A stretch of 62,241 nt of DNA, taken from a virus (taxonomy: Duplodnaviria > Caudoviricetes). The position numbers and the translations under genes were made by a program. Numbering within the stretch: the first letter of the stretch is position 1; the number at the start of each line of letters is the position of its first letter. The stretch is from IMG/VR virus record IMGVR_UViG_3300037485_001606, positions 1 to 62,241 of that record; one strand, written 5' to 3'. Under the pieces are notes generated by a model. The model was not told where the DNA came from and ran no database searches. It saw only the letters and a list, made by a program, of their open reading frames with translations. Shown in pieces: positions 1-62,241 of this stretch.

Positions 1-127
1 GAGCTCTTCCCCGGTATGACCCTGTCTGTGGACTCTAAGGCTGCTGGTCGGTGGAACACGGCCCAAGGCGGTGAAGCCTTCTTCATTGGTAAGGGCGGCG
101 CGATGACCGGGCGCGGCGGTAATATTG
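1..127. repeat. Terminal direct repeat, left copy (identical to 62115-62241); most likely the assembly overlap of a circular or permuted genome
   Basis: Exact 127-nt match between the two ends; the TerL frame continues across the join. Confidence 0.95.
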
Positions 128-1098
128 TCATCTTGGACGATATTTTGGATGAGCAGGATGCTCTGTCCGATACGGCTATGGAGAATACGTGGGAGTGGTA
201 CACCTCGGGCCCCCGTCAGCGGCTCCAGCCCGGGGGTGCGATCATCGTGATTAATACTCGGTGGAAGACCGATGACCTGTCTGGTCGTTTGCTCAAGCAG
301 CAGGGTTACCTAAAGTCGGACCAGTGGGAGGTGCTGGAGTTCCCCGCCATCCTCCCGTCAGGCAACCCCCTCTGGCCGGAGTATTGGCCCATCGATGAAT
401 TGGAGAAGGTGAAGGTTTCGATTGGTTTGAAGAAGTGGAACGCGCAGTGGCAGCAGCAGCCCACGAACGACGAGGGGGCAGTCTTGAAGCGCAACTGGTG
501 GCGCAAGTGGCAGCACACGGAACCACCTGAGTGTGAGTACATTTTGCAGACTATGGATACGGCGTACTCGAAGAAAGAGACTGCTGACTTCTCGGTCATC
601 GCAACGTGGGGCGTGTTCACTCCTGATTTTGACTCTGGCCCGAATTTGATTCTGTTGAATGTGCGCAAGGGGCGCTGGGACTTTCCGGAGCTTAAGCGCG
701 TTGCGCGGGACGAGTACATGTATTGGAAACCCGATAACGTCCTGATTGAAGCCAAGGCCACCGGCACGCCACTCCAGCAGGAGCTCCGTCGGATCGGGGT
801 CCCCGTGACGATGTTCTCACCCGGTGGACGGCGCTTGAATCAGGATAAGTTGAGCCGTGCCAATGCCGTGGCCCCGATGCTCGAATCGGGAATGGTGTGG
901 TATCCGGAAGGGTTGGAGTGCGCCGAGGAGCTGGTGGAAGAGTGCGCTGCTTTTCCGAATGGCCCGCATGACGATCAGGTGGACGTGACGACCATGGCTC
1001 TGCAGAGGTTTCGTCAGGGCAATTTTATTGCTTTGGATACGGATGATCAGGAGGAGACTCCTGCACAGTCTGATCGGGGGGAGGTTGAGTATTACTGA
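1..1098 (+). CDS. terL: Terminase large subunit, C-terminal part (gene starts at 61737; about 491 aa once circularised)
   Basis: Walker B-like IVILDD, TRW motif, RNase H-like nuclease acidic motifs (MDTAY, IEAKATG, HDDQVD); in frame with 61737-62114. Confidence 0.95.
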   Translation, partial: ELFPGMTLSVDSKAAGRWNTAQGGEAFFIGKGGAMTGRGGNIVILDDILDEQDALSDTAMENTWEWYTSGPRQRLQPGGAIIVINTRWKTDDLSGRLLKQQGYLKSDQWEVLEFPAILPSGNPLWPEYWPIDELEKVKVSIGLKKWNAQWQQQPTNDEGAVLKRNWWRKWQHTEPPECEYILQTMDTAYSKKETADFSVIATWGVFTPDFDSGPNLILLNVRKGRWDFPELKRVARDEYMYWKPDNVLIEAKATGTPLQQELRRIGVPVTMFSPGGRRLNQDKLSRANAVAPMLESGMVWYPEGLECAEELVEECAAFPNGPHDDQVDVTTMALQRFRQGNFIALDTDDQEETPAQSDRGEVEYY

Positions 1099-1142
1099 GA
1101 GCGGGTCTAAAATGGCTAATCTATTTCCACGGACCGCGAATC

Positions 1143-4100
1143 ATGTCCCAAGAACTCTCTGACAAAATCCGTGCTGCGGCACAGGCTAAAGGTATTGACC
1201 CCGAGGTGGCACTGCGAATCGCAGGCGCGGAGAGTACGTACAACCCCAAGGCCCAGTCCAAGACATCCTCTGCTGGCGGATTGTTTCAGGTGGTGGATAA
1301 GACGTGGAAAGATTTTGGCGGGGCTCCGGGCAAGAAGATGGACCCTGTTGAGAATATCCGCGTGGGTACGGATATTATTGCTAAGAACACAGAATCGCTT
1401 AAGGGGTTCTTGAACCGCGATCCGCGGCCCGCGGAGGTTTATGCCGCTCATTACTTCGGGGCCACCGGAGCCAAGGGCGTCTTGTCCGCGGACCCCAATA
1501 CCCCTGCTATAGATGTTTTGGGCGCAAGGGTGATTCGGGACAATCCGAATTTAAAGGGGAAGACCACGGGTCAGGTGATGGCTCAGTTGGAGAAGAAGAT
1601 GGGGGGAACTGCGGTGGCAGCCCCTGTTGTCTCACGTGAACCAATTCCTGAACAGACCCCTGCCGAGCAGATGATGGAACCGGCGTTGCGCTCTGGCATG
1701 ACTGCTCAAGCACCAGCAACTCCTGAAGTCCCGGCCGCCGCAGAACGGACCGCGAGCCTCGGCCCTAGTTATCAGGCAGCGCTTGCTTTGTCTTTCTTGT
1801 CGGATACGGATGATAAGGAAGACCGAGACATTGACCGCGAACCGGGCATCGCGGAGAAGTGGTTGGCCGAGCAGCCAGAAAAGCAAACAACGCTGGCCGG
1901 ATTCTCTGACATCAGTATTAAGTCTCCTTTTGCAGAACCGGCACAGCCTCAGATGCTGGCCGATGGCGGCGAGGTAGGGGAGCCCGCCCCTGTCCGGGAG
2001 CCCGGGCAGGTCACCGGGATAAATAAATTTCTTGATTTTGTGGCGCAGCGCTTGCCTGCGGAGAAGTTCCCGACAGCGGGAAGAGTATTCCTTGAGTCGG
2101 TTCAGGGTAAGCAGGAGCCAATCACTGAGTCTCATTTTTCTCCCCAAGAACTGGATACTATCCGCGAGATGGTGAATCTTAAGGGTGGGGAGTCGGGCGC
2201 GATTAGCTATCAGGATTACGGTAAGTTGGGTAAGGAAATGCGCAAAAGGGGCGAGCTTCCCACGTCGCTTTCCCCCAGTTTGTTTTCCATGTCTGATCCC
2301 TTGGGCAACGTGCAGACCACCTTGGGTCGGTTTAAGTATTCCCGCGATCCAAGTGGCAATCTGCAGGTCACAGACAGCTATGACTTCAATCCCCCTAACG
2401 AGATGGCCACGCAAGAAGCGCGGACCGGGGACTACGGTGCTTTGGGCCCCTACGGCTTGATCCGTGATTACGCGGGGGAAAAACTACCACCGGGCAAGGG
2501 TCGCAAGGTCCAAATCAATCTTGGTATGCCCGTTAAGCGGGCCGGTGGCGGTGAAGCCGAGCCAACTCCCGAGGAATTGGAAGCAGCTTCGCGCCCGGCC
2601 ACAGTCAATCCGATGATTCAACGGCAGGGTGAGGCCGCTCGGAGGTTGGCGGCCATGCGGGACGTGAATACGCTCCCCGATCCGCGGACCTATGCTGCTG
2701 TTTCTGGTTTTATGGGCATTGCCCCTGATGAAATGGGCTTCTCCGCCATGCATCAGGACCTTCCCGGCATCAAAAAAGCAGGTGAAGCTGGTTTTTACGC
2801 AGGAACCGCGGCCCAAGTGGCCCCGCTGGTCGGTCCTGCTGCCAAAATGCTTGGGAAATTTGCCGGAAGTGCGCTTAATGAGCGTATCTTGGCAGGCAAG
2901 CCCCCCGTTCCCGGGTTAGGGATGCCCTCCCCACTGGCTTTTGCGGTCAAACCGCGCGGCGGCGTGTCGGCCTACACCGGCCAGACCCCCGGTATCTCTG
3001 ATGTGGACCATGTAATCCTTAATTACACTAAGGCAGCAGAACAATTAAGGGCTCCGGACGAGGTTCAGGAGTTCTTGAGGGCCAAAGCGCCCAAATACTT
3101 TGCCTCAAACTATGGAACAGCGGATGACCCGTTGCGTACGGCGTTGCGCGAGCGTCGTATCGAGCCTTTTGGCCGGGATCAACCAAAACTGCCCCCATAT
3201 CTGATTGATACGGCAGGCCAGCCCGAGGCCCGTGGATATTTGCAGGCCAAAACTGATCTGGAACGTGTATACGACGAAATGACGGGCATCCGCCCCTTTG
3301 CGTTGAAGCCAGAGGGGGTTACAAACATGGGGTCCGAAGCAAGCATACGAAAAATGCTTTCGGAGAAGATGGGGGAAGAGGGCGTGCCTATCGAAGCGCG
3401 GAACGTGCCTTCGGTCAATAGTTATTCTCAGGAAGACTTTGCCAAGTACCCTTCCAGCTCCAGAATGTTGAGCCAATTTGTGGAAAACCAAGAAAAGCTG
3501 CCTTCATCGATTCAGCATGCGCTAAAAACAGGCGAGCCCATCTTTGATGTCAACCCAAACATGGAAATGCTGTCTCCGCTCAACGTGGTGCAAGCCCTGC
3601 AAGAAGTTCCGGCCAACAAGCTTAAGAACATGAGCTTCCCAGAAGCGTTGATTCAGGGGGCTAAAGCATTGGCCCCGATCCGCGATTACCGCACCGCGAT
3701 AGATTTAGCGGACAGAGGCGCAAGTGTCCCACGTAAAGCGTTGGACTTGTACACCCGGCCCGTGGTCGATGCTCCTTCGGTAGGCGGCCAGTGGGTTCAG
3801 CTTACCAAACCGGTGGCCACGGAGCTTGAAGGCAAATTGATGAAGCACTCGATTGGTGGATATGGCGCGGGGGACTACTACGGCACCGCGTACACTCAGT
3901 TACCCTATGGAGGTAAAAAGGCTTTTGACGATGGCTTGGTTCGCGTGTACTCTCTCCGGGATAAGCAGGGCTTGCCTGAGGTCTCTGTTGAGATGGCTAA
4001 GTCCAGTGCGGGCAAGGGAGATACTTGGAACGTGTCCCAGATTCGAGGTCGATTTAATTCTGAGCCCTCACTAGAAACGCATGGGGATATCTTCAATTTG

Positions 4101-4241
4101 TTGAGTAAGATCGACAAGACAGACGGGTTAAACGATGTCAAGGCAAATAGCTATACAAGATCGGCTACAGGTGATACCGTAGAAGGTTCTGCAGTGGACT
4201 GGGGCCGGGAATATCGTCTGTGGAAACAAAGCGCTGAATAA
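1143..4241 (+). CDS. Large multidomain virion-associated protein: N-terminal lytic transglycosylase (SLT-like), C-terminal PcfJ-like domain
   Basis: IAGAES..N, SSAGGLFQ, YAAHYFG lysozyme-like motifs; C-terminal EGKLMKHSIGGY..VYSLRD..SQIRGRFN pattern. Confidence 0.7.
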   Translation: MSQELSDKIRAAAQAKGIDPEVALRIAGAESTYNPKAQSKTSSAGGLFQVVDKTWKDFGGAPGKKMDPVENIRVGTDIIAKNTESLKGFLNRDPRPAEVYAAHYFGATGAKGVLSADPNTPAIDVLGARVIRDNPNLKGKTTGQVMAQLEKKMGGTAVAAPVVSREPIPEQTPAEQMMEPALRSGMTAQAPATPEVPAAAERTASLGPSYQAALALSFLSDTDDKEDRDIDREPGIAEKWLAEQPEKQTTLAGFSDISIKSPFAEPAQPQMLADGGEVGEPAPVREPGQVTGINKFLDFVAQRLPAEKFPTAGRVFLESVQGKQEPITESHFSPQELDTIREMVNLKGGESGAISYQDYGKLGKEMRKRGELPTSLSPSLFSMSDPLGNVQTTLGRFKYSRDPSGNLQVTDSYDFNPPNEMATQEARTGDYGALGPYGLIRDYAGEKLPPGKGRKVQINLGMPVKRAGGGEAEPTPEELEAASRPATVNPMIQRQGEAARRLAAMRDVNTLPDPRTYAAVSGFMGIAPDEMGFSAMHQDLPGIKKAGEAGFYAGTAAQVAPLVGPAAKMLGKFAGSALNERILAGKPPVPGLGMPSPLAFAVKPRGGVSAYTGQTPGISDVDHVILNYTKAAEQLRAPDEVQEFLRAKAPKYFASNYGTADDPLRTALRERRIEPFGRDQPKLPPYLIDTAGQPEARGYLQAKTDLERVYDEMTGIRPFALKPEGVTNMGSEASIRKMLSEKMGEEGVPIEARNVPSVNSYSQEDFAKYPSSSRMLSQFVENQEKLPSSIQHALKTGEPIFDVNPNMEMLSPLNVVQALQEVPANKLKNMSFPEALIQGAKALAPIRDYRTAIDLADRGASVPRKALDLYTRPVVDAPSVGGQWVQLTKPVATELEGKLMKHSIGGYGAGDYYGTAYTQLPYGGKKAFDDGLVRVYSLRDKQGLPEVSVEMAKSSAGKGDTWNVSQIRGRFNSEPSLETHGDIFNLLSKIDKTDGLNDVKANSYTRSATGDTVEGSAVDWGREYRLWKQSAE

Positions 4242-4250
4242 GGAATAAAA

Positions 4251-6668
4251 ATGCCTATCGAGAAAAACAACGACCTGCCTGCAGGTAATGTGGATATTGA
4301 AATAGAGGATATCTTGCCCGGAGATATGCCCGATATTGAAATCACACTTGATCCTGAAACAGGCGGAGCCGATGTGACGTTGGGCGAGGAGGATGAAGAA
4401 GTTCCCTTTGATGCCAACTTGGCCGAGGTCCTTGACCCGGGCGTCTTGGCACAGATCAGCTCCGAGCTGATGCCCCTGTTCGAGGCAGATCAGTCTTCGC
4501 GTAAGGATTGGGAAGAGCAGTATGGCAAGGGCCTGAAGCTCTTGGGCTTTACCTTTGACGAGCGCACCAAACCATTCAAGGGCGCGGCTGCGGCCACGCA
4601 TCCTCTGCTCACAGAAGCCATTGTCCAGTTTCAAGCGCAGGCGCTCAAAGAGCTGCTGCCAGCAGAAGGCCCTGTCCGCACACAGGTGATGGGCAAGGAG
4701 ACGCGCGAGAGGCTCATGCAGGCTGACCGCGTGCGCGACTTCATGAACTACCAGATCACTTCGGTGATGGAAGAGTACACCCCGGATTTCGACCAGCTCC
4801 TGTTCTATGCGGGCTACGGCGGCTCGGCATTCAAGAAGGTCTACTACGACGAGGACAAAGGACGCATGGTCAGCAAGCTGATCCTGCCTGACAACCTGTA
4901 CATCCCATACAACGGTTCAAGCGTCATGAGTGAATGCGCTCGCATTACTCACGTGGTTCCAATGTCGGTCAACGATTACCGCAAGGCCGTGCTCCGCGGT
5001 CAGTATTTGGACAATGCCGAAGAACGCAGCAGTGTGGACATGGGCAACAACATCATCCAGAAGGAGACTGACCGTGTCACCAAGATTACTCCTAATGCGG
5101 ATGACGAGGAAATGGAACTGCTGGAGTTTCAGATCGACTGGGACTTAGAAGGCTTTGAGCATTGCGACGAGGACGATGAGCCAACAGGCTTGCGCCTGCC
5201 GTACGTCATCACTGTGGACAAGACATCAGCTTCTGTTATTGGCGTTCGTCGTAACTGGAAAGAAGGCGACGAGCTGTACCGCCGTAAGCAGTACTACGTG
5301 CACTACATGCTGGTGCAGGGCTTGGGTTCCTACGGCTTGGGCTTCCTACATCTGGTGGGAGGCCTGAGTCAGGCCGCAACGGCCGCGCTGCGCCAGTTAA
5401 TCGATGCCGGTACGCTGGTCAATCTCCCTGCAGGCTTCAAAGCCAAGGGCGCTCGCATCATGAACGACGATGTGCCGCTGCAGCCGGGCGAGTTCCGGGA
5501 TATTGACGCGGGCGGCGTGGAGCTGAGCCAGACGCTCATGCCCCTGCCCTACAAGGAACCAAGTCAGACGCTGTTCTCCCTGCTGGGCTTCTGTGCAGAC
5601 GCGGGCCGCCGCTTGGCCAGCGTTACGGACATGCAGGTGGGCGACAGCAACCAGAACGCGGCCGTGGGCACCACGATTGCTTTGTTGGAAAAAGGCGGAC
5701 AGGTCATGTCGGCCATCCACAAGCGCCTGCACTACGCACAGAAGATTGAATTCAACCTGTTGGCCAAAGGATTCGGGGAGTATCTCCCTGACGAGTACCC
5801 GTACGACGTGCCCGGCGAGAGCCGCACCATCAAGCGCAAGGACTTTGATGACCGCATTGACGTGTTGCCGGTTTCTGACCCCAACATCTTCTCTGTGGCC
5901 CAGCGCATTACCATGGCCCAGACGCAGTTGCAGCTTGCACAGAGCAACCCGCAGATGCACAACATGTATGAGGCCTATCGCCGCATGTACCAAGCCATTG
6001 GCGTGCGGGATATCGACCAAATCTTGAACACGCAGAACGTGGACAAACCCAAGGACCCGGCCAGCGAGAATTCGCAAGCTTTGGACGGTTCGCCGCTCAA
6101 GGCATTTGCTGGCCAGCAGCACGACGCGCACATCATGAACCACATCATGTTCGGCATGTCGCCCATAGTGGGTTCAATGCCTCAGGTGGCAACTACACTG
6201 CAAAAACACATCTTTGAACACATCCGTTTGAAGGCAGAAGAGTCCACAGAAGCAGAGCTCTTCACCCAATACGGTACGGACCCTGACAGCATGGTCTCTG
6301 CGCTCCAGCGCGAGGCGATGATTGCTATCAAGGTGGCCGAGTACTACCAAGAAGCCAAGAAGCTTCAGACAGACTTGCAAGGACCTCCTCAGGACGACCC
6401 ACTGGTCAAGGTCAAGGAGCAGGAAATTCAAGCTGGCGCTGCTGCCGATCAGGCAAAGGACCAGAACGAGAAGACCCGTATCCAGATCGAAGGCCAAAAG
6501 GTGCAGGGCGACATCGCCATGGACCGGGCCAAACTCGCGCTCGATTCCCAGAAACTACAGCAGCAAGGAACTCACAATGCAGCCCAAAACAGACAAGCCC
6601 GCGAAAGCTCCCAACTCCAAGCGTTTACCAAGTCCCAAAAGAGTGGCAACCCCAACAGACAAACCTAA
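4251..6668 (+). CDS. Portal protein
   Basis: 805 aa after TerL; HPLLTEAIVQFQAQA, GSAFKKVYYD and LRQLIDAGTL motifs typical of P22-like/podoviral portals; coiled-coil C-terminus; AAGGA RBS. Confidence 0.85.
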   Translation: MPIEKNNDLPAGNVDIEIEDILPGDMPDIEITLDPETGGADVTLGEEDEEVPFDANLAEVLDPGVLAQISSELMPLFEADQSSRKDWEEQYGKGLKLLGFTFDERTKPFKGAAAATHPLLTEAIVQFQAQALKELLPAEGPVRTQVMGKETRERLMQADRVRDFMNYQITSVMEEYTPDFDQLLFYAGYGGSAFKKVYYDEDKGRMVSKLILPDNLYIPYNGSSVMSECARITHVVPMSVNDYRKAVLRGQYLDNAEERSSVDMGNNIIQKETDRVTKITPNADDEEMELLEFQIDWDLEGFEHCDEDDEPTGLRLPYVITVDKTSASVIGVRRNWKEGDELYRRKQYYVHYMLVQGLGSYGLGFLHLVGGLSQAATAALRQLIDAGTLVNLPAGFKAKGARIMNDDVPLQPGEFRDIDAGGVELSQTLMPLPYKEPSQTLFSLLGFCADAGRRLASVTDMQVGDSNQNAAVGTTIALLEKGGQVMSAIHKRLHYAQKIEFNLLAKGFGEYLPDEYPYDVPGESRTIKRKDFDDRIDVLPVSDPNIFSVAQRITMAQTQLQLAQSNPQMHNMYEAYRRMYQAIGVRDIDQILNTQNVDKPKDPASENSQALDGSPLKAFAGQQHDAHIMNHIMFGMSPIVGSMPQVATTLQKHIFEHIRLKAEESTEAELFTQYGTDPDSMVSALQREAMIAIKVAEYYQEAKKLQTDLQGPPQDDPLVKVKEQEIQAGAAADQAKDQNEKTRIQIEGQKVQGDIAMDRAKLALDSQKLQQQGTHNAAQNRQARESSQLQAFTKSQKSGNPNRQT

Positions 6669-6720
6669 GAAAACGTATGTTTATCGCAAGGATGCGTTCA
6701 ATAAGGTGTTGATTACGTAA
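6577..6720 (+). CDS. Small basic protein (47 aa, MQPKTDKP...NKVLIT) overlapping the portal 3' end
   Basis: AAGGAA RBS at 6565-6570 ahead of ATG 6577; Lys/Pro-rich like the small genes at 11595 and 12273. Confidence 0.55.
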   Translation: MQPKTDKPAKAPNSKRLPSPKRVATPTDKPKKTYVYRKDAFNKVLIT

Positions 6721-6789
6721 CAAAAAGGTGCATAATGCACCCAAGCCCACGGACAGGGGTCTCATCTGTCTGCTTCATTGGAATAATCC

Positions 6790-6975
6790 ATGCTTGAATT
6801 TGCTGAAAGAACGCTGTTGGTTATCAAAGGACTTCGTCGCCAGACGGAGGACATTTTGGTGAGTGGCAGTGTGAAGGATATGGAGCAGTATCGGTTCCTG
6901 ATGGGACGCCTTGAAGGCTACAAGTTTGTTGAGATGGAAATTCAAAACCTACTCGGCAAAAACCAAGAGCAATAA
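6790..6975 (+). CDS. Conserved-type small hypothetical protein (61 aa)
   Basis: Fills the gap between portal and GroES; VKDMEQYRFLMG helix motif. Confidence 0.75.
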   Translation: MLEFAERTLLVIKGLRRQTEDILVSGSVKDMEQYRFLMGRLEGYKFVEMEIQNLLGKNQEQ

Positions 6976-6984
6976 GGAGTTTTT

Positions 6985-7437
6985 ATGGAAATGACTGCGC
7001 TGGAGAAGAAGTGGGCAGACGAAGCCGTTGCCCACGTGCCGTCCCTAGACGATGCTTATGACAAAGAGGGAAGCCTCGATGTCCAGAAGATCGAACAGAC
7101 GGTAATGGATCGTATTCCCACCCCCACGGGCTGGCGAATCATCATCCTGCCCTACCGAGGGGCTGAAAAATCCAAAGGTGGCATTGTGCTGTCAGAACAA
7201 ACCCGCCAGCGCGAGCAAGCGGCAACGGTCTGTGGCTATGTGTTATCTGTGGGCGAACTTGCCTATGCTGACCAAGGGAAATTCCCAACAGGTCCGTGGT
7301 GCAAGAAGGGGGACTGGGTTGTCTTTGGTCGCTACGCGGGCGCACGCTTGCCAATTGATGAAGGCGAAATCCGAATCCTCAACGATGATGAGATTTTGGC
7401 TACGATCAACAATCCTGAAGATATCATTCACCTATAA
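6985..7437 (+). CDS. groES: Co-chaperonin GroES (Cpn10) with N-terminal extension
   Basis: PTGWRIII..KSKGGIVL mobile loop, VLSVG, GDWVVFGRYAG, RILNDDEILA; AAGGAG RBS. Confidence 0.9.
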   Translation: MEMTALEKKWADEAVAHVPSLDDAYDKEGSLDVQKIEQTVMDRIPTPTGWRIIILPYRGAEKSKGGIVLSEQTRQREQAATVCGYVLSVGELAYADQGKFPTGPWCKKGDWVVFGRYAGARLPIDEGEIRILNDDEILATINNPEDIIHL

Positions 7438-7445
7438 GGCATGAC

Positions 7446-8363
7446 ATGAACAATGACATGAACCACGATCAGTTGGAGTTCGACCTTGGACAAGGCGAAA
7501 AAGAAGCCACGGTGACGTTTGAAAACGACGAAGCCGAAGGCAAGCAAGAACAACCGGTAGTTGAACAGAAGGAAACATCAGTTCATTCGGATGAGCTAGG
7601 CTCTGTCAACGAGGCCGTTCAGAAACGAATCGCCAAGCTGACCGCTAAGATGCGCGAGGCCGAGCGCCGCGAGCAGGCCGCCGTGGAGTATGCCAAGGGA
7701 TTGCAATCCCAGACGCAGAACCTCCAGCAACGACTAGTCAACACTGACTACAGCCGTCTAAGCGAAGCCAAAGCTCGATTGGAGTCTCAGCAGTCATCAC
7801 TGCGCCAGATTATCCAAAAGGCACGGGAAGAGAGTGACCTCGACACCGAAATGGAAGCACAAGAGCGCTTGGCCAGCCTGATACAGGAAAAAGGTCAAGT
7901 CTCTCAATGGCTAAATCAACAAGAGCACGCTGCTCGTAACCAACCTGCTCAACAGGAAGTTCCGCAACAGCGTCAACAACCAAAGCAAGCAGCCCCTGAT
8001 CCGCGTGCGGAAGACTGGGCTGCTAAAAACGAGTGGTTTGGACAAAATCGGGTAATGACTTACGCTGCATGGGGAATCCATCAGGATTTAATTGAGCGTG
8101 AGGGTGTTGACCCCCAGACCGACGAGTACTATACTGAATTGAATCGAAGAGTCAGGGAAGAATTTCCCCGGCATTTTGCAGGCGAGCAATCGTCTACTCA
8201 ATCAACCAGACAACAGCGTTCCGCGCCTGCTGTTGCCCCTGCATCCCGGAGTTCCGGAATAAATAGTGCGCGCCGAACTGTCCGGCTATCGCCGAGTCAG
8301 GTTGCTATTGCAAAGAAACTGGGTGTACCTCTTGAAGAGTATGCCAAGTACGTAAAGGAGTAA
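7446..8363 (+). CDS. Putative capsid scaffolding protein
   Basis: Acidic N-terminus, long coiled coil and short C-terminal helix motif, upstream of the capsid genes. Confidence 0.7.
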   Translation: MNNDMNHDQLEFDLGQGEKEATVTFENDEAEGKQEQPVVEQKETSVHSDELGSVNEAVQKRIAKLTAKMREAERREQAAVEYAKGLQSQTQNLQQRLVNTDYSRLSEAKARLESQQSSLRQIIQKAREESDLDTEMEAQERLASLIQEKGQVSQWLNQQEHAARNQPAQQEVPQQRQQPKQAAPDPRAEDWAAKNEWFGQNRVMTYAAWGIHQDLIEREGVDPQTDEYYTELNRRVREEFPRHFAGEQSSTQSTRQQRSAPAVAPASRSSGINSARRTVRLSPSQVAIAKKLGVPLEEYAKYVKE

Positions 8364-8366
8364 GTC

Positions 8367-8846
8367 ATGAGCGAAAAAATTACTATCGATAGAGCCAGCC
8401 GTTCCGCCGAAAGCCGGGACAAAGAAGTTCGTCGCAAGCCATGGCGTCCACCTTCACGTCTGGATGCACCACCTGCCCCCGAAGGGTATAAGTACCGTTG
8501 GATTCGTGCTGAAGTCAACGGGAACCTCGATAACCAAAACGTGTACAGCAAACTGCGTGAGGGATACGAACTTGTTCGTCCTGAAAATATTCCTGAGGAA
8601 TATCGTGCGACGCTGCCCACTATGGACGACGGCAAACATGCTGGCGTGATCTCCGTTGGTGGACTCTTGCTTGCCAAGATACCCGATGAGACCATTGAGG
8701 AACGAAATACTTATTTCCGCCAGAGGGCACAGGAACAGTTACATGCTGTGGACAACGAGATGATGCGTGAGAACGCCCACTCTTCAATGCGAATCCAGTC
8801 TCCGGACCGGAGTTCCCGCACAACATTCCGTCAGCCACAAGGCTGA
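8367..8846 (+). CDS. Conserved head-module protein (159 aa)
   Basis: WRPPSRLDAP..GYKYRWIR..LREGYELV..VGGLLLAKIP; coupled to the scaffold gene. Confidence 0.75.
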   Translation: MSEKITIDRASRSAESRDKEVRRKPWRPPSRLDAPPAPEGYKYRWIRAEVNGNLDNQNVYSKLREGYELVRPENIPEEYRATLPTMDDGKHAGVISVGGLLLAKIPDETIEERNTYFRQRAQEQLHAVDNEMMRENAHSSMRIQSPDRSSRTTFRQPQG

Positions 8847-8872
8847 TATCTTTAATCCTGTAGGAAATTCAA

Positions 8873-9460
8873 ATGGCAAATACTATTAAGCCTTTTGGTC
8901 TGCGTCCGTCGGGTAATCTTTCTGCTACCGGTGCTCAAAAGCAATACGGTTATCAGATCGAAGACAACTACAACACAGCCATTTTTCAAGGTGATCTCGT
9001 CGTCGTATTTGACGGTTACATCATCAAGTACGCCGCCGCTACACATGCCGCTCCAACTGGTGTGTTTAACGGTGTTCAGTACAACGACCCCACTCGAGCT
9101 AACAAGCCCACGTGGAAAAACTACTACCCCGGTAGCATCAACATCACCACAGGCATCATTGCTTGCGAAGTGTTGGACGATCCGTCGCAGTTGTTCTTGG
9201 TCCAAACTGATGGTGCATTTGTTCAAGCCAACATTGGCAAGAACGCTGACCCAACATCAGGAACCACAGGCAGTGTGAACTCTGGCGTATCGAATGGCTC
9301 TTTGGCCTCCTCGAGTATCGACAAAGCCTCCGGCCTGACTTTCAAAATCGTTGGCCTCTACGAGTCCCCAGAAAATGATCTGGGTGCAAATGCAGTGGTC
9401 GTTGTTAAACTCAATCAACACGTGTACGGTAGCGTCGGTGTTGCTGCAGATGGGATTTAA
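8873..9460 (+). CDS. Putative minor capsid/decoration protein
   Basis: MAN..PFGLRP start, IFQGDLV; directly upstream of the major capsid gene. Confidence 0.65.
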   Translation: MANTIKPFGLRPSGNLSATGAQKQYGYQIEDNYNTAIFQGDLVVVFDGYIIKYAAATHAAPTGVFNGVQYNDPTRANKPTWKNYYPGSINITTGIIACEVLDDPSQLFLVQTDGAFVQANIGKNADPTSGTTGSVNSGVSNGSLASSSIDKASGLTFKIVGLYESPENDLGANAVVVVKLNQHVYGSVGVAADGI

Positions 9461-9462
9461 TC

Positions 9463-10377
9463 ATGGCAATTACCCGTTCCCAACTAGTTAAAGAACTCGA
9501 ACCCGGCTTAAATGCCCTGTTTGGTCTGGAATACAAGCGTTACGAAAACGAGCACGAAGAGATTTTCTCTATCGAAACCTCGGATCGTGCGTTTGAAGAA
9601 GAGGTCATGCTGACGGGCTTCGGCTCCGCTCCAGTGAAGACCGAGGGCGCTGGCTTGGCATACGATACCGCTTTGGAATCGTTCACTGCTCGCTACACCC
9701 ACGAAACCATCGCTATGGCGTTTGCGCTGACGGAAGAAGCCGTTGAGGACAACCTCTATGACCGTCTTTCTGCTCGTTACACCAAAGCTTTGGCTCGCTC
9801 CATGGCCAACACTCGTCAGGTAAAAGCTGCCTCTGTGTTGAACAATGGCTTCACTGGCGGTCAGTATGCTGGTGGTGATGGCGTGGCCTTGATGGCCCTC
9901 GACCACCCCACTGCATTGGGCCCCAACTTTGCTAACCGTCCAGTAGTTGCTGCTGACTTGAACGAGACATCCCTCGAGCAAGGCATCATCGACATCGCAT
10001 CGTTCACAGACGAGCGCGGCCTGAAGGTTGCTTTGACAGCCCGCAAGATGATTGTTCCTAAGGAACTGCAGTTCACTGCAGAACGCCTGATGAAGAGCAC
10101 CTTGCGTACTTCCACTGCTGACAACGATATCAACGCAATCAAGTCCATGGGCCTGATTCCCGAAGGTTACGCTGTCAACCACTACCTGACTGACGTGGAT
10201 GCATGGTTCCTGATCACCGACGCGCCTAACGGCCTGAAGATGTTCAACCGTTCACCCATCAAGACAGCCTTCGAAGGTGACTTCGATACAGGTAACGTCC
10301 GTTACAAGGCCCGCGAGCGTTATAGCTTCGGCTGGTCTGACCCACGTGGTATCTACGGTTCACCCGGCGCGGCCTAA
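9463..10377 (+). CDS. Major capsid protein (Mu gpT-like family)
   Basis: MAITRSQLVKELEPGLNALFG start and RYKARERYSFGWSDPRG end; strongly biased codons; followed by a terminator. Confidence 0.9.
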   Translation: MAITRSQLVKELEPGLNALFGLEYKRYENEHEEIFSIETSDRAFEEEVMLTGFGSAPVKTEGAGLAYDTALESFTARYTHETIAMAFALTEEAVEDNLYDRLSARYTKALARSMANTRQVKAASVLNNGFTGGQYAGGDGVALMALDHPTALGPNFANRPVVAADLNETSLEQGIIDIASFTDERGLKVALTARKMIVPKELQFTAERLMKSTLRTSTADNDINAIKSMGLIPEGYAVNHYLTDVDAWFLITDAPNGLKMFNRSPIKTAFEGDFDTGNVRYKARERYSFGWSDPRGIYGSPGAA

Positions 10378-10393
10378 GCGTTGAAGAAAATGG

Positions 10394-10422
10394 AAAAGGG
10401 GCCTTGTGCCCCTTTTTCTTTT
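10394..10422 (+). terminator. Rho-independent terminator after the major capsid gene
   Basis: AAAAGGGGC-cttgt-GCCCCTTTT stem followed by a T-rich tract. Confidence 0.85.
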
Positions 10423-10441
10423 GGGGTATATTGTCACCATC

Positions 10442-10510
10442 CCCGGACTTCCGGTGTATCTGACGGCTCCGGGCCGACGACATGCAGACAGATACGCCTA
10501 ACTTGCATGT
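10442..10510 (+). ncRNA. Candidate structured RNA (double pseudoknot) downstream of the capsid gene; may correspond to the Mu-gpT-DE motif
   Basis: Three interleaved pairings: 10442-47/10468-73, 10453-62/10489-98, 10480-87/10503-10; the last abuts the AAGGA RBS of the next gene. Confidence 0.6.
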
Positions 10511-10522
10511 AAGGAACCTATC

Positions 10523-11125
10523 ATGGCATTGACCACCTTCTCCGGCCCAGTCCGATCCCTCAATGGTTTTATCTCCGGCACCGCTACCGACCCCGTGTCT
10601 GTAACCACCGCGGGCAACATTACCAGCGCATACGGCACCACTTCAGCCACAACCGGCGACACCCGCTTGGTCTATGACAAGCTGACCTTCACAAGCACAG
10701 GCTCTGGCGAAACTCTCCGTGCTCTCTCTGTTGTAACTGGCGCAGGCGCTGCCGCCGCGGGCACGATTAACGGGGCACACATCAGCACTGAAATTGACAC
10801 CCCCGGAACCATCTCCGGCGCTGCTAATGCACTTCGCGCTACTTTGGGCGGCACGTCAGTTGCCCCCGGTGGCACCTTGGCTGCTCTCCAGTTGGACACC
10901 AACTTTGCATCTGGCGTGACAACCCCCGCCACATCATCGTTCATTCGCATCTCCGACAGCGGCGCGGGCACAGGCAAGATCAATAACTTCCTGAACATTG
11001 AAGCAGGCCCTGCGGCTACTATTGTTGCCACAGGCGGCGCTACTGCCAGCGGCACGATCAAGAAAATCCCAATTCTCATCGCTGGTGTTACGTATTACCT
11101 CCAAGCCGCCACGGTTTATAGTTAA
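10523..11125 (+). CDS. Putative capsid-associated fibre/decoration protein (Gly/Thr/Ala-rich)
   Basis: MALTTFSGPVRS start, small-residue-rich beta composition, position after the capsid gene. Confidence 0.65.
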   Translation: MALTTFSGPVRSLNGFISGTATDPVSVTTAGNITSAYGTTSATTGDTRLVYDKLTFTSTGSGETLRALSVVTGAGAAAAGTINGAHISTEIDTPGTISGAANALRATLGGTSVAPGGTLAALQLDTNFASGVTTPATSSFIRISDSGAGTGKINNFLNIEAGPAATIVATGGATASGTIKKIPILIAGVTYYLQAATVYS

Positions 11126-11292
11126 TGCAAATTACCAAGGAATTCTTGGAAACTGAGATTTGTGACCTAGAAGCAGAAGCCCAGAAAGCCCAAAACTTTC
11201 TGGTCCAAGCTCAGGGCACAATCCAAGCGTACAAGATGCTGATTAATAGATTGGACGCGCCAGAAGTGGACGACGCCCAGAAAGGAGCCTGA
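11125..11292 (+). CDS. Small coiled-coil protein (55 aa, MQITKEFLETEI...), not in the ORF track
   Basis: TAATG stop/start overlap with the upstream gene; fills the gap to 11294. Confidence 0.7.
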   Translation: MQITKEFLETEICDLEAEAQKAQNFLVQAQGTIQAYKMLINRLDAPEVDDAQKGA

Positions 11293-11293
11293 T

Positions 11294-11584
11294 ATGTTTC
11301 AGTTTGACGTAAGAGCGAAGACGATGACTTCGACTGCTGCCACAGGCATCGGTCAACCACGTGCTCGTATCAAAGCAATTTACTACGTTGCAGGCACAGC
11401 AGGGTCAATTTCTTTCAAAGATGGCGATGCCAGTGGCGAAGAGAAGATTCTTTTGGCCACCCCTGCCAGTACCGCAGGTAATGGCTCCACTTATGTTCTG
11501 GTCCCCGGCGACGGCGTAGTGTTCAAGGGCGACCCCTATCTCACCATCACTGGTCCCACCTCGGTGACCTTCTTTTACGGTTAA
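11294..11584 (+). CDS. Conserved-type virion-module protein (96 aa)
   Basis: AAAGGAG RBS; ends VTFFYG. Confidence 0.75.
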   Translation: MFQFDVRAKTMTSTAATGIGQPRARIKAIYYVAGTAGSISFKDGDASGEEKILLATPASTAGNGSTYVLVPGDGVVFKGDPYLTITGPTSVTFFYG

Positions 11585-11594
11585 GGAGTCCATC

Positions 11595-11780
11595 ATGGGA
11601 CGTGCAGCAAAAATGGCAATTGATCAGTACCAAGGCGAAGTTCAGCCCGGTGCCAACAAACAGGACATGTCTAAGGGCGGTCCAAAACAAACTCCTCGCA
11701 AGGATTACCAGAAGCCTTTTGCTTCTCCATCCCCACGCGGCGTTGGGGAAGCCCGGAACAAGCCCTGTAAAATGTACTAA
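11595..11780 (+). CDS. Small basic protein (61 aa)
   Basis: AAGGAG RBS; RGVGEAR..KMY end resembles the 12273 gene (RGVGAAR..KIY). Confidence 0.7.
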   Translation: MGRAAKMAIDQYQGEVQPGANKQDMSKGGPKQTPRKDYQKPFASPSPRGVGEARNKPCKMY

Positions 11781-11782
11781 TC

Positions 11783-12043
11783 ATGGCTAAAACTCCTGCT
11801 TGGCAACGTAAGGAGGGCAAGTCCGAAAAAGGCGGGTTGAACGCCAAAGGACGTGCCTCTGCAAAGGCTCAAGGAATGAACTTGAAGCCACCGGCACCTG
11901 CGCCTAAGACCAAGGAAGCAAAAGGACGCAAGGCGTCCTTTTGTGCAAGGATGGAAGGCATGAAGTCCAAATTGACAAGCGAGAAAACAGCCCGTGATCC
12001 AGACAGCCGAATCAATAAAAGCCTTAGGGCATGGAAATGTTAG
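11783..12043 (+). CDS. Small basic protein, DUF6321-like
   Basis: MAKTPAWQRKEGK..GGLNAKGRAS..RKASFCARM..SLRAWKC. Confidence 0.7.
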   Translation: MAKTPAWQRKEGKSEKGGLNAKGRASAKAQGMNLKPPAPAPKTKEAKGRKASFCARMEGMKSKLTSEKTARDPDSRINKSLRAWKC

Positions 12044-12046
12044 ACC

Positions 12047-12292
12047 ATGGAAATGATGATCTGGAACGTCGTTCTCACGGCAATCGTAGGAATGCTCGGA
12101 TTCGTCGTCAAAGAGAAGTTTGCCGAGTTAAGCCGGATCAGCATTTTATTAAACAGAACACGGGAAGAAGTGGCGCGGGATCACATCACCCGTTCTGAGT
12201 TTAGAGCGGACATGCAGCAGCTACTTGATCGTTTTGATCGTATTGAACGAAAAATTGATGCAATAGGAGCGCATGATGCCCGCAGTAAGTAA
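12047..12292 (+). CDS. Small membrane-anchored coiled-coil protein
   Basis: N-terminal hydrophobic helix, LLNRTREEVA, coiled-coil tail. Confidence 0.7.
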   Translation: MEMMIWNVVLTAIVGMLGFVVKEKFAELSRISILLNRTREEVARDHITRSEFRADMQQLLDRFDRIERKIDAIGAHDARSK

Positions 12293-12686
12293 GAAGCAAA
12301 AACGCTTGATGGATGCAGCGGCACACAACCCTGCATTTGCCAAAAAAGTCGGGATTCCTGTTTCCGTTGCTAAGGATTACAGTGAGTCGAGCAAGGGTAG
12401 AAAATTTAGGAAAGGCGGTGACGCTATGAAATCATGTGGAACTAAAGCATACGCTAAGGGCGGACTGGCAATGAAGGGCGAGGGCATTGCCAAAAAAGGC
12501 TTTGCCAAGGGCGGCATGGCCATGTCTGGCGTGCCTAAAAAAGGTCAAATCAGTGCTTCCGGCCCTGATATGGCAGGCCCCCAAGGTAAGACTCTGAGCC
12601 AACCTGTCAAGAAGTCTGTTACAGGCGACAGCGTGCAGGTTCGGGGTGTTGGCGCAGCTCGCGCACGTACCGCAAAAATCTACTAA
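12273..12686 (+). CDS. Lys/Gly-rich basic protein with repeated xAKGG motifs
   Basis: AGGAG RBS; FRKGG, YAKGG and FAKGG repeats. Confidence 0.7.
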   Translation: MMPAVSKKQKRLMDAAAHNPAFAKKVGIPVSVAKDYSESSKGRKFRKGGDAMKSCGTKAYAKGGLAMKGEGIAKKGFAKGGMAMSGVPKKGQISASGPDMAGPQGKTLSQPVKKSVTGDSVQVRGVGAARARTAKIY

Positions 12687-12689
12687 GCC

Positions 12690-13370
12690 ATGACCACTTC
12701 CGGCGTTTCTGCCTACAACCTTGACTTCGATGAGATCATCCTCGAAGCGTATGAGCGTTGTGGCCTTCAAGTTAGGGATGGCTACGATGCCAGAACTGCC
12801 CGCCGGTCGATAAATTTGATGTTTGCAGAGTGGGCTAATCGCGGCCTGAATCTGTGGACTATTGAGCAGCGGCAGGTGATATTGGAAGCCAACGTGCATG
12901 AGTACGATCTGCCTGCGGATACGGTAGATGCCTTGTCTGCGGTAATTCGCACCAATGCAGGTACTTCCAATCAGCAAGACATCACCATTGACCGGATTGG
13001 CAGTGCTGAGTACCTGCATGTGCCCAACAAATATACGCCCTCGCGCCCTGCACAGTTTTATGTCCAGCGCACGGTCCCGGCCAAGCTATTCTTGTACCCT
13101 GCTCCTGATGCCACCCAGACTTACATCTTCCGGTACTATGCCATTCGGCGCATACAGGAAACTGGGGCGTTTACAAATACCGCGGACATCTCTTTCCGGT
13201 TTTTGCCTTGTTTAATCGCAGGGTTATCGTACTACTTGGCCATCAAGAAGGCTCCAGACCGGATTCAGATTCTCAAGCAGTTCTATGAGGAAGAGTTTGC
13301 CCGGGCTGCAGCAGAGGACCGTGAACGGTCAAGCTACTTCGCGGTGCCTACTTATACGGGGAACTACTAA
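12690..13370 (+). CDS. Putative head-tail adaptor / tail tubular protein
   Basis: MTTSG..YNLD start, EWANRGLNLWT, LYPAPD, RFLPCL; position in the structural block. Confidence 0.7.
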   Translation: MTTSGVSAYNLDFDEIILEAYERCGLQVRDGYDARTARRSINLMFAEWANRGLNLWTIEQRQVILEANVHEYDLPADTVDALSAVIRTNAGTSNQQDITIDRIGSAEYLHVPNKYTPSRPAQFYVQRTVPAKLFLYPAPDATQTYIFRYYAIRRIQETGAFTNTADISFRFLPCLIAGLSYYLAIKKAPDRIQILKQFYEEEFARAAAEDRERSSYFAVPTYTGNY

Positions 13371-13705
13371 TGGCCGCTGGTTACGCATCAGGCAAATTTG
13401 CAATTGCCCTGTGTGACCAGTGCGGGCAGAGGTTTAAGCTAAATTTGCTCATCAAGGACTGGAAGGGTTTTAAAGTATGCACAGAGTGCTACGAACCCAA
13501 ACACCCTCAGTTGGAGCCCAAGCGCAACATTAACGAGCCTCAGGCCCTGCTGCAGCCGCGTCCGGAGGCTCGTATGGGCGTCACGGTGTATGTAGGCTTC
13601 ACAGTAGACACTTCTTTTGCTAGTATTGGTATGCAACCAATGCCCCCTGCACGGCCTTTGGCCGCTGGAGCCATGCTTGGAGCGGTAACGACGAGCATCA
13701 CATGA
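13370..13705 (+). CDS. CxxC..CxxC putative zinc-binding structural-module protein
   Basis: CDQCG..VCTECYEPKHPQL; TAATG coupling. Confidence 0.75.
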   Translation: MAAGYASGKFAIALCDQCGQRFKLNLLIKDWKGFKVCTECYEPKHPQLEPKRNINEPQALLQPRPEARMGVTVYVGFTVDTSFASIGMQPMPPARPLAAGAMLGAVTTSIT

Positions 13706-14553
13706 ACTACACCCAATTAAGCAATGCCATTCAGGCATACACCAACAATACTGATCCCACCTTCATTGCGGAGATTCCAGTGTTTGTGCAGCAAACTGAG
13801 CAGCGCGTTTATAACGCTGTTCAGATTGCCAATCTACGCAAGAACATGACGGGCGGGCTTACTGCGGGCAATAAATACCTGACTTGCCCTACTGATTTCC
13901 TATCGGCGTATTCCCTTGCCGTCTATCCCCAAGCCAGCACAACTGCCACCGGGCTATCAGGCGCATTGACGATCACAGTGGCCAGTGCCACCAACCTTGT
14001 CATAGGCATGTATGTCACTGGGACAAATATTGCCACAGGCGCGGTAATTGTCTTGATTGTGGGCACGACGGTGACGCTAAGTTTGGCCAATACGGGCGCA
14101 GTCGCAGGAGCGGTGGATTTCCAAGGGGATTACACATATCTGTTGAATCGGGATGTGAATTACATCCGAGAGGTGTATCCAAACCCTGCTTATTTGGCTC
14201 TTCCAAAGTATTACGCCATCTTCGGACCAAATTCCAGCGACGTGAACGAGCTTACGTTCATCGTAGGCCCCACTCCAGATGTTTCCTATAGAGCGGAGCT
14301 TCATTTCTACTATTACCCAGCGTCCATTACGACTGTGACGAGTGGCACAACATGGCTGGGCGACAACTTTGATTCTGTCCTTTTGTATGGCTCCTTGGTT
14401 GAGGCATATACATGGATGAAGGGCGAGCAGGACATGATGGCGTTGTACGATGGCAAGTTTAAAGAGGCCGTTGGGCTACTCAAGAACTTGGGAGATGGCA
14501 AGCAGCGGGGCGATGCCTATCAAGATGGCCAAGTCAAACTTCCAGTAAGGTAA
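13702..14553 (+). CDS. Putative head-tail connector/tail protein with an inserted beta-rich domain
   Basis: MNYTQL start, PKYYAIF, GPTPD, TWLGDN..LLYGSLVEAY; ATGA coupling. Confidence 0.7.
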   Translation: MNYTQLSNAIQAYTNNTDPTFIAEIPVFVQQTEQRVYNAVQIANLRKNMTGGLTAGNKYLTCPTDFLSAYSLAVYPQASTTATGLSGALTITVASATNLVIGMYVTGTNIATGAVIVLIVGTTVTLSLANTGAVAGAVDFQGDYTYLLNRDVNYIREVYPNPAYLALPKYYAIFGPNSSDVNELTFIVGPTPDVSYRAELHFYYYPASITTVTSGTTWLGDNFDSVLLYGSLVEAYTWMKGEQDMMALYDGKFKEAVGLLKNLGDGKQRGDAYQDGQVKLPVR

Positions 14554-14556
14554 CCC

Positions 14557-14973
14557 ATGATCACAGCAGGATTGACCAACAGTTTCAAGGAGCAGCTCCT
14601 TTTGGGGATACACGACTTCAGCACAGACGTGATGAAGATTGCCTTGTACACCTCTGCTGCTGAATTGGGGCCAAATACTTTGGAGTATACGACCGTAGGC
14701 GAAGTATCTGGTACAGCTTATGTTGCCACGGGCCAAGTGCTAACGGGAACCATAGTTCAACGAACGTCCTATGTCGCATACGTTTCATTTGACAACCCCG
14801 CGTGGAATGCAGCTACGTTTACAACCCGTGGGGCCTTAATCTATAACTCTTCCAAGAGCAACCGATCAGTGGGCGTATTGAATTTTGGACTGGACCAGAC
14901 AATGCTGAGTCAGCAGTTCCAGATTCAGTTTCCTCCAGACAACGCGGACACTGCGCTTATCCGTATTGGATAA
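14557..14973 (+). CDS. Putative tail structural protein
   Basis: NSFKEQLL..HDF..KIALYTS..RGALIYN..VLNFG. Confidence 0.7.
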   Translation: MITAGLTNSFKEQLLLGIHDFSTDVMKIALYTSAAELGPNTLEYTTVGEVSGTAYVATGQVLTGTIVQRTSYVAYVSFDNPAWNAATFTTRGALIYNSSKSNRSVGVLNFGLDQTMLSQQFQIQFPPDNADTALIRIG

Positions 14974-14989
14974 GCAGCGAGATAAAGAC

Positions 14990-15068
14990 ATGGCCATCCC
15001 TCAACCCAGAAGTAATAGCAATCAGGCCGTGTGCATGCTAGACTTTGGCAATCATCAGACTTGGATAA
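14990..15068 (+). pseudogene. Collapsed remnant of a paralogue of the 14557-14973 gene
   Basis: Reads MAIPQ..SNQAVCMLDFG then, in a shifted frame, AIIRLG-stop, versus SNRSVGVLNFG..ALIRIG-stop upstream. Confidence 0.55.
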
Positions 15069-15077
15069 GGAACAATC

Positions 15078-15683
15078 ATGACAAAAGAACTCTCAAACTT
15101 TGGCGATAGCGCCATAGCTACTATGCAGTCCAACGTAGCTGGGTCAGAAACCGTAGGCGTCGAAGGCTACTACCATGTAGTGTGCAAGGATGCAGACGGC
15201 CAAGTGAAGTGGGAAGACAGCTTCCCCAACTTGGTAAATGCAATTGGCAAAGAGCTGATGCTGGACACGTTGCTATCAGGTACTTCATACACCACAGTCG
15301 GCCCGTTCTTGGGTTTGATTTCCGGAGCCAGCCCTACATTCGCGGCCGCAAACACCATGACCTCCCACAGCGGATGGACAGAGTTTGTTGACTACACCGT
15401 GGGCGGTTCCGCAGTACGGGGCACGGCAGTCTTTGGCGCAGCCTCTTCTACTGGTACCACTCCGACCAACGTGACCACAAAAACAGCCTCTTCCATCACC
15501 TACACCATCACTGGCGCAGGCGGAACAGTTGGCGGATGCTTCTTGGTCACAGGTTCTGGCGCATCGGCTACTTTAAGCAATACTGGCGGTTCTTTGTATA
15601 GCGCGGGTGCTTTCGCAGTGGCTAAGGTCACTACGGCAGGTGACACAGTCAGCGTCACATACAGCACGACTGCAACTTCTTAA
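15078..15683 (+). CDS. Putative tail structural protein (201 aa)
   Basis: AAGGAA RBS; VKWED..NLVN..G, LYSAG.F, GDTVSVTY. Confidence 0.7.
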   Translation: MTKELSNFGDSAIATMQSNVAGSETVGVEGYYHVVCKDADGQVKWEDSFPNLVNAIGKELMLDTLLSGTSYTTVGPFLGLISGASPTFAAANTMTSHSGWTEFVDYTVGGSAVRGTAVFGAASSTGTTPTNVTTKTASSITYTITGAGGTVGGCFLVTGSGASATLSNTGGSLYSAGAFAVAKVTTAGDTVSVTYSTTATS

Positions 15684-15695
15684 AAGGAGTCCTAG

Positions 15696-16952
15696 ATGGC
15701 TCTGGTTTTAGCTGATCGCGTCCAAGAGACGACGACAACGGCAGGCACTGGAACCCTCACCCTCGGTGGAGCGGTGAATGGGTTTCAAACCTTTGCCATT
15801 ATCGGTAACTCCAATACATGCTACTACACCATCGTAGATGGTTCGGCATGGGAAGTGGGCATTGGCACGTACTCAACTACGGGGCCTAGTCTTGCGCGTA
15901 CTACCGTTTTGTCGAACTCCAATGGCAATACTACTCCGATTACGCTTTCAGCAGCTTCCAAGCCAGTCTTTGTTACCTACCCGGCAGAGAAGTCCGTCAA
16001 TGTGGATGACGGCAGTACCGTTGTACTTTCTGGGGGTTTGAAGATAAATGGCACTCTTGAGACCAACAGTAACCCGTATGTTGGTGGAAGTTATGGCGGC
16101 AATCAGTTCTACCCGACCAATGGGGGCGGGGCGCAAGTTAATAGTTTGTACGATGGTGTCGCCACCGTCAATGTAGGCACTGTAGGCACTATTGCAAAGA
16201 CGTTTACGTTTGACATCAATGGAAACTTTCGTGCGAACAATGTGTTTACGGGGTTTACCAGCACCACTACCACTGGTGGGACCACCACGCTTACGGTGGC
16301 ATCGGCGGCATACCAAAGGTTTACAGGGACACTGACTCAGGTAGTCCAACTGCCTGATGCGACCACGCTATCAACTGGGTTTGTTTTCACCCTTGATTGC
16401 GACAGCACCGTAGCCATTACCGTCGTCAACGCCGCTTCCGGCGCACTTGACACAATCTACCCCGGGGGCGTAGCAAACTTCGTCGTGATCAGTAATGCCA
16501 CGGTGGCGGGCACATGGGTCGCGCATGGCTTAGTTCCCTCTGATGTTGATTGGGGCACAAACACTCTACGTTTATCCACCACGGTGGTCACTGGTGGAAC
16601 TTGGCAAGGCGGCACAATTGCCGGGGGCTTTGGCGGTACGGGCCTGACTAGTTTCTCGGCTGCCAATAATGCCCTCTATTCCACGGGCACGACCACACTG
16701 ACCGCGGGCACTCTCCCAATTCTGGCGGGCGGCACGGGCACCACAACAGGTACTTCGCCCTATGCAACAAATATTGCAGGAGGTGGTGCGTACCAAGTGG
16801 TATATCAAACATCGGCAGGAGTGACAGCCTTTGTTACAAATGGCACAACAGGGCAGGTTCTGACTGCCAATACAGGTGCTGCACCAACCTTCCAGACATC
16901 CACTGCGGCGTCTAAGTCCTATGCGCAGGCAATGCGTATTATGGGTATCTAA
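15696..16952 (+). CDS. Tail fibre-like protein
   Basis: MALVLADRVQETTTT N-terminal domain, Thr/Gly-rich body, GTTGQVLT and LPILAGGTG fibre motifs. Confidence 0.75.
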   Translation: MALVLADRVQETTTTAGTGTLTLGGAVNGFQTFAIIGNSNTCYYTIVDGSAWEVGIGTYSTTGPSLARTTVLSNSNGNTTPITLSAASKPVFVTYPAEKSVNVDDGSTVVLSGGLKINGTLETNSNPYVGGSYGGNQFYPTNGGGAQVNSLYDGVATVNVGTVGTIAKTFTFDINGNFRANNVFTGFTSTTTTGGTTTLTVASAAYQRFTGTLTQVVQLPDATTLSTGFVFTLDCDSTVAITVVNAASGALDTIYPGGVANFVVISNATVAGTWVAHGLVPSDVDWGTNTLRLSTTVVTGGTWQGGTIAGGFGGTGLTSFSAANNALYSTGTTTLTAGTLPILAGGTGTTTGTSPYATNIAGGGAYQVVYQTSAGVTAFVTNGTTGQVLTANTGAAPTFQTSTAASKSYAQAMRIMGI

Positions 16953-16963
16953 CAGAGACAGCT

Positions 16964-17830
16964 ATGTTTGGAATCTCCAGCTTTGCTCAAGCCCCCTTTG
17001 CTTCACTTGCAAGCACGGGATATGCTTTTACGCTGGTGGAGAATGTTGGAGTTGAGGATGCAAACTCGCAGCGATATGACTACGCTCAATCGATGGTCGA
17101 GGCCTTCACCTCAGGGGATGTCAACTCTCAGGCGTCCATCTATTTTGTAACGCTAAACGAGAACTTCTCCGCCGAAGATTTCAGCGCACAGGTCTCCGCT
17201 TATTTACAGGCGCTATCCGAAAACGTCAGGTTGGCAGACAGTGTGGCTATCGTAGCCGGTTTCTCCCAGTCTCAGACGGAAGCCAGTTCTATAGCGGACT
17301 CGTTTGCCGTGTATACGGCGTTACTAGAAGCCCGGGTAGAGAATGCAACCATGGCGGATTTCAGCACTCAAACATCTGCTTTTTCCCAGAGTAAAACAGA
17401 AAATAGCGGGCTGGGGGATTTCAGCACACAGGCTTCTGCCTATCTCCAGTCCATTGTGGAAAACTCAACATTGGGGTCAGTGCAGGCCAATACAGCGCAA
17501 CTTCTGCAGTCCATCATTGAAAATGTTGTATCAGGGGACTCTTCTGCTGCCGGGCTGGTCTTCATTACCTCGATCATCGAAGAATTATCGTCCGCAGCAA
17601 ATCAAGTAGCAGTTGCCCAGCTTTTCCAAAGCGTTGTGGAGCGGCTGACCAGTGCAGAAGTAATATTGACGCAGACAACATTTAGAGCGGCAGTTGTTGA
17701 AAACATGGCATTGTTGGATAATCCAGCGGTGTCCGCATGGATAAAGATCATCGATACGCAGGCCTCGGATTGGGTGGTAATCAGCGATACTCAAAGTAGC
17801 GACTGGACTTTAATCTCTAATGACCAGTAA
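16964..17830 (+). CDS. Repeat-containing tail-associated protein (about 20-aa repeats)
   Basis: MFGISSFAQAPFASL start; recurring S..EN....D.S.Q period; Trp-containing C-terminal repeats. Confidence 0.7.
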   Translation: MFGISSFAQAPFASLASTGYAFTLVENVGVEDANSQRYDYAQSMVEAFTSGDVNSQASIYFVTLNENFSAEDFSAQVSAYLQALSENVRLADSVAIVAGFSQSQTEASSIADSFAVYTALLEARVENATMADFSTQTSAFSQSKTENSGLGDFSTQASAYLQSIVENSTLGSVQANTAQLLQSIIENVVSGDSSAAGLVFITSIIEELSSAANQVAVAQLFQSVVERLTSAEVILTQTTFRAAVVENMALLDNPAVSAWIKIIDTQASDWVVISDTQSSDWTLISNDQ

Positions 17831-17839
17831 GGAAACACT

Positions 17840-18592
17840 ATGGCAGTAACCAATTTCTCGCCTCTACTTGGCCTTGCGCTACCCACCACGGGTGACCTGC
17901 AGGGTACGTGGGGCACTATCGTCAATACCTCAATTACGAGCTTGATTGATTCCGCAGTTGCGGGGACGACTACGCTTTCTGCGGATGCCGACGTCACGCT
18001 GTCCACGACGCTCGGCGCTGCCAATACGTCCCGTGAGGCTATCATTCTGTGGACCGCTACGGGCACCGTTACGCGTAACATCACAGCCCCTGCCCAATCC
18101 AAATCCTACATTGTCATCAATGCCACGGGCGGAACGCAGTCCATCGTGATCCGCGGCGCGGGTCCGACAACAGGCGTTACCATTCCTGCCGGTGTACGCG
18201 CTTTGGTGGTATGGAACGGAACTGATTTTGTTAAGGTTGTCAGCCCTATCACGCTCACCACCGACGTAATAGGTATCCTTCCTGTAGCCAACGGAGGCAC
18301 AGGGACATCATCAACTACGTTTGTTAATCTGGCAACTAATGTGACGGGCACTCTTCCTGTGGCCAACGGAGGCACAGGAACAACATCCACTACGTTTGTT
18401 AATCTGGCAACTAACGTCACGGGTACTCTCCCTGTGGTAAATGGTGGTACTGGAACTGCTACTCCCACGCTGGTAGAGGGGGCTAATGTCACCATCACCG
18501 GGACATGGCCCAATCAAACTATTGCGACCACGGACACCAGTGGTATCACCGCTGGTAAATCTATCTCATTTGCAATGATCTTCGGCTTCTAA
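17840..18592 (+). CDS. Tail fibre protein with VTGTLPVANGGTG repeats
   Basis: LGLALP.TG..GTWG..VN N-terminus; tandem 25-aa repeats; GKSISFAMIFG end. Confidence 0.8.
   Translation: MAVTNFSPLLGLALPTTGDLQGTWGTIVNTSITSLIDSAVAGTTTLSADADVTLSTTLGAANTSREAIILWTATGTVTRNITAPAQSKSYIVINATGGTQSIVIRGAGPTTGVTIPAGVRALVVWNGTDFVKVVSPITLTTDVIGILPVANGGTGTSSTTFVNLATNVTGTLPVANGGTGTTSTTFVNLATNVTGTLPVVNGGTGTATPTLVEGANVTITGTWPNQTIATTDTSGITAGKSISFAMIFGF
18278..18454 (+). repeat. 75-bp tandem coding repeat (about 2.4 units) in the tail fibre
   Basis: Units begin at 18278, 18353 and 18428 and encode LPVANGGTGTxSTTFVNLATNVTGT. Confidence 0.9.
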
Positions 18593-18601
18593 GGAAACAA
18601 A

Positions 18602-18979
18602 ATGGCAAACCCCAATATAGTCAACGTAACGTCAATTCTTGGCACTACAACGTACCTCACACCCGCTAACACTACGGCCAACACACTGCTGTCTAATGCT
18701 GCGTCTTCAGGCTTGGTCTACAAAATCAACCAGATAGTATGCGCTAACGTCAACGGTGCTTCTGCTGTAAACGCAACTGTGGCAATCAACAGCGCAGCGG
18801 CTGGTGCTGGTACGAACTACCCTGTCATCTCCACCATCTCAGTGCCAGCTAGTGCGTCTGTGATTGCTGTGGATAAGACGACAAGTATCTACCTGATGGA
18901 GAATAGCTCCATCGTAGTGACCTCTGGCACGTCAAGCGGCATCACTTACACCTTGAGCTACGAATCCATAGCAGCGTGA
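18602..18979 (+). CDS. Conserved-type fibre-associated protein (125 aa)
   Basis: MANPNIVNVTSI start, DKTTSIYLMEN, SYE end; AAGGA RBS. Confidence 0.75.
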   Translation: MANPNIVNVTSILGTTTYLTPANTTANTLLSNAASSGLVYKINQIVCANVNGASAVNATVAINSAAAGAGTNYPVISTISVPASASVIAVDKTTSIYLMENSSIVVTSGTSSGITYTLSYESIAA

Positions 18980-18989
18980 GGGTAGCCCC

Positions 18990-20138
18990 ATGAGCATTAG
19001 ACAACATAATCTGGGCAGCATTGTCAAGCCGGGGTTCAATGCGCTTGGGCCACAGACAAGTGTCATTACTTACCAGCCGTACCTGTATTCGTGGGGAAAT
19101 AACGAATACGGGCAGCTTGGGCTAGGCGATATGACATATTACTCATCACCTAAACAAGTAGGTGCGCTTACTAACTGGTTGAACTTAGCGGGTGGGTATA
19201 AACACAGCATCGCTACTAAATCAGACGGAACACTTTGGACATGGGGATATAACATCAATGGTGCATTAGGTCTAGGTAACACCACTAACTATTCAAGCCC
19301 TAAACAAGTTGGTTCTTTAACTACTTGGTCGTATGTAACTGCTGGATATAACTTTTCGGCGGCTATTAAAACTGATGGTACTCTTTGGACATGGGGTGTA
19401 GGCACTAATGGACAGTTGGGACATGGTAATACAACTAATCGTTCTTCACCTGTTCAAGTTGGTGCTTTAACAACGTGGCTCACTGTTGCTGCCGGATATA
19501 GACAGACTGGGGCTGTTAAGACTGATGGAACTCTATGGATGTGGGGTGGTAACGATCAAGGACAACTAGGTCTAGGCAACACAACAACCTACTCAAGCCC
19601 TAAACAAGTAGGCGCATTGACTAATTGGAAAGATATACGAGTTGGCTATTACTCCTCTGTAGCCACTAAAACTGATGGAACTATCTGGACATGGGGAGCT
19701 AGTTTAGATGGGGCGTTAGGATTAGGCAACACCACATACTACTCCAGCCCTAAACAAGTAGGTGCATTAACTACTTGGCTGACAGGATTTACCTCTAATA
19801 ATAGCGCTTTCACTGTAGCTACTAAAACAGATGGTACTCTTTGGTCGTGGGGGTATAACGGCATAGGTCAACTAGGGTTAGGTAACACCACCAACTTTTC
19901 AAGTCCTAAACAAGTAGGATTACTCACTAATTGGAAATCTGTAACTCTTGGAATGAGGCAAAACTACACCGTAGCTACTAAAACAGATGGCACTTTATGG
20001 ACATGGGGGTATAACGTTCATGGACAATTAGGTCTAGGCAACACTACTCACTACTCTAGCCCTAAACAAGTAGGTGCATTAACTAATTGGCTGACAATAG
20101 CAAGTGGAACCGGCCATGTCCTAGCCACCCTCTATTAA
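18990..20138 (+). CDS. RCC1/BLIP-II-like 7-repeat beta-propeller protein, type A copy 1
   Basis: Seven WG.N..GQLGLG.TT.YSSPKQVG.LT.W..KTDGTLW repeats of about 50 aa. Confidence 0.9.
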   Translation: MSIRQHNLGSIVKPGFNALGPQTSVITYQPYLYSWGNNEYGQLGLGDMTYYSSPKQVGALTNWLNLAGGYKHSIATKSDGTLWTWGYNINGALGLGNTTNYSSPKQVGSLTTWSYVTAGYNFSAAIKTDGTLWTWGVGTNGQLGHGNTTNRSSPVQVGALTTWLTVAAGYRQTGAVKTDGTLWMWGGNDQGQLGLGNTTTYSSPKQVGALTNWKDIRVGYYSSVATKTDGTIWTWGASLDGALGLGNTTYYSSPKQVGALTTWLTGFTSNNSAFTVATKTDGTLWSWGYNGIGQLGLGNTTNFSSPKQVGLLTNWKSVTLGMRQNYTVATKTDGTLWTWGYNVHGQLGLGNTTHYSSPKQVGALTNWLTIASGTGHVLATLY

Positions 20139-20147
20139 GAACACACT

Positions 20148-21305
20148 ATGCCATCAACAACACTCGTATCAGGCGTCCAATACTCCGGCATCTGGACAAT
20201 GCAACAGGTGAATGCCGCTGTAGCTGCGGGGACTTGGCCGGGGCTGCCACAGTTGTGGGTTTGGGGTGCGAATAATGCGGGTCAGTTGGGTCTTGGCAAC
20301 ACTACCGACTACTCATCCCCCAAACAAGTTGGTGCGTTAACTAATTGGTCTAAACTTGCGGCCGGTAATGGTCACAGTCTGGTTATTAAAACAGATAATA
20401 CTTTGTGGGCGTGGGGGCAAGGTAATCAAGGTCGATTAGGTTTGGGGAATACAACATACTACTCATCCCCTAAGCAAGTCGGTGCTCTGACAAATTGGTT
20501 AAAAATTTCTACGGGTTCAGGTGCTACTGGTAGTATTAAAACCGATGGAACTTTGTGGTTATGGGGAGCCGCTAACTATGGACAATTAGGGCGTGGTAAC
20601 ACTACAGATTATTCGTCACCAGTCCAATTGGGTGCTTTAACTACATGGTCAGCGTTGTCTTTAGGTAATGGTTTTACAATGGCCATTACAACTAGCGGAG
20701 CTTTATATGCGTGGGGTATAAATAATACGGGTCAATTAGGTTTAGGTAATACAACAAGCTACTCAAGCCCCAAACAAGTTGGTTTATTAACAACATGGGC
20801 AACAATTTCTGCTGGCAATTCAATGAATGTTGCAGTAAAAACAGATGGAACCATGTGGACTTGGGGGGCAAACCCTTTTGGTGATCTAGGCTTAGGCAAC
20901 ACTACATACTACTCAAGCCCTAAACAAGTTGGCGCACTGACTACTTGGAGCCAAGTAACAAACGGGCAATATCAATGCGCGGCTATAAAGACAGATGGTA
21001 CTCTTTGGGCTTGGGGTTACAACGAAAGCGGAAGACTTGGTTTGGGTGATATTGTTAATCGTTCTAGTCCGGTGCAAGTTGGTGCGCTTACTAATTGGTT
21101 AGTGGTGGATTCGTTAAGCACCTCTACGAAAGCTATCAAAACAGATGGAACACTGTGGTCATGGGGTAAGGGGAACGGTGGTCAATCTGGTTTAGGAAAC
21201 ACCACCAATTATTCCAGTCCTAAACAAGTTGGAACCTTGACAACATGGACAACCATTGGTTGTGGTTGGGGCGGTAGTTTTGTATTAGCAATCAAGACCA
21301 CTTGA
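20148..21305 (+). CDS. RCC1/BLIP-II-like 7-repeat beta-propeller protein, type B copy 1
   Basis: Seven repeats; N-terminal SGVQYSGIW..GTWP leader. Confidence 0.9.
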   Translation: MPSTTLVSGVQYSGIWTMQQVNAAVAAGTWPGLPQLWVWGANNAGQLGLGNTTDYSSPKQVGALTNWSKLAAGNGHSLVIKTDNTLWAWGQGNQGRLGLGNTTYYSSPKQVGALTNWLKISTGSGATGSIKTDGTLWLWGAANYGQLGRGNTTDYSSPVQLGALTTWSALSLGNGFTMAITTSGALYAWGINNTGQLGLGNTTSYSSPKQVGLLTTWATISAGNSMNVAVKTDGTMWTWGANPFGDLGLGNTTYYSSPKQVGALTTWSQVTNGQYQCAAIKTDGTLWAWGYNESGRLGLGDIVNRSSPVQVGALTNWLVVDSLSTSTKAIKTDGTLWSWGKGNGGQSGLGNTTNYSSPKQVGTLTTWTTIGCGWGGSFVLAIKTT

Positions 21306-21325
21306 TCCAGAGTTAGAATTTAACA

Positions 21326-23095
21326 ATGAACAAAACACTCCACTTCCTTTCTGGCATCCCTCGTTCCGGCTCTACGGTGCTTGCTGCCATCCTCAACCAG
21401 AACCCAATGACTCACGTTTCAACAACGTCTGGTCTGGTTCATGCGCTTGATGGATTGGCGAACACTTGGCATTCTGCTGGGCTGCTGAACGAGAACGACC
21501 CTGAGAGAACTAAGCTGGCTCAGACAATGCGTGGTGCGATTGATGCGTTCTACGAGGATGAGACTGCCCCTGTCATCATCGACAAGTCCCGTGGCTGGCC
21601 TATCGCGCAGATTATGGCGGCTATGTCTCAAGTGCTGGGCAAGCAGCCTAAAATCATCGCTACGGTTCGTTCAGTGCCAGACTGTGCTGCGTCCTTTGTG
21701 CGTGTGGCAAAGCCTGAGAACCTTGACGAGTTCATGTACTCCGGTCAGTTGATGGATCACCTCAAAGCTGCTTACATCTCCCTCCAGAACGGCTACAACT
21801 TCGCTCCTGAGAACTTCTTGTTCGTTGAGTATGAAGACCTCTTGGCTGACCCCAAAGCGCAGTTGGCCCGTATCCATGCGTTCCTTGAACTGCCTGAGTT
21901 CAGCTACGACTTCGACAACATTGACGGTTCTACAGTGGCTGAAGATGACGAGAACTTACACGGTCATGCGGGGATGCACGATGTCAAGCCCAAGCTGGAA
22001 GCACAGCACAAGCAAGACCCCAAAGACTTGCTGAAATCCCACTACTCTTCATTCTGTCAGCCTGAGTTCTGGCTAGACACACCGCGCACAACACCAGAGC
22101 TTCATGCACTGGATATGCAGCTTGCAGCCTCTACTACAGGTGACTTCGCTGAAGGCTGGCGCTTGGCTCAACAACTGGAAGCTGACGAACCCACGAACCA
22201 CCGCGCAGCCTACAACCGTGGCTGGTATCTGCTGCGTCAAGGCCAGATTCAAAAGGGTTATCAACTGATGGACAGAGGTCGTGTGGCTGGTGTGTTTGGC
22301 AACAAGAAGCCTGATGTACCCACACCACAATGGGACGGTAAGACTAAAGGCATTGTCCTGCTTAACCTAGAAGGTGGCTTGGGTGACCAGATTCACCAAG
22401 TGCGTTATGCCAAGTACATCGCTGCCCGTGGCTGTAAAGTCATTGTGGCTTGCACAGGTTCACTCGCTTCTTTGTTTGTTGACGTTGAAGGCGTGTCCTC
22501 CGTGATTCAACATGAAGCTGTGTTCGGCATCTACCACGACTTCTGGGTGGCTGGTATGTCGGCTGTAGTGCCACTAGGCTTTGATTTGGCAGATATCTCT
22601 GGTGCGCCCTACCTGACTAAGCCTACGACGATTAAAGGCCGTAAGAAGCGCATTGGCTTGCGCTGGCAAGGGTCTACTCAGTTTGAACATGAGCATCACA
22701 AAGCCTTCCCATACGAGTTGATGTTTGCGGCTGTCAAGGACGCAGATGCTGAGTTCATTAGCTTACAACGTGACGAAGGCGCAGACGCTGCTCCTGCTTG
22801 GGTAAAGCAAGTACCTCTGAATAGCTGGGAAGACACCCGCGCTGCCGCTGCCAGTTGCGACTTGGTGATTAGCTCTTGCACGTCAGTCAGTCACATCGCT
22901 GCTGCTATGGGAGTTGAGACTTGGGTGATAACCCCCGTTATGCCATACTTCCTGTACGCCCTTGAAGGCGAGAGCACACCGTACTACGACAGCATGAAGC
23001 TGATGCGCCAAGAAGTGTTTGGCGACTGGCAAGCTCCGTTCGACCACATCAAAGACCGCTTGGGTGAGAAGCCCATGCTAAGGAGTGTTGCATGA
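21326..23095 (+). CDS. Sulfotransferase - TPR-like - glycosyltransferase (GT9/heptosyltransferase-like) fusion
   Basis: PAPS-binding motifs SGIPRSGSTVL and KIIATVRSVPDCAASF, VEYEDL; AAYNRGWYLL helix; EGGLGDQI, IGLRWQG, CDLVISSCTSVSHIAAAMG GT-B motifs. Confidence 0.85.
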   Translation: MNKTLHFLSGIPRSGSTVLAAILNQNPMTHVSTTSGLVHALDGLANTWHSAGLLNENDPERTKLAQTMRGAIDAFYEDETAPVIIDKSRGWPIAQIMAAMSQVLGKQPKIIATVRSVPDCAASFVRVAKPENLDEFMYSGQLMDHLKAAYISLQNGYNFAPENFLFVEYEDLLADPKAQLARIHAFLELPEFSYDFDNIDGSTVAEDDENLHGHAGMHDVKPKLEAQHKQDPKDLLKSHYSSFCQPEFWLDTPRTTPELHALDMQLAASTTGDFAEGWRLAQQLEADEPTNHRAAYNRGWYLLRQGQIQKGYQLMDRGRVAGVFGNKKPDVPTPQWDGKTKGIVLLNLEGGLGDQIHQVRYAKYIAARGCKVIVACTGSLASLFVDVEGVSSVIQHEAVFGIYHDFWVAGMSAVVPLGFDLADISGAPYLTKPTTIKGRKKRIGLRWQGSTQFEHEHHKAFPYELMFAAVKDADAEFISLQRDEGADAAPAWVKQVPLNSWEDTRAAAASCDLVISSCTSVSHIAAAMGVETWVITPVMPYFLYALEGESTPYYDSMKLMRQEVFGDWQAPFDHIKDRLGEKPMLRSVA

Positions 23096-24228
23096 GTTTT
23101 AGATACAGTTCGGGGATAAACAAGCCGGGGTTTAATCCGCTGGGGGTGCAGACGAGTACGAATACATACTTCCCATACTTATATAGCTGGGGAACTAATA
23201 GTTCTGGGCAACTTGGTTTAAATGATGGCACAAACCGTTCAAGCCCAACTCAAGTTGGCAGTTTATATGATTGGACTACTGTTTCTGCTGGGGGTAATTT
23301 CGGTGCGGCTGTTAAAACTAATGGTACTTTGTGGACGTGGGGTGATAATACAAGTGGTAAATTAGGTCTTGGAAATACAACATCTTACTCATCACCAAAA
23401 CAAGTTGGGGCACTGACAAATTGGGCAAAAGTTCAGGCCTGTAGTGCTTGTTGTTTTGCTATTAAAACCAATGGAACTTTATGGTCTTGGGGTGCTGGAT
23501 CAGGGGGAAGACTGGGGCTAAGTACGGCATTTAGTTATTCTTCTCCTGTACAAGTAGGTACTTTAACAAACTGGTTACATATTGCTAATACCTATGATTC
23601 AGGAACGGCAATTAAAACCGATGGCACTTTATGGTCTTGGGGAACTAACGCAATAGGACAGTTGGGGTTAGGTGATACTACCAATAGAAATAGCCCAGTT
23701 CAGGTTGGTACTTTAACAAATTGGTCGCAAGTAAATACAACCCCAAGAGAAGCTGTTATAGCTACTAAAACGGATGGAACTCTTTGGTCTTGGGGGCGAA
23801 ATAACAACGGTAGGCTTGGGCTTGGTAATACCACAAGTTACTCTAGTCCAAAACAAGTAGGTACATTAACAAACTGGCTATCTGCATTTGGTGGATATAG
23901 ATTTGGTTTGGCTATTAAAACCGATGGGACACTATGGTCTTGGGGTATGAATACTAGCGGTGAATTGGGTCTTAATAGTGCAACACCCTCTTTCTCCAGC
24001 CCTCAACAAGTAGGTACGCTAACTAATTGGCTCAGTGTTGCAGGAGGGTACTATCATAGCGTAGCGGTAAGCACTGATAATAAACTATGGTCTTGGGGAA
24101 AAAATAATATAGGACAGCTTGGTCTTGGTAATACAACTAACTATTCATCCCCAAAACAAGTTGGCGCAGCTACACAGTGGGTTTCTGCGTATGCTCAAGG
24201 CGCATATTCTTTTGCCACATTTTATTAA
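23092..24228 (+). CDS. RCC1/BLIP-II-like 7-repeat beta-propeller protein, type A copy 2
   Basis: Seven repeats; KPGFN.LG.QTS..TY.PYLYSWG leader shared with the 18990 gene. Confidence 0.9.
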   Translation: MSFRYSSGINKPGFNPLGVQTSTNTYFPYLYSWGTNSSGQLGLNDGTNRSSPTQVGSLYDWTTVSAGGNFGAAVKTNGTLWTWGDNTSGKLGLGNTTSYSSPKQVGALTNWAKVQACSACCFAIKTNGTLWSWGAGSGGRLGLSTAFSYSSPVQVGTLTNWLHIANTYDSGTAIKTDGTLWSWGTNAIGQLGLGDTTNRNSPVQVGTLTNWSQVNTTPREAVIATKTDGTLWSWGRNNNGRLGLGNTTSYSSPKQVGTLTNWLSAFGGYRFGLAIKTDGTLWSWGMNTSGELGLNSATPSFSSPQQVGTLTNWLSVAGGYYHSVAVSTDNKLWSWGKNNIGQLGLGNTTNYSSPKQVGAATQWVSAYAQGAYSFATFY

Positions 24229-24237
24229 AAGAACACT

Positions 24238-25407
24238 ATGCCAGTAACAACATCAGTATCAGGCGTTCAATACTCCGGCATCTGGAGTCTCGCAGGGCAA
24301 GCTAACGCTAAGGCGTTGGGGACTTGGCCTATCGCTTATGGGCCTCAAGGTTTATGGAGTTGGGGCAGTAACGGTCTAGGAAAATTAGGCTTAGGAAATC
24401 TTACCGCGTATTCCTCCCCTAAACAAATAGGAAGTTTAACAGCTTGGAAATCTATATCCGCTGGGGATGTACAAGGTTTAGCCATTAAATTAGACGGCAC
24501 ACTTTGGTCTTGGGGCGCAGGCGCTAATGGTGTACTGGGTCTTGGCAATACAACCAACTATTCCTCACCTAAACAAGTGGGCGCATTAACCAATTGGTTA
24601 AAAGTTTCAGCAGGGTATGATAAATTCAATTTAGCAACAAAGACTGACGGTACGCTATGGGCTTGGGGAAAAAATAATAATGGTCAACTCGGTTTAAGTA
24701 ACACCACCTATTATTCATCACCAAAGCAAATCGGCTCTGGGACTACTTGGTCAGACATAGCCGCCGCAGGATATTGTTCATTAGCTATCAAAACAGACGG
24801 AACTTTATGGTCGTGGGGATACAACGGTGCGGGTCAACTAGGTTTGGGCAACACAACTAGTTATTCTTCTCCTAAGCAAGTTGGAGCTTTAACTACTTGG
24901 TCTAAAGTAAATGGCGGCACTGCTCATAGTTTAGCTATCAAAACAGACGGAACGCTTTGGTCTTGGGGTGATGGAGCCTATGGTAAATTGGGCTTAGGCA
25001 ATACAACTTATTACTCATCCCCTAAGCAAGTTGGTGCATTAACTACGTGGTCAAATTCTGTTGGAGCTGCTTACCGAACTTTAGCTGTTAAAACCGATGG
25101 AACGCTTTGGTCTTGGGGGTTTGGATACGCAGGTGAACTAGGTTTAGGTAACACTACAGATTATTCTTCGCCTAAACAAATAGGCGCATTAACAAGTTGG
25201 GCTATTGTTCCTACTGGGTGCGGAAATACATTTTCTATGGCAATTAAGACGGATAAAACATTATGGGTTTGGGGTAGAAATGCTGGAGGTTATTTGGGAC
25301 TTGGAAATACAACCAACTATTCCTCACCTAAACAAGTTGGATCATTGACCACTTGGCTTAATATAAGCAATGGCGCAGACTCTACATTAGCAATCCAAAC
25401 AGCATAG
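24238..25407 (+). CDS. RCC1/BLIP-II-like 7-repeat beta-propeller protein, type B copy 2
   Basis: Seven repeats; SGVQYSGIW..GTWP leader shared with the 20148 gene. Confidence 0.9.
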   Translation: MPVTTSVSGVQYSGIWSLAGQANAKALGTWPIAYGPQGLWSWGSNGLGKLGLGNLTAYSSPKQIGSLTAWKSISAGDVQGLAIKLDGTLWSWGAGANGVLGLGNTTNYSSPKQVGALTNWLKVSAGYDKFNLATKTDGTLWAWGKNNNGQLGLSNTTYYSSPKQIGSGTTWSDIAAAGYCSLAIKTDGTLWSWGYNGAGQLGLGNTTSYSSPKQVGALTTWSKVNGGTAHSLAIKTDGTLWSWGDGAYGKLGLGNTTYYSSPKQVGALTTWSNSVGAAYRTLAVKTDGTLWSWGFGYAGELGLGNTTDYSSPKQIGALTSWAIVPTGCGNTFSMAIKTDKTLWVWGRNAGGYLGLGNTTNYSSPKQVGSLTTWLNISNGADSTLAIQTA

Positions 25408-25444
25408 TCCAGAGTTAGAATTTAATTTTTAAAAAGGAAAAATC

Positions 25445-25834
25445 ATGTCATTATTCGTACGCATTCAAAACAATCTCGTAACCGACTGCTGGGATACACC
25501 TCCCCCTGCTGGTCAAGATGGTTGGAAATCAGCCGTTGAAGTTCGTCCTTCAATCACAGCGCATCGTCAAGGCTACACAGCCCACACGTTTAATCTGTCC
25601 ACTGACCCCGTGCAGATTGTGTACAACACCTACGACATCCCTGTCGAAGACCGCAAAGCTGGCATGAAAGCCAATGCCTCGTTCAGCTTCCAGCAAGTTG
25701 TCCAAGAGCAAATGCGTGACCCATCTAAGTACGACCCCGCTGCTGTTGCTGCTGCACAAGCTGCCGTTGCTCCAAAGGTTGCTGCCATCGAAGCTGCCAC
25801 AACGCACGACGAACTTGATACACTGATGGGATGA
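25445..25834 (+). CDS. Hypothetical protein, possibly a fibre-assembly chaperone
   Basis: AAAGGA RBS; IEAATTHDEL C-terminus resembles tail-fibre assembly proteins. Confidence 0.6.
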   Translation: MSLFVRIQNNLVTDCWDTPPPAGQDGWKSAVEVRPSITAHRQGYTAHTFNLSTDPVQIVYNTYDIPVEDRKAGMKANASFSFQQVVQEQMRDPSKYDPAAVAAAQAAVAPKVAAIEAATTHDELDTLMG

Positions 25835-26268
25835 AAATCCTCATCCTCGGTTTACCCGGAACTGGCAAAACCACACTAGCAGAAGCTCTCGCAAGGGAGC
25901 TTCAGTGCGTTCACTTCAACGCTGACGACATACGCAAGCACATCAACAAGGACTTGGGCTTCTCTGAAGCTGACCGGGTTGAGCAAGCTAGGCGTATGGG
26001 TCATCTGTGCAACATCACAAGTAAGTGGGGCGCTAACGTCATTGCTGACTTCGTTTGCCCTACAGAGGAAACTCGTAAGGCTTTCGACGCAGACTTTGTT
26101 ATATGGGTAGACCGTATCAAAGAGGGACGCTTTGCTGACACAAACAAGATATTTGTACCACCAGTAAAGTTCAACTCTAGGGTGACAGGTGCTTTCGATA
26201 ACTGCTTCCCAACGTATCAGGCAGAGCAACTAGCTGGGATGATTCGCAGCTTTAGAAAGACGTTATGA
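25831..26268 (+). CDS. cysC: Adenylyl-sulfate (APS) kinase-like protein, compact form
   Basis: P-loop GLPGTGKTT, NADDIR, DLGFSEADRVEQARR signature, VIADFVCP. Confidence 0.8.
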   Translation: MKILILGLPGTGKTTLAEALARELQCVHFNADDIRKHINKDLGFSEADRVEQARRMGHLCNITSKWGANVIADFVCPTEETRKAFDADFVIWVDRIKEGRFADTNKIFVPPVKFNSRVTGAFDNCFPTYQAEQLAGMIRSFRKTL

Positions 26269-26654
26269 GTGATATTACTGGCCTTGGTGCTGTAACTGAA
26301 CTCGCTTCCACGGTCATCAATAAAATTTGGCCCGACAAGAGCGAAGCGGAAAGGCAGCAGCTTGCAGCAGCCGTGATGGTTGTCCAAGGCCAGATTGATA
26401 TAAACAAGGTTGAAGCCGCAAGCCCCTCTGTCTTCGTGAGTGGCTGGAGACCTTTTATAGGGTGGGTATGCGGTGTAGCCTGCGCTTGGAACTGGATTGG
26501 GCTAAAGGTAGCCCTATTTGTCGCTGCGTACTTGGGTCACCCCTTGGATATGCAACCCGCAGATGTATCTGAAATGATGCCCGTCTTGCTGGGTATGCTG
26601 GGCCTAAGCGGATTTAGAACAGTGGAAAAGATCAAGGGTGTAAACAGGTTATGA
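26265..26654 (+). CDS. Holin (3TM, GTA-release type)
   Basis: FVSGWRPFIGWVCG, LLGMLGLSGFRTVEKIKG; next to the endolysin. Confidence 0.85.
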   Translation: MSDITGLGAVTELASTVINKIWPDKSEAERQQLAAAVMVVQGQIDINKVEAASPSVFVSGWRPFIGWVCGVACAWNWIGLKVALFVAAYLGHPLDMQPADVSEMMPVLLGMLGLSGFRTVEKIKGVNRL

Positions 26655-27163
26655 AAGAGAACTTCCTAAACTCATTAAAAGCGGTTCTTGTTCACGAAGG
26701 AGGATTCGTAAATCACCCAAAGGACCCCGGGGGGATGACCAATTTAGGTTGTACCAAGGCCGTTTGGGAAGAGCACTGTGGTCACCCCGTAGATGAAAAA
26801 GCCATGCGGGCGCTGGTCGTCGCTGATGTAGCCCCTCTGTATAAGCATAAGTACTGGGACAAGGTCCGCGGCGATGAGCTTCCTTCCGGGGTAGACTTCT
26901 GCGTTTTCGATGCGGCCATCAACAGCGGTCCGCGCTACGCGGCCAAATGGCTGCAAGCCTGTGTAGGCGCTGAAGTAGATGGAAGCATTGGACCTAAAAC
27001 CCTGACCGCGGCCCGCGCCATGGACCCTAAACAACTGATTGACGACTACAGCCGCCGACGCTTGTCGTTCTTGACTGATCTAGCTCATTGGGATACATTT
27101 GGTAGAGGCTGGACGCGCCGTGTGAACGAGGTCACCAGTACCGCATCGACAATGACCGCATGA
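26651..27163 (+). CDS. Endolysin, glycoside hydrolase family 108 with peptidoglycan-binding domain
   Basis: HEGGFVNHPKDPGGMTNLG, FDAAINSG, DGSIGPKT, FGRGWTRRV. Confidence 0.92.
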   Translation: MKENFLNSLKAVLVHEGGFVNHPKDPGGMTNLGCTKAVWEEHCGHPVDEKAMRALVVADVAPLYKHKYWDKVRGDELPSGVDFCVFDAAINSGPRYAAKWLQACVGAEVDGSIGPKTLTAARAMDPKQLIDDYSRRRLSFLTDLAHWDTFGRGWTRRVNEVTSTASTMTA

Positions 27164-27171
27164 GGTAGACC

Positions 27172-29274
27172 GTGCCATTACAAAAAGTACTGCTAAAACC
27201 CGGTATCAACCGGGAAAATACACGATATACCACCGAAGGCGGCTGGTATGAGTGCGACAAAATCCGTTTTCGTCAGGGCACGCCTGAAAAGATTGGGGGC
27301 TGGGTTCAGTTTTCCATCAGCACCTTCACAGGTGTTTGCCGTGCTCTTTGGGACTGGGCCACGCTGGCCAACGTCAATCTCTTGGGCGTGGGCACCAATC
27401 TGAAGTACTACATCTGCCGTGGCGGTTCGTTCTACGACATCACCCCCATTCGCAGCACCGTTGTTTTGACCAACCCCTTTAGTGTGGCCAGCGCGGGCGT
27501 TTCCCTCGTCAATGTCTATGACGTGGCGCACGGCGCTACTTCTTTAAGCTATGTCACGTTTAGCGGCGCGGGGCTCACGGGTCTGGGCGGGAATATTACT
27601 GCTGCCAAGCTGACCGGGGAGTTTCAGGTTACGGTTATTGACGTCGATAACTACACCATTACCGTGGACGCCATAAGCAACGCAACGGATGTCTCTGGCT
27701 CTCCCGGCGGCGGTACGGTGGTCACGCAATACCAAGTCAACGCAGGACCTGCTTTTCAGGTGCCCTATACCGGTTGGAGTTCTGGCCCATGGGGCGAGGG
27801 CACTTGGGGCAACGGCGTAGCTGAAGCCAATGCATTACAGCTATGGAATGCACGGAACTTTGGTCAAGATTTGATTTACGGGGCCCGTGGCCAAGGCGTT
27901 TATTACTGGAACGCCAACAAGGAACTGACGCCCATTCAGATCACCATCTCAATCGCCGCACCCGGGGTCATCTCACTGCCCTCGGGGTTTAGCTTTGGGA
28001 ACGGCACATTGATCCAGTTTGAATCCACTGGGGCGCTGCCCACGGGCCTGACTGTAGGCACCACTTACTTTGTCCGTGACTCGGTGACCAATACTTTTAG
28101 TGTTGCTGCCACGATCAGCGGCCCGGCCATTACCACCAGCGGCACACAGTCGGGCTTGCAGTACATCTCCCAGCGCGGAGTGAGCATCTACGGCGTCGAA
28201 GACCCCAATGCGCCCATCGTTCACAACTACCTTTTGGTGTCAGACGTTTCGCGGTTCGTGATTTTGTTTGGGACAAACGAGTTCCAGAGCACGGTCCTCG
28301 ACCCCATGTTAATCCGCTGGAGTGACCAAGAGAGCCCCTTTGTTTGGGAACCACTGGCCACCAATCAGGCAGGCAGCATCCGTTTGTCCCTTGGGTCACA
28401 GATTGTTACTGCTGTTCAAACCCGGCAGGAGATTGTGGTTCTGACCGATTCCTCTGTGTATTCGCTCCAGTACCTCGGACCGCCCTTTGTTTGGGGTGCT
28501 CAACCACTGGGAGATAACATTTCTGTCATCAGCCCTAATGCAGCAATTGTTGCATCGGGTGTGGTGTACTGGATGGGCGTGGACAAGTTCTACATGTATG
28601 ACGGCCGGGTGCAGACGCTCAACTGTGACCTGCGCCGGTTTGTCTACAACAACATCAATTTGGAGCAAAACCAACAGGTATTTGCGGGAACCAATGAAGG
28701 TTTCAACGAGATTTGGTGGTTCTATTGCTCTAAGAACAGCACAGCAGTTGACCGTTATGTTGTTTTCAACTACCTTGAAAATGCTTGGTACTACGGCACT
28801 ATGGCACGAACAGCGTGGCTGGACACTGGGTTACTGGACAGCCCAATTGCGGCCACCTACAACTACAAAATCCTGTCGCATGAAGTGGGTGTGGATGACA
28901 ACGAGACGAACGATCCGGCTCCAATCGCTGCTTACATTTCATCTTCAGAGTTTGATATTGAAGACGGCCATAACTTTGCGCAGGTCTGGCGCATGCTTCC
29001 TGACTTGACCTTTGAGGGGTCTACAGAGAACTCTAGCCCGGAGGTGACAATGACGCTGTATGGTCTGACAAACTCAGGCTCTGGCGTCACCAGTTCCGAA
29101 GCGCGGGCCGTGCTCCAAGGCTCTTCATATGTCATCACGGAAGAATTTACTGGCCAGATTTATACCCGGGTCCGTGGTCGCCAGATGATCCTGAAGAATG
29201 AATCCAGTAAGCTGGGGACCACATGGCAGCTTGGCGCTCCCCGTCTTGATATTCGTAAGGATGGCCGTCGATGA
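27172..29274 (+). CDS. Tail tubular/nozzle (P22 gp10-like) protein
   Basis: 700 aa beta-rich; KIRFRQGTPEKIGGW, IRWSDQE, EIWWFY, DGRR end; GTG start with GAGGT RBS. Confidence 0.7.
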   Translation: MPLQKVLLKPGINRENTRYTTEGGWYECDKIRFRQGTPEKIGGWVQFSISTFTGVCRALWDWATLANVNLLGVGTNLKYYICRGGSFYDITPIRSTVVLTNPFSVASAGVSLVNVYDVAHGATSLSYVTFSGAGLTGLGGNITAAKLTGEFQVTVIDVDNYTITVDAISNATDVSGSPGGGTVVTQYQVNAGPAFQVPYTGWSSGPWGEGTWGNGVAEANALQLWNARNFGQDLIYGARGQGVYYWNANKELTPIQITISIAAPGVISLPSGFSFGNGTLIQFESTGALPTGLTVGTTYFVRDSVTNTFSVAATISGPAITTSGTQSGLQYISQRGVSIYGVEDPNAPIVHNYLLVSDVSRFVILFGTNEFQSTVLDPMLIRWSDQESPFVWEPLATNQAGSIRLSLGSQIVTAVQTRQEIVVLTDSSVYSLQYLGPPFVWGAQPLGDNISVISPNAAIVASGVVYWMGVDKFYMYDGRVQTLNCDLRRFVYNNINLEQNQQVFAGTNEGFNEIWWFYCSKNSTAVDRYVVFNYLENAWYYGTMARTAWLDTGLLDSPIAATYNYKILSHEVGVDDNETNDPAPIAAYISSSEFDIEDGHNFAQVWRMLPDLTFEGSTENSSPEVTMTLYGLTNSGSGVTSSEARAVLQGSSYVITEEFTGQIYTRVRGRQMILKNESSKLGTTWQLGAPRLDIRKDGRR

Positions 29275-30641
29275 CTTTGATTGTTACTTCCGATTTCGCG
29301 CTCAACCGTGTTGCTGCGCCCAACTTACCGCTTGCGACGAACCAATATTCCAGAGAGTATCAGGAGCAATTAAATAATGTCCTGCGCCTGTACTTCAACC
29401 GCTTGCAAAATATTTTGGGGCAACTTGTGACCACTATCGATACCCTCCCTGTCTCTATTGGCGGCACAAACGTAGACGCATTCGGGCGCATTCGAGTTAG
29501 CCAACCCTACACGCTGTTTGATAGCCAGAACCGATACACCCAAGACACCCAGTACGACACTGCTTTAACAGGCACTGGCACGACCACATACGTGACGAAT
29601 GAGTCAGCGGTGAACATGGCGGTGACTGCGGGCGGCGTAGGTTCAGTAATCCGGCAGACTTACCGCAGCTTTCCGTACCAGCCCGGGAAGGGCCTCTTGA
29701 TGTTGGCTACGTTCTGCATGGACGGCAGTCAGAGCTTGAACCTGACTCAGCGAGTTGGGTACTTCAATACCCAGAATGGGGTATTCTTCCAGCGCATTGA
29801 TGGTACCAATTCCTTTGTCCTACGCTCTTATGTCACGGGCACGGTCAGCGATGCGCGGACCGTGAATCAATCCTTGTGGAACGGGGACAAGTTGGATGGA
29901 ACAGGCCCTTCTGGCATCACACTGGATTCTGCAAAATCTCAGATTCTGTGGATGGACTTTGAATGGCTCGGCGTGGGGTCGGTGCGCTGTGGCTTCATCA
30001 TCAACGGCGAGTACATCGTCTGCCACACCTTCACCAACGCCAATGAGATCACCAGCACGTACATGACCACGGCCATTTTGCCGATCAGGTATGAGATCAC
30101 TTCGACTTCCGCAGTGGCTGCAACGCTCAAGCAGATTTGCTCCTCGGTCATGTCTGAGGGCGGATATGACGCCCAGTCGGCAAACTACACAGCGGCAAGA
30201 ACGACACGGCGAAATGCGTTTAGCACCACGTTTGTTCCGCTGATGTCCATCCGGTTAGCCACGGGGCGCTCGGGTGCCGTAGTGCTGGTAAAGCTGGCAC
30301 AGGCACTCCCAACCGTTACACAGAACTACGAGGTGGTGCTGCTCAAAAATGCTACCCTAACAGGCCCCTCATGGGCTACATCAGTATCCACCAATGTGGA
30401 CTACGACCAAGCCGCAACTGCTTTGACCGGGGGTATTGTCGTGGCGCAAGATTATGTAACATCAACTTCACAAGGTCGAAGTGCTGCGCGAGTGGATGCC
30501 GGGTACAACTGGGACTTGCAGCTTGGCTCTACGATTGCAGGAGTAAGTGATGTTTACACGCTTGCTATCCGAACACTTGATGCCACCCCTACCGGCGATG
30601 CCTGGGGCGCTATCTCCTTTTTTGATCTGACCACTCAATAA
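29271..30641 (+). CDS. Tail-associated protein: short helical N-terminal anchor fused to a beta-rich domain
   Basis: PNLPLA..LNNVLRLYFN anchor, then DAFGRIRVSQP.TLFDS, YQPGK, EWLGVGSVRCGF. Confidence 0.7.
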   Translation: MTLIVTSDFALNRVAAPNLPLATNQYSREYQEQLNNVLRLYFNRLQNILGQLVTTIDTLPVSIGGTNVDAFGRIRVSQPYTLFDSQNRYTQDTQYDTALTGTGTTTYVTNESAVNMAVTAGGVGSVIRQTYRSFPYQPGKGLLMLATFCMDGSQSLNLTQRVGYFNTQNGVFFQRIDGTNSFVLRSYVTGTVSDARTVNQSLWNGDKLDGTGPSGITLDSAKSQILWMDFEWLGVGSVRCGFIINGEYIVCHTFTNANEITSTYMTTAILPIRYEITSTSAVAATLKQICSSVMSEGGYDAQSANYTAARTTRRNAFSTTFVPLMSIRLATGRSGAVVLVKLAQALPTVTQNYEVVLLKNATLTGPSWATSVSTNVDYDQAATALTGGIVVAQDYVTSTSQGRSAARVDAGYNWDLQLGSTIAGVSDVYTLAIRTLDATPTGDAWGAISFFDLTTQ

Positions 30642-30704
30642 GGGTCGGGCATGATACGATTTCAATACTTTTTACCTCTGCTGTTCACGGCGTAAGGAAC
30701 TCAC

Positions 30705-33700
30705 ATGGCAAATGAAGAAATGGGCATGGCTGCGGCTCCTGCTCCCTCCGGAGCTCAGGCAGGTATCTCCCCTGATCAAATGGCCATCTATGAGCAGATG
30801 CGCCAAAACATTTCCCCCAAGGAATTCTCTGATGAGATGCTGGCAGGGGCAGAACAAGTTGACCCGCAGGCGGTGGCCACGTTCCGCAAGGAGCTGGATG
30901 CCCTAGACGTTCCCATGGAAGTCTTGGACGCACTGAATAACCTAGTGGACGAGATTCTGGCCAACCCAGAAAACTACGACGAGATTCGTCAGCGCTACAT
31001 GGATCAGGGCATTCCTGAGGACATTCTCCCCGAGCAGTTTGACCCGAACTTTTTTGCTGCCCTGAACATGGCTATCGATCAGATGATCGCTGAGCCCGCT
31101 GGCCCTCAAGCCTTTGCCAAGGGGGGTATTGCAGAGCTGTCCCCCATTTCCAAAGCAGTTGCGGACTATGGCCGCAATGGCGACACCATGCTGGCACACA
31201 TTACTCCAGCAGAAGCTCGCATGCTGCGCCGTCGCGGCGGGGCGGGCACTACCAATCCAAAGACAGGACTGCCTGAGTTCTTTAGTTTGGGGGGTATTTT
31301 TAAGTCAATTGGAAATGCGGTCAAAGGCTTCGTCAACAGTACCGTGGGCAAAGTTGTAACAACCGTGGCCCTAGGCTTTTTCTTAGGCCCCGCCGCTGCT
31401 AACTTCTTGGGCGTGACTTCTGCCGCGGGTGTCGCCGCTGTGGGAGGTTTCATCGGATCAGCCGGTTCCACCCTATTGGGCGGCGGTAATTTGCGGGATG
31501 CCTTAAAAGCAGGTGCAATGGGCGGCCTCACTGCCGGTGCGTTAGGTGGAGTCACTCAAGGCTTTGACACCGCTTATGCAGGCCCTACAACAGTTGGCGG
31601 GCAGGTAGATGCCTTCAAGGGAATGCTGCCCGGCGGTACTCCCCCTGTTCCCGCAACCGCTCCAATTCCCACTACTGCGGCACCGCTGCCTAATGCACCT
31701 GCGGATTCTCTTCTGGCTGCCCCCGGAGGAGCCCCTGTTCCCACCGCCCCACCAATGGGCGTTGATGCAACCGAGTTTCAAGGCTCACTGGCCAAGGGTA
31801 ATGTCCCGGCCGCTGAACCCAGCTTGTTTGAGCAGGGCAAAGACCTTTATAACAAGAATATTTCTCCCGGAGGAATTAAAGCTGCCGCTGAACCCGCAGC
31901 GCAAAAAGCAGGAGCCGATGCTGTAACTGCTCTTCAAACCCGCGTTCCGTCTGCTACTCCAGCTATGCTGGAAACAGCCTACCAAGGGGCTTACAAATCC
32001 GCGATGCCCGGCATGTTCAGCACCTACGGCCCTGCCGTAGGTCTAGGAATTGGGGCACTTGGCATGGCCGGAGCCTTTACTCCTTCCGAAACAGAAACAG
32101 AGGGGCTTCCTGCATCAGCTACTGAATCGCCTTCTGACCGAATCAAGAGGGAAGGCACTCAGAAGAAATACTACGTTCAAGGATTGCCCGGCGTCCAGTA
32201 TGACGAATATGGGGCCCCTATTGCAGGGGGGTATAACCCATTCCCCTCCGCTGGCCTACCTGACTACAACGCAGGGGGCATGCGTATGCCCGCAACCATC
32301 GGCGGCATCCAAGGCATCATGCCTCGTCAAGCGCTATACGCCACACCTTCGGGTTCCATCGGGGGCAACCGCACGGTGGCTCAGCCTTACAACAATTCAA
32401 ACATGTACAGCAACTTGATTCCCCGGGGGTATAAAGAAGGAGGCGATGTTGATTCGTCCACTGGCGGAAGCGCTTCAGGGGCCTTGGACAGAAACACAGC
32501 TATGACTGCTCAACAGCAGCAAATCATTAGAGACATGGCAATAGCGCGTTCAAAAGCTCCCGGCGGAAAATCCCCAGAGCAAGAGCTGTATGACTATGCT
32601 AAGACTCAAAACTTATCCAATGCCCAAATTGACACCATGATGGGTTTTCCCACAGGCGCAACAGATAAGTGGTTCGCGGGCCAATCCACGGTTTCCCCTC
32701 CTTATGTGTTTACTGGGGATGAAAAAATACCCTTCGTAGGAGGAGTTGCTGGCCCAACAGTAGACAAACCTTGGACTCCGGATCAAGTAGATGTTGTTAG
32801 AACTATAGCCGGACCGGGGACCGTGGCCAATCCCGGAGGAGTGGCTACTGGAACAGGCACTACTGTCGCACAGCAGCAAACGGCTAGAAATAAAGTTGCC
32901 CAGAACAAGGCCATGCGCCGGGCCGCGGGCAGCGGAACGATGTATGCCAATATCAATGCAGGGCTCTCGGCTCTCGCGCCAGAAGACTACCCCGGTGGTC
33001 CCGTGACGCTGTCTCCTGATCGTTCCAGATTCATGATCGATGCCGTTAATGCAGCAAAGCCTACCTCTGACATTGATTACGCGCGTCTGATGGAGCAGCA
33101 GGGTATCCGTCCTGAAGAAACAGCGGCCATGTCCGGCCGTACCTATGGCGACATCAACCGCCGGGTACAGACTGCCAATCGTCAAAGCGCTTATGCGCCT
33201 ATGCTTGAAGGCCAACGTAATGCCTTGACTCAACAAGCAGGAGTCGCGGCCAGCGGGCAGTTACCAAGCGACCTTTCAGGGTACAGCGGCCAAGACATGG
33301 CGGGGCTATACCGCGGACTGGGCCAGCAAGGTTTGAATGATGCTCAAATCCGCGCGGCTGCGGGTAACCGTTACGGCATGCAGACGGACACCAACTGGCA
33401 AGCATTACAGAATGCTGTGGCCAATCCTTCGTTGTACACCGAACGCCCCACGACAGTTCCGCCTCCTGCAGGTATCCGTGCCGGAAACAATCCCTCAAAC
33501 CCAGAGCAAAACAGAGCCCAACCTTTCAACCCGTATTCAAACATCACGAACGCCCCATCGGCATATACCGGGCCAAATCTGTACTCACAGGCTTTGGCTA
33601 CAGGAATGATGCCCTCGGCGGACGCCATGATGGCAGGGTATCAGCGCATGAATCAGCAAGGTGCCACAGATGCGCAGATCAGGAACGCGGCTGAAACCAT

Positions 33701-34025
33701 GTTTGGGCCACAAGGGAACGTGGGGTGGAACACTTTGACAGCGGGAGCCAGTGCGCTTACACAGGCTCCTCCTCCGCGGCCCGAGCGCCTTATGAACACC
33801 GGAGGTATTGCCGGTTTGGCTCAAGGCGGTTATCCTCGACGTACTGGTCAAATCAGTGGTCCGGGGACCGAGAAATCCGATTCAATCCCTGCAATGCTTT
33901 CTGACGGGGAATTCGTTATGACAGCGAAAGCGGTGCGGGCAGCGGGCAAAGGTGACCGCCGCGCAGGTGCAAAACGTATGTACAAGCTGATGCATCAGCT
34001 TGAAAAGAACTCAGGACGGGGCTAA
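30705..34025 (+). CDS. Large internal virion / DNA-ejection protein
   Basis: GRNGDTMLAHI..NPKTGLPE, Gly/Ala hydrophobic hairpins, C-terminal GPGTEKSDSIPAMLSDGEFV. Confidence 0.7.
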   Translation: MANEEMGMAAAPAPSGAQAGISPDQMAIYEQMRQNISPKEFSDEMLAGAEQVDPQAVATFRKELDALDVPMEVLDALNNLVDEILANPENYDEIRQRYMDQGIPEDILPEQFDPNFFAALNMAIDQMIAEPAGPQAFAKGGIAELSPISKAVADYGRNGDTMLAHITPAEARMLRRRGGAGTTNPKTGLPEFFSLGGIFKSIGNAVKGFVNSTVGKVVTTVALGFFLGPAAANFLGVTSAAGVAAVGGFIGSAGSTLLGGGNLRDALKAGAMGGLTAGALGGVTQGFDTAYAGPTTVGGQVDAFKGMLPGGTPPVPATAPIPTTAAPLPNAPADSLLAAPGGAPVPTAPPMGVDATEFQGSLAKGNVPAAEPSLFEQGKDLYNKNISPGGIKAAAEPAAQKAGADAVTALQTRVPSATPAMLETAYQGAYKSAMPGMFSTYGPAVGLGIGALGMAGAFTPSETETEGLPASATESPSDRIKREGTQKKYYVQGLPGVQYDEYGAPIAGGYNPFPSAGLPDYNAGGMRMPATIGGIQGIMPRQALYATPSGSIGGNRTVAQPYNNSNMYSNLIPRGYKEGGDVDSSTGGSASGALDRNTAMTAQQQQIIRDMAIARSKAPGGKSPEQELYDYAKTQNLSNAQIDTMMGFPTGATDKWFAGQSTVSPPYVFTGDEKIPFVGGVAGPTVDKPWTPDQVDVVRTIAGPGTVANPGGVATGTGTTVAQQQTARNKVAQNKAMRRAAGSGTMYANINAGLSALAPEDYPGGPVTLSPDRSRFMIDAVNAAKPTSDIDYARLMEQQGIRPEETAAMSGRTYGDINRRVQTANRQSAYAPMLEGQRNALTQQAGVAASGQLPSDLSGYSGQDMAGLYRGLGQQGLNDAQIRAAAGNRYGMQTDTNWQALQNAVANPSLYTERPTTVPPPAGIRAGNNPSNPEQNRAQPFNPYSNITNAPSAYTGPNLYSQALATGMMPSADAMMAGYQRMNQQGATDAQIRNAAETMFGPQGNVGWNTLTAGASALTQAPPPRPERLMNTGGIAGLAQGGYPRRTGQISGPGTEKSDSIPAMLSDGEFVMTAKAVRAAGKGDRRAGAKRMYKLMHQLEKNSGRG

Positions 34026-34027
34026 AA

Positions 34028-35482
34028 ATGGTTGATACCACCAGACAAGAATCAATTCTCCGGGAACTTCCGGAGATCGAAGACTACAAAACAGGCCTTT
34101 TAACCTCTGGCAAAGGCCTAGTTGACGCTGCCAACCAGAATGCATTACTTGGGAACTATTTAACCCCTGACTATGAAGTCGCGGGCATGAGCCCTGACCA
34201 GTTGACGGCCCTTCAGATGGGCCGTCAGGGCATTGGGGCCTACCAGCCGTATATGACTGCTGCAGGCCGGGATGTCACCGCAGGTGGAGGCACTTTAGGC
34301 GAAGCCGCAAATGTGTTGCGCGGGGCAGATACCCGTGGACAATTTGAAGCAGCTCAGGGTGCGATGAATCAGGCTGCGGTTCCCATCCAGCAAATGGGTC
34401 AATATGCGCAGATGGCGGGGGCAGGAGTACCGTTGATTGGGCTTGGTGCCCAACAGATGGCGAATGCCAGAAACCAAGCCCAACAGTATTCACAAGCAAA
34501 CATGGGTGAATCCATGAATGCACTGGGGCAAGGGATCACGTCATTGCAGGGCGCGGCGGGCCTGTATAACCCCGCTGGGATTGAACAATCCTTTAAGGAC
34601 TACCAGAATCCTTATCAACAGCAAGTGATCGATGAGTCCATTCGACAAATCAATCGGCAGGGAGATATCTCTCGCCAAGGCCTGCAGGCTCAAGCCACGC
34701 GGGCCGGGGCTTTTGGTGGAAGCCGCGAAGGTGTACAACGAGCTGAGCTAGAACGGGGCTTGGCTGAGCAGAAGAACGCTGCCATTGTGGGCGGTCTGTC
34801 GCAGGGCTATGGCCAAGCGCAGTCTCAGGCACAGCAGGCTTTTGAGCAGCAGCAGGGCCGCCAACTGGCACAAGCTCAAGGCTTTCAAGGGATTGGTGGA
34901 GCCTATGGGCAACAGTCGCTTCAGCAAGCTCAGCTTGGCCAAAGCGCCGCGGGTCTGCAAGGAAGTCTGGCAGGGCAACAAGCCGGATTGGCAAGTTTGT
35001 ACGGCAACGTCGCGGGCCAGCAAGCCAACATCTCCGGACAGCAGTCACAGCTTGGTCAGCAACTTGGCCAAGGGATTGGCAATCTGGCAGGACAGCAGTT
35101 TGGTATTGGGTCACAGATTGCCTCGGGCCTCGGCTCTCTGGGCACGCAGCAGGCCAACATTGGTATGCAGCAATCGGCTCTTGGCCAGCAAGCTCAATCA
35201 CAGGGCCAGCAAGACACAAACTTCTTGTACAACATCGGTTCTTCCCAACAGAAACAGTTACAGTCAGAGATGGATGCTTCTCGGCAGAACGAATTGCAGC
35301 AAAATATGCAGCCGTATCAGCAGCTTGGTTTCCTGTCGGATATCTACAAAGGGGCTCCGTCTACACAGATGGGGGTCACAACACAGGCAGCGCCTTCTGC
35401 AAGCCCATTTCAGCAAGCCGCGGGCTTAGGTATTGCGGGGCTAAGCGCCGCCGCTGCCGGTTCTCGGGCAGGTATTATTTAA
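34028..35482 (+). CDS. Gln/Gly-rich internal virion / pilot protein
   Basis: YQNPYQQQVID, AGAFGGSR, QG-rich repeats, hydrophobic C-terminus. Confidence 0.7.
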   Translation: MVDTTRQESILRELPEIEDYKTGLLTSGKGLVDAANQNALLGNYLTPDYEVAGMSPDQLTALQMGRQGIGAYQPYMTAAGRDVTAGGGTLGEAANVLRGADTRGQFEAAQGAMNQAAVPIQQMGQYAQMAGAGVPLIGLGAQQMANARNQAQQYSQANMGESMNALGQGITSLQGAAGLYNPAGIEQSFKDYQNPYQQQVIDESIRQINRQGDISRQGLQAQATRAGAFGGSREGVQRAELERGLAEQKNAAIVGGLSQGYGQAQSQAQQAFEQQQGRQLAQAQGFQGIGGAYGQQSLQQAQLGQSAAGLQGSLAGQQAGLASLYGNVAGQQANISGQQSQLGQQLGQGIGNLAGQQFGIGSQIASGLGSLGTQQANIGMQQSALGQQAQSQGQQDTNFLYNIGSSQQKQLQSEMDASRQNELQQNMQPYQQLGFLSDIYKGAPSTQMGVTTQAAPSASPFQQAAGLGIAGLSAAAAGSRAGII

Positions 35483-35491
35483 GGACAAAGT

Positions 35492-37954
35492 ATGAAAGAA
35501 GAAATCCTCAAGCGGGCCATGTTCGCAATGCCCTTGTCCAAAGAAGCCCGCAGTTCCGGGATCATGGCCGGATTTGACATGGAAGATGAGGGGGAAGACC
35601 CCGAGATGCAAGATGAGGATGCAAATGCTGACTTGGAGGAACTACCTCCAATGTCTCGCACTCCTCAGAATCCTGAAATCCTGATGAATACTCTGCGGGG
35701 CGACATGCGCTCAGTGGATGCACGGTATCAAGAACTGGCCCAGATGGTAGGTGAGCAAGCGGCTCAGGATACACCGCCAGAAGTTTTGGCTATGCTTCAA
35801 CCCCAGTTGGCTGCTCAGCAGGGAGGCATTGGTGCTCTTCCTCAAGGACAAGGCATGGCTCCCCCCGGAGCTATGCCCCCCGGTCCAATGGGTGCTCCTC
35901 AACCTGCTCCGGCCATGCCTCAGGGTGGTATTTCCATGCCTCAGGGCATGGAGAGTGCTCCCCCTTTTTCCCCGGGGGCTGAAGCCCCCCAAGGTTTCTC
36001 GCACGGCGGCGCAGTAGAGCCGCCCACTCACGACGGCATGCCCCCGATGCACGCGGCGCTCGGCGCGTTTATCAACCCCGCCATGCGTGCTGCCCAGTTT
36101 GTTGGAGGCAAAGCAGGTCAATACGGCACCGCGGCCAACGCGGCGCTTGGTCGGATGTTCATGAATCCTCAAGGCATTTCCCAGCCTTTTGTCGAGAACC
36201 TCCGGGGCCCGGGCGGCCGGTTCACGGCTGAACAGGTCAACCGCGGAGGTGATCTACTGACGCCTACCTTTACACAAGGTATCTCGCAGGGCGTTTCGCG
36301 GCTCGCGGAGCAATACCCTCGCACGGCGCAGATGGTAGGCGCAGGGGCCGCTGCAATGGGAGTTTCCAACATTCCCCGCGGCGGTTCTAATCAAGACGCC
36401 ATGAACTCTGCAATGAGCCAGATTCCTTTGGATACTGCAGAAGACCGGGCACAACGGGTGGAGCTTTTAAACCGCCCTCCTATGGTGTCTTACGACATCA
36501 GCAATCCCGATGCAGAGCAGTGGACAATGCAAGAGCGCGGACAGCCCACTCGTCCTATTCCAATGGCGGCTCCCACTGCCGAGGAAAATCTGGTGGAAGA
36601 ACAGCGGATGCTTGGCCGAGGAGTCCCTTCTGCCCCTGTGGCAACTGGAGCTGCTCCCTCAGACAGCTTAGGCGCGTTCATCAGTGACAAACTGAAAGCG
36701 TATGACAAGCGCGAGGCGGATGCCGGGTTGGCCGGAGCGCTTAAAGAAGCGGTCAAGGAAAAGACCAAGATGCAACGCATTCGGGAAGGACAGGCGGAGT
36801 ACGCCCCCTTGTACGAAGAGCTCCTTGGCGGCGATAAAGAGTCGGCCAAGATCAACGCATTGCTGCTGTTGTCTGAAGCCGGTTTGAAACTGGCCAGTAC
36901 CCGCAAGCCAACCTTTGCCATGGCAGTTGGCGAGGCTTTTGCTGGTATTCCAAAGGGCTTTGCTGCCATCGCTGCTCAAGAGCGCGAGCTGGGCATGAAA
37001 GTCAAGGCAGCTTCTCTGCAACAGGCCATTGGCGATGTGGAGTCTCAAGACAAGTACGCTCAGGCCATGAAGCTGCAGATGCTCAAGGGAGACTACGACA
37101 TTCTCAAGGAACAGCAAAAACAAGGCGGCACTGTCACCGAGGACGGCGGCGCGGGCTTACGCGTTGTCAAGACCAAGGGCGGCTCGTTTGTGGGCACTGG
37201 TATTGATGCGGAAGACCCAACAGTCAAGTCAGCTATCGGCAGCCGCTTTACGCTGCGCGATACGGACAACCCGTTTGTCGAGAACCGCGGTCAGGCTCCG
37301 ACTACCATTGAGACCGACAAGGCTGAGCGCATCAAGCTGACCAATACTCTCCGGTCATTGGACAACAGCTTGGCAACCATGGACAACCTCAAGGGCGTCT
37401 ACACCAGTGCCTACGGCCCCGGTGCGTGGTTCTCGGACAAAGTCAATAACTTGCTGGTGCCTATTGATCCCACTGGCATGGTCAAGCCAAACTTTGACAC
37501 AGCCGATGCAGCGACACGGATTAGCACGGGCATGAACTCGATGTTGAAGAGCATCGCCTCTGCCAATGATGGTGGCCGCGTGGCGGTGCAGGAACAGGAA
37601 TGGGCCCGAGAGACTGCTAAAGGCATTTCCGATCCCACCAAGTTCTTTGCTGACAAGGAACTTGCAGCACAGCAGTTTGGCAGCATGGAAGCTATGCTTC
37701 GTAATGCTCGCCAGCAGGCGCTTACTCAGTTGGGCTACGAGAAGAACGACTATGTCATGCGTACTCCCAACACCGGTACAAAGAATGACCCGTTCTCAAT
37801 CCCTACCGATCCGGCACAACAGCAGTCGATGTTCACCTTCTTGGGAAGCACCGTGGGCAAGCTCCAAGACCCGCGGGCCGTGGTGTATTTGAGGCTGCCA
37901 AATGGTAAAGTGGATGCATTCAATCCCACCCAACTCCGAGGCCTGATTAAATAA
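35492..37954 (+). CDS. Internal virion protein (820 aa)
   Basis: ILKRAMF start, Pro/Met-rich linker, helical body; within the ejection-protein cluster. Confidence 0.65.
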   Translation: MKEEILKRAMFAMPLSKEARSSGIMAGFDMEDEGEDPEMQDEDANADLEELPPMSRTPQNPEILMNTLRGDMRSVDARYQELAQMVGEQAAQDTPPEVLAMLQPQLAAQQGGIGALPQGQGMAPPGAMPPGPMGAPQPAPAMPQGGISMPQGMESAPPFSPGAEAPQGFSHGGAVEPPTHDGMPPMHAALGAFINPAMRAAQFVGGKAGQYGTAANAALGRMFMNPQGISQPFVENLRGPGGRFTAEQVNRGGDLLTPTFTQGISQGVSRLAEQYPRTAQMVGAGAAAMGVSNIPRGGSNQDAMNSAMSQIPLDTAEDRAQRVELLNRPPMVSYDISNPDAEQWTMQERGQPTRPIPMAAPTAEENLVEEQRMLGRGVPSAPVATGAAPSDSLGAFISDKLKAYDKREADAGLAGALKEAVKEKTKMQRIREGQAEYAPLYEELLGGDKESAKINALLLLSEAGLKLASTRKPTFAMAVGEAFAGIPKGFAAIAAQERELGMKVKAASLQQAIGDVESQDKYAQAMKLQMLKGDYDILKEQQKQGGTVTEDGGAGLRVVKTKGGSFVGTGIDAEDPTVKSAIGSRFTLRDTDNPFVENRGQAPTTIETDKAERIKLTNTLRSLDNSLATMDNLKGVYTSAYGPGAWFSDKVNNLLVPIDPTGMVKPNFDTADAATRISTGMNSMLKSIASANDGGRVAVQEQEWARETAKGISDPTKFFADKELAAQQFGSMEAMLRNARQQALTQLGYEKNDYVMRTPNTGTKNDPFSIPTDPAQQQSMFTFLGSTVGKLQDPRAVVYLRLPNGKVDAFNPTQLRGLIK

Positions 37955-40900
37955 TGACTACGCTGACCAATGCCCGTGGAGAAGTTGTTGACCTGACAAC
38001 AGGAGAAGTTGTCGGCCGTACTGAAGAGGCCCCAACGGCAGTCGATCCTCGTAAGGCCGGGGTAGAAATGCCCGCGCCCGAAGGCAAGACTGCCCAAGGC
38101 CTGATCAACAACTTTTCATGGGGCTTCAACAGCGCCCTGTTCGCGCTCCCCGACTTTGTAACCAGAAAGATTGGTCAGGGTTTGGGCATGCAGGAGGACC
38201 AAGTTGCCACATTGTCAAAGTTCTTTAATAAAGGCGAACGCGCCCCTGTTAATTCAACTGAGCGGTATACCCGCGCCGTAGGCGAAGGCATTGGTGGCAC
38301 GTTGCCCTTTACCGGGATTCTGGCCTACGCTGCGAAAGCTGCCCCACTGGTCAAGGCTGCTGAGCCGAGCGCCGGGCTCCTCAAATCAATCGCCAATTCC
38401 GCTGTTCAGTACGCCCAGAAAAGCCCTATGGCGGCCGCTGCCACTGACATTGCCTTTGGTGCAGGTTACGAAGGCCTGCGTCAGGCGGTGGAAGAGAATG
38501 TGGGCGAGGACAACCCGTACAAGAGCATGTACAAGGAACTGCTTCCTGCCGCTGCATTTATGGGCCTTCCTTTGGCTGCCTCCAGTCTGCCCAGCGTCAA
38601 GGCCGCGGGCTGGACAATTGACAAGATCAAGGGCGCTGCAGGCGGCTTGGGAACGGTGGAGAAAGAAGCCATCGCCGGGCTGCCTAGGGGCTATCAACTC
38701 CCACTGATCAACATCATTCCAAAAGTCCTCGTCAAGCGGGCCGAAGGCAAGCTGGCTCAAGTGTTTGGCCCTATCAATGAGAGCCCCGAAGCACAGCAAG
38801 CGCTTAAGCAGTTGGAAGCCGCGTTGGCCGATCCGCGCATCTCGCAGGCTGGGTTTATGTTTGACGTGTCCGAGCGCACGATGTACGCCCCCTTGCTCAA
38901 GCGCAAAGCAGAACTGTTGGACCAGCTTGGGCCAAAAGAGTTGGAATCCGTCAAGGCTCGTATCAACGAGAACCAGCAACGACTATCCTCCCTGTTTGAT
39001 TCATTCTCCCCCGATGCAAGAAAACCCATTGAAGAAGCCTTCATGGCTGCCCAACAGGAACGCCAGACTTTCTTTGAGGGGCTGGTGCGCCAGAAGAAAG
39101 ATGTAACTGAAGCAGAAATGACGGCGCTGTCCGAGCGCTTGGGCCCACAGAACCTAGACATGCTCAACAACGAGTTGCGCGGTGTTTTGATGGCCGACAT
39201 GGAAGCTGACTTTGGCATGCGCCAGAAGATTCTGTCCCGGCTTGGAATGAAGCGGGCGGTCAACCCTGACGGTACTTTGGCGGATACCCGGTTCCGGGAA
39301 GGCCCTGATGCTGGGAAGAGCTTGCCTGAATACACTGCGTATGACATTGAGCAGGCTGCCCGTGGGTTGGTGGAGAAGTACACCCCCGCGCGCGCGACAG
39401 GAGTCAAAGGCGGACCAATGCCTGAGCCCATCCGCATACTGCAGTCCATGGTAGCCACCACAGACAAGGCCCGGGCAGAAGCCCTGAAACAAGCCACTGA
39501 ATCCCTGATCCAGCAACGGGTGAATGAGCAGCTTGCGGGCTACCCATTGGATCAAGCGCTGCGCGAGCAGGTGGTCTCCAACGTGCGTGCCTTGGTTACC
39601 CCCTCTGGCACTAAAGGCCAGAAGGCTGCCAGTGAACTGGCTCGTCAGATGAACCTGCAGAAAGCTTCAGGCATAGCGACCAAAGGCGGAGCCAAGGGCG
39701 AAGTGGCTGTGGCCACCGGAATCCCCGGCCGTCCTATCTATCTGAATCCCGAGCAGATCAAAACAGATGCCGCGATGATTGCCCGGGAAGGCACCAACAT
39801 CGACATCAACATCCCTGAGGCGCTGGACTTGCTGGCCGCTGCGCAGCGCTCGCGCCACGACGCCATCAACTCGTTCAATAGCTCACTGATGTCGGGCCGC
39901 GGAACGCGGATCGCGGACGCCCAACTGAAATTGGATCGGGGCAACGCAGGCTACAAGGATGTGGAGAACCTAGTTCTCAGCTCAGTGCCCAAAGTCAGCC
40001 GTGAGCATGAGGCCATGAAAATGGCTTTGGATGACTACAACGCGGGATTTGAGCAGCGCCTGCCCCTGCTGATGACCACGCAGAAGTCCGGGGGCCGAGA
40101 ATTCTTGTTGCCCAACGAAGACTTGATGCGTACGGCGTTCAAGACAGCGGACAATCTGCGCCAACTCAACGTCACCTTGGGCAATAACCCCGCCAAAGAG
40201 GAGCTGTTGACCAAAGGCGCTATTGATTGGGTACGCAGCAAGGGGGCGGTCACCCCAGAAGGACTGGTTGACCCCCGGAAGATTCGCAACATCTTGGACA
40301 ACAACAAGAACATTGTGGATAACCTTCCTGCCCCTGTGCAACAGCGCCTGCGCGACGAGGTGGCCAACGCCGATGACTTTGCCAAGCGGATGGGGGACAT
40401 TGACCGCCGCCGGGTGGATGCCACCAACAATGAACTTGATGGGCTACTGGCCAAGGCCAGCCGCCCTGATGCTGACCCACAACAGATTCTGACTACCGCC
40501 CTGCGTGACCCGGCCACCATGCGGGTACTGGTGGATCAGGTGGGTAAAGACCCAGAGAGCCTCGCAGCATTGCGCCGTAAGGTATGGGAAATTGCCACCG
40601 GCGGTGCTCAAGGGGGCGGTGCGCTGGAATCCTTCCTAAAAGGAAATGAAAAATCACTAGGTGTTCTATTTAAGAATACTTCGCATTTGAACGATCTCAA
40701 GACCTTGGCTGACCTGCAGCGCCGCGTCAACGCATTCTCCGATATCACCGGGCAGATTCCCGCGTTTGATTCTTTGGATGAGTCGATGAAGCGGCTGTTC
40801 GGCTCTGGTGTGCAGTTTTTGACTACCACCATGCGCGAAGCGGCAGTGGGCCGTATCAATCCAAGTACCGGTGCTCTAGCATTGATGCTTCGTTTGACGG

Positions 40901-41346
40901 GCAGTATCGAGAATCAACTGTATCAGCGCATCTTTACCAAGGCACTGGAAGACCCCATATTTGCCAAGTCGATCACGAACATTGGCACGCCTGCCGACGC
41001 CAAGAAAGTGGCGGCCATGCTGCAAGACATCGGCATCTCGCCGACAGCCTATGCGTCTCGCCCTGCGCGTGTCGCGGGCCTAGAGGCGTCCAAGCTGGCC
41101 CGCGGTGAGCAAGAGCTGCCCACGGAAGCCGCAGGACGTCCCGTGGCCCCCGGAACTGCTGCACAGATGCTGCGCAAGCTGCCACCAGCGCCGCAGACTC
41201 GCGGAATGCCAAATCTGCGCATGGGACCTCCACCAACTGGGCCTGCTGCGCCAACATCAAACCTGATGTACCCGTCGCTGTTCCCGAATGATCCGATCAG
41301 CCAGATGCTGCTTCAACGTCAACAACAAATTGGAGCTCCGAAATGA
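37954..41346 (+). CDS. Large internal virion protein (1130 aa)
   Basis: TAATG coupling; helical; ends YPSLFPNDPI. Confidence 0.65.
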   Translation: MTTLTNARGEVVDLTTGEVVGRTEEAPTAVDPRKAGVEMPAPEGKTAQGLINNFSWGFNSALFALPDFVTRKIGQGLGMQEDQVATLSKFFNKGERAPVNSTERYTRAVGEGIGGTLPFTGILAYAAKAAPLVKAAEPSAGLLKSIANSAVQYAQKSPMAAAATDIAFGAGYEGLRQAVEENVGEDNPYKSMYKELLPAAAFMGLPLAASSLPSVKAAGWTIDKIKGAAGGLGTVEKEAIAGLPRGYQLPLINIIPKVLVKRAEGKLAQVFGPINESPEAQQALKQLEAALADPRISQAGFMFDVSERTMYAPLLKRKAELLDQLGPKELESVKARINENQQRLSSLFDSFSPDARKPIEEAFMAAQQERQTFFEGLVRQKKDVTEAEMTALSERLGPQNLDMLNNELRGVLMADMEADFGMRQKILSRLGMKRAVNPDGTLADTRFREGPDAGKSLPEYTAYDIEQAARGLVEKYTPARATGVKGGPMPEPIRILQSMVATTDKARAEALKQATESLIQQRVNEQLAGYPLDQALREQVVSNVRALVTPSGTKGQKAASELARQMNLQKASGIATKGGAKGEVAVATGIPGRPIYLNPEQIKTDAAMIAREGTNIDINIPEALDLLAAAQRSRHDAINSFNSSLMSGRGTRIADAQLKLDRGNAGYKDVENLVLSSVPKVSREHEAMKMALDDYNAGFEQRLPLLMTTQKSGGREFLLPNEDLMRTAFKTADNLRQLNVTLGNNPAKEELLTKGAIDWVRSKGAVTPEGLVDPRKIRNILDNNKNIVDNLPAPVQQRLRDEVANADDFAKRMGDIDRRRVDATNNELDGLLAKASRPDADPQQILTTALRDPATMRVLVDQVGKDPESLAALRRKVWEIATGGAQGGGALESFLKGNEKSLGVLFKNTSHLNDLKTLADLQRRVNAFSDITGQIPAFDSLDESMKRLFGSGVQFLTTTMREAAVGRINPSTGALALMLRLTGSIENQLYQRIFTKALEDPIFAKSITNIGTPADAKKVAAMLQDIGISPTAYASRPARVAGLEASKLARGEQELPTEAAGRPVAPGTAAQMLRKLPPAPQTRGMPNLRMGPPPTGPAAPTSNLMYPSLFPNDPISQMLLQRQQQIGAPK

Positions 41347-41723
41347 TGGAAGAACTCATCGCCACCCTATTTCTCAGCCGGGAGTTTGCCCATCGCCGCC
41401 ATCTGGCGGTGACCGGGCCGGGCAGTTACGCGGCTCATCAAGCGCTGGGCTCGTTCTATGACGACATCATTGACAACGCAGATGCCATTGCCGAAGCCTA
41501 TCAGGGCCGCCACGGCCTCATGGATGAGATTCCATACCTGCCATGCCCCACGGCAAAGAAAACCATTGCAGCCACGGCTACGTGGCTTGAGAGCCAGATG
41601 AACAAGGTAGGTGAGCTGCGGTATGGCGCCTGCCCCAAGACAGAGACTGCAGTTCAGAATCTGATTGATGAGGCAGTGGCCACGTACCTGTCTACCCTCT
41701 ACAAACTTCGCAACTTGGAATAA
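41343..41723 (+). CDS. Ferritin/Dps-like four-helix protein (DUF5856-like)
   Basis: AHRRHL..SYAAHQALGSFYD..D.IAEAYQG..NLIDE..LYKL metal-ligand pattern. Confidence 0.7.
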   Translation: MMEELIATLFLSREFAHRRHLAVTGPGSYAAHQALGSFYDDIIDNADAIAEAYQGRHGLMDEIPYLPCPTAKKTIAATATWLESQMNKVGELRYGACPKTETAVQNLIDEAVATYLSTLYKLRNLE

Positions 41724-41745
41724 TTTATGACAATGCAGTTGCCGT

Positions 41746-42483
41746 CTACGCCGAAGGCAGGGATTCTCCACCCCCGGCGGCACTTGGGCTCGGGGTTAGA
41801 CCCGGGTCCTTTTTTGCATGTGCCTCGACCCTTCGCCACCACTGGTCCTTGTAGCCATCAAACTCCCTACCGACAGAGACAAATTCCTGCACTTCTCCGT
41901 CCTGCGCAACCATCAAGATAACGCCTTGGTTGATGGTGGTCCCATGCTGGTGGTTGTGGGCCACCGCATAGGCCGCAAGTTGGACAAAGTAGTCCTCGAT
42001 CCACGCGCGGCGCTTCATCTTGTTGGTCTGCTTAAAGTCAACAATTGAGGGCACGCCCTTGTACACGCCAATGAAGTCCGAGGTTCCCGCATAGCGGCCC
42101 GCGTACAGCAGGGGAATCTCCGTGCCCCACGCTTCGTTGACCGCGGGCATGAACTTCTCGATCAGTGTGTAGCCCATGCGGTAGCCTTTGACCTGCAGCC
42201 ACGTGCGCGGCGTCTCCAACGGCCTGTTAAGCAGGAGTCTTTCCACCACTGAGTGCATGTGCGTGCCTACCAGCGCCGCCTCATTCTTGATCCGATCCGC
42301 TTCCTCTGCGCCTATCCGGTTGGCCCAGTCATCCAAGTGCTTGGTGTCCTTGGTGCTGGACAGAATGGTGGTGACGCTGGGCACTGGGTCAGTGCCGTCC
42401 AATGTATAAACGCGGCCCGTGGGTAGGTCCAAACGCTTGAGCTTGGAATAGACGAATTTCTTTCTGATGGGGATGAGTTGCAT
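41746..42483 (-). CDS. PD-(D/E)XK exonuclease (MGME1/Cas4-like fold)
   Basis: PSVTTIL, GTHMH, YAGTSD, IVDFKQ, YFVQLAAYA; start at 42483 preferred over 42495. Confidence 0.85.
   Translation of the reverse strand: MQLIPIRKKFVYSKLKRLDLPTGRVYTLDGTDPVPSVTTILSSTKDTKHLDDWANRIGAEEADRIKNEAALVGTHMHSVVERLLLNRPLETPRTWLQVKGYRMGYTLIEKFMPAVNEAWGTEIPLLYAGRYAGTSDFIGVYKGVPSIVDFKQTNKMKRRAWIEDYFVQLAAYAVAHNHQHGTTINQGVILMVAQDGEVQEFVSVGREFDGYKDQWWRRVEAHAKKDPGLTPSPSAAGGGESLPSA
41786..41815 (+). terminator. Probable terminator of the late operon, overlapping the 3' end of the convergent exonuclease gene
   Basis: GGGCTCGGG-gttaga-CCCGGGTCC stem (two G-U pairs) plus T6. Confidence 0.55.
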
Positions 42484-43934
42484 TATTTGATCCATTCCTT
42501 AAGCGCTTCTCCAAGCACTGCATTAGCGATATTGATTTTGTTGCGCAGGGCCTTGACGATGTGCTCGTCCACGGTCCCCGGGCTGATGAAGTCGATGTAG
42601 GTCACTTTGTCGGTCTGGCCGATACGGTGAGCGCGGTCCTCGGACTGCAAGCGCTTCTCCAAGTCAAAAGAGTTGCTGTAGTAGATGACGGTCTTCGCCT
42701 CGGTAAGCGTGATGCCGTAGCCCCCAGTGCTGGGATTGCCAACAAAGAAGCGCAGTCCACTGTCTGGGTCTTGGAACCTTGTCACGATGTCCTGCCGCTC
42801 TTCTGCTTCTGTGTCGCCAAAGTAAGTGGCCACCGCCGTCATGCCATATTCCTTTTGGATGGCCAGCTTGATGTTGTCAATGTCTCGCCGGTAGTTGGCC
42901 CAGATGATGACCTTGCCTTGGCATTCTTCAAGCGTAGCCATCAGCTCGTTGACGCGGTTGTTGGGGATATCGATCTGAGTGCCATCATCAAACTTGGCAT
43001 GGCCACAGACAATCTGGTGTAGCCGCATGATCTGGGTCAGAGCGTTGTTGGTGGACATGAGGTTGCCGTCCACCAGCGCCAGCGCCGTCTGCTTCATCTG
43101 GTCGTAGTACTTCTTCTGCTCTGAGGTGAGTTCAATCTCACGGCGCAAGAACACCTTGTCAGGGAGGTCCAAGCATTCGTCCTTGGTCACCCGGAAGGCA
43201 AAGTCCTCCAGTTTTTTCTGCAATTCATCCAAGTGCCGGTAGCCCACAATCTGTTTGAAGGTGTGGGTGGACAGGCGGCGTTCAACGAGGACCGCGTACC
43301 GCGCTTGAAAAGCAAAGTAGCTGTTGTAGTTCAGGTAGCCCGGGCCGAGGAACTCGCACTGGCTGTAGACATCCAAGGGTGACTTGGTGACCGGGGACCC
43401 CGTGGCAATGCGCCTGTACCGCGCCTCTTTGCCTACCTTCACAATAGCCTTGGTCCGCTTGGCCTTGGAGTTCTTGATGGTGGTTGATTCATCAATCGCC
43501 ATGAAAGCATTGGTGACGCGCAGGAAGGTGCGAGCAAACGCGGTGCCCTTCTCCGTGCTGAAGGCCTCCACATTCATGATCAGGATGCGCAGCCCATGCA
43601 CATCATTGAGCATCTTCTCCATCTCCATCTTCTCTGCCTTGCGAGGAGTCGGGGACCACGCTGCCATGCTATAAGGAACGTGCTCCGGCATGTGCTTGGG
43701 AATCTCGGATGTATACCAATTGCGGTATACGCCCTTGGGTGCTACGATAAGCAGCGCATTTATCTTGCCTTTGTCATAGAGCATCGAAGCATTGTTGATA
43801 AGCATAAAGCTCTTGCCTGTGCCCATCTCAGCAAACAACGCGACACCTTCGTCCTCCCAGAAACGCTGTAGATATGCAGCTTGGTGGACGAACGGTTTGT
43901 TCTTAAAGGGGTACTGATTTAAAAAATAATCCAT
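42483..43934 (-). CDS. SNF2-family (SF2) helicase
   Basis: EMGTGKS, IDES, ATGSP, GGYGITL, QSEDRAHRIGQ; start MDYFL after a purine-rich RBS. Confidence 0.9.
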   Translation of the reverse strand: MDYFLNQYPFKNKPFVHQAAYLQRFWEDEGVALFAEMGTGKSFMLINNASMLYDKGKINALLIVAPKGVYRNWYTSEIPKHMPEHVPYSMAAWSPTPRKAEKMEMEKMLNDVHGLRILIMNVEAFSTEKGTAFARTFLRVTNAFMAIDESTTIKNSKAKRTKAIVKVGKEARYRRIATGSPVTKSPLDVYSQCEFLGPGYLNYNSYFAFQARYAVLVERRLSTHTFKQIVGYRHLDELQKKLEDFAFRVTKDECLDLPDKVFLRREIELTSEQKKYYDQMKQTALALVDGNLMSTNNALTQIMRLHQIVCGHAKFDDGTQIDIPNNRVNELMATLEECQGKVIIWANYRRDIDNIKLAIQKEYGMTAVATYFGDTEAEERQDIVTRFQDPDSGLRFFVGNPSTGGYGITLTEAKTVIYYSNSFDLEKRLQSEDRAHRIGQTDKVTYIDFISPGTVDEHIVKALRNKINIANAVLGEALKEWIK

Positions 43935-43960
43935 TGCTTTCTTTCTTTCTTGTAAAAGGG

Positions 43961-44013
43961 TTGACGCCCTTGGAAAGTAGTGTACACTAAATGCACGTTT
44001 AAAGAAAGGATAG
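43961..44013 (+). promoter_or_regulatory. Sigma70-like promoter and RBS for the replication operon (divergent from the helicase gene)
   Basis: TTGACG-16 nt-TACACT; palindrome TAGTGTACACTA over the -10; AGAAAGGATAG RBS. Confidence 0.55.
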
Positions 44014-44020
44014 CGTAAAC

Positions 44021-44350
44021 ATGGCAACAGTCTATATTGTTCAAGAGATGCCGAATCACGATCTGGCCCCTGCAATGAAGTACGGTGAGATGAAAGTCTT
44101 GCTTCCTCCGCATACACAGATCGCATTTAGCACTGCCCCCACCATACGAAGCTTGCGCCATAAACTGCGTAACTTCTCTGACGATGATTTCCTGCTTCTG
44201 GCAGGAGACCCCGTAGCAATAGGCTTGGCCTGCTCTATTGCTGTATTTTTTAATAGTGGCCGCTATACAGCGTTGAAGTGGGACCGCCGCGAACGTATGT
44301 ACATCCCTGTCAAAATTGACATCACCCAGAAAGGAGAAAGCGATGAGTAA
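44021..44350 (+). CDS. Conserved-type hypothetical protein (109 aa)
   Basis: VYIVQE..DDFLLLAGDP..LKWDR; strong RBS. Confidence 0.8.
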   Translation: MATVYIVQEMPNHDLAPAMKYGEMKVLLPPHTQIAFSTAPTIRSLRHKLRNFSDDDFLLLAGDPVAIGLACSIAVFFNSGRYTALKWDRRERMYIPVKIDITQKGESDE

Positions 44351-44900
44351 TTTAAATTCAATGTTCGAAGAGGACGCAGGTGCCCTGACCGTTAAGGATG
44401 AGGACCTGTCTTCAGTTGCAGCGTTGGCCAAGCGGGCCAAGATGCTGGAGAAAGAAATCGAAGAAGTCGAGTCCGTACTCAAAGAGCGCAAAGAACAACT
44501 GCGTAAGCTTGAGGAAGAGTCCATTCCCAATATGCTCAATGAGCTGGGCATGAAAGACTTCACCATGGCCGATGGCAGCAAGATCACAGTCAAACCCTTT
44601 TACTCTGCATCCATCAAGGAAGAGAACCGGGCTCAGGCTTATGAGTGGCTGCGTGACCATGGTTACGACGACATTATCAAGAATACCGTGTCTGTGCGTT
44701 TTGGTAGGGGAGAAGACCAATTGTGCGAGACGCTACTGAATCTGCTGCGTGAGCAAAGCTACCCTGTGGAGCAAGCGCAGAAGATCGAATCCCAGACTCT
44801 CAAGGCTTGGGTTCGTGAGCAAACGGAGCGCGGCAGCGCGTTCCCCTCTGAACTTTTTGGCGTCTATATCGGCCAAAAAGCGACTATTAAATCAGCCTAA
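44343..44900 (+). CDS. Coiled-coil replication-module protein
   Basis: AGAAAGGAG RBS before ATG 44343; EWLRDHGYDDIIKN, TLKAWVRE. Confidence 0.75.
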   Translation: MSNLNSMFEEDAGALTVKDEDLSSVAALAKRAKMLEKEIEEVESVLKERKEQLRKLEEESIPNMLNELGMKDFTMADGSKITVKPFYSASIKEENRAQAYEWLRDHGYDDIIKNTVSVRFGRGEDQLCETLLNLLREQSYPVEQAQKIESQTLKAWVREQTERGSAFPSELFGVYIGQKATIKSA

Positions 44901-44913
44901 AGGAAATTGAATC

Positions 44914-45690
44914 ATGAGCAAGACACAAGTAGCAGTCCAAGAGACTAAGCAATACGCAGTTGCATTGGGCAACGTATTTGAAGATGACGCCAACATCGGT
45001 TTCGATGGCATGGGACAGGATGACTTTGCGCTTCCGTTCCTGCGCCTGTTGACCAACACCAGCCCAGAGGTAGGTGTGATGGATGGAGCCATGCCCGGCA
45101 TGATCATGAACACCGTTACTGGTGAGCTGTTCAACGGCAAAGAAGGCATCAGCGTGATCCCCGTGACCTATATTCGTCAGTACATTGAATGGGCACCACG
45201 TGGCTCGGGCAGTGGAGCACCTATCACGGTCTACCCCGCTACCTCTGACATTCTGAGCCGCACGCACCGCGAACCGGGCGACAACAAAGACTACTTGGAT
45301 AACGGTAATTACATTGAGAACACCGCCAATCACTACGTGATGGTGCTCAATGACGCAGGTATCCCTGAGCCCGCGCTCATCACCATGAAGTCCACTCAGC
45401 TTAAGAAGAGCCGCAAGTGGAACAGCATGCTGATGTCCACGAAGCTGATGGGCAAGAACGGTCCGTTCACGCCTCCCATGTACAGCCACATCTATCGCCT
45501 GTCCACACAAGCTGAGTCCAACGACAAAGGCAAGTGGTTTGGTTGGGAGATCGAAAAGGTTGGTGCCGTGGAAGACATGAATACTTATGCCGCTGCCAAA
45601 GCATTTGCATTACAGATTAACTCTGGCGAAGTGAAGGTCAAGCACGAACACGCTGAAGGCACTGTCGAATCAAGCGCTGCCCCGTTCTGA
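44914..45690 (+). CDS. Putative ssDNA-binding protein
   Basis: LPFLRLL..SP, MKSTQLKKSRKWN, NDKGKWFGW, acidic tail ending PF. Confidence 0.65.
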   Translation: MSKTQVAVQETKQYAVALGNVFEDDANIGFDGMGQDDFALPFLRLLTNTSPEVGVMDGAMPGMIMNTVTGELFNGKEGISVIPVTYIRQYIEWAPRGSGSGAPITVYPATSDILSRTHREPGDNKDYLDNGNYIENTANHYVMVLNDAGIPEPALITMKSTQLKKSRKWNSMLMSTKLMGKNGPFTPPMYSHIYRLSTQAESNDKGKWFGWEIEKVGAVEDMNTYAAAKAFALQINSGEVKVKHEHAEGTVESSAAPF

Positions 45691-45695
45691 GTTTA

Positions 45696-45770
45696 GGGGC
45701 CGAAAGCGGATGCTGGCACAAACACCCCATAGGCAGTCAGAGACGACAGCCAGTGCAGCGAGTAGGCCCC
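45696..45770 (+). ncRNA. Candidate structured RNA with a loop-E-like internal loop upstream of the primase
   Basis: GGGGCC/GGCCCC stem, GAAA opposite GAGTA, inner TGCTGGC/GCCAGTG stem. Confidence 0.5.
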
Positions 45771-45789
45771 ACCTTCCATAGAGAGTTGT

Positions 45790-47322
45790 ATGACTGATAT
45801 CACCAGATTCAAAGCCATATTTAGCGGCCTCGACATCGCTTATGGCACCTATAGAATTAAATCGGAGCGTGGCGATGGTAAGCAGGCGGGACAAGCTACG
45901 GTGGTTCGTAAGCCGCCAACTGACGCCCTATGGGTTCAACATTTTGCTGGTGTGGACCCTTCCTTGGGAATTATTCCGATACGGTCTGACAACACTTGTA
46001 TCTGGGGCTGCATCGATATTGACCAGTACCCACTGGACCATAAAGGCTTGGTGGAAAAGGTTGCGCAGCTAAAGCTGCCAATGGTTGTTTGCCGTAGCAA
46101 ATCAGGAGGCGCACATGTGTTTTTATTTACTAAAGAGCCTGCGCCAGCACGTGACTTCCAAACGTACCTCAAGAATGCGGCTGCGCTCCTTGGTGAGGCT
46201 GGCCGAGAAATATTTCCCAAGCAAGCAGAGATACTTGTCGAGCGTGGAGACACCGGCAATTTCCTCAACCTGCCGTACTTTGGCGGTGATTCGGGGACGC
46301 GGTACGCGTTCAATGCCGATGGCTCAGCAGCAAGCCTTGAGGAGTTCTACGCGCTGCACGCGGCAAACGTACAAAGCCTTCCCCTTGACTTCCCTGAGCC
46401 GCCTAAGCAAGCAGAGAGCCCTATCAAAGATGGCCCGCCTTGCCTGCAGGCGCTTTGTGCGCAAGGGTTTCCAGAAGGCACCCGCAATAACGGATTATTC
46501 AACATTGGTGTCTATCTCAAACGCGCTCACCCCGGCGCGTGGGAAGACAGGATGGTTGAGTACAACCTCAAGTACGTTTCCCCTCCTCTCCCAAACAATG
46601 AAGTCCAGCTCATCATCAAGCAGGCAGGGAAGAAGGACTACCAGTACAAGTGCAAGGATGCCCCTCTCAACAGTTTTTGCAATTCTGGGCTGTGCCGTTC
46701 CCGCAAGTTTGGCATCGGTGCACACGCCCCTGATTCAGCGCAGATAGCCAGCCTGTCCAAGTACGCCAGTGACCCGCCCCTGTGGTTTCTGGATGTGAAC
46801 GGCAAGCGTGTCGAGCTGGAAACAGAGATGCTCTACAACCAAGCTGCTTTCCAAAAGGCCTGCCTCGAGAAAATCAATGTGGTGCCGCCTACCCTGCGCA
46901 AGCAGGACTGGGAGAACATGTTGAACGCCCTTTTGAAAGAGATGGTGGAGACTGAGCAAATCACCGTTGCATCGGAAGACACCAGCGTGGTTGGCCGCTT
47001 CATGGACCTCTTGGAAGAGTTTACGACCCATATGCAGCAGGCCTTGGCCCGCGAAGAGATGCTCATGGGCCGCCCATGGACCGATGAGGATGAAGCCAAG
47101 ACATACTTCCGGATCAAGGACCTTGACGCGCACTTGTTGCGTAATAACTTTAAGGCACTGACTGCTCCCAAGATGGCCCAGCGCCTGCGCGACATTGGCG
47201 GAGAGCCCATTAGTTTGTTTCTTAAAGGTAGAGCAGTCCGCTGCTGGCGCATTCCACGCTTTGGAAAGCAAGAAGCTCCGTTTGAAACACAAACGCAGCG
47301 CAAAGAAGGGAGTCCGTTTTGA
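45790..47322 (+). CDS. Primase (AEP/PrimPol-like with PriCT-like domain)
   Basis: WGCIDID, RSKSGGAH, GNFLNLPY, PPCL..EGTRNNGLF. Confidence 0.85.
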   Translation: MTDITRFKAIFSGLDIAYGTYRIKSERGDGKQAGQATVVRKPPTDALWVQHFAGVDPSLGIIPIRSDNTCIWGCIDIDQYPLDHKGLVEKVAQLKLPMVVCRSKSGGAHVFLFTKEPAPARDFQTYLKNAAALLGEAGREIFPKQAEILVERGDTGNFLNLPYFGGDSGTRYAFNADGSAASLEEFYALHAANVQSLPLDFPEPPKQAESPIKDGPPCLQALCAQGFPEGTRNNGLFNIGVYLKRAHPGAWEDRMVEYNLKYVSPPLPNNEVQLIIKQAGKKDYQYKCKDAPLNSFCNSGLCRSRKFGIGAHAPDSAQIASLSKYASDPPLWFLDVNGKRVELETEMLYNQAAFQKACLEKINVVPPTLRKQDWENMLNALLKEMVETEQITVASEDTSVVGRFMDLLEEFTTHMQQALAREEMLMGRPWTDEDEAKTYFRIKDLDAHLLRNNFKALTAPKMAQRLRDIGGEPISLFLKGRAVRCWRIPRFGKQEAPFETQTQRKEGSPF

Positions 47323-47579
47323 AAAAATGGGACGGTTTTGATGAGGCCATTATTGGCCCCGCTATGGTCTGGGCTCGAAGAGGCGGCCAGATTGAGATTT
47401 TGGTTTACAACGGCGAAATCATCCGCAATATCCTGATGTCTCGGGACGGCATGGAGTTTTCGGAAGCACGGGAGTTCATCGAGTTCAACCTTGAAGGGGC
47501 GTACATCGGCATAGATGGCCCGCTTCTGGTCTGGCCCCACGATATGTATAGAGTGACCAACCATGACACCGAGCATTGA
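47319..47579 (+). CDS. Conserved-type hypothetical protein (86 aa)
   Basis: DGFDEAIIG..EAREFIEFNLEGAYIG; TTG start overlapping the primase stop. Confidence 0.7.
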   Translation: MKKWDGFDEAIIGPAMVWARRGGQIEILVYNGEIIRNILMSRDGMEFSEAREFIEFNLEGAYIGIDGPLLVWPHDMYRVTNHDTEH

Positions 47580-49065
47580 AAAGGTCTTCGGGCCTCCGGG
47601 CACCGGCAAGACGACCTATTTGCTCAATGTCGTAGACAAAGAACTGGAGGCGGGGGTTTCCTCTGAAAGGATTGGCTACTTTTCTTTCACCAGAAAGGCT
47701 GCCAACGAAGCAAGAGACCGCGCCGTCACCAAATTCCCCAATCTGATACCCAAGACAGACTTCCCGTTCTTCAGAACACTGCACAGTCTTGCGTACCACG
47801 TGCTGGCCGTCAAGCCCGACTTGATCATGCAACCCGAGAACTATCGGGAGTTTGCAGAGCAGGCAGGGATTGAGATCAAACTCAATTCCGAAGACGACAC
47901 TGAGGTGTCCAAAGCAGACAACCCCATCCTGAATGAAATCAATCTGGCTCGTATTCGGGGCATTGACTTGCGCCAGCACTACAACGAATCAGGGTTGGAC
48001 ATCGAGTGGTATCATTTTGAGTTTGTAGAGCGCACTTACCGCCACTACAAGCGCAGCAGGGACCTGTTGGACTTCACGGATTTGCTGGAGATGGCCGTCA
48101 CCTCCTCGGACCAGCTCCCCTCCTTGGAGGTCCTGATCGTGGACGAAGCACAGGACCTCTCCCGTCTCCAATGGCAGCTTGTGGAAGCGCTGGCCGCCAA
48201 GGCCAAGCGCGTGTATCTGGCAGGGGATGACGACCAAGCGGTCTTCACTTGGGCAGGGGCCGATGTCAAAAGCTTTCTGTCCTTTCAAGGGACCATCAAG
48301 ATTCTTCAGCAGTCGTACCGCGTACCGAGCGCCGTGCACCAATTGGCAGACAAGATTGTTCACCGCATCCGTTCTCGCCAAAGCAAGGAGTGGAAGCCCC
48401 GCGAGTTCGAGGGCTCAGTCACCACCTATGACCGGTTTGAGGACGTGGATGTCAGCCAAGGGCAATGGCTCATCTTGGCCAGCACCAATTACCTGCTCAA
48501 TCCCATCGGGGAGTGGCTCAAGAGCCACGGACTATTGTTTGAGCGCAGCGGTATTCCCAGCGTGGGCCCCACCATCTTGAAGGCGGTTGTCAACTGGGAG
48601 CGCCTGCGCCAAGGCCAGATGATCCCGGGGGAAGAGATGGTCAACATCTACCGGTATCTGGACTCGGATTACGTGGCCCGAGGACACCGCAGCTTCAAGG
48701 GTGAGCGCAGTGAACTGTTCACCATGGCCCAGTTACAAACGGATTACGGCCTGCTGTCCGCGCCCATCTGGCATGAGGCTTTGGGCAAGATTGCACACGA
48801 CAAACGGGAGTATTTAATCTCTGTTTTGCGCCGCGGCTCTAGGCTCTCGGACGGTGCGCGGATAAAGTTATCCACAATCCACGGAGCCAAAGGTGGAGAG
48901 GCCGACAACGTCCTGCTGCTCATGGATATTTCCACAAGATTTGCCAAGGAATTACAGAAAAACGGTGACGACGTGCACAGGCTTTTCTATGTGGGCGTTA
49001 CCCGAGCGAAGAAATCATTGCACTTAGTGCTCCCCAAGTTTCAAGATAAAGGCTTCATGCTGTGA
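47563..49065 (+). CDS. UvrD/Rep-like SF1 helicase
   Basis: GPPGTGKTT, VDEAQD, GDDDQ, QSYR, STIHGAKGGE, YVGVTRA. Confidence 0.92.
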   Translation: MTPSIEKVFGPPGTGKTTYLLNVVDKELEAGVSSERIGYFSFTRKAANEARDRAVTKFPNLIPKTDFPFFRTLHSLAYHVLAVKPDLIMQPENYREFAEQAGIEIKLNSEDDTEVSKADNPILNEINLARIRGIDLRQHYNESGLDIEWYHFEFVERTYRHYKRSRDLLDFTDLLEMAVTSSDQLPSLEVLIVDEAQDLSRLQWQLVEALAAKAKRVYLAGDDDQAVFTWAGADVKSFLSFQGTIKILQQSYRVPSAVHQLADKIVHRIRSRQSKEWKPREFEGSVTTYDRFEDVDVSQGQWLILASTNYLLNPIGEWLKSHGLLFERSGIPSVGPTILKAVVNWERLRQGQMIPGEEMVNIYRYLDSDYVARGHRSFKGERSELFTMAQLQTDYGLLSAPIWHEALGKIAHDKREYLISVLRRGSRLSDGARIKLSTIHGAKGGEADNVLLLMDISTRFAKELQKNGDDVHRLFYVGVTRAKKSLHLVLPKFQDKGFML

Positions 49066-50927
49066 GAACGATTCCAATGTTTCCAACCACCACTGAGTGG
49101 GTTTCCCCAGAAACTTTCCCCAACTTATCCACAGCCAAAGAGATCGCCATCGACCTCGAAACCTGTGACCCCAATCTGGAGTCTTTTGGGCCCGGATGGC
49201 CACGCAATGATGGCTTTGTTGTTGGGTATGCGGTGGCCGTGGACGGCTGGTCAGGCTACTACCCTGTCGCCCATGCGGGTGGGGGAAACCTTGACAAGAA
49301 GCGAGTGGAGGCTTGGATCAAGGATGTCTTGGCCACCCCGGCCGACAAGATTATGCATAACGCGGCCTACGATTGCGGCTGGCTTGGAGCCACGGGCTTC
49401 ACTGTCAATGGACGTATCTACGACACCATGCTGGCCGCTCCGCTGCTTGACGAGAATCGGTTCTCCTTCAGTCTCAACTCCCTTGGTTTTGAATACCTCA
49501 AGGAAATCAAAAGTGAGCAGGGGCTCAAGCAGGCCGCAGCCGACTTCGGTGTCCATCCTAAAAAGGAGCTATGGAAGCTCCCGGCCATGTATGTGGGTGA
49601 GTACGCCGAGCAGGATGCGGCGCTGACCCTGAAGTTGTGGCAGCACTTCAAAATCAAGATGCGTCAGGATGAAGTCGAATCCATCTTTGCGCTGGAGACT
49701 GATGTGTTCCCTGTCCTGTTGGAGATGACCCGCCGGGGCATTCGCTTTAACCGGGAAAAGTGTGCACTGATGATCGACAACATGAAGGTGCGTGAACAGC
49801 AACTGCTCCGGGAGATGAAGGAGCAGGCAGGGGTCAAGATTGACATCTGGGCCGCGCAATCCATTGCGATTGCCTTTGACCGTCTGGGCATCCAATACAC
49901 CAAGACAGAGAATGGTCTGCCAAGCTTCACCAAGCAGTTTCTTGACAACCATCCCCACCCTCTGGCCAAGATGATCATCGAGGCGCGGGAGACCAACAAG
50001 ACGCACAGCACCTTTCTCCAACCTTACATGTCCTTCAGCGCCAAGACAGGGCGCATTCATCCCCACGTCAATCAGATGCGTTCTGATGATGGAGGCACGG
50101 TCACCGGCCGTCTGTCCATGGCCAACCCCAACTTGCAGCAGGTGCCTGCCCGTCATGAAATCATCGGGCCCATGGTCCGTGGCTTGTTCATGCCGGAAGA
50201 TGGACAGTTGTGGGCCTCAAACGACTTTAGCTCTCAGGAGCCGCGCCTCTTGGTGCATTACGCGAGCCTCTTGGGCCTGCCCGGTGCCGATACCATGGTT
50301 GATGCCTACAACAACGACCCCAACACCGACTTCCACCAGATGGTGGCGGACATGGCGGGAATCAAACGTAAGGCGGCCAAGACCATTGGTTTGGGCCTGA
50401 TGTACGGCATGGGCAAGAATAAGTTGGCTGCCCAGTTGGATTTGGCGCTGAGCGAAGCGGATGAGCTAATCACCCGCTTCCACCAGAATGTGCCCTTCCT
50501 TAAAGGCACCGTCAACGCGGTGATGAAGCGCATTGATAACCCGGCAGCAGGCGGAGCAATTCGCACCTTGTTAGGACGCAAGTGCCGGTTCCCACTTTGG
50601 GAGCCGATGGAGTGGGGCGTGAACAAAGCATTGCCGCGCGAGCAGGCGGCGCTTGAATATGGCCCGCGGATCAAGCGAGCAGGTACTTACAAGGGCTTGA
50701 ACCGATTGATTCAGGGGTCAGCAGCCGACCAGACCAAAGCGGCCATGGTGGCCCTGAAGAAAGCGGGCTATGATCCTATCCTGCAGGTCCATGATGAAGT
50801 AGCGCTGTCCGTGAACCGGAGAGCCGATGCAGAGGAGGCTGCCCACATCATGGCCACTGCCGTGAGGATGGAAGTACCCAACCGATGTGACGTGGAAGTG
50901 GGCAATAGTTGGGGTGAAGCGAAATAA
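49062..50927 (+). CDS. polA: Family A DNA polymerase with 3'-5' exonuclease
   Basis: IDLET, HNAAYD, YAEQD exonuclease motifs; TGRLS..PNLQQ, DFSSQE, AKTIGLGLMYG, QVHDE. Confidence 0.95.
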   Translation: MRTIPMFPTTTEWVSPETFPNLSTAKEIAIDLETCDPNLESFGPGWPRNDGFVVGYAVAVDGWSGYYPVAHAGGGNLDKKRVEAWIKDVLATPADKIMHNAAYDCGWLGATGFTVNGRIYDTMLAAPLLDENRFSFSLNSLGFEYLKEIKSEQGLKQAAADFGVHPKKELWKLPAMYVGEYAEQDAALTLKLWQHFKIKMRQDEVESIFALETDVFPVLLEMTRRGIRFNREKCALMIDNMKVREQQLLREMKEQAGVKIDIWAAQSIAIAFDRLGIQYTKTENGLPSFTKQFLDNHPHPLAKMIIEARETNKTHSTFLQPYMSFSAKTGRIHPHVNQMRSDDGGTVTGRLSMANPNLQQVPARHEIIGPMVRGLFMPEDGQLWASNDFSSQEPRLLVHYASLLGLPGADTMVDAYNNDPNTDFHQMVADMAGIKRKAAKTIGLGLMYGMGKNKLAAQLDLALSEADELITRFHQNVPFLKGTVNAVMKRIDNPAAGGAIRTLLGRKCRFPLWEPMEWGVNKALPREQAALEYGPRIKRAGTYKGLNRLIQGSAADQTKAAMVALKKAGYDPILQVHDEVALSVNRRADAEEAAHIMATAVRMEVPNRCDVEVGNSWGEAK

Positions 50928-50955
50928 GAAAAAGGGCCCCGAGGGGCCCTTTTTC
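50928..50955. terminator. Bidirectional terminator between convergent blocks
   Basis: Perfect 13-bp inverted repeat GAAAAAGGGCCCC-ga-GGGGCCCTTTTTC. Confidence 0.9.
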
Positions 50956-51244
50956 ATTTGAACAGATTCTTTATCCGTTCCCAGAGAGTGAGAGGTCTCA
51001 GGTCCTCCCACAGATCGAGCTGGCGCAGGGTGAAGAGGTATTCCCCCTTGCCCTTACCAGCGACACGCTCCGCATCCAGTTGCTGGCGGTTGGATGCCAG
51101 ATACAGTGCCGCGCGGCGCACGACAGAGGACTGCAGACCAGTCCATTCCGCCAACTCCGATGTCTTGCCCTTGTAGTTGTGCGCACGTAAAGCAGCAAGG
51201 ACCGCGGTCCGCGCGTCTTCAGGCCTGACCCGCGTAGCGTTCAT
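50954..51244 (-). CDS. Putative winged-helix DNA-binding protein (96 aa, MNATRVRP...)
   Basis: TSELAEWTGLQSSVVRRA HTH-like pattern; TGATG coupling. Confidence 0.6.
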   Translation of the reverse strand: MNATRVRPEDARTAVLAALRAHNYKGKTSELAEWTGLQSSVVRRAALYLASNRQQLDAERVAGKGKGEYLFTLRQLDLWEDLRPLTLWERIKNLFK

Positions 51245-51411
51245 CAAAACCATCCAAACCAGATGCCCGTGCCGTGAATCCAAGCGATTGGAAACAGCAG
51301 AGCCCCAGCGACCAGAAAGCCCCAAGAGGCGGTTTTAAGGCAGACCACGACATGGGTGATCCACGCCAAGACAACCCAAGCCACACCCACAGTACCAAGT
51401 AAGCCGCTCAT
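51244..51411 (-). CDS. Small membrane protein (55 aa, MSGLLGTVGVAW...), not in the ORF track
   Basis: Two hydrophobic segments; start and stop overlap both neighbours. Confidence 0.7.
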   Translation of the reverse strand: MSGLLGTVGVAWVVLAWITHVVVCLKTASWGFLVAGALLFPIAWIHGTGIWFGWF

Positions 51412-51932
51412 CGTGCATTCCCCTCAAGGCGGTCAGCCACCAGTTTGGCGTAACCAGAGATGTCCACCCAGTGGTCCGATTTGTCAGGGTTGCCGTTGAT
51501 GATGCGCCCAAGCTTGTGGATGATCATGTCAATGGCTTCACGCTGGTCAAAGGCCAAAGGCGTGCTGCGTATGGCGATGTAGTTGTGCACCAAGCGTTTG
51601 AGCATTTGCATGATCTCTGCGCCTTCAATAAACTTGCCGTAGTCCTTGGCCCGCGCATCGAGGACCGCGTCCACATCCGTGTTGTTCTCGTCGTACTTCA
51701 AAATGCCATGTTTCAAGCCTTCCTTAACGTAGTCCTCCAATGGGACGCCCAGCTTCTTTGCAATCTCCACTTGGTTCTTTGTCACGGTGACCTTGCGTTT
51801 GCCTTCCTTTATTTTTCTGCGTAGTGCGTAGATGTAGCTGATGGATACGCTTAGCGCGTCAGCAACTTCCCTTGCCGTGGCAGTGGGGTTGTTGCGTATG
51901 TATTCCGCTGTAGTGACTTTGGTCTGTTTCAT
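51408..51932 (-). CDS. HTH + scaffold-tail-like motif + DUF6378-like (nucleotide-modification-associated) domain protein
   Basis: AREVADALSVSISYIY; QVEIAKKLGVPLEDY; RAKDYG..HKLGRII.G..DHWVDISGYA. Confidence 0.75.
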   Translation of the reverse strand: MKQTKVTTAEYIRNNPTATAREVADALSVSISYIYALRRKIKEGKRKVTVTKNQVEIAKKLGVPLEDYVKEGLKHGILKYDENNTDVDAVLDARAKDYGKFIEGAEIMQMLKRLVHNYIAIRSTPLAFDQREAIDMIIHKLGRIINGNPDKSDHWVDISGYAKLVADRLEGNAR

Positions 51933-51941
51933 AAAAACTCC

Positions 51942-52130
51942 TTATAAAAATGCTTCTTCATAATCTTCTAACGAACTGGGGTTGGTGGCCTTTACTTGCT
52001 TGGGGAACCTCTTGGGGTCCAATCGCTCAAAAGGCCACCACGCCATGAGCTCCTCTTGTGACAAAGGTCTGGTGTTATCAGTGCAGGGAGTCAAAGGCTT
52101 TATCCCACAAGATGTCTGAGTATTTTTCAT
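51942..52130 (-). CDS. Hypothetical protein (start uncertain)
   Basis: Fills the gap; WWPFER..EEAFL. Confidence 0.5.
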   Translation of the reverse strand: MKNTQTSCGIKPLTPCTDNTRPLSQEELMAWWPFERLDPKRFPKQVKATNPSSLEDYEEAFL

Positions 52131-52272
52131 TTAGTTCTTCTACCTGTTCGTCTGTTAGCGACGTGCCGTCTTCAAATGTGCAATCAGCAAAGCAAGCATC
52201 GCTGAAGTCTGGGTAATCCCAAGCATGAACGTCTTGCACATTGGCTTCTACTTTTCTTCCATTGAGTTCCAT
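52078..52272 (-). CDS. Small acidic protein (64 aa, MELNGRK...)
   Basis: AGGAG RBS; DYPDFSDA..LTDEQVEELN. Confidence 0.65.
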   Translation of the reverse strand: MELNGRKVEANVQDVHAWDYPDFSDACFADCTFEDGTSLTDEQVEELNEKYSDILWDKAFDSLH

Positions 52273-52283
52273 TTCTTTCTCCT

Positions 52284-52754
52284 TTATGTTGTTTCCAAAA
52301 TAACCCTTGCTCGTTTCGACGTGATGGTTTTCTCCACCATCCTGATGGCTGCTTCCAGCTCTGCTATGGTGCATGCATCCAACTGAGCGTCATGGACTTC
52401 CATGGCCAGATTGAAAATGGTGAGTTCGGGTCCGCGCAAAATAAACTTGCCAGTCTCCGCACCTCGGCGTCCCACCGCCAGAAGTGCGTCTTGCGCGGCC
52501 CGAATCTCATTCTCCCAATCGTCACCAATGCGCATGAGTGACAGCGCCTCGGTGATGTTGAACGCACCAATCAAGACATCAATGTCTTCGCGCGTACCGA
52601 TGCCAAGGCGTACGGTCTCCAAAGCTCCATGGTTCCTGATCTTCAGTGTGGTGCCAGCATTCACTGACCCCACACGTTTAAGACCACTGGAAACAAACAG
52701 CATGGTGTCCAGAATCAAGCCCCGCGGACGGTACTTACTTCGCTTCTTCATCAT
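52284..52754 (-). CDS. Conserved-type hypothetical protein
   Basis: KKRSKYRPR basic N-terminus; HDAQLD. Confidence 0.75.
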   Translation of the reverse strand: MMKKRSKYRPRGLILDTMLFVSSGLKRVGSVNAGTTLKIRNHGALETVRLGIGTREDIDVLIGAFNITEALSLMRIGDDWENEIRAAQDALLAVGRRGAETGKFILRGPELTIFNLAMEVHDAQLDACTIAELEAAIRMVEKTITSKRARVILETT

Positions 52755-53142
52755 TTTCCTCTTCTCGAATCACATCCTGCAGGTGGCCATGCATGCGCAC
52801 GGACATGTCGAATAGTTCGTTGATGGACGCCATCAGCTTGTTCTGGCGCTCGCGCCGCGTCTCCATCCAAAAGGACTTGCAGGTGGTCATCGAGCCCATG
52901 CGCAGCTTCAGGATGACTTTCGGGCCCTTGTCCTCTTCGTCCCCTTCATCCATCTCCGGGTCATACTTCATGTTGTTCATGCGAACCATGTAGACCACGC
53001 GGTCATACAGGTCAGAGACTGTCTGGGACAGGTACTCGGACCGCTCACGGCGGATGTCATTCATTTCCAGAGGAGGGATGACCACTTCTGCCTGCGCATC
53101 GAGTTCTTCAATGATGATGTGGATGTTGTCTTCAATCTTCAT
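52735..53142 (-). CDS. Hypothetical acidic protein (MKIEDNI...)
   Basis: Tiles between neighbours on the minus strand. Confidence 0.65.
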   Translation of the reverse strand: MKIEDNIHIIIEELDAQAEVVIPPLEMNDIRRERSEYLSQTVSDLYDRVVYMVRMNNMKYDPEMDEGDEEDKGPKVILKLRMGSMTTCKSFWMETRRERQNKLMASINELFDMSVRMHGHLQDVIREEENDEEAK

Positions 53143-53386
53143 GCTGTTCTTTCGTTTCTGCGGTCTCCACCACGCCATAGATGTCCTCGTAGCTGACGCG
53201 GTGACCGCGGACCGCGGCTTCTGCAATCAGTTTGCGGGCACCGTCCGGCAGCATGGTCTGCTCGCGTAGTTCGTAGTGCCCCACGTTGCCTTGGGTGATG
53301 CCCAACATGTCAGCAAACTCTTGCTGGGTCATGCCCATGCGCTGGCGGATTTGCTTAAGTAGGTTGGTTTGCGGTAGTTCTTGCAT
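53132..53386 (-). CDS. Cro/CI-type (XRE) HTH regulator
   Basis: LKQIRQRMGMTQQEFADMLGITQGNVGHYE. Confidence 0.85.
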   Translation of the reverse strand: MQELPQTNLLKQIRQRMGMTQQEFADMLGITQGNVGHYELREQTMLPDGARKLIAEAAVRGHRVSYEDIYGVVETAETKEQHED

Positions 53387-53540
53387 TTTTGGCGCTCTTT
53401 ATGTCAATGTACTTTTTGTTGCTGCTTTTAAGAATGAACATGTGGTCATCATTCTTTTTGATTTCATCCACGATTTCCCCATCAGGGGCTATCAGCACCC
53501 AGTGCACGGAGCTCCGTTCTTTCCATCTCATTGGTTTCAT
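53355..53540 (-). CDS. Hypothetical protein (61 aa)
   Basis: ATGA coupling with the upstream gene. Confidence 0.6.
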   Translation of the reverse strand: MKPMRWKERSSVHWVLIAPDGEIVDEIKKNDDHMFILKSSNKKYIDIKSAKNARTTANQPT

Positions 53541-53731
53541 TTGATTTTGTTTCCGTAGTTGTCGAATGTCCGAGGCCGTAGCGTAAACAGGACATTCAGG
53601 TTTTCCTTTGCTTCCTCTTCAGTGGCCCCGTAACCTATTGGGTCTCCGGGTTCGTAATCTTGGGCCGCGGCCCGCCAGTCGAACTTCGTGACAGGGATAG
53701 GCGGAGCAACATATTCGGTGATGATCTTCAT
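53537..53731 (-). CDS. Hypothetical protein (64 aa)
   Basis: PPIP..FDWRA..YEPGDPIGYGATEEEA; ATGA coupling. Confidence 0.7.
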   Translation of the reverse strand: MKIITEYVAPPIPVTKFDWRAAAQDYEPGDPIGYGATEEEAKENLNVLFTLRPRTFDNYGNKIK

Positions 53732-53991
53732 GTGAGGTTTCCGTCTCGTTCAAAACAGGGCTTCTTGCACGTCCTGTACTGTTGGCAACATTCCACGGGT
53801 GGTGTGCAAGTGTGGATATCTGCAGTGATCCCCTTGAGGCGTTTCCCGCAACGCGGGCAGAAGTTGCGCTCTTGCTTGGGGTTCAGTATCGAGGCCAGCA
53901 CCTCCAGCATCGAGGCAGCCTCAAGGATGATTTCCTTTGGGCAGTGCTCATGGTTGACGCGAAGGTCTTGGATTAGTTCAGGCAGCGTCAT
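53728..53991 (-). CDS. Cys-rich modular hypothetical protein
   Basis: ERNFCPRCGKRL..HTC..CCQQYRTC; ATGA coupling. Confidence 0.65.
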   Translation of the reverse strand: MTLPELIQDLRVNHEHCPKEIILEAASMLEVLASILNPKQERNFCPRCGKRLKGITADIHTCTPPVECCQQYRTCKKPCFERDGNLT

Positions 53992-54134
53992 GTGTTCTTC
54001 TCCTTCAATTTTGCTTCCGTCAATCCCGTGGCAACCCCAACATTTTTCCCAATTGATGCCGTGTGTATCTCTGCGACTTCTTCATCCGTCAACCCAATCC
54101 ATGTGCGCTCGGATATCGGTGTGGTTGGAATGTC

Positions 54135-54482
54135 TCATTTCTTGAACGTAGGTAACGGGAACCAGTGGTCGAAAAACTTGTCAGCCGGGTAGTAGTGCCC
54201 CTTCTGGGCTACGTTGCTGCGTTTGTTAATCAGCCACATACTGACACCTCGCGGGGTATGTTCGTCTATCGGTATCCAGTGGCAGGCAGGGGCAACCGCA
54301 GCAGCACCGTCAGCAGTTATCTTGTGTTCCTGTATAGGTGCGTTAAACATAGTTGCACTAAACGAATCCAAGATTTTTGCTTTGAGTTCTTCGCGCTCAC
54401 CTTCTGGAAAGTCTTGAACTACGTTGTTTAGTATTTCCATAACGTCCTCAACCATTTGTTTTGGGGTAATGATGCTGCTCAT
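54135..54482 (-). CDS. DUF551-like protein (115 aa, MSSIITP...)
   Basis: WIPID..P....HWFPLP motif; ATGA coupling at 54479-54482. Confidence 0.65.
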   Translation of the reverse strand: MSSIITPKQMVEDVMEILNNVVQDFPEGEREELKAKILDSFSATMFNAPIQEHKITADGAAAVAPACHWIPIDEHTPRGVSMWLINKRSNVAQKGHYYPADKFFDHWFPLPTFKK

Positions 54483-54769
54483 ACTATTTTGTTTCCGTAG
54501 TCGTCGAATGTTCGTCTGTTCGGTGGGCAGCAAGTGTGAAGGCTGACCGGGCCAAGCGCACCCATAAGTCGAGTCCCGCAGCGGTGGCAGAAGTTGCGCT
54601 CCTCTATCTGTGCTTGCAACTGCCCAAAGTCCGACACTGCTTGCAGATGTGCTTCTGCCTCTGGCTGTGCCAATGCTTCTTCTATTGCGGTGCGTAATGC
54701 TGTGGGGTACACAAAATTGCCTGATACAAGCCAATTAAGCGTCATGCGTAGTGCTTTTGTTTTAGTCAT
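54479..54769 (-). CDS. Modular hypothetical protein with CxxC motif
   Basis: ERNFCHRCG; shares modules with neighbouring genes. Confidence 0.65.
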   Translation of the reverse strand: MTKTKALRMTLNWLVSGNFVYPTALRTAIEEALAQPEAEAHLQAVSDFGQLQAQIEERNFCHRCGTRLMGALGPVSLHTCCPPNRRTFDDYGNKIV

Positions 54770-55230
54770 GAGTTCAACTCCTTCAGCTTGGCTTCGATGG
54801 CTTTGCCAAATGTCAAATATTGCATTGAATCAACTTGTTTATGTGTCTTAAATATCTCATCATCCGTAAGCCCAACCCACTGCTTCAAAGGTATCCCGCT
54901 GGGGTGCTGGTCATCTACCACAGTGACTCTGTAAACAGGCTCCTGCTGTGCTAATGCTGCTCTTGTCTGCTTTGTAATTCGCTCCGCATCTTCTGCAAGT
55001 GTCTTTGCTTTGATGGGGCTATAGGGGCTTTTGTAACTGCACTTCGGGCAAACCAGCCATTCTGTAAGCGGCTCCTGCTCTACGCTATCGCTGGGTGCTG
55101 CCAAGGCTTCTTCGCCCGCTGCAATGGCTGCTGCCTGCTTAGCAGCCATTGCAGCATTTAACTTGTAATTACCTGAATGTTCGTACAGCGCCGCAAGCGT
55201 CATGCGTAGTGCTTCACGTTCTTTAGTCAT
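54766..55230 (-). CDS. Modular hypothetical protein
   Basis: CPKC; WVGLTDDEI..AIEAKLKELN end. Confidence 0.7.
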   Translation of the reverse strand: MTKEREALRMTLAALYEHSGNYKLNAAMAAKQAAAIAAGEEALAAPSDSVEQEPLTEWLVCPKCSYKSPYSPIKAKTLAEDAERITKQTRAALAQQEPVYRVTVVDDQHPSGIPLKQWVGLTDDEIFKTHKQVDSMQYLTFGKAIEAKLKELNS

Positions 55231-55520
55231 CAGAATCCCCTGCTTGGTAGTTTCATTGCGTCTTGCGACCCGGGGCGTATTTGCTGGAGTACTTCACCAT
55301 CGCCCGTGCGGTAGGTGGTCCTGTCCCAGATGTTGGATTTGTTGGGGAGGGCAGCGCCTTTGAGTTTTGGCATCAGGACAGGACCCCCTCGGACGTACCG
55401 GACAGGGTTTTTGTCATTAAGAGGTGCCAAGGCATGCGCTGGGTTGTGGCGGTTCTCGCGTAACACGGTGCGGGTGCGCTCAGCAATGGTGAGCTTTGAT
55501 TTGTCGAGCGGTTTTGTCAT
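55230..55520 (-). CDS. Hypothetical protein (96 aa)
   Basis: RPGSQDAMKLPSRG end; TGATG coupling. Confidence 0.7.
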   Translation of the reverse strand: MTKPLDKSKLTIAERTRTVLRENRHNPAHALAPLNDKNPVRYVRGGPVLMPKLKGAALPNKSNIWDRTTYRTGDGEVLQQIRPGSQDAMKLPSRGF

Positions 55521-55522
55521 GG

Positions 55523-55798
55523 TTAGTCTTCAGAGTGGTCAGCGACCGATGTTTCAATCTCACCGATCATGGAATCGCGCATCACGGGGGCAAGGTCCAC
55601 GTCAGAGTTGGGGAGGTAGGCATGTTGTAGAGACCATGTGGCCGGGTAGTCGGGCTCTAATTGCAAGCCGGTGCCCCTTTCGCGTGCGCCGCGGTCCGCG
55701 GGTTCGTATTCAAACCAGCAGGTCAGATAGCAGTTGAGCTCGTCACAGTCGTAGTCGTACGACAAGAGGCCGTCATCAGAGTGGTCGGGGGATTTCAT
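55523..55798 (-). CDS. Acidic hypothetical protein (91 aa, MKSPDHS...)
   Basis: GGAG RBS; EYEPA.RGARE.GTG.QLEPD. Confidence 0.65.
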   Translation of the reverse strand: MKSPDHSDDGLLSYDYDCDELNCYLTCWFEYEPADRGARERGTGLQLEPDYPATWSLQHAYLPNSDVDLAPVMRDSMIGEIETSVADHSED

Positions 55799-55986
55799 AA
55801 GAATCTCCGGAAAAAGGTGGACAGGAGGCTGGGAACCACGGGGGCGGAGATTAGAGCGGTTTGCAAGTTGTAAGCACCGCGGCTCGGGGACCACGCTTGT
55901 TTTGGAAGGTACAGGAGGCCTATCTTGACCTTGCCTGTGTTGTAGGGGGTCACAGAACGGGTTGTAGGGGACTTATTGCATGACAT
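55795..55986 (-). CDS. Hypothetical protein (63 aa)
   Basis: PYNTGKVKIG.LY motif; tiles with neighbours. Confidence 0.65.
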   Translation of the reverse strand: MSCNKSPTTRSVTPYNTGKVKIGLLYLPKQAWSPSRGAYNLQTALISAPVVPSLLSTFFRRFL

Positions 55987-56209
55987 GGTAGCTACCCTCC
56001 CCGATTGAACGATAGACGGAGTCTAGGCCCTCTAGGAGGTGTTCTAGGGGCAGTCCCATGGCCTTGGACAGGACAGCGGTGGCTGTTAGCACGGTTAGCA
56101 GGGTATGCATGGGGGTACGGTCATCGGTTTGTAGCTCGTTCAGGAGTTCTACTGCCTCGGTTATGCTGGCCGTCATCAGGTCTTTTAGTTGCTTGTCAGT
56201 TACGCTCAT
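55973..56209 (-). CDS. Hypothetical protein (78 aa), first gene of the leftward block
   Basis: Preceded by AGAAAGGATAG RBS and a promoter. Confidence 0.75.
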   Translation of the reverse strand: MSVTDKQLKDLMTASITEAVELLNELQTDDRTPMHTLLTVLTATAVLSKAMGLPLEHLLEGLDSVYRSIGEGSYHVMQ

Positions 56210-56278
56210 TGCTCTATCCTTTCTTTAAGTTGCACGGAGTGTGGAAGAATTATAAGCGGTACTAGTATTACAGCGCAA
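56210..56278 (-). promoter_or_regulatory. Leftward sigma70-like promoter and leader
   Basis: Minus strand TTGCGC-18 nt-TATAAT (56278-56249), then CAAC..AGAAAGGATAGAG. Confidence 0.65.
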
Positions 56279-56280
56279 GT

Positions 56281-56580
56281 GCGCAAAGTGGTTGATTTTG
56301 TAGGGGTTTACCCTAAAGAGAGGGCGGTTTTGTAAGTTACGAGTAAGGCTATATATACTTTCTCCAGAAAAAAAGAAATTTTAAAAAAAAAAAACCATTT
56401 GGGCGTAATAGACGTAATAGACGTGAGAGTTACTGTTTATGCGGGTTGTGAGTACGACAGTACATCACAGTAGTGAATTAGGAGTAATGTTTTTTGACAA
56501 TTATCAGGGGAGCTCCGCGAGATACTTTTTGAAAAAACTTTTTCTTTTTTTAGTAGAAAAAAGTCTATAGAGGGGATTGC
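56281..56580. other. AT-rich non-coding region between divergent blocks; candidate replication origin
   Basis: Long A and T tracts, CGTAATAGA tandem repeat, no convincing ORF. Confidence 0.4.
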
Positions 56581-56638
56581 ATTGCTCTGGCCTAACACCC
56601 CTGTTACACTAGGTTCAACCGAGTACAGGACCGCACAC

Positions 56639-56854
56639 ATGTTTCAAATTGATTCCAATATCGCCATGCCGATGGGCAGGACGAAGTACCCGTTCAGCGA
56701 CATGCTGCCCGGCGATTCGATTCTGTTTGTCAACGCAAGGCAGGCCAACAGCGCTCGGGTATCCGCGCTGCGCTTCGTGCGCTCGCATGCCCCTGACTGG
56801 CATTTTCAATTGCGCCGGGTAGAGAACGGCTGGCGACTGTGGAGGATTGCCTAA
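56639..56854 (+). CDS. Small putative DNA-binding protein (71 aa, MFQIDSN...)
   Basis: AGGA RBS; KYPFSDM.PGDS..GWRLWR. Confidence 0.7.
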   Translation: MFQIDSNIAMPMGRTKYPFSDMLPGDSILFVNARQANSARVSALRFVRSHAPDWHFQLRRVENGWRLWRIA

Positions 56855-57528
56855 TGGCTAAGCGTGACGTGTGGAACGTGCCCCCAATCATCGGGGATAA
56901 GGCCCAGAAACGCATGTCGGGCCAAGTGGCCCCCTTGCGTAAGCAAAAGGTCCTGAATGGCAAGGAATGGAAGTTCGTAACGGAGCTGGTGACCGGTGAT
57001 GGCCGGGTCACGCTGCGCGAGGCCGCTATCCGGGCGGGGTATAAGGCGACCAGTGCTTCGGTGATGGCTTGGAAACTGACAAACCCTGAGATCAACCCCC
57101 ACGTGGTGTCCGCGATTCAGGCATACCGCGCGGAGCTCAACAGCAAGTACAACACCTCGTACGAGCGGCACATGCAGGACCTGCAGAAAATACGCGACAA
57201 GGCGCTTGACGCTGGCGCATATGCTGCGGCCGTCCAAGCAGAGTATCGCCGCGGTCAGGCATTAGGCACAATCTATGTTGACCGTAAAGAGATTCGCCAC
57301 GGCACCATTGATTCAATGTCAAAAGAGGAAGTTCAGCGCAAGCTGGATGAACTACGCGCCTTGTACGGCGGGCCCCCTCCAACGGCATTGATCGACGCCA
57401 CCACTGGCCAAGTGATTGAAAGTATTGACCGTGAAATTGACCCCGCTTTTGTCTCTCCAGTGGCACAACCTCCCCTCGATATCTTTGAACGCGACAACGA
57501 CTTGGGACCCGACGATGTCAACGCCTGA
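56854..57528 (+). CDS. terS: Terminase small subunit
   Basis: KEWKFV..EAAIRAGY..A.KL HTH, AAVQAE..RG...IYVDRKEI; GGAGG RBS and TAATG coupling. Confidence 0.75.
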   Translation: MAKRDVWNVPPIIGDKAQKRMSGQVAPLRKQKVLNGKEWKFVTELVTGDGRVTLREAAIRAGYKATSASVMAWKLTNPEINPHVVSAIQAYRAELNSKYNTSYERHMQDLQKIRDKALDAGAYAAAVQAEYRRGQALGTIYVDRKEIRHGTIDSMSKEEVQRKLDELRALYGGPPPTALIDATTGQVIESIDREIDPAFVSPVAQPPLDIFERDNDLGPDDVNA

Positions 57529-57937
57529 GGCGGCATTTGCCGCGCGCGTGCGTGACGGCCTGCGTTTGCTTGGTGTTGATACGGAGCGAATCGAAAACCG
57601 CGTCAATTTGGGAATATCAGATTTGCTGGTAGGCGCGGGTGATCGTTTTGTTTCTGTAGAGCTTAAGGCCGTCACGCGCGGACTAAAAGTATCGCTTCGA
57701 CCGCATCAAATTGCGTTTTTGACTCGCCACGCCTTGCGCGGCCGCCCCTGTTACGTGCTGGTCCACCACGTAGGCGCTATTGTCCGGCCGGGTATGGTCA
57801 TGCTTTACCACGGCAATCAGGCGCTCGCGCTCGCGGAACAGGGACTGCGCCTTGCGCCTGTGGCGTCATGGCCGAGTAGGGGCATGCCATGGCAAGAGCT
57901 GGCCGATATATTCTCAGGGAAAACCCCGATAAAATAA
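57515..57937 (+). CDS. PD-(D/E)XK nuclease (VRR-NUC/Holliday junction resolvase-like)
   Basis: PE..F, RIEN, GISDL, VELK, LRPHQ. Confidence 0.8.
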   Translation: MSTPEAAFAARVRDGLRLLGVDTERIENRVNLGISDLLVGAGDRFVSVELKAVTRGLKVSLRPHQIAFLTRHALRGRPCYVLVHHVGAIVRPGMVMLYHGNQALALAEQGLRLAPVASWPSRGMPWQELADIFSGKTPIK

Positions 57938-57938
57938 G

Positions 57939-58010
57939 TTGCGGCGCTGTTAATTTACCACTACAATAGTGGCACTGGTTTAAACCAGCAACCTAGAAAG
58001 GATAGAGAAA
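57939..58010 (+). promoter_or_regulatory. Early cassette 1: promoter, palindrome, RBS
   Basis: TTGCGG-17 nt-TACAAT; CTGGTTTAAACCAG; CAACCTAGAAAGGATAG. Confidence 0.75.
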
Positions 58011-58712
58011 ATGTTAAAAACTGTAGCAGTAACCGCTAACCGTAAAACCGGACCTATCGCTGTCACTTATCGCAGTGGCACCCATGAAACCTATGGCACG
58101 TGTCCAACATCTTGTAAGCTTCACCCCAAAAGTGAAACCGGCACGACCTTAATTGACGTGGAATATATGGGCGCCGTGGCGGACGCGGTGCCCCGTAATG
58201 GCTTGGCTTGGACTTATTCCCACTTTGCCGCGGAAGCTTTACCGACACCTAGGCACGGAAAGACCGTTTTTAACGTATCTTGTGACACTATGGCGGAAGC
58301 AGTGCGGGCTATTGAGCTTGGCCGCCCTTCGGTTTTTGCAGCACCAAAAGAACTGGCCGGTTCTTTCCCGCTGGTGTTTCAGGGCACAAAATTTGTTCAA
58401 TGCCCTGCTGACTTGTCCGAATCGTTCACTTGCGCCCAGTGTGGTGGTGGCCGTCCACTATGCGCCCGTGGTGACCGCGATTACGTGGTGGTTTTTGTTG
58501 CTCATGGAACCGGTGCCAAGCGTGTAGGCTCGGAGCAGGGCGGCGGCTGTTATGCGGCCAGTGGTCCGACCGCGATTACGTGGCACAACACCAAAAAAAC
58601 CGGCCTAGATAATGATTCCGATGCCTTGCGTCGTTTTGCTCGCTCACTGCCGCCCGGCTCACTTCTACGCCATCATGTCGCTGGTGATATAGGGAAAGAG
58701 ACCAGAAAATGA
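58011..58712 (+). CDS. Cys-rich gp88-like protein, putative metal/Fe-S binding
   Basis: NRKTGPI, TCPTSC, WTYSH, CPA..TCAQC..LC, AHG, GCYA, RHHVAGD. Confidence 0.65.
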   Translation: MLKTVAVTANRKTGPIAVTYRSGTHETYGTCPTSCKLHPKSETGTTLIDVEYMGAVADAVPRNGLAWTYSHFAAEALPTPRHGKTVFNVSCDTMAEAVRAIELGRPSVFAAPKELAGSFPLVFQGTKFVQCPADLSESFTCAQCGGGRPLCARGDRDYVVVFVAHGTGAKRVGSEQGGGCYAASGPTAITWHNTKKTGLDNDSDALRRFARSLPPGSLLRHHVAGDIGKETRK

Positions 58713-58774
58713 TATTTTTGGCTTTGGGTGTTTTTCTTTTACTGTGGTGGCTAATTGATTTATTTGATAAATAA
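58709..58774 (+). CDS. Possible 21-aa membrane peptide (MIFLALGVFLLLWWLIDLFDK)
   Basis: ATGA coupling; single hydrophobic helix. Confidence 0.45.
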   Translation: MIFLALGVFLLLWWLIDLFDK

Positions 58775-58798
58775 ACAGCACCGCTATTTAAATTGGTA

Positions 58799-58847
58799 TA
58801 TAATTTATTCACCGGGATAAACCGGCAACCCTGAAAGGATAGAGAAA
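58799..58847 (+). promoter_or_regulatory. Early cassette 2
   Basis: TATAAT; CCGG-gataaa-CCGG; CAACCCTGAAAGGATAG. Confidence 0.7.
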
Positions 58848-59807
58848 ATGGCACATATGATTGACACCACCACCGGCACGGCCGCTATTGCTTACGCTGG
58901 CATAACCCCATGGCATGGCTTAGGCCAAGCGTTGACGCCGGACGCCTCAATCGAGACGTGGACACGCGAAGCCGGACTAAATTACACCGTGCAGGAATCA
59001 CCGGTATTGTTTCAAACCGATGCAGCTTCAGTGCCTGAGGAATTCAAGGGGCGAAAGGTCCTACACCGTAGCGACACTGGCGGAGCATTGGCCGTGGTAT
59101 CGGACGGGTACCGCGTAGTGCAGCCTTCGGACGTTATGGGGTTTTTTGGGAAACTGGTAGAGCTGGGCGGCTTTCAGATGGAAACTGCAGGCGTTCTAAG
59201 TCATGGCCGCCGGGTTTGGGCGCTGGCCAAGGTCAATCAGGGCGCGGACATTGTCGAAGGTGACACCGTCCGGCCTTATGTTTTGTTGGGCACATCCTAC
59301 GACGGCACCATGGCCACAGTGGCAAAATTTACCAGTGTGCGCGTGGTGTGCAATAACACCATAACGGCCGCCCTAGGCCGTGAAAACGCGGGAACTGTCC
59401 GCGTTTTACATTCCGAGCGATTCAACCCGGACGCCGTCCGTTTAGAGCTGGGCATTGTGGGCGATAGTTGGGAGCGTTTTTTGGTGCAATCTCGCCGCTT
59501 GTCCACCGTGGCCATGCCAAAAGCCGACGCGGACGCTTTTGTCACTGCGCTATTGACGCCTTACCATAGTTCAAAAATGGAGCTTAATGACACTCGGGGA
59601 TATCGGCGCATCATGGAGCTGTTTAATGGCCAAGCTATGGGCGCAAGCATTCCGGGTGTCGCCGGTACGCGCTGGGCTATGCTTAACGCGGTGACTGAAC
59701 TAGTGGACCATGAGCGCGGCCGGTCCGCAAATACCAGACTTGAGTCGGCATGGTTTGGAACTGGTGCCGCGCTGAAGAATAAGGCGCTTGAACTACTTAG
59801 TGCTTAA
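58848..59807 (+). CDS. DUF932 (phage/plasmid TIGR03299-like) protein
   Basis: MAH..PWHGLG, ETAGVL..GRRVW, SYDGT, RVVCNNT, GTRWAMLNAVTE..DH. Confidence 0.9.
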   Translation: MAHMIDTTTGTAAIAYAGITPWHGLGQALTPDASIETWTREAGLNYTVQESPVLFQTDAASVPEEFKGRKVLHRSDTGGALAVVSDGYRVVQPSDVMGFFGKLVELGGFQMETAGVLSHGRRVWALAKVNQGADIVEGDTVRPYVLLGTSYDGTMATVAKFTSVRVVCNNTITAALGRENAGTVRVLHSERFNPDAVRLELGIVGDSWERFLVQSRRLSTVAMPKADADAFVTALLTPYHSSKMELNDTRGYRRIMELFNGQAMGASIPGVAGTRWAMLNAVTELVDHERGRSANTRLESAWFGTGAALKNKALELLSA

Positions 59808-60087
59808 CTATCGGATAACGGGAACCGATAGGTAATGCCTATCGAGGGGGAACTATGCAAAAAATGCATATCCCGCCCGGTTATGTTCACATTAGTAAAC
59901 CAGCCCCGCGGTCCCTGTCGCTTGACGCCTTGGACGTGGTGCGTGGTGCGTGGTCCGCGGCCCGTGGGCCGCGCTGGGCGTGGCTTGCAGCGTTAGTGAC
60001 CACTAACTTATCGTGGCGCGTGGTCTACTATCGATGGCGGGCCATCGATAGTCAAAATCAATCGGGCCGTGCCGCGGCCCGATTGAT
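59808..60087. repeat. Palindrome cluster 1
   Basis: Inverted repeats at 59826-44, 59956-73, 59992-60007, 60027-52 and 60057-87; CGTGGTG direct repeats at 59935-54. Confidence 0.85.
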
Positions 60088-60142
60088 ATAATAGTGGCAC
60101 TGGTGCAGGGCCCTGCACCGGGCAACCTGAAAGGATAGAGAA
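60084..60142 (+). promoter_or_regulatory. Early cassette 3
   Basis: Extended -10 TGaTATAAT; perfect palindrome GGTGCAGGGCCCTGCACC; CAACCTGAAAGGATAG. Confidence 0.75.
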
Positions 60143-60346
60143 ATGAATACTGTTTCAATTGGTTTTTACCGCGAAGACGGGGATTTTGCCGTGCTCGCCG
60201 CCCTAAATAACAATGACGAACATCTGCCCGATGATGCTTTTTTGTCGCTTATCGGAATGCTGCACGCGAGCTACAAAGTGTTAATTGATTCGCCCGTGAT
60301 TGTTGTTGACCGTCAAGATATCCCCGATTACGTAACCATTGAATAG
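60143..60346 (+). CDS. Small early hypothetical protein (67 aa)
   Basis: Own promoter and RBS cassette. Confidence 0.75.
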   Translation: MNTVSIGFYREDGDFAVLAALNNNDEHLPDDAFLSLIGMLHASYKVLIDSPVIVVDRQDIPDYVTIE

Positions 60347-60433
60347 TTGACATGAGCCCACGGGCTCATGCTATAATAGTCTCACTGCTACCGGCCGGTA
60401 GCAGTCAACCCTTAGAAAGAATAGCATCATGAC
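60344..60433 (+). promoter_or_regulatory. Early cassette 4 (near-identical to 60776-60865)
   Basis: TTGACA-19 nt palindromic spacer-TATAAT; 22-bp palindrome 60384-60405; AGAAAGAATAG. Confidence 0.85.
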
Positions 60434-60773
60434 AATCGAAACAGCAACCCCTACCAGCGCAGAGACTTTGGCCGCATTATTTGACGCGATGATTGACGCC
60501 GTGGCGGTGCGCGTGATGGTGCAGGTTCAAGCCAAAATCGAGGGCCTAGGTGCCAGCATGGATGAGGAAAAGATTAATTTAGTAATCGACCAGAAAATTG
60601 CAGACTTCGCGTACAACGACTTCGAGACCAAAGTTAACGACTGGGCAGAAGGCAATCTACAACAACAATTTGATAAGAACGTATTGGTCAACGTGGGCGA
60701 TATGGACGGCATTCACGACGCGGTAGTTGAAGTAGTGAGTGACATGAGTTTTGAGATACGCGTGAGCCGATAA
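60429..60773 (+). CDS. Small acidic early protein (114 aa)
   Basis: Own cassette; helical and acidic. Confidence 0.75.
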   Translation: MTIETATPTSAETLAALFDAMIDAVAVRVMVQVQAKIEGLGASMDEEKINLVIDQKIADFAYNDFETKVNDWAEGNLQQQFDKNVLVNVGDMDGIHDAVVEVVSDMSFEIRVSR

Positions 60774-60775
60774 AG

Positions 60776-60865
60776 TAGTTGACATGAGCCCACGGGCTCA
60801 TGCTATAATAGTCCCACTGCTACTAACCGGTAGCAGTTAACCCTTAGAAAGAATAGCATCATGAC
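60776..60865 (+). promoter_or_regulatory. Early cassette 5 (90-bp direct repeat of cassette 4)
   Basis: TTGACA 60779-84, TATAAT 60804-09; same spacer palindrome; differences mainly in the hairpin loop. Confidence 0.85.
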
Positions 60866-61130
60866 CAAAATCATCACCATCGACAGCAACCGTTATGCCT
60901 TACCAGAAGGCATGAGCTCCAAGGACCTTCAGGCTCTGGCCGGGTTCCTCGTCACTCTAACCAGAGTAGAGTACGAATATTGCTACACCGATGACAGCGC
61001 ATACTTTGCAAGCAGTGGAGCTCAGGTCAGTATCGGAACCCAGGAGCTGGTAACCAAGGCAGAAGCCAAAGCCCAGTCCACTGCAGGACGCACAGCATAC
61101 GAGGCAAAGAAGGCAACCGAACAGGCGTGA
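60861..61130 (+). CDS. Small early hypothetical protein (89 aa)
   Basis: Own cassette. Confidence 0.75.
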   Translation: MTKIITIDSNRYALPEGMSSKDLQALAGFLVTLTRVEYEYCYTDDSAYFASSGAQVSIGTQELVTKAEAKAQSTAGRTAYEAKKATEQA

Positions 61131-61183
61131 TATAATAGCGGTACTGGTAGCATCCGCTACCAGTACAACCTAGAAAGAATAGC
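61128..61183 (+). promoter_or_regulatory. Early cassette 6
   Basis: TGA stop doubles as the extended -10 TGaTATAAT; GTACTGGTAGC-atcc-GCTACCAGTAC; AACCTAGAAAGAATAG. Confidence 0.75.
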
Positions 61184-61387
61184 ATGAACCCACTTCACTA
61201 TCAGGCCAAGGTACTGGCTTCCGCCCTCCGTCTTTATGCACGTACAGGCATGAAGGCCAACTCAGCATATACACCCAGCGCGATGCTGGCCACTGCTGGC
61301 CGAATCACCGGCCAAGTGTTTAAACGGGGTCAGCATCTGGTAGCGGCAGATGCTCTAGCCAACTGGGTACGCACCCAGCACGACTAG
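61184..61387 (+). CDS. Small early hypothetical protein (67 aa)
   Basis: Own cassette; ALRLYARTGMK..ITG..FKRG. Confidence 0.75.
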   Translation: MNPLHYQAKVLASALRLYARTGMKANSAYTPSAMLATAGRITGQVFKRGQHLVAADALANWVRTQHD

Positions 61388-61398
61388 GCGAAGACTAC

Positions 61399-61537
61399 TA
61401 GGGCCACGGCCCTATCACCCTATCCTTACATCACGCTGACTGCTAGGGCCCACGGGCCCTAGCACGGCTCCCTTACGCTAGGCTGACGGCCCCGTCAGCC
61501 TATACCCAGTAGCTGGTGACCGGTAAGCCGGTCACCA
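61399..61537. repeat. Palindrome cluster 2, upstream of terL
   Basis: Four perfect inverted repeats: 61399-61414, 61441-64, 61479-61502, 61514-37. Confidence 0.9.
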
Positions 61538-61736
61538 TTCCCCTATGCCTATACACAGAGGACATCTAAGACAGGGGGAGGGCCATAAACAGCCCAGTAG
61601 CAATAGAGTTCAGGCCTGCCCTGATTTTTGCCATGGAATTTGCCCAAGAAAACCTGATCTTGTTTTCTGGATAGGCCCCCTTGTTTGCAGAAACCGATTA
61701 CCCGGTTAATATTAAAAAAATTCAAAACGTGGACCT

Positions 61737-62241
61737 ATGTACAACACCCTGCCCAAAGATGCCGAAGAAGAGATGCTCCGGCTCCAGCTTCGCCTGCAAC
61801 TACTCGATGCCCATGAGAAGTCAACGACGCACTTCCTAGATTTCTGTCGGTACGTGTGGCCCGAGATGCTCGTTGGGGAACACCACAGGATCATCGCTAA
61901 AGCCTTGGACCGCGTAGTGAGCGGCGAGTGCAAGCGTCTGATGATTGCGATGCCTCCCCGTCATGGGAAATCCCAGATGGGCAGCTACCTGTTTCCTGCT
62001 TACATCATGGGCCGAAAACCCGATGCAAAGCTCATTGTCGGTTCGCATACCGCGGACCTCGCTCAGCGCTTCGGGCGCATGATTCGTAACCTTGTAGAGG
62101 ACGAGAAGTACAAAGAGCTCTTCCCCGGTATGACCCTGTCTGTGGACTCTAAGGCTGCTGGTCGGTGGAACACGGCCCAAGGCGGTGAAGCCTTCTTCAT
62201 TGGTAAGGGCGGCGCGATGACCGGGCGCGGCGGTAATATTG
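61737..62241 (+). CDS. terL: Terminase large subunit, N-terminal part (continues through the terminal overlap into 1-1098)
   Basis: Translated by hand: MYNTLPKD..FLDFCRYVWP..HHRII..RLMIAMPPRHGKS (Walker A)..SHTADLAQRFGR; open to the window end. Confidence 0.92.
   Translation, partial: MYNTLPKDAEEEMLRLQLRLQLLDAHEKSTTHFLDFCRYVWPEMLVGEHHRIIAKALDRVVSGECKRLMIAMPPRHGKSQMGSYLFPAYIMGRKPDAKLIVGSHTADLAQRFGRMIRNLVEDEKYKELFPGMTLSVDSKAAGRWNTAQGGEAFFIGKGGAMTGRGGNI
62115..62241. repeat. Terminal direct repeat, right copy
   Basis: Identical to 1-127. Confidence 0.95.

Follow-up and report, generated by a model that had tools for sequence, protein, structure and literature searches.

What would a tailed phage do with an array of RCC1 beta-propellers interleaved with enzymes of sulfate and sugar transfer? 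We have examined this question in the window, i.e., the whole stretch of 62,241 bp analyzed here, a complete 62 kb DTR phage. Gene calls confirmed that seven co-oriented ORFs on the + strand fill positions 18990-26268, with the same coordinates that an earlier note on this DNA had given. They code for four RCC1 propellers, a fusion enzyme, a 129-aa protein and an APS-kinase-like protein, and are located between tail-fibre-like genes and a holin/endolysin pair. The module suggests a phage pathway, so far undescribed, for decoration with sulfated sugars; in the literature that we searched there was no account of such a system, nor of sulfation of a phage protein or glycan. The explanation that we prefer, to which as a whole we give somewhat less than an even chance, takes the region as the variable receptor-binding slot of a podovirus-like phage.

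The upstream frame of this slot is a tail-fibre-like protein of 250 aa (17840..18592, + strand) with repeated LPVANGGTG motifs. It had no match in Pfam or PHROGs. By tblastn, its homologues are annotated as tail fiber domain protein, tail spike or minor tail, as expected from the earlier statement that the array follows fibre genes, and the one in Phage DSL-LC04 as intramolecular chaperone auto-processing domain protein. Just before the variable cassettes is located up125 (18602..18979, + strand), a conserved protein of 125 aa free of family matches in Pfam, NCBIfam and PHROGs, which is encoded in 51 of the 65 related loci that could be assessed for it and also stands before the non-RCC1 cassettes of sulfotransferase-kinase loci. 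Its homologue in DSL-LC04 is 56% identical and annotated as "putative lectin". The downstream border, outside the module, is made of a holin (26265-26654, + strand; PF11351 1.1e-17, PHROG holin) and a GH108 endolysin (26651-27163, + strand; PF05838 3.7e-26 plus PG_binding_3, PHROG endolysin). Placing the genes in a tail module holds with a reservation, as the holin and endolysin come directly after, followed by more virion genes. The ATGA overlaps noted before at 23092 (RCC1-A2 start on the fusion stop) and 25831 (kinase start on the g129 stop, 4 nt) are real, and two more appear downstream, at 26265 (kinase/holin, 4 nt) and 26651 (holin/endolysin).

The propellers, all stand-alone, 7-bladed and on the + strand, come in two pairs: RCC1-A1 (18990..20138, 382 aa) and RCC1-B1 (20148..21305, 385 aa), and RCC1-A2 (23092..24228, 378 aa) and RCC1-B2 (24238..25407, 389 aa). 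Pfam detected seven RCC1 repeats in each, with E values of 4e-76 to 9e-70 (3.6e-76 over 7 stretches, 4.6e-71 over 7 stretches, 9.1e-70 and 1.8e-70, respectively); RCC1-A1 also matched the RCC1-like domain with 251 bits, and the N-terminus of RCC1-B1 carries a SGVQYSGIW...GTWP segment. The repeat parse gave 27 pieces, one of them holding two repeats, and 18 of these had an exact TTxYSS by regex. With the double piece read by eye the motif is present in 19 of 28 repeats, which agrees with the earlier count of 28 repeats, most of them with this loop. Its reading as a sign of modification was not supported, since T and S-S-P are common to RCC1 proteins of other lineages. Within the loop region only N and Y are clade-specific, and most of the motif is simply the general RCC1 consensus. 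Of the four other lineages with a linked sulfotransferase, AG-345-E08 again has the loop Tyr, and the RCC1 proteins of the remaining three have K or R in its place; across lineages, no conserved candidate acceptor residue was found in RCC1 beyond the generic T/S-S-P.

As had been noticed, the RCC1 genes are AT-richer than the genome (GC 0.42-0.46 vs. 0.53). Their GC3 is 0.35, 0.36, 0.28 and 0.32 in gene order, i.e., 0.28-0.36 vs. 0.52-0.71 in most of the neighbouring genes tabulated (0.48 in g129), while the fusion, with 0.57, resembles the rest of the genome. The best RCC1 identity was ~64% in comparisons that gave more than 90% for the fusion, g129 and up125. Relatives have fn3 and Lcl_C lectin-fold proteins in the equivalent slot, one (L103) has a reverse transcriptase there, and DSL-LC04 has lectin-annotated proteins and a 2OG-Fe(II) oxygenase. 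In the phage collection only 36 of 50,697 records had an RCC1 match. Their equivalent slot, hypervariability and foreign codon use lead us to infer that the RCC1 genes behave as exchangeable cassettes coding for receptor-binding proteins.

The enzyme encoded between both pairs (21326..23095, + strand, 589 aa) is indeed the fusion described earlier, with a sulfotransferase (~1-250), a TPR (~265-315) and a GT9-like GT-B domain (~335-585). The first matched Sulfotransfer_3 in Pfam (7.8e-17, 62.7 bits vs. a cut-off of 27, residues 7-190), and a PDB profile search aligned the TPR stretch with TPR proteins of artificial design. Pfam gives no GT9 call on the C-terminal domain of the fusion itself (GT9 E 0.25), and there was no GT9 chain among the matches to the fusion in the PDB profile search. 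The GT9 likeness comes from indirect tests, namely 28 of 30 named Atlas matches, hhalign against WaaC/WaaF/WaaU (78.6% probability, E 1.7e-5, 44 columns) and PF01075 listed on 6 of 9 longer relatives. Residues conserved among relatives are P12, R13, G15, T17, K87, R115 and S123 and, in the C-terminal domain, E349-GG-x-GD354, S517-C518-T519 and H523. Degenerate catalytic residues had been raised as a concern, and the sulfotransferase retains intact PAPS-binding motifs, which are also conserved. Cys518 aligns to Asp261 of WaaC, the sugar-binding Asp, so the donor is probably not ADP-heptose. The nearest solved relatives of the sulfotransferase in the PDB profile search were CurM ST, SULT1C2 and heparan-sulfate 3-OST, with TPST1 behind them, and NoeE was a weak NCBIfam match (E 0.004, far under the cut-off). 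The link to TPST and RaxST drawn before, and with it tyrosine sulfation of the TPST type, was not supported, in view of this ranking, the Thr found at the position of the TPST catalytic Glu and the K or R at the loop Tyr mentioned above.

Characterised GT9 members are LPS-core heptosyltransferases, and the textbook substrate of the family is LPS core, not protein. This resemblance speaks for a different target, a host envelope glycan bound by the cassettes (LPS core, O-antigen or capsule precursor) that the fusion and kinase would modify at the cytoplasmic face, so that infected cells and debris would no longer adsorb progeny or superinfecting phages. The enzymes would then accompany the receptor-binding genes since they have to suit the receptor; phage receptor-modifying genes are often found beside tail-fibre genes, and the lack of a lineage-wide acceptor residue in RCC1 fits as well. 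We regard this explanation as rather unlikely. The TPR segment that precedes the GT domain is a trait of protein-directed transferases, the start of RCC1-A2 overlaps the fusion stop codon, and the oxygenase in the DSL-LC04 slot belongs to a class for which no action on LPS is known.

We found 130 related loci in IMG/VR and kept 80, with different numbers assessable for each comparison (68 on both sides for RCC1 and fusion, 65 for up125, 59 for g129 and 48 for the kinase). An RCC1 gene abuts the fusion in 66 of the 68, and on both sides in 50, supporting a functional module over neighbours brought together by chance. The phage kinase is present in 32 of 48 loci, and in the other 16 the fusion stands without any, which speaks against a strict dependence. 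The slot is otherwise highly mosaic, and relatives swap or add a methyltransferase, a homing-endonuclease-like ORF, a second sulfotransferase, a reverse transcriptase, a 2OG oxygenase or a kinase fused to a nucleotidyltransferase. Such mosaicism would also be expected of a hot spot that gathers mobile accessory genes, in which the enzymes act on a target unrelated to the propellers (another virion protein, a small molecule, DNA or nucleotide sugars) and the kinase may not make PAPS. We consider this improbable, given that the same set of RCC1, GT and sulfotransferase genes recurs in unrelated genomes.

Co-occurrence across phage genomes had been proposed as a check, and RCC1 and GT9-like neighbourhoods, mostly with a sulfotransferase and as separate genes, were found in five other phage lineages. 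In S-SRM01, downstream of a tail fibre gene, RCC1 precedes a TPR-GT gene, and RCC1 also precedes a sulfotransferase gene. AG-345-E08 has RCC1 with GT and sulfotransferase genes, L092-L094 a 21-repeat RCC1 protein, then GT and sulfotransferase, and BUCT-ZZ01, after a tail fibre gene, a 13-repeat RCC1 protein and a GT-methyltransferase protein. In L147, on a 372-kb contig, the order is RCC1, RCC1, DUF4376, sulfotransferase, GT, a TylF-like sugar O-methyltransferase and the kinase. The genomes with this set include 156-372-kb phages, and fusions of a sulfotransferase with a GT9-like domain exist in either order (P0026 and P0136 vs. P0027, P0061 and P0041), two independent arrangements that hardly suit a hot spot. 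RCC1 adjoins the GT domain in three of four distinct GT-domain phages of the collection. The enzymes also occur apart from RCC1, again at odds with a strict dependence. S-SKS1, AG-345-O18, AG-345-L05 and S-SCSM1 have a stand-alone sulfotransferase with no RCC1 in the flanks read; in MW202512, the GT domain lies beside a capsid gene, an FkbM methyltransferase and a galT-like gene, again with no RCC1 in the flanks read; and ~37 sulfotransferase-kinase loci hold lectin-fold proteins in place of RCC1. That enzymes are found without RCC1, and stay when one type of cassette gives way to another (RCC1 in the clade of the window, fn3/Lcl_C in sulfotransferase-kinase loci), is in line with a host glycan as target, as are the glycan genes near S-SRM01, a glycosyltransferase and a nucleotide-sugar epimerase, together with NodZ-like and GT2-like ORFs (PMC8557907). 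On the other hand, RCC1 and the GT domain go together in six lineages whose hosts range from Synechococcus to a possibly alphaproteobacterial one; their envelope glycans differ, and the propeller is the common element.

The P-loop kinase of APS-kinase type (25831..26268, + strand, 145 aa) matched APS_kinase with 2.1e-16, only over profile positions 5-91 of 152, and scored under the NCBIfam apsK cut-off (57.5 vs. 138.7 bits). Its best 19 PDB matches (E 2.6e-9 to 2e-6) are all APS kinases, either whole or as a domain, and in these alignments it keeps R, LGFS and DR, while DGD reads NAD. The CysC-like label given before is sustained by the family and PDB matches, but the match to the APS-kinase model covers only the N-terminal half, with NAD for DGD and scores below the NCBIfam cut-offs. 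The family is a large one, made of 137-168-aa proteins from phage-like contigs (2255 clusters). As claimed, ATP sulfurylase is absent: the 62,241-bp genome gave no match to it, nor to cytidylyltransferase-like or PAPS-reductase proteins. A role in PAPS supply is suggested by the company that the kinase keeps. A sulfotransferase is present in 39 of 64 further kinase loci, and in ~37 the short kinase lies directly downstream of a stand-alone sulfotransferase that starts 803-826 nt upstream (4-nt overlap in the examples read). This coupling of stop and start, which argues against a hot spot, supports an association of the kinase with sulfotransferases across independently arranged loci. Pointing the other way, only 1 of 24 loci of kinase-nucleotidyltransferase relatives has a sulfotransferase nearby, and in the window translational coupling links the kinase no less to the holin than to g129. 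In phiRSL1 a Sulfotransfer_2 gene is ~4.7 kb away from the kinase homologue, which sits among TET-associated glycosyltransferase-like genes and nucleotidyltransferases, suggesting a DNA or nucleotide-sugar pathway. In Xylella phage Salvo, neither PF03567 nor PF13469 was found. The remaining core component, g129 (25445..25834, + strand, 129 aa), is present in all 59 assessable related loci and had no match in Pfam, PHROG or NCBIfam. Among named Atlas clusters, those closest to it are families of tail assembly chaperones, at only 0.85-0.88, a weak lead by which it could be a fibre-assembly helper. Comparison with a DUF4376 protein and with the 142-aa ORF of sulfotransferase-kinase loci gave no relation.

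What the analysis shows is the gene content, the intact cofactor motifs and that the four parts are linked time and again in unrelated phages. Our best guess, given a little less than an even chance, is that the propellers themselves are the substrate; co-occurrence alone does not favour it, since modification of a host glycan predicts the same co-occurrence. The four propellers would be exchangeable distal fibre or receptor-binding cassettes, decorated by the 589-aa enzyme in the cytoplasm ahead of assembly. Its TPR segment would dock the protein substrate, the GT9-like GT-B domain would use a nucleotide sugar to glycosylate the repeated loops of the blades, and the sulfotransferase domain, with PAPS as donor, would then sulfate the product at the sugar or a side chain. 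The kinase would convert host-made APS to PAPS, keeping the donor from running out late in infection. Propellers as acceptor, APS as kinase substrate and this order of reactions are the steps that we infer.

Several known systems resemble parts of this module. The PAPS side recalls the sulfation of rhizobial Nod factors by NodH or NoeE with PAPS from NodPQ, where a sulfotransferase also has a dedicated APS-kinase activity and glycan sulfation is independent of sulfur assimilation; the phage differs in having no ATP sulfurylase and a kinase of minimal, 145-aa form. This kinase aligns with CysC and the APS-kinase domain of PAPS synthases in the P-loop, R, LGFS, DR and FxxP segment, all within the first ~85 residues, while the lid and C-terminal half differ. 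With TPST and RaxST the fusion has in common the 5'-PSB motif GxPRSG(S/T)T and, in the 3'-PB, Arg and Ser, but it differs at the catalytic Glu, and TPST comes lower in its profile search. Phage genes for seroconversion and receptor modification next to tail-fibre genes also link envelope-modifying enzymes to a receptor-binding gene; those known code for acetyl- or glucosyl-transferases, often membrane proteins of temperate phages, whereas here we find a soluble fusion and a kinase in a DTR phage. The bacterial autotransporter heptosyltransferases TibC and Aah, which modify TibA and AIDA-I, use a GT9-type fold in the cytoplasm on a protein of many near-identical repeats, giving a multiply glycosylated adhesin. 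They have no TPR or sulfotransferase domain, no sequence match to the module was obtained in the PDB profile search, and the Cys518 substitution sets the probable donor apart from ADP-heptose. Viruses are also known to glycosylate their own structural proteins, such as the capsid and tail tube of mycobacteriophages and the capsid of chloroviruses. As in these, glycosyltransferase genes lie beside the structural genes that would be their targets, the reaction would be cytoplasmic and pre-assembly, and O-methyltransferases accompany the module in some relatives. What sets the present case apart are the candidate targets, RCC1 propellers in a fibre slot, and a GT9-like transferase with TPR that is fused to a sulfotransferase and accompanied by a putative PAPS-supply kinase.

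The virus record IMGVR_UViG_3300037485_001606 is complete, with 62,241 bp and direct terminal repeats, and its portal protein shares 60% identity with the Phage DSL-LC04 portal and 47% with the portal of Pelagibacter phage HTVC023P. The first 18 kb are taken up by the genes for terminase and portal, one resembling a major head protein gene, and tail-like genes; more virion proteins are encoded from 27.2 kb onward, and a search of the window genome for tRNA genes found none. Gene calls confirmed the seven ORFs of the module described in the earlier note, all on the + strand: the propeller genes RCC1-A1 (18990-20138) and RCC1-B1 (20148-21305), a 589-aa fusion of sulfotransferase, TPR and GT9-like glycosyltransferase (GT) domains (21326-23095), the propeller genes RCC1-A2 (23092-24228) and RCC1-B2 (24238-25407), a 129-aa ORF (g129, 25445-25834) and a 145-aa APS-kinase-like ORF (25831-26268). 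Both ATGA overlaps described earlier (23092 and 25831) were found, and two more occur, between kinase and holin and between holin and endolysin. Three such 4-nt overlaps link g129, kinase, holin and endolysin in a row (25445-27163). The lysis genes interrupt the structural block, virion proteins being encoded to the left and to the right of them. Promoter-like sites were fewer than in shuffled sequences (8 vs 16.1 +/- 3.3) and terminator-like sites about equal in number (12 vs 14.4 +/- 3.2), so that neither resolved the operon borders. A nucleotide search of the module region against the phage collection gave no match.

Each of the four RCC1 proteins has seven RCC1 stretches (PF25390 RCC1-like domain, 239-251 bits vs a cut-off of 150) and, in ~380 aa, little else besides an N-terminal tail of ~30-38 residues. 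The count of 28 repeats, most of them with a TTxYSS loop, was borne out, the exact motif being present in 19 of the 28 (exact matching gave 18 of 27 parsed pieces, one piece being two repeats that both have the motif). The genes are located downstream of proteins whose homologues are annotated as tail fibre, tail spike or minor tail, and are preceded by up125, a 125-aa protein (18602-18979) whose DSL-LC04 homologue is annotated as 'putative lectin'. The RCC1 proteins themselves have weak PHROG 'tail protein' matches (down to E 1e-10), and RCC1 genes come after annotated tail-fibre genes in S-SRM01, BUCT-ZZ01 and LIBA2945 as well. Relatives from the same phage family carry fn3 plus Lcl_C (lectin-fold) proteins, or a glycine-rich-domain protein, in the slot behind up125. 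Besides, the best RCC1 match reaches only ~64% identity in loci whose fusion, g129 and up125 are more than 90% identical to those of the window. The RCC1 genes had been described as AT-richer than the rest of the genome, and indeed their GC3 is 0.28-0.36 vs 0.52-0.71 in most of the tabulated neighbours (0.48 in g129); the fusion gene, although located between RCC1 genes, has the genome's own value (0.57). On this contrast the RCC1 cassettes (18990-21305 and 23092-25407) appear to come from AT-richer genomes. The position after the fibre genes, the lectin-fold equivalents in the slot, the hypervariability and the foreign GC3 all point to cassette-like behaviour, and we infer that the RCC1 propellers are exchangeable receptor-binding cassettes.

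The content of this slot varies in several ways. In DSL-LC04, the nearest cultured relative, positions 2959-10261 code for the 'putative lectin' homologous to up125, a 561-aa protein, a 2OG-Fe(II) oxygenase and a concanavalin-A-like lectin/glucanase protein of more than 1300 aa, and RCC1, sulfotransferase and kinase are all absent from this slot. In a close relative (L103:1084-3574), with a kinase 90% identical to that of the window, up125 is followed by an Lcl_C lectin-fold protein together with a reverse transcriptase (RVT_1, 1.4e-18), an arrangement suggestive of a diversity-generating retroelement that targets the receptor-binding protein. A single RCC1 gene of ~402 aa replaces the A/B pair 3' of the fusion in L021:11747-12955, L046:11767-12978, L064:9993-11207 and ~25 more loci; its N-terminus joins an A-like start (MS.KYPGG) to the B-like motif SGIWT..Q.....G.WP. 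Locus L048 has eight RCC1 genes within 17 kb.

A scan of IMG/VR for relatives of the fusion found 130, of which 80 loci were kept, with identities of 71-94%. Where at least 1.3 kb was available on each side of the fusion (68 loci), an RCC1 gene abuts it in 66, on both sides in 50, and in the two exceptions (L037 and L048) the RCC1 genes are slightly farther off. The g129 gene was present in all 59 assessable loci and up125 in 51 of 65. The kinase is less constant, being found in 32 of 48 fusion loci (as the short form in 22 and with a fused nucleotidyltransferase domain in 10) and missing from 16, and a Methyltransf_11 gene occurs in 11 of the same 48. Several fusion loci have nothing else in common with the window proteome, indicating that the module moves between phage backgrounds. 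A second, stand-alone sulfotransferase of ~260 aa, 31-32% identical to the N-terminal domain of the fusion, is found in L048:6561-7343 and L037:13105-13884. A search for more distant loci that started from P0115 retrieved none.

Similar neighbourhoods, with the parts encoded by separate genes, were found in other lineages that are not closely related to the window phage. In the Synechococcus phage S-SRM01 a tail fibre gene is followed by an RCC1 gene with a TPR-GT gene directly behind it and by a second RCC1 gene with a sulfotransferase directly behind it, 3' of which come a glycosyltransferase and a nucleotide-sugar epimerase. The order in the marine virus AG-345-E08 is RCC1, RCC1, TPR-GT and then RCC1 plus sulfotransferase, and in L092-L094 an RCC1 protein of 1049 aa and 21 repeats is followed by GT and sulfotransferase, in this order. 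The Synechococcus phage BUCT-ZZ01 has a tail fibre gene, a 13-repeat RCC1 protein and a TPR-GT protein with a methyltransferase-like C-terminal end, and a 372-kb contig (L147) has RCC1, RCC1, DUF4376, sulfotransferase, GT and a TylF-like O-methyltransferase, with a kinase 4 kb on. RCC1 is rare in phages (any match in 36 of the 50,697 records of the phage collection), and in the same collection it lies beside the GT domain in three of the four distinct phages with this domain. Other protein clusters include fusions with the sulfotransferase ahead of the GT domain and fusions with the reverse order, which indicates that the coupling of the two arose more than once. As to the co-occurrence proposed in the earlier note, neighbourhoods of RCC1, sulfotransferase, GT and kinase recur in unrelated phages, and each enzyme also occurs without RCC1. 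The module is confirmed as real and recurrent, and the couplings of kinase with sulfotransferase and of sulfotransferase with GT are well supported.

The fusion has a clear sulfotransferase domain, with profile matches over residues 7-190 (PF13469, 62.7 bits vs 27; PF00685, 40.9 vs 22). PAPS sulfotransferases are marked by a 5'-PSB loop (PxxGxT with a basic residue) and a 3'-PB motif (Arg...Ser). A PAPS-binding motif test was positive, the 5'-PSB being GIPRSGST at residues 10-17, and both motifs are conserved in relatives: P12 and R13 in 20 of 22, G15 in 21 and T17 in 19 of 22; R115 in 25 of 25 and S123 in 23 of 25. A kinship with tyrosine sulfotransferases such as TPST or RaxST had been suggested and did not hold. 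The catalytic Glu of TPST2 is found ~21 residues past the 5'-PSB Arg, and it is not conserved here, 'cgeet' of 8w5z_A standing opposite 'vstts' of the phage protein in the phmmer alignment. Nor was a tyrosine sulfotransferase the nearest solved relative of the phage domain in a profile search of the PDB. The loop Tyr, a conceivable target, is present in 66% of 996 window-clade loops and is replaced by K in L092 and by R in L147 and S-SRM01, although all three carry a sulfotransferase. On these three grounds (no catalytic Glu, TPST not nearest, loop Tyr not kept across lineages) tyrosine sulfation was rejected.

The rest of the fusion agreed with the earlier description in having TPR, of which one to two units were found; its C-terminal domain is unnamed by Pfam. 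The GT9 family PF01075 stayed below cut-off (E 0.25, 11.1 bits vs 22, over 24 residues only), and a profile search of the PDB with the fusion found no GT9 chains. Four indirect results suggest a putative kinship with GT9. By hhalign the domain matched WaaC/WaaF/WaaU with 78.6% probability and E 1.7e-5, over only 44 columns around the nucleotide-sugar motif DLVISSCTSVSHIAAAMG; its N-terminal half gave a weak match (24.8% probability) that places the invariant G353-D354 on WaaC G12-D13; PF01075 is listed on six of nine longer relatives; and GT9 accounts for 28 of the 30 named Atlas neighbours of the domain, with a score of 0.96. Asp261 of WaaC, which we take to be the sugar-binding Asp of the DxGxxH motif, aligns to Cys518 of the fusion, kept in 39 of 41 relatives. 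Given this conserved Cys, the donor sugar is probably a different one, and ADP-heptose is not expected. The GT9-like family is very large (28,240 clusters at 50% identity, E up to 0.001), and many of its members are proteins of 1,400-3,100 aa with three to six copies of the domain (P0008, P0016, P0017, P0018 and other clusters). The two giants looked up, one of which comes from an Oscillatoriales cyanobacterium, both bear the name tetratricopeptide repeat protein. Another cluster, P0306 (1149 aa), combines a sulfotransferase, TPR, a GT41 (OGT-like) Pfam call and the GT9-like domain. Family, structure and literature searches found no function for the GT9-like domain family.

The small kinase had been called CysC-like, and its APS-kinase motifs do align, but only the first half of the APS-kinase model is matched. 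As a full-length APS kinase it scores 57.5 bits in TIGR00455 vs a cut-off of 138.7, the Pfam match ends at profile position 91 of 152, and PDB alignments are limited to residues 3-84. Its 19 best solved relatives are all APS kinases or APS-kinase domains. A GLPGTGKT P-loop is present, and nadDiRkhinkdLGFseaDRveQaRR stands opposite ldgDniRqglnknLGFspeDReeNvRR of human PAPSS1, which covers the residues that presumably bind APS (the R after DGD, LGF-S and DR). DGD reads NAD in the phage kinase, the first Asp being Asn, and D32, R35, F44, R49, Q52 and P77 are invariant among 10 family members.

Within the length range searched (137-168 aa) the family has 2255 clusters, and a sulfotransferase is present in 39 of 64 further kinase loci. 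In the loci with the short kinase (~37) a stand-alone sulfotransferase of ~270 aa lies directly upstream, starting 803-826 nt before it; in L112, L116, L121 and L106 the two genes share 4 nt, at the sulfotransferase stop and the kinase start. These loci are devoid of RCC1, GT domain and g129, which suggests that the sulfotransferase-kinase pair is a unit of its own. Longer kinases (248-280 aa) combine the same N-terminal half with a C-terminal HxGH nucleotidyltransferase (GRWQPWHxGH ... ISAT.IR; weak Pfam CTP_transf_like), as in L014:14770-15612, L011:12156-12941, L050:12115-12951, L072:13976-14818 and Xylella phage Salvo (L085:5992-6738). Animal PAPS synthase has the same order, kinase and then adenylyltransferase, and by this analogy the fused form could be a miniature PAPS synthase. 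Against an APS-kinase reading, a sulfotransferase is nearby in only 1 of 24 kinase-nucleotidyltransferase loci, and in Salvo neither of two sulfotransferase families tested was found. On balance the 145-aa protein is quite probably an APS kinase, a prediction for which genomic context is the strongest clue.

Also speaking against an APS kinase is a 231-aa homologue in the Ralstonia phage phiRSL1, annotated as APS kinase but located in a cluster (5989-12226) with two TET-associated-glycosyltransferase-like genes and two nucleotidyltransferases, although a Sulfotransfer_2 gene is 4.7 kb away; this cluster may belong to a different sulfo-glycan or DNA-modification pathway. As for the origin of the sulfate donor in the window phage, the absence of ATP sulfurylase already remarked held good, none being matched in its genome, and cytidylyltransferase-like and PAPS-reductase matches sought there were not found either. 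The bacterial genome collection gave a single match (L102; JBIKII010000332.1, 3-1253; 86% identity to the fusion), on a 23-kb phage-like contig binned with a Caulobacter sp. MAG, a weak hint of a Caulobacter host. The idea that a host devoid of PAPS would explain the phage kinase is not supported, since this MAG itself encodes an APS kinase, within an open frame of 714 aa.

In the case of g129, no Pfam family matched more than two of 15 homologues at E up to 5, and no relation to a DUF4376 protein was found. A role as fibre-assembly chaperone was considered on a weak Atlas lead (named neighbours at 0.85-0.88) and dropped, Pfam and hhalign having given nothing.

What these enzymes modify was approached through the propeller loops. 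Over 159 RCC1 proteins (996 loops) the consensus is G-x-L-G-L-G-N-T-T-x-Y-S-S-P. Its richness in hydroxyls had been read as a sign of modification. This argument does not hold, as the T and the S-S-P are also found in RCC1 proteins of other lineages. An N-x-S/T sequon occurs at one loop position in 72% of the 996 loops, and S/T follows in 719 of 770 loops with N vs 149 of 226 without it. Loops with the sequon are common in the window clade, in S-SRM01 and in AG-345-E08 (N-[TKQ]-T); as a general rule N-glycosylation was dropped, because the sequon is mostly missing in L092 and BUCT-ZZ01 (mostly D-G-T in both) and in L147.

Decoration of the propellers by the enzymes of the module is plausible, if a little short of an even prospect. 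In its favour, the GT domain tracks RCC1 across hosts with differing envelopes, a TPR segment lies ahead of it, sugar-type O-methyltransferases accompany it, and other protein-modifying enzymes, such as the 2OG-Fe(II) oxygenase of DSL-LC04, appear in the same slot. The acceptor might instead be the receptor glycan of the host, which would then be masked. The known substrate of GT9 enzymes is the LPS core, the sulfotransferase-kinase pair keeps its place when the cassette type changes, and each of the enzymes is able to occur without RCC1. We regard masking as the less likely of the two. That the enzymes act on some unrelated target seems to us improbable. If propeller decoration is taken to its full extent, a TPR-guided GT9-like transferase would put a sugar on each RCC1 blade, the fused sulfotransferase would render it anionic and the phage's own minimal APS kinase would secure the sulfate donor. 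That several lineages build sulfated glycoprotein receptor-binding propellers in this manner is a tentative proposal, and we would not call it likely.

With the propellers as acceptors, this would be the first case of a pathway that sulfates a bacteriophage virion, and host recognition would be tuned via the chemistry of the receptor-binding protein and not by its sequence alone. Host recognition of widespread freshwater and marine phages would then rest on a post-translational sulfo-glycan code, invisible to sequence-based host prediction. With a host glycan as acceptor, we would be dealing with a new receptor-masking enzyme family. Either way the module offers cloneable enzymes and substrates, directly testable.

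There are known precedents for the separate elements. Mycobacteriophages and chloroviruses glycosylate their own structural proteins, repeat proteins are glycosylated by the GT9-type enzymes TibC and Aah, and in rhizobial Nod-factor sulfation a sulfotransferase comes with its own PAPS supply. The set of RCC1 propeller, TPR-GT9-like transferase, sulfotransferase and minimal APS-kinase-like protein in a phage fibre slot was not found in the literature searched (the 26 occurrences of 'RCC1' in PMC12906663 are culture-collection strain numbers, not propellers). A passage of a 2023 paper on OM43 phages states that sulfotransferase function in phage genomes 'remains unclear' (PMC10580990), one in the paper on jumbo phage phAPEC6 that nothing is known of prokaryotic RCC1 proteins (PMC7247149), and a term search of the main text of the S-SRM01 genome paper gave no mention of RCC1 or sulfotransferase genes. 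Seen against these systems, the module would be a virus-encoded decoration linked to structural genes, with a putative acceptor and chemistry. Phage sulfotransferases have so far been listed as auxiliary genes of unknown role; here they are tied, as is RCC1, to the receptor-binding slot, within a recurring four-part set of propeller, GT9-like transferase, sulfotransferase and APS-kinase-like kinase.

Follow-up and report, generated by a model that had tools for sequence, protein, structure and literature searches.

The combination of promoter, hairpin and ribosome-binding site (RBS) has already been described in T4-like myoviruses as the promoter-early stem-loop (PeSL) cassette (Arbiol et al. 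2010, PMC2839356; Comeau et al. 2014, PMC4122927). A full-text search for PeSLs returned only T4-like or review contexts among the matches listed. The DNA that we analyzed (the window, 62,241 nt) is the complete 62-kb genome of an uncultured freshwater phage, whose nearest cultured relatives are HTVC023P-type pelagiphages with about 50% DNA polymerase identity. Directly 5' of the terminase gene it carries an array of six plus-strand genes (58011-61387), each behind its own leader (C1 to C6). We consider it probable (about 0.68) that these leaders are self-contained sigma70 expression units with a protective 5' hairpin and that they also provide patches of homology through which genes are swapped.

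Anatomy of the six leaders

All six leaders described in the earlier note are present. They are 50-90 nt long and share the same order of elements, namely a -10 box, a hairpin, a CAACC linker, AGAAAG(G/A)ATAG and the ATG, with the start of the hairpin coinciding with the predicted first transcribed base. The pattern AACC-N1-4-GAAAGRATAG gave six matches, all on the plus strand between 57990 and 61182, and none in 100 shuffles (0 expected); GAAAGRATAG is followed by the ATG after 1-5 nt in 6/6 leaders, so that a Shine-Dalgarno site and a start codon form the 3' end of the module. TATAAT is avoided outside the leaders in this 62-kb genome: its six copies on both strands (12.45 expected, sd 3.56) are the perfect -10 boxes of C2 to C6, C1 having TACAAT, and a sixth in the minus-strand leader of the gene at 56209. 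The extended -10 sequence TGNTATAAT has four matches, exactly C3 to C6 (0.92 expected), and every one of the five matches of TAYAATAG falls in the cassettes (1.40 expected). In 6/6 leaders the base 7 nt after the -10 box is an A, which is base 1 or 2 of the hairpin. The -10 box and the hairpin are separated by 7, 7, 7, 6, 6 and 4 nt from C1 to C6, where 7-9 nt had earlier been given for C1 to C5. Because the -35 boxes are either weak or at a distance of 19 nt, a generic two-hexamer promoter scan flagged none of the six leaders. The named hairpin formed in every leader (fold z-scores from C1 to C6 of -2.3, -1.8, -2.2, -2.8, -2.9 and -4.8), C2 being the weakest and marginal, with a stem of only 4 pairs. 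C3, C4 and C5 possess a second hairpin, overlooked in the earlier note, which follows the stop codon of the preceding gene; it is directly 5' of the -10 box in C3, whereas C4 and C5 have it in the spacer from TTGACA to the -10 box. No Rfam family matched 55800-62241 at E≤1.

Relatives were fetched with the DUF932 gene (cargo gene 2) as anchor, and a covariance model, R1, was run on the window and 80 related loci. It found 110 leaders, 110/110 on the plus strand, and its matches in complete relatives were restricted to about 3 kb. Within the window it recovered five of the six leaders at E≤0.01, missing C2.

Leader C1 (57940..58013, 40.6 bits with R1) consists of TTGCGG (57940-57945), a 17-nt spacer, TACAAT (57962-57967), a predicted +1 A at 57974, the hairpin CTGGTTTAAACCAG (57975-57988), CAACC (57989-57993) and GAAAGGATAG (57996-58005). 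It precedes cargo gene 1 (ATG at 58011; 58011..58712, 233 aa, DUF7227 / phrog_2554), which is conserved in relatives and belongs to family 1, found behind 18 leaders. In C2 (58799..58850), TATAAT (58799-58804) and a predicted +1 A at 58811 are followed by the weak hairpin CCGG-6-CCGG (58812-58825), CAACC (58826-58830), GAAAGGATAG (58833-58842) and the ATG (58848) of cargo gene 2 (58848..59807, 319 aa, DUF932 / phrog_1221), the conserved anchor gene. Between this gene and C3 lies a structured stretch without a convincing gene (59808..60058); its fold was computed over 59805-60092 (z -5.4), a span that includes the C3 upstream hairpin and -10 box, and the ORF at 59855-60091 had no family match.

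Leader C3 (60059..60145, 50.5 bits) comprises the upstream hairpin (60059-60085), TGATATAAT (60084-60092), a predicted +1 A at 60099, the main hairpin (60100-60121), CAACC (60123-60127) and GAAAGGATAG (60129-60138), ahead of the ATG (60143) of cargo gene 3 (60143..60346), a 67-aa ORFan and the single member of family 13; its only nucleotide match among the 80 relatives, in L150, stands behind a different promoter. C4 (60344..60433, 80.4 bits) is copy 1 of a 90-nt direct repeat, with TTGACA (60347-60352), the spacer hairpin (60351-60370), TGCTATAAT (60369-60377), a predicted +1 A at 60384, the hairpin (60384-60405), CAACC (60406-60410) and GAAAGAATAG (60415-60424). Its cargo gene 4 (ATG at 60429; 60429..60773, 114 aa) is an ORFan of family 5 with the direct repeat on both sides, and homologues occur in 4/80 related loci, each with a different hairpin in front. 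Copy 2 of the repeat, C5 (60776..60865, 76.7 bits), has TTGACA (60779-60784), the spacer hairpin (60783-60802), TGCTATAAT (60801-60809), a predicted +1 A at 60816, the hairpin (60816-60837), TAACC (60838-60842), GAAAGAATAG (60847-60856) and the ATG (60861) of cargo gene 5 (60861..61130, 89 aa), which belongs to family 0, the most conserved of the cassette genes (36 leaders, 15 hairpin variants). The TGA of TGATATAAT in C6 (61128..61186, 68.7 bits; TGATATAAT at 61128-61136) doubles as the stop codon of gene 5, and a predicted +1 A at 61143, a palindrome (61141-61166), AACC (61167-61170) and GAAAGAATAG (61173-61182) lead to the ATG (61184) of cargo gene 6 (61184..61387), a 67-aa ORFan of family 12 with no nucleotide match across the 80 relatives. 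The array is closed before the terminase gene (61737 onward) by a row of four perfect hairpins, each with a 4-nt loop and none with a T run (61398..61535, plus strand, z -6.9), and similar hairpins are found at the equivalent place in the relative L025.

Two further leaders had been reported as related. On the minus strand, 56207..56254 contains TATAAT (56249-56254), GAAAGGATAG (56214-56223) and the ATG at 56209, and on the plus strand 43961..44023 contains TTGACG (43961-43966), TACACT (43983-43988), GAAAGGATAG (44004-44013) and the ATG (44021) of a 109-aa gene (phrog_5888). The relationship stands for the RBS block and the promoter-like boxes and fails for the hairpin, which neither leader has (z 1.1 and 0.05, respectively), so that a leader can exist without one.

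We propose that each leader would be read by the host as a sigma70-type promoter relying on a perfect or near-perfect -10 box, helped by a TG extension in 4/6 and, in C4 and C5, by TTGACA placed 19 nt 5' of it. Transcription, presumably early, is predicted to start at the A 7 nt past the -10 box; no RNA run was found to contain this region. With such a start a G+C-rich hairpin would stand at the very beginning of the RNA, with 4-9 pairs in the folded RNAs (commonest, 9 pairs and a 4-nt loop) and 0-1 unpaired 5' bases. The rules of 5'-end-dependent decay, through RNase E and RppH, are known, and by these rules the mRNA should be protected by a hairpin-capped end. Next would come an unstructured CAACC linker and then AGAAAG(G/A)ATAG, which would place the ribosome 6-10 nt 5' of the ATG and whose probable pairing partner is a 16S 3' tail of the ...CCUUUCU type. 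The second hairpin of C3 to C5 may dampen read-through or make the upstream transcript more stable at its 3' end. The earlier proposal of a plug-in expression unit agrees at the sequence level with these features, considering the -10 consensus confined to leaders, the A 7 nt on, the covarying hairpin and the invariant RBS block.

Variable cargo and breakpoints at the leaders

Behind the 110 leaders stand 24 gene families, and the order of cassettes from the DUF932 gene to the terminase gene varies among close relatives. A near-identical C3-type leader was found before 4 families. HSP endpoints fall inside leaders in 91/120 cases, leaders being 23% of the region, and contigs of three metagenomes match the window through 60145/60146 and then show three different continuations. 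Breakpoints at gene borders are also expected from selection after illegitimate recombination. The earlier note had read the repeats as recombination joints and named the gene content between them as a test. Behind and between the leaders this content is highly variable among relatives, and homology breaks at the ATG, so that the reading holds as far as the sequences go. A deletion or circle between 60344 and 60776 left no joint in any assembled contig compared, and a scan with exact patterns detected this region in neither its intact nor its deleted form.

We also asked whether the leaders merely mark the joints, being selected expression signals only, with illegitimate recombination occurring anywhere and selection keeping the junctions at gene borders. 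In agreement with such a scenario, leaders of close genomes are more similar to their positional or gene orthologues elsewhere (0.78 on average) than to leaders of the same genome (0.63), which indicates that homogenisation is occasional, not pervasive. Moreover, the design recurs, spelled differently (TAAAAT, hairpin, AACC, AGAAAGCGAGAAAG), in a second clade, at 96 sites on the plus strand and 0 on the minus strand, which shows a functional constraint independent of shared descent. AGAAAG is the only part of the RBS common to both sequence dialects, which also supports the 16S-tail pairing proposed in the earlier note as a plausible idea. On the contrary, C4 and C5, which bracket gene 4 in one and the same genome, share 94% identity over 90 nt, and only 66-74% with the leaders of their orthologous genes. 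The strain of run X2 differs from the window at 10 positions in 751 nt (otherwise 98.7% identical), and 8/10 of these differences lie inside 16 nt (60353-60368) of the C4 spacer hairpin, where three pairs changed in a compensatory way. Homology with the window stops at 60141-60150, a 10-nt window at the ATG, in 15/21 close loci and reaches into gene 3 in 0/21. Finally, L208 and L213 have family 0, and L210 and L215 an unrelated gene of 102 aa, behind an identical hairpin and -10 box. The C4/C5 identity and the X2 patch show recent exchange from leader to leader, and we regard a purely selective origin of the breakpoints as doubtful.

These data are consistent with the leaders acting as patches for homologous recombination, because 20-90 nt of near-identical sequence are common to them, and we infer that recombination passes through the leaders and does not merely end there. 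ORFs would be replaced, gained and lost as units, with the ATG and the next promoter as borders.

Covariation of the hairpins

Results showed that pairing is kept in 95.4% of stem cells, compared with 62.0% for shuffles and 20-39% with the partner slid, and that changes on both sides occur in 168 cells against 44.6 in shuffles, with covariation at all 9 pairs, in an alignment that is fitted to R1's own structure and in which many rows are related. Column 1 of the stem is A in 55/66 distinct aligned leaders. A model-free count gave perfect stems with 7 or more pairs for 72/183 distinct leaders versus 26/810 random sites; 45-mers drawn at random from these G+C-rich genomes fold well too (-10.9 versus -14.9 kcal/mol). 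The excess of G-U/U-G over A-C/C-A cells (15 versus 1) points to RNA, the 15 G-U cells being mostly one inherited pair.

Could the hairpins act above all as terminators of transcription or as insulators, the role proposed for PeSLs, each gene being expressed from its own promoter only and the +1 position being incidental? The PeSL work reports that stem-loops cut lacZ read-through like a strong terminator (PMC2839356), and here the spacer hairpin is directly 3' of stop codons and four similar hairpins end the array. Like intrinsic terminators, the stems are G+C-rich, of 8-10 pairs with 4-nt loops, and lie between genes. However, the +1 hairpin is 3' of the -10 box, no T run follows any stem, CAACC or similar standing there instead, and a terminator scan found 0 at the leaders or the closing array, its 6 matches (6.9 expected) all being elsewhere. 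In addition, the hairpin starts at a fixed 4-7 nt past the -10 box in 6/6 leaders, a spacing that a terminator does not need, and we therefore hold a terminator role to be quite unlikely as the main function.

Even less probable is that the palindromes are DNA operators of a dimeric regulator, such as an early-gene repressor, or that the hairpin in the 19-nt spacer serves a MerR-like activator realigning the -35 and -10 boxes. The foot of the stem is indeed conserved (ACTG...CAGT; CACGG...CCGTG), and the spacer is 19 nt in 18/18 distinct TTGACN-TATAAT promoters, which is the geometry of MerR-type promoters. But the inner stem positions vary freely and stay complementary, with 43 different hairpins among the 72 stem-bearing leaders, a duplex site would favour neither strand and so predicts no G-U excess, and no MerR-like protein was found, the sole DNA-binding hint being a weak wHTH match (E 0.0036).

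Comparison with known systems

Stabilising stem-loops at the 5' end are known in bacterial mRNAs, for example in the ompA 5' UTR. As in ompA, the predicted transcripts of the leaders would start with a stable hairpin that leaves few or no 5' bases unpaired, and the RBS after it would be single-stranded; the ompA-type stabiliser lies within 0-2 nt of the 5' end, and this is also the case here if the start is the predicted A. The difference is that here the element is repeated and portable, before many unrelated phage genes, with a putative effect on decay.

The array also resembles an integron in its tandem single genes, mostly unknown and variable among relatives, split by imperfect palindromes of variable sequence and kept structure, but hairpins acting as folded single-strand attC-like sites for a site-specific recombinase in trans are extremely improbable, considering that the 77 ORFs scanned contain no integrase or recombinase (nor a phage RNA polymerase or sigma factor), as the earlier note's array without an integrase had it, that, in contrast to integron cassettes, each unit brings its own promoter, that breakpoints are at the ATG and the -10/-35 boxes and not inside the hairpin, and that the stems are variable and mostly perfect, without the bulged bases that define attC. 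Cassette exchange is, unlike in an integron, most simply explained by homologous recombination.

The closest likeness is with the PeSLs. Both systems are intergenic modules in which a sigma70-like promoter, here a putative one, is combined with a stem-loop, a Shine-Dalgarno site and an ATG, and both form clusters in a hyperplastic region of small ORFans where close relatives differ by indels and replacements, here with 24 cargo families, variable order and breakpoints at leaders; PeSL crossovers lie between the -10 box and the ATG. A stem-loop lying between -35 and -10 or just 3' of the -10 box corresponds to two of the five PeSL subclasses, and here the +1 hairpin is within or beside the promoter in 6/6 leaders, with the extra hairpin in C3 to C5. 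Several features differ. PeSLs reside in T4-like myoviruses and the present array in a 62-kb genome of another lineage, where a unit has up to two hairpins and the RBS block is itself a conserved repeat. The main hairpin here is predicted to be transcribed from +1, covaries and resembles an RNA 5' cap-hairpin more than a terminator. In PeSLs recombination between neighbouring modules gives mini-circles and deletions; here the evidence is indirect, namely a 90-nt repeat of 94% identity and a conversion patch. The best reading is that this leader array represents a PeSL-like system outside the T4-like phages.

Leader architecture in the phage genome

The 62,241-base IMG/VR record is rated 100% complete, with a terminal repeat of 127 bases, and its gene map was obtained by comparing 46 + 31 ORFs with PHROGs and Pfam. 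The large terminase gene starts at 61737 and, judging from PHROG matches of 168 aa (61737-62240) and 360 aa (16-1098), would run across the record ends to 1098. Structural, lysis and tail genes extend up to 41346 on the plus strand, followed by replication genes (helicases, primase, DNA polymerase I and exonuclease, 41367-50927), a minus-strand block of small genes without known function (50954-57675) and the six plus-strand cassette genes studied here (58011-61387). The window ORFs scanned with PHROGs and Pfam include no recognisable integrase, RNA polymerase or sigma factor, three proteins of 820-1130 aa having no assignment. Among deposited genomes the metagenomic phage DSL-LC04 is nearest (75% DNA polymerase identity), and among cultured phages the Pelagibacter phages HTVC023P and HTVC027P (46-51%). 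We also noted a 150-aa protein at 6985-7437, between the portal and head genes, that matches the co-chaperonin GroES (phrog_3188, E 3e-19). Four genes of 378-389 aa at 18990-25407 match RCC1-repeat/tail proteins (phrog_7220, phrog_4219); they form two adjacent pairs separated by a 589-aa gene (21326-23095, phrog_27463) and, from sequence, are probably duplicated receptor-binding tail fibres.

The six leaders (C1 to C6, before genes 1 to 6) were borne out in the window sequence as the earlier note had described them, each with a -10 box, a hairpin, a CAACC linker and an RBS block before the ATG. The pattern AACC-N1-4-GAAAGRATAG occurs six times, always on the plus strand (57990-61182), and had no match in any of 100 shuffles. 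GAAAGRATAG alone has two more exact copies, before 44021 (+) and 56209 (-), where related leaders had been proposed; the RBS block is indeed exact at both, while the hairpin is absent (z 0.05 and 1.1). As for the gene next to 44021, the minus-strand helicase ORF (547 aa) was probably called too long in the stretch 43934-44126, and an alternative start near 43934 (MDYFLNQ...) is preceded by AGAAAGAAAGAAAG; with that start, 43935-44020 would be a divergent promoter region common to the helicase and the 44021 gene.

The consensus -10 boxes are confined to the leaders as well. Considering both strands of the whole genome, TATAAT occurs six times against 12.45 +/- 3.56 expected (99 of 100 shuffles had at least six), and all six copies are in leaders, namely C2-C6 and the leader before 56209, C1 having TACAAT. 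This frequency of about half the expected one, with each copy in a leader, suggests selection against stray host promoters. The four matches of TGNTATAAT are exactly C3-C6 (0.92 expected), and the five of TAYAATAG are all within cassettes (1.40 expected). An A lies 7 nt past each -10 box (57974, 58811, 60099, 60384, 60816, 61143) and, in all six leaders, either opens the hairpin or directly precedes it. Folding from this predicted +1 to the ATG gave a hairpin and an open RBS in all six, with z-scores of -2.3, -1.8, -2.2, -2.8, -2.9 and -4.8 for C1 to C6. By their sequence, the leaders appear to belong to the extended -10 class, their -35 boxes being weak or 19 nt away. A generic two-hexamer promoter scan showed no excess and flagged 0/6 leaders, a generic terminator scan of the window showed no excess and none at the leaders, and Rfam had no match for the leader region.

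Two known kinds of hairpin were considered for these structures and dropped. RNase III stems require about 20 pairs, and by this rule the stems of 4-12 pairs are too short. N4-type hairpin promoters were discarded because consensus -10 boxes are present and no giant virion RNA polymerase was recognised, the three unassigned large proteins apart.

Two neighbouring stretches are also structured. Past the last cassette gene and ahead of the terminase region, 61398-61535 contains four consecutive perfect hairpins of 9-10 pairs with 4-nt loops (z -6.9) and no T runs, a similar set being found after the last cassette gene in relative L025; they could be a terminator/insulator array, a packaging signal or RNA 3' stabilisers. 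Downstream of the DUF932 gene, 59808-60058 is a strongly structured stretch of about 250 nt without a convincing gene, partly conserved in relatives, with several palindromes and GCGTGGT/C repeats at 59941-60024; the fold of 59805-60092, which takes in the start of leader C3, has a z of -5.4. This stretch could be an origin or packaging site. GCGTGGY was rejected as an iteron, as the genome has 27 sites against 21.6 expected, with no overall enrichment.

Relatives, dialects and covariation of the hairpins

A first motif scan of viral contigs returned mostly single chance matches, with only L024/L025 and L064 as relatives, and the exact 31-nt C4/C5 promoter-hairpin had 0 matches in viral contigs, a set that may lack near-identical records. 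Using the DUF932 protein (58848-59807) as query, we found 344 related stretches in viral contigs, of which the best 80 were fetched. The design was matched in at least 56 of these 80 relatives in a first sequence version, or dialect, and in 22 in a second one. Of the 80 loci, 58 (L128-L183, L191, L192) contain GAAAGRATAG, nearly always on the plus strand, and it is missing from the other 22 (L184-L190, L193-L207), which carry TTGACA, TAAAAT, a hairpin, (C/T)AACC and AGAAAGCGAGAAAG. The second dialect keeps the order of parts, with TAAAAT replacing TATAAT and AGAAAGCGAGAAAG replacing AGAAAGGATAG; its sites are on the plus strand in 96 cases and on the minus strand in 0, and 44 of 70 distinct leaders have stems of at least 6 pairs, allowing G-U. 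It may track a different host. AGAAAG is the sole RBS element common to both dialects, and likewise the sole one shared with the GAAAGAATAG variants of the window and with the leader of the helicase gene, the latter by direct reading of the sequence.

In the first dialect we counted 183 distinct leaders, whose upstream 45 nt fold at a mean of -14.9 kcal/mol, compared with -10.9 for random 45-mers (mean z of -2.7 against their own shuffles). Perfect Watson-Crick stems of 7 or more pairs were found in 72/183 leaders and in 26/810 random sites, and these 72 leaders include 43 different hairpins.

We also built a covariance model, R1, from seven leaders of identical geometry (alignment A2). From the window plus the 80 loci, R1 recovers 110 leaders, every one on the plus strand, including five of the six of the window (C2 was missed). 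In the complete relatives, R1 matches lie within about 3 kb (four at 30836-34022 in G002, three at 27830-30656 in G001). Results showed that 95.4% of the cells of the R1 alignment are paired, compared with 62.0% in column shuffles, none of 500 shuffles reaching the observed value, and that sliding the partner by 1-3 columns lowers pairing to 20-39%. Changes on both sides affect 168 cells (44.6 in shuffles), with compensatory change in 9/9 pairs; these figures come from an alignment fitted to the model and from related rows. Moreover, pairs 2-9 contain 15 G-U/U-G against one A-C/C-A, an excess that fits a sense-strand (RNA) structure better than it would a symmetric DNA site, although a single pair type makes up 14 of the 15 wobble cells.

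Some units contain a second hairpin. In C4 and C5, TTGACA and TATAAT flank a 19-nt spacer (promoters at 60347-60377 and 60779-60809) that is itself a hairpin, reaching from the -35 CA to the TG of the extended -10, and C3 has a 10-pair hairpin ending with the TG of its own extended -10 box. The window and the 80 relatives together have 18 distinct TTGACN...TATAAT promoters; the spacer is 19 nt in 18/18, with a perfect stem of at least 7 pairs and varied inner sequence in 15/18. The outer bases of the spacer dyad are conserved (CACGG...CCGTG) in the window and in relatives L128-L147. A 19-nt spacer is the geometry of MerR-type activated promoters, and no MerR-type regulator was found for these. 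The spacer or upstream hairpin comes directly after the preceding stop codon, with no T run behind. By analogy with the promoter-early stem-loop cassettes (PeSLs) of T4-like phages, it may attenuate read-through or protect the 3' end of the preceding transcript, as argued for PeSLs. In PeSLs, the spacer between -35 and -10 is the commonest stem-loop position (PMC2839356).

Cargo genes and joints at the leaders

The ORFs starting at the 110 leaders fall into 24 families, and the cassette order differs among loci, so that the variable gene content between repeats anticipated in the earlier note was indeed found in the relatives. Between DUF932 and the terminase, order differs even among loci whose DUF932 proteins are 84-90% identical, with only family 0 (window gene 5) nearly constant. 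Hairpins and genes are not fixed to each other: at the C3 position almost the same leader precedes four families (3, 4, 9 and 13, the last being window gene 3), one hairpin stands before families 2 and 7 and another before families 0 and 6, family 0 has 15 hairpin variants, and family 5 (window gene 4) has five different hairpins in five loci. Metagenome contigs added twelve more leaders, and there L208 and L213 have family 0, but L210 and L215 an unrelated 102-aa gene, behind an identical -10 box and hairpin. As to cargo function, PHROGs and Pfam yielded only DUF7227 and DUF932, ESM Atlas only viral hypothetical clusters (TM at most 0.51), and a PDB sequence search nothing below E 0.05.

We asked where homology to the window ends. 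In 15 of the 21 closest loci nucleotide homology stops at 60141-60150, the ATG of C3, and in the other six it stops near 59950-59970 (L132-L135, L137) or at the contig end (L144); it enters gene 3 in 0/21. Gene 3 has one match among the 80 loci, in L150, starting at the RBS block behind a different promoter type, and gene 6 has no nucleotide match among them. Where it picks up again, homology starts from the -35 or -10 box of the leader that follows. In 60000-61560, 91 of 120 HSP endpoints are inside leaders, which make up 23% of the stretch, many of the HSPs being leader-only matches. For PeSLs, crossovers are reported between the -10 box and the ATG (PMC2839356), a pattern mirrored here by the resumption at the next -35/-10 box.

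Recent exchange is visible within the window. C4 and C5 form a 90-nt direct repeat around gene 4, 94% identical and 432 nt apart; for either copy, identity to the leaders of orthologous genes from other genomes is only 66-74%. Overall, mean similarity is nevertheless higher between leaders of orthologues (0.78) than between different leaders within one genome (0.63), and homogenisation is thus episodic. The public runs listed for the region include none of RNA. Contigs of the public metagenome run X1, possibly the source sample, break at 60146, 60352-60373 and 60776-60813, which are shared leader parts. Up to 60145/60146 the contigs of X1, X2 and X3 agree with the window, after which they have three different continuations, one resembling family 3. 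A 751-nt X2 contig (lake water, another study) has 10 differences from the window, eight of them at 60353-60368, where three pairs of the C4 spacer hairpin are altered on both sides together with two loop bases, C5 being unchanged. In the +1 hairpins of this strain the differences are in loops (60110, 60825, 61153-61155) and none is in stems. The deletion or excision circle between 60344 and 60776 that the earlier note had envisaged left no joint in the contigs of four runs, from which rare forms drop out. An exact-pattern scan of metagenome contigs had 0 matches for the intact and deleted arrangements alike and was uninformative.

Proposed mechanism and comparison with known cassettes

We propose that the leader would be a portable expression unit. 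Host RNA polymerase would start at the A past the extended -10 box, and the message would begin with the hairpin, leaving no free 5' end, a feature that should slow mRNA decay by the rules of RNase E and RppH. The C/A-rich linker and the AGAAAG block would then load the ribosome. AGAAAG lies 6-10 nt from the ATG in the window, the spacing expected if the block were to pair with the six terminal bases of a 16S tail of the form ...CCUUUCU; ordinary TAAGGA or AAAGGAG sites are found at other genes of the phage. With leaders in common, ORFs can be replaced, deleted or added through recombination between leaders, expression staying intact.

The host was approached from several sides. For DSL-LC04, Gammaproteobacteria were predicted as hosts (PMC10611076). 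Relatives of the DNA polymerase occur in MAGs labelled Verrucomicrobiota, Rhodoferax, Armatimonadetes, Burkholderiales, Phycisphaerales and others, and its close relatives in loci L220-L238 are on contigs binned to MAGs of at least six phyla. We rejected these labels as host evidence, considering that they are inconsistent and look like phage contigs mis-binned into bacterial genomes. The 16S end motif is absent from the MAGs carrying the polymerase relatives. In the order of the Rhodoferax-labelled MAG, the 15-nt query that we take to be a 16S end with a TTTCT tail was found in 23 of 61 sampled genomes (controls 0), and the 12-nt 16S core in 44 of 61.

A joint reading would make the leader a lineage-wide adaptor for expression and exchange, an integrase-free phage counterpart of the integron, in which a structured 5' UTR shared by hundreds of freshwater phages would allow any small gene to be inserted through homologous recombination and to be expressed immediately. 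In this reading the +1 hairpin would be a self mark by which phage messages escape 5'-end-dependent decay during the destruction of host mRNAs, and AGAAAG would attract ribosomes by way of the very 3' end of 16S rRNA and not the usual CCUCC core. In this full form the reading is a long shot, to which we give a probability of roughly 15%. In addition, R1 is a search handle for pulling cargo genes from metagenomes, the leader a compact natural promoter-UTR part for expression work, and the leader set a clean comparative case of an RNA 5' hairpin maintained by compensatory change.

From sequence comparison, the system would work like PeSLs, whose structural and comparative features it shares. In the full-text literature, the phage-related papers on PeSLs concern, by their titles, T4-like or jumbo phages or are reviews, and as far as this literature search goes PeSL-type regulatory cassettes have been described only in T4-like phages. 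For the present phage group, full-text term searches of two papers returned no mention of promoters, and in the pelagiphage paper none of stem-loop, hairpin or intergenic. PeSL-like logic in a freshwater lineage that is abundant, uncultured and unrelated to the T4-likes suggests that promoter-leader linkers held in common offer lytic phages a general route for exchanging small accessory genes, among which anti-defence and host-takeover functions are usually found. Whereas PeSLs belong to T4-like phages, the leaders described here are from a lineage unrelated to them and also differ in build: the units have up to two hairpins each, the main hairpin is a predicted transcribed and covarying 5' element, and the RBS block is a conserved repeat.
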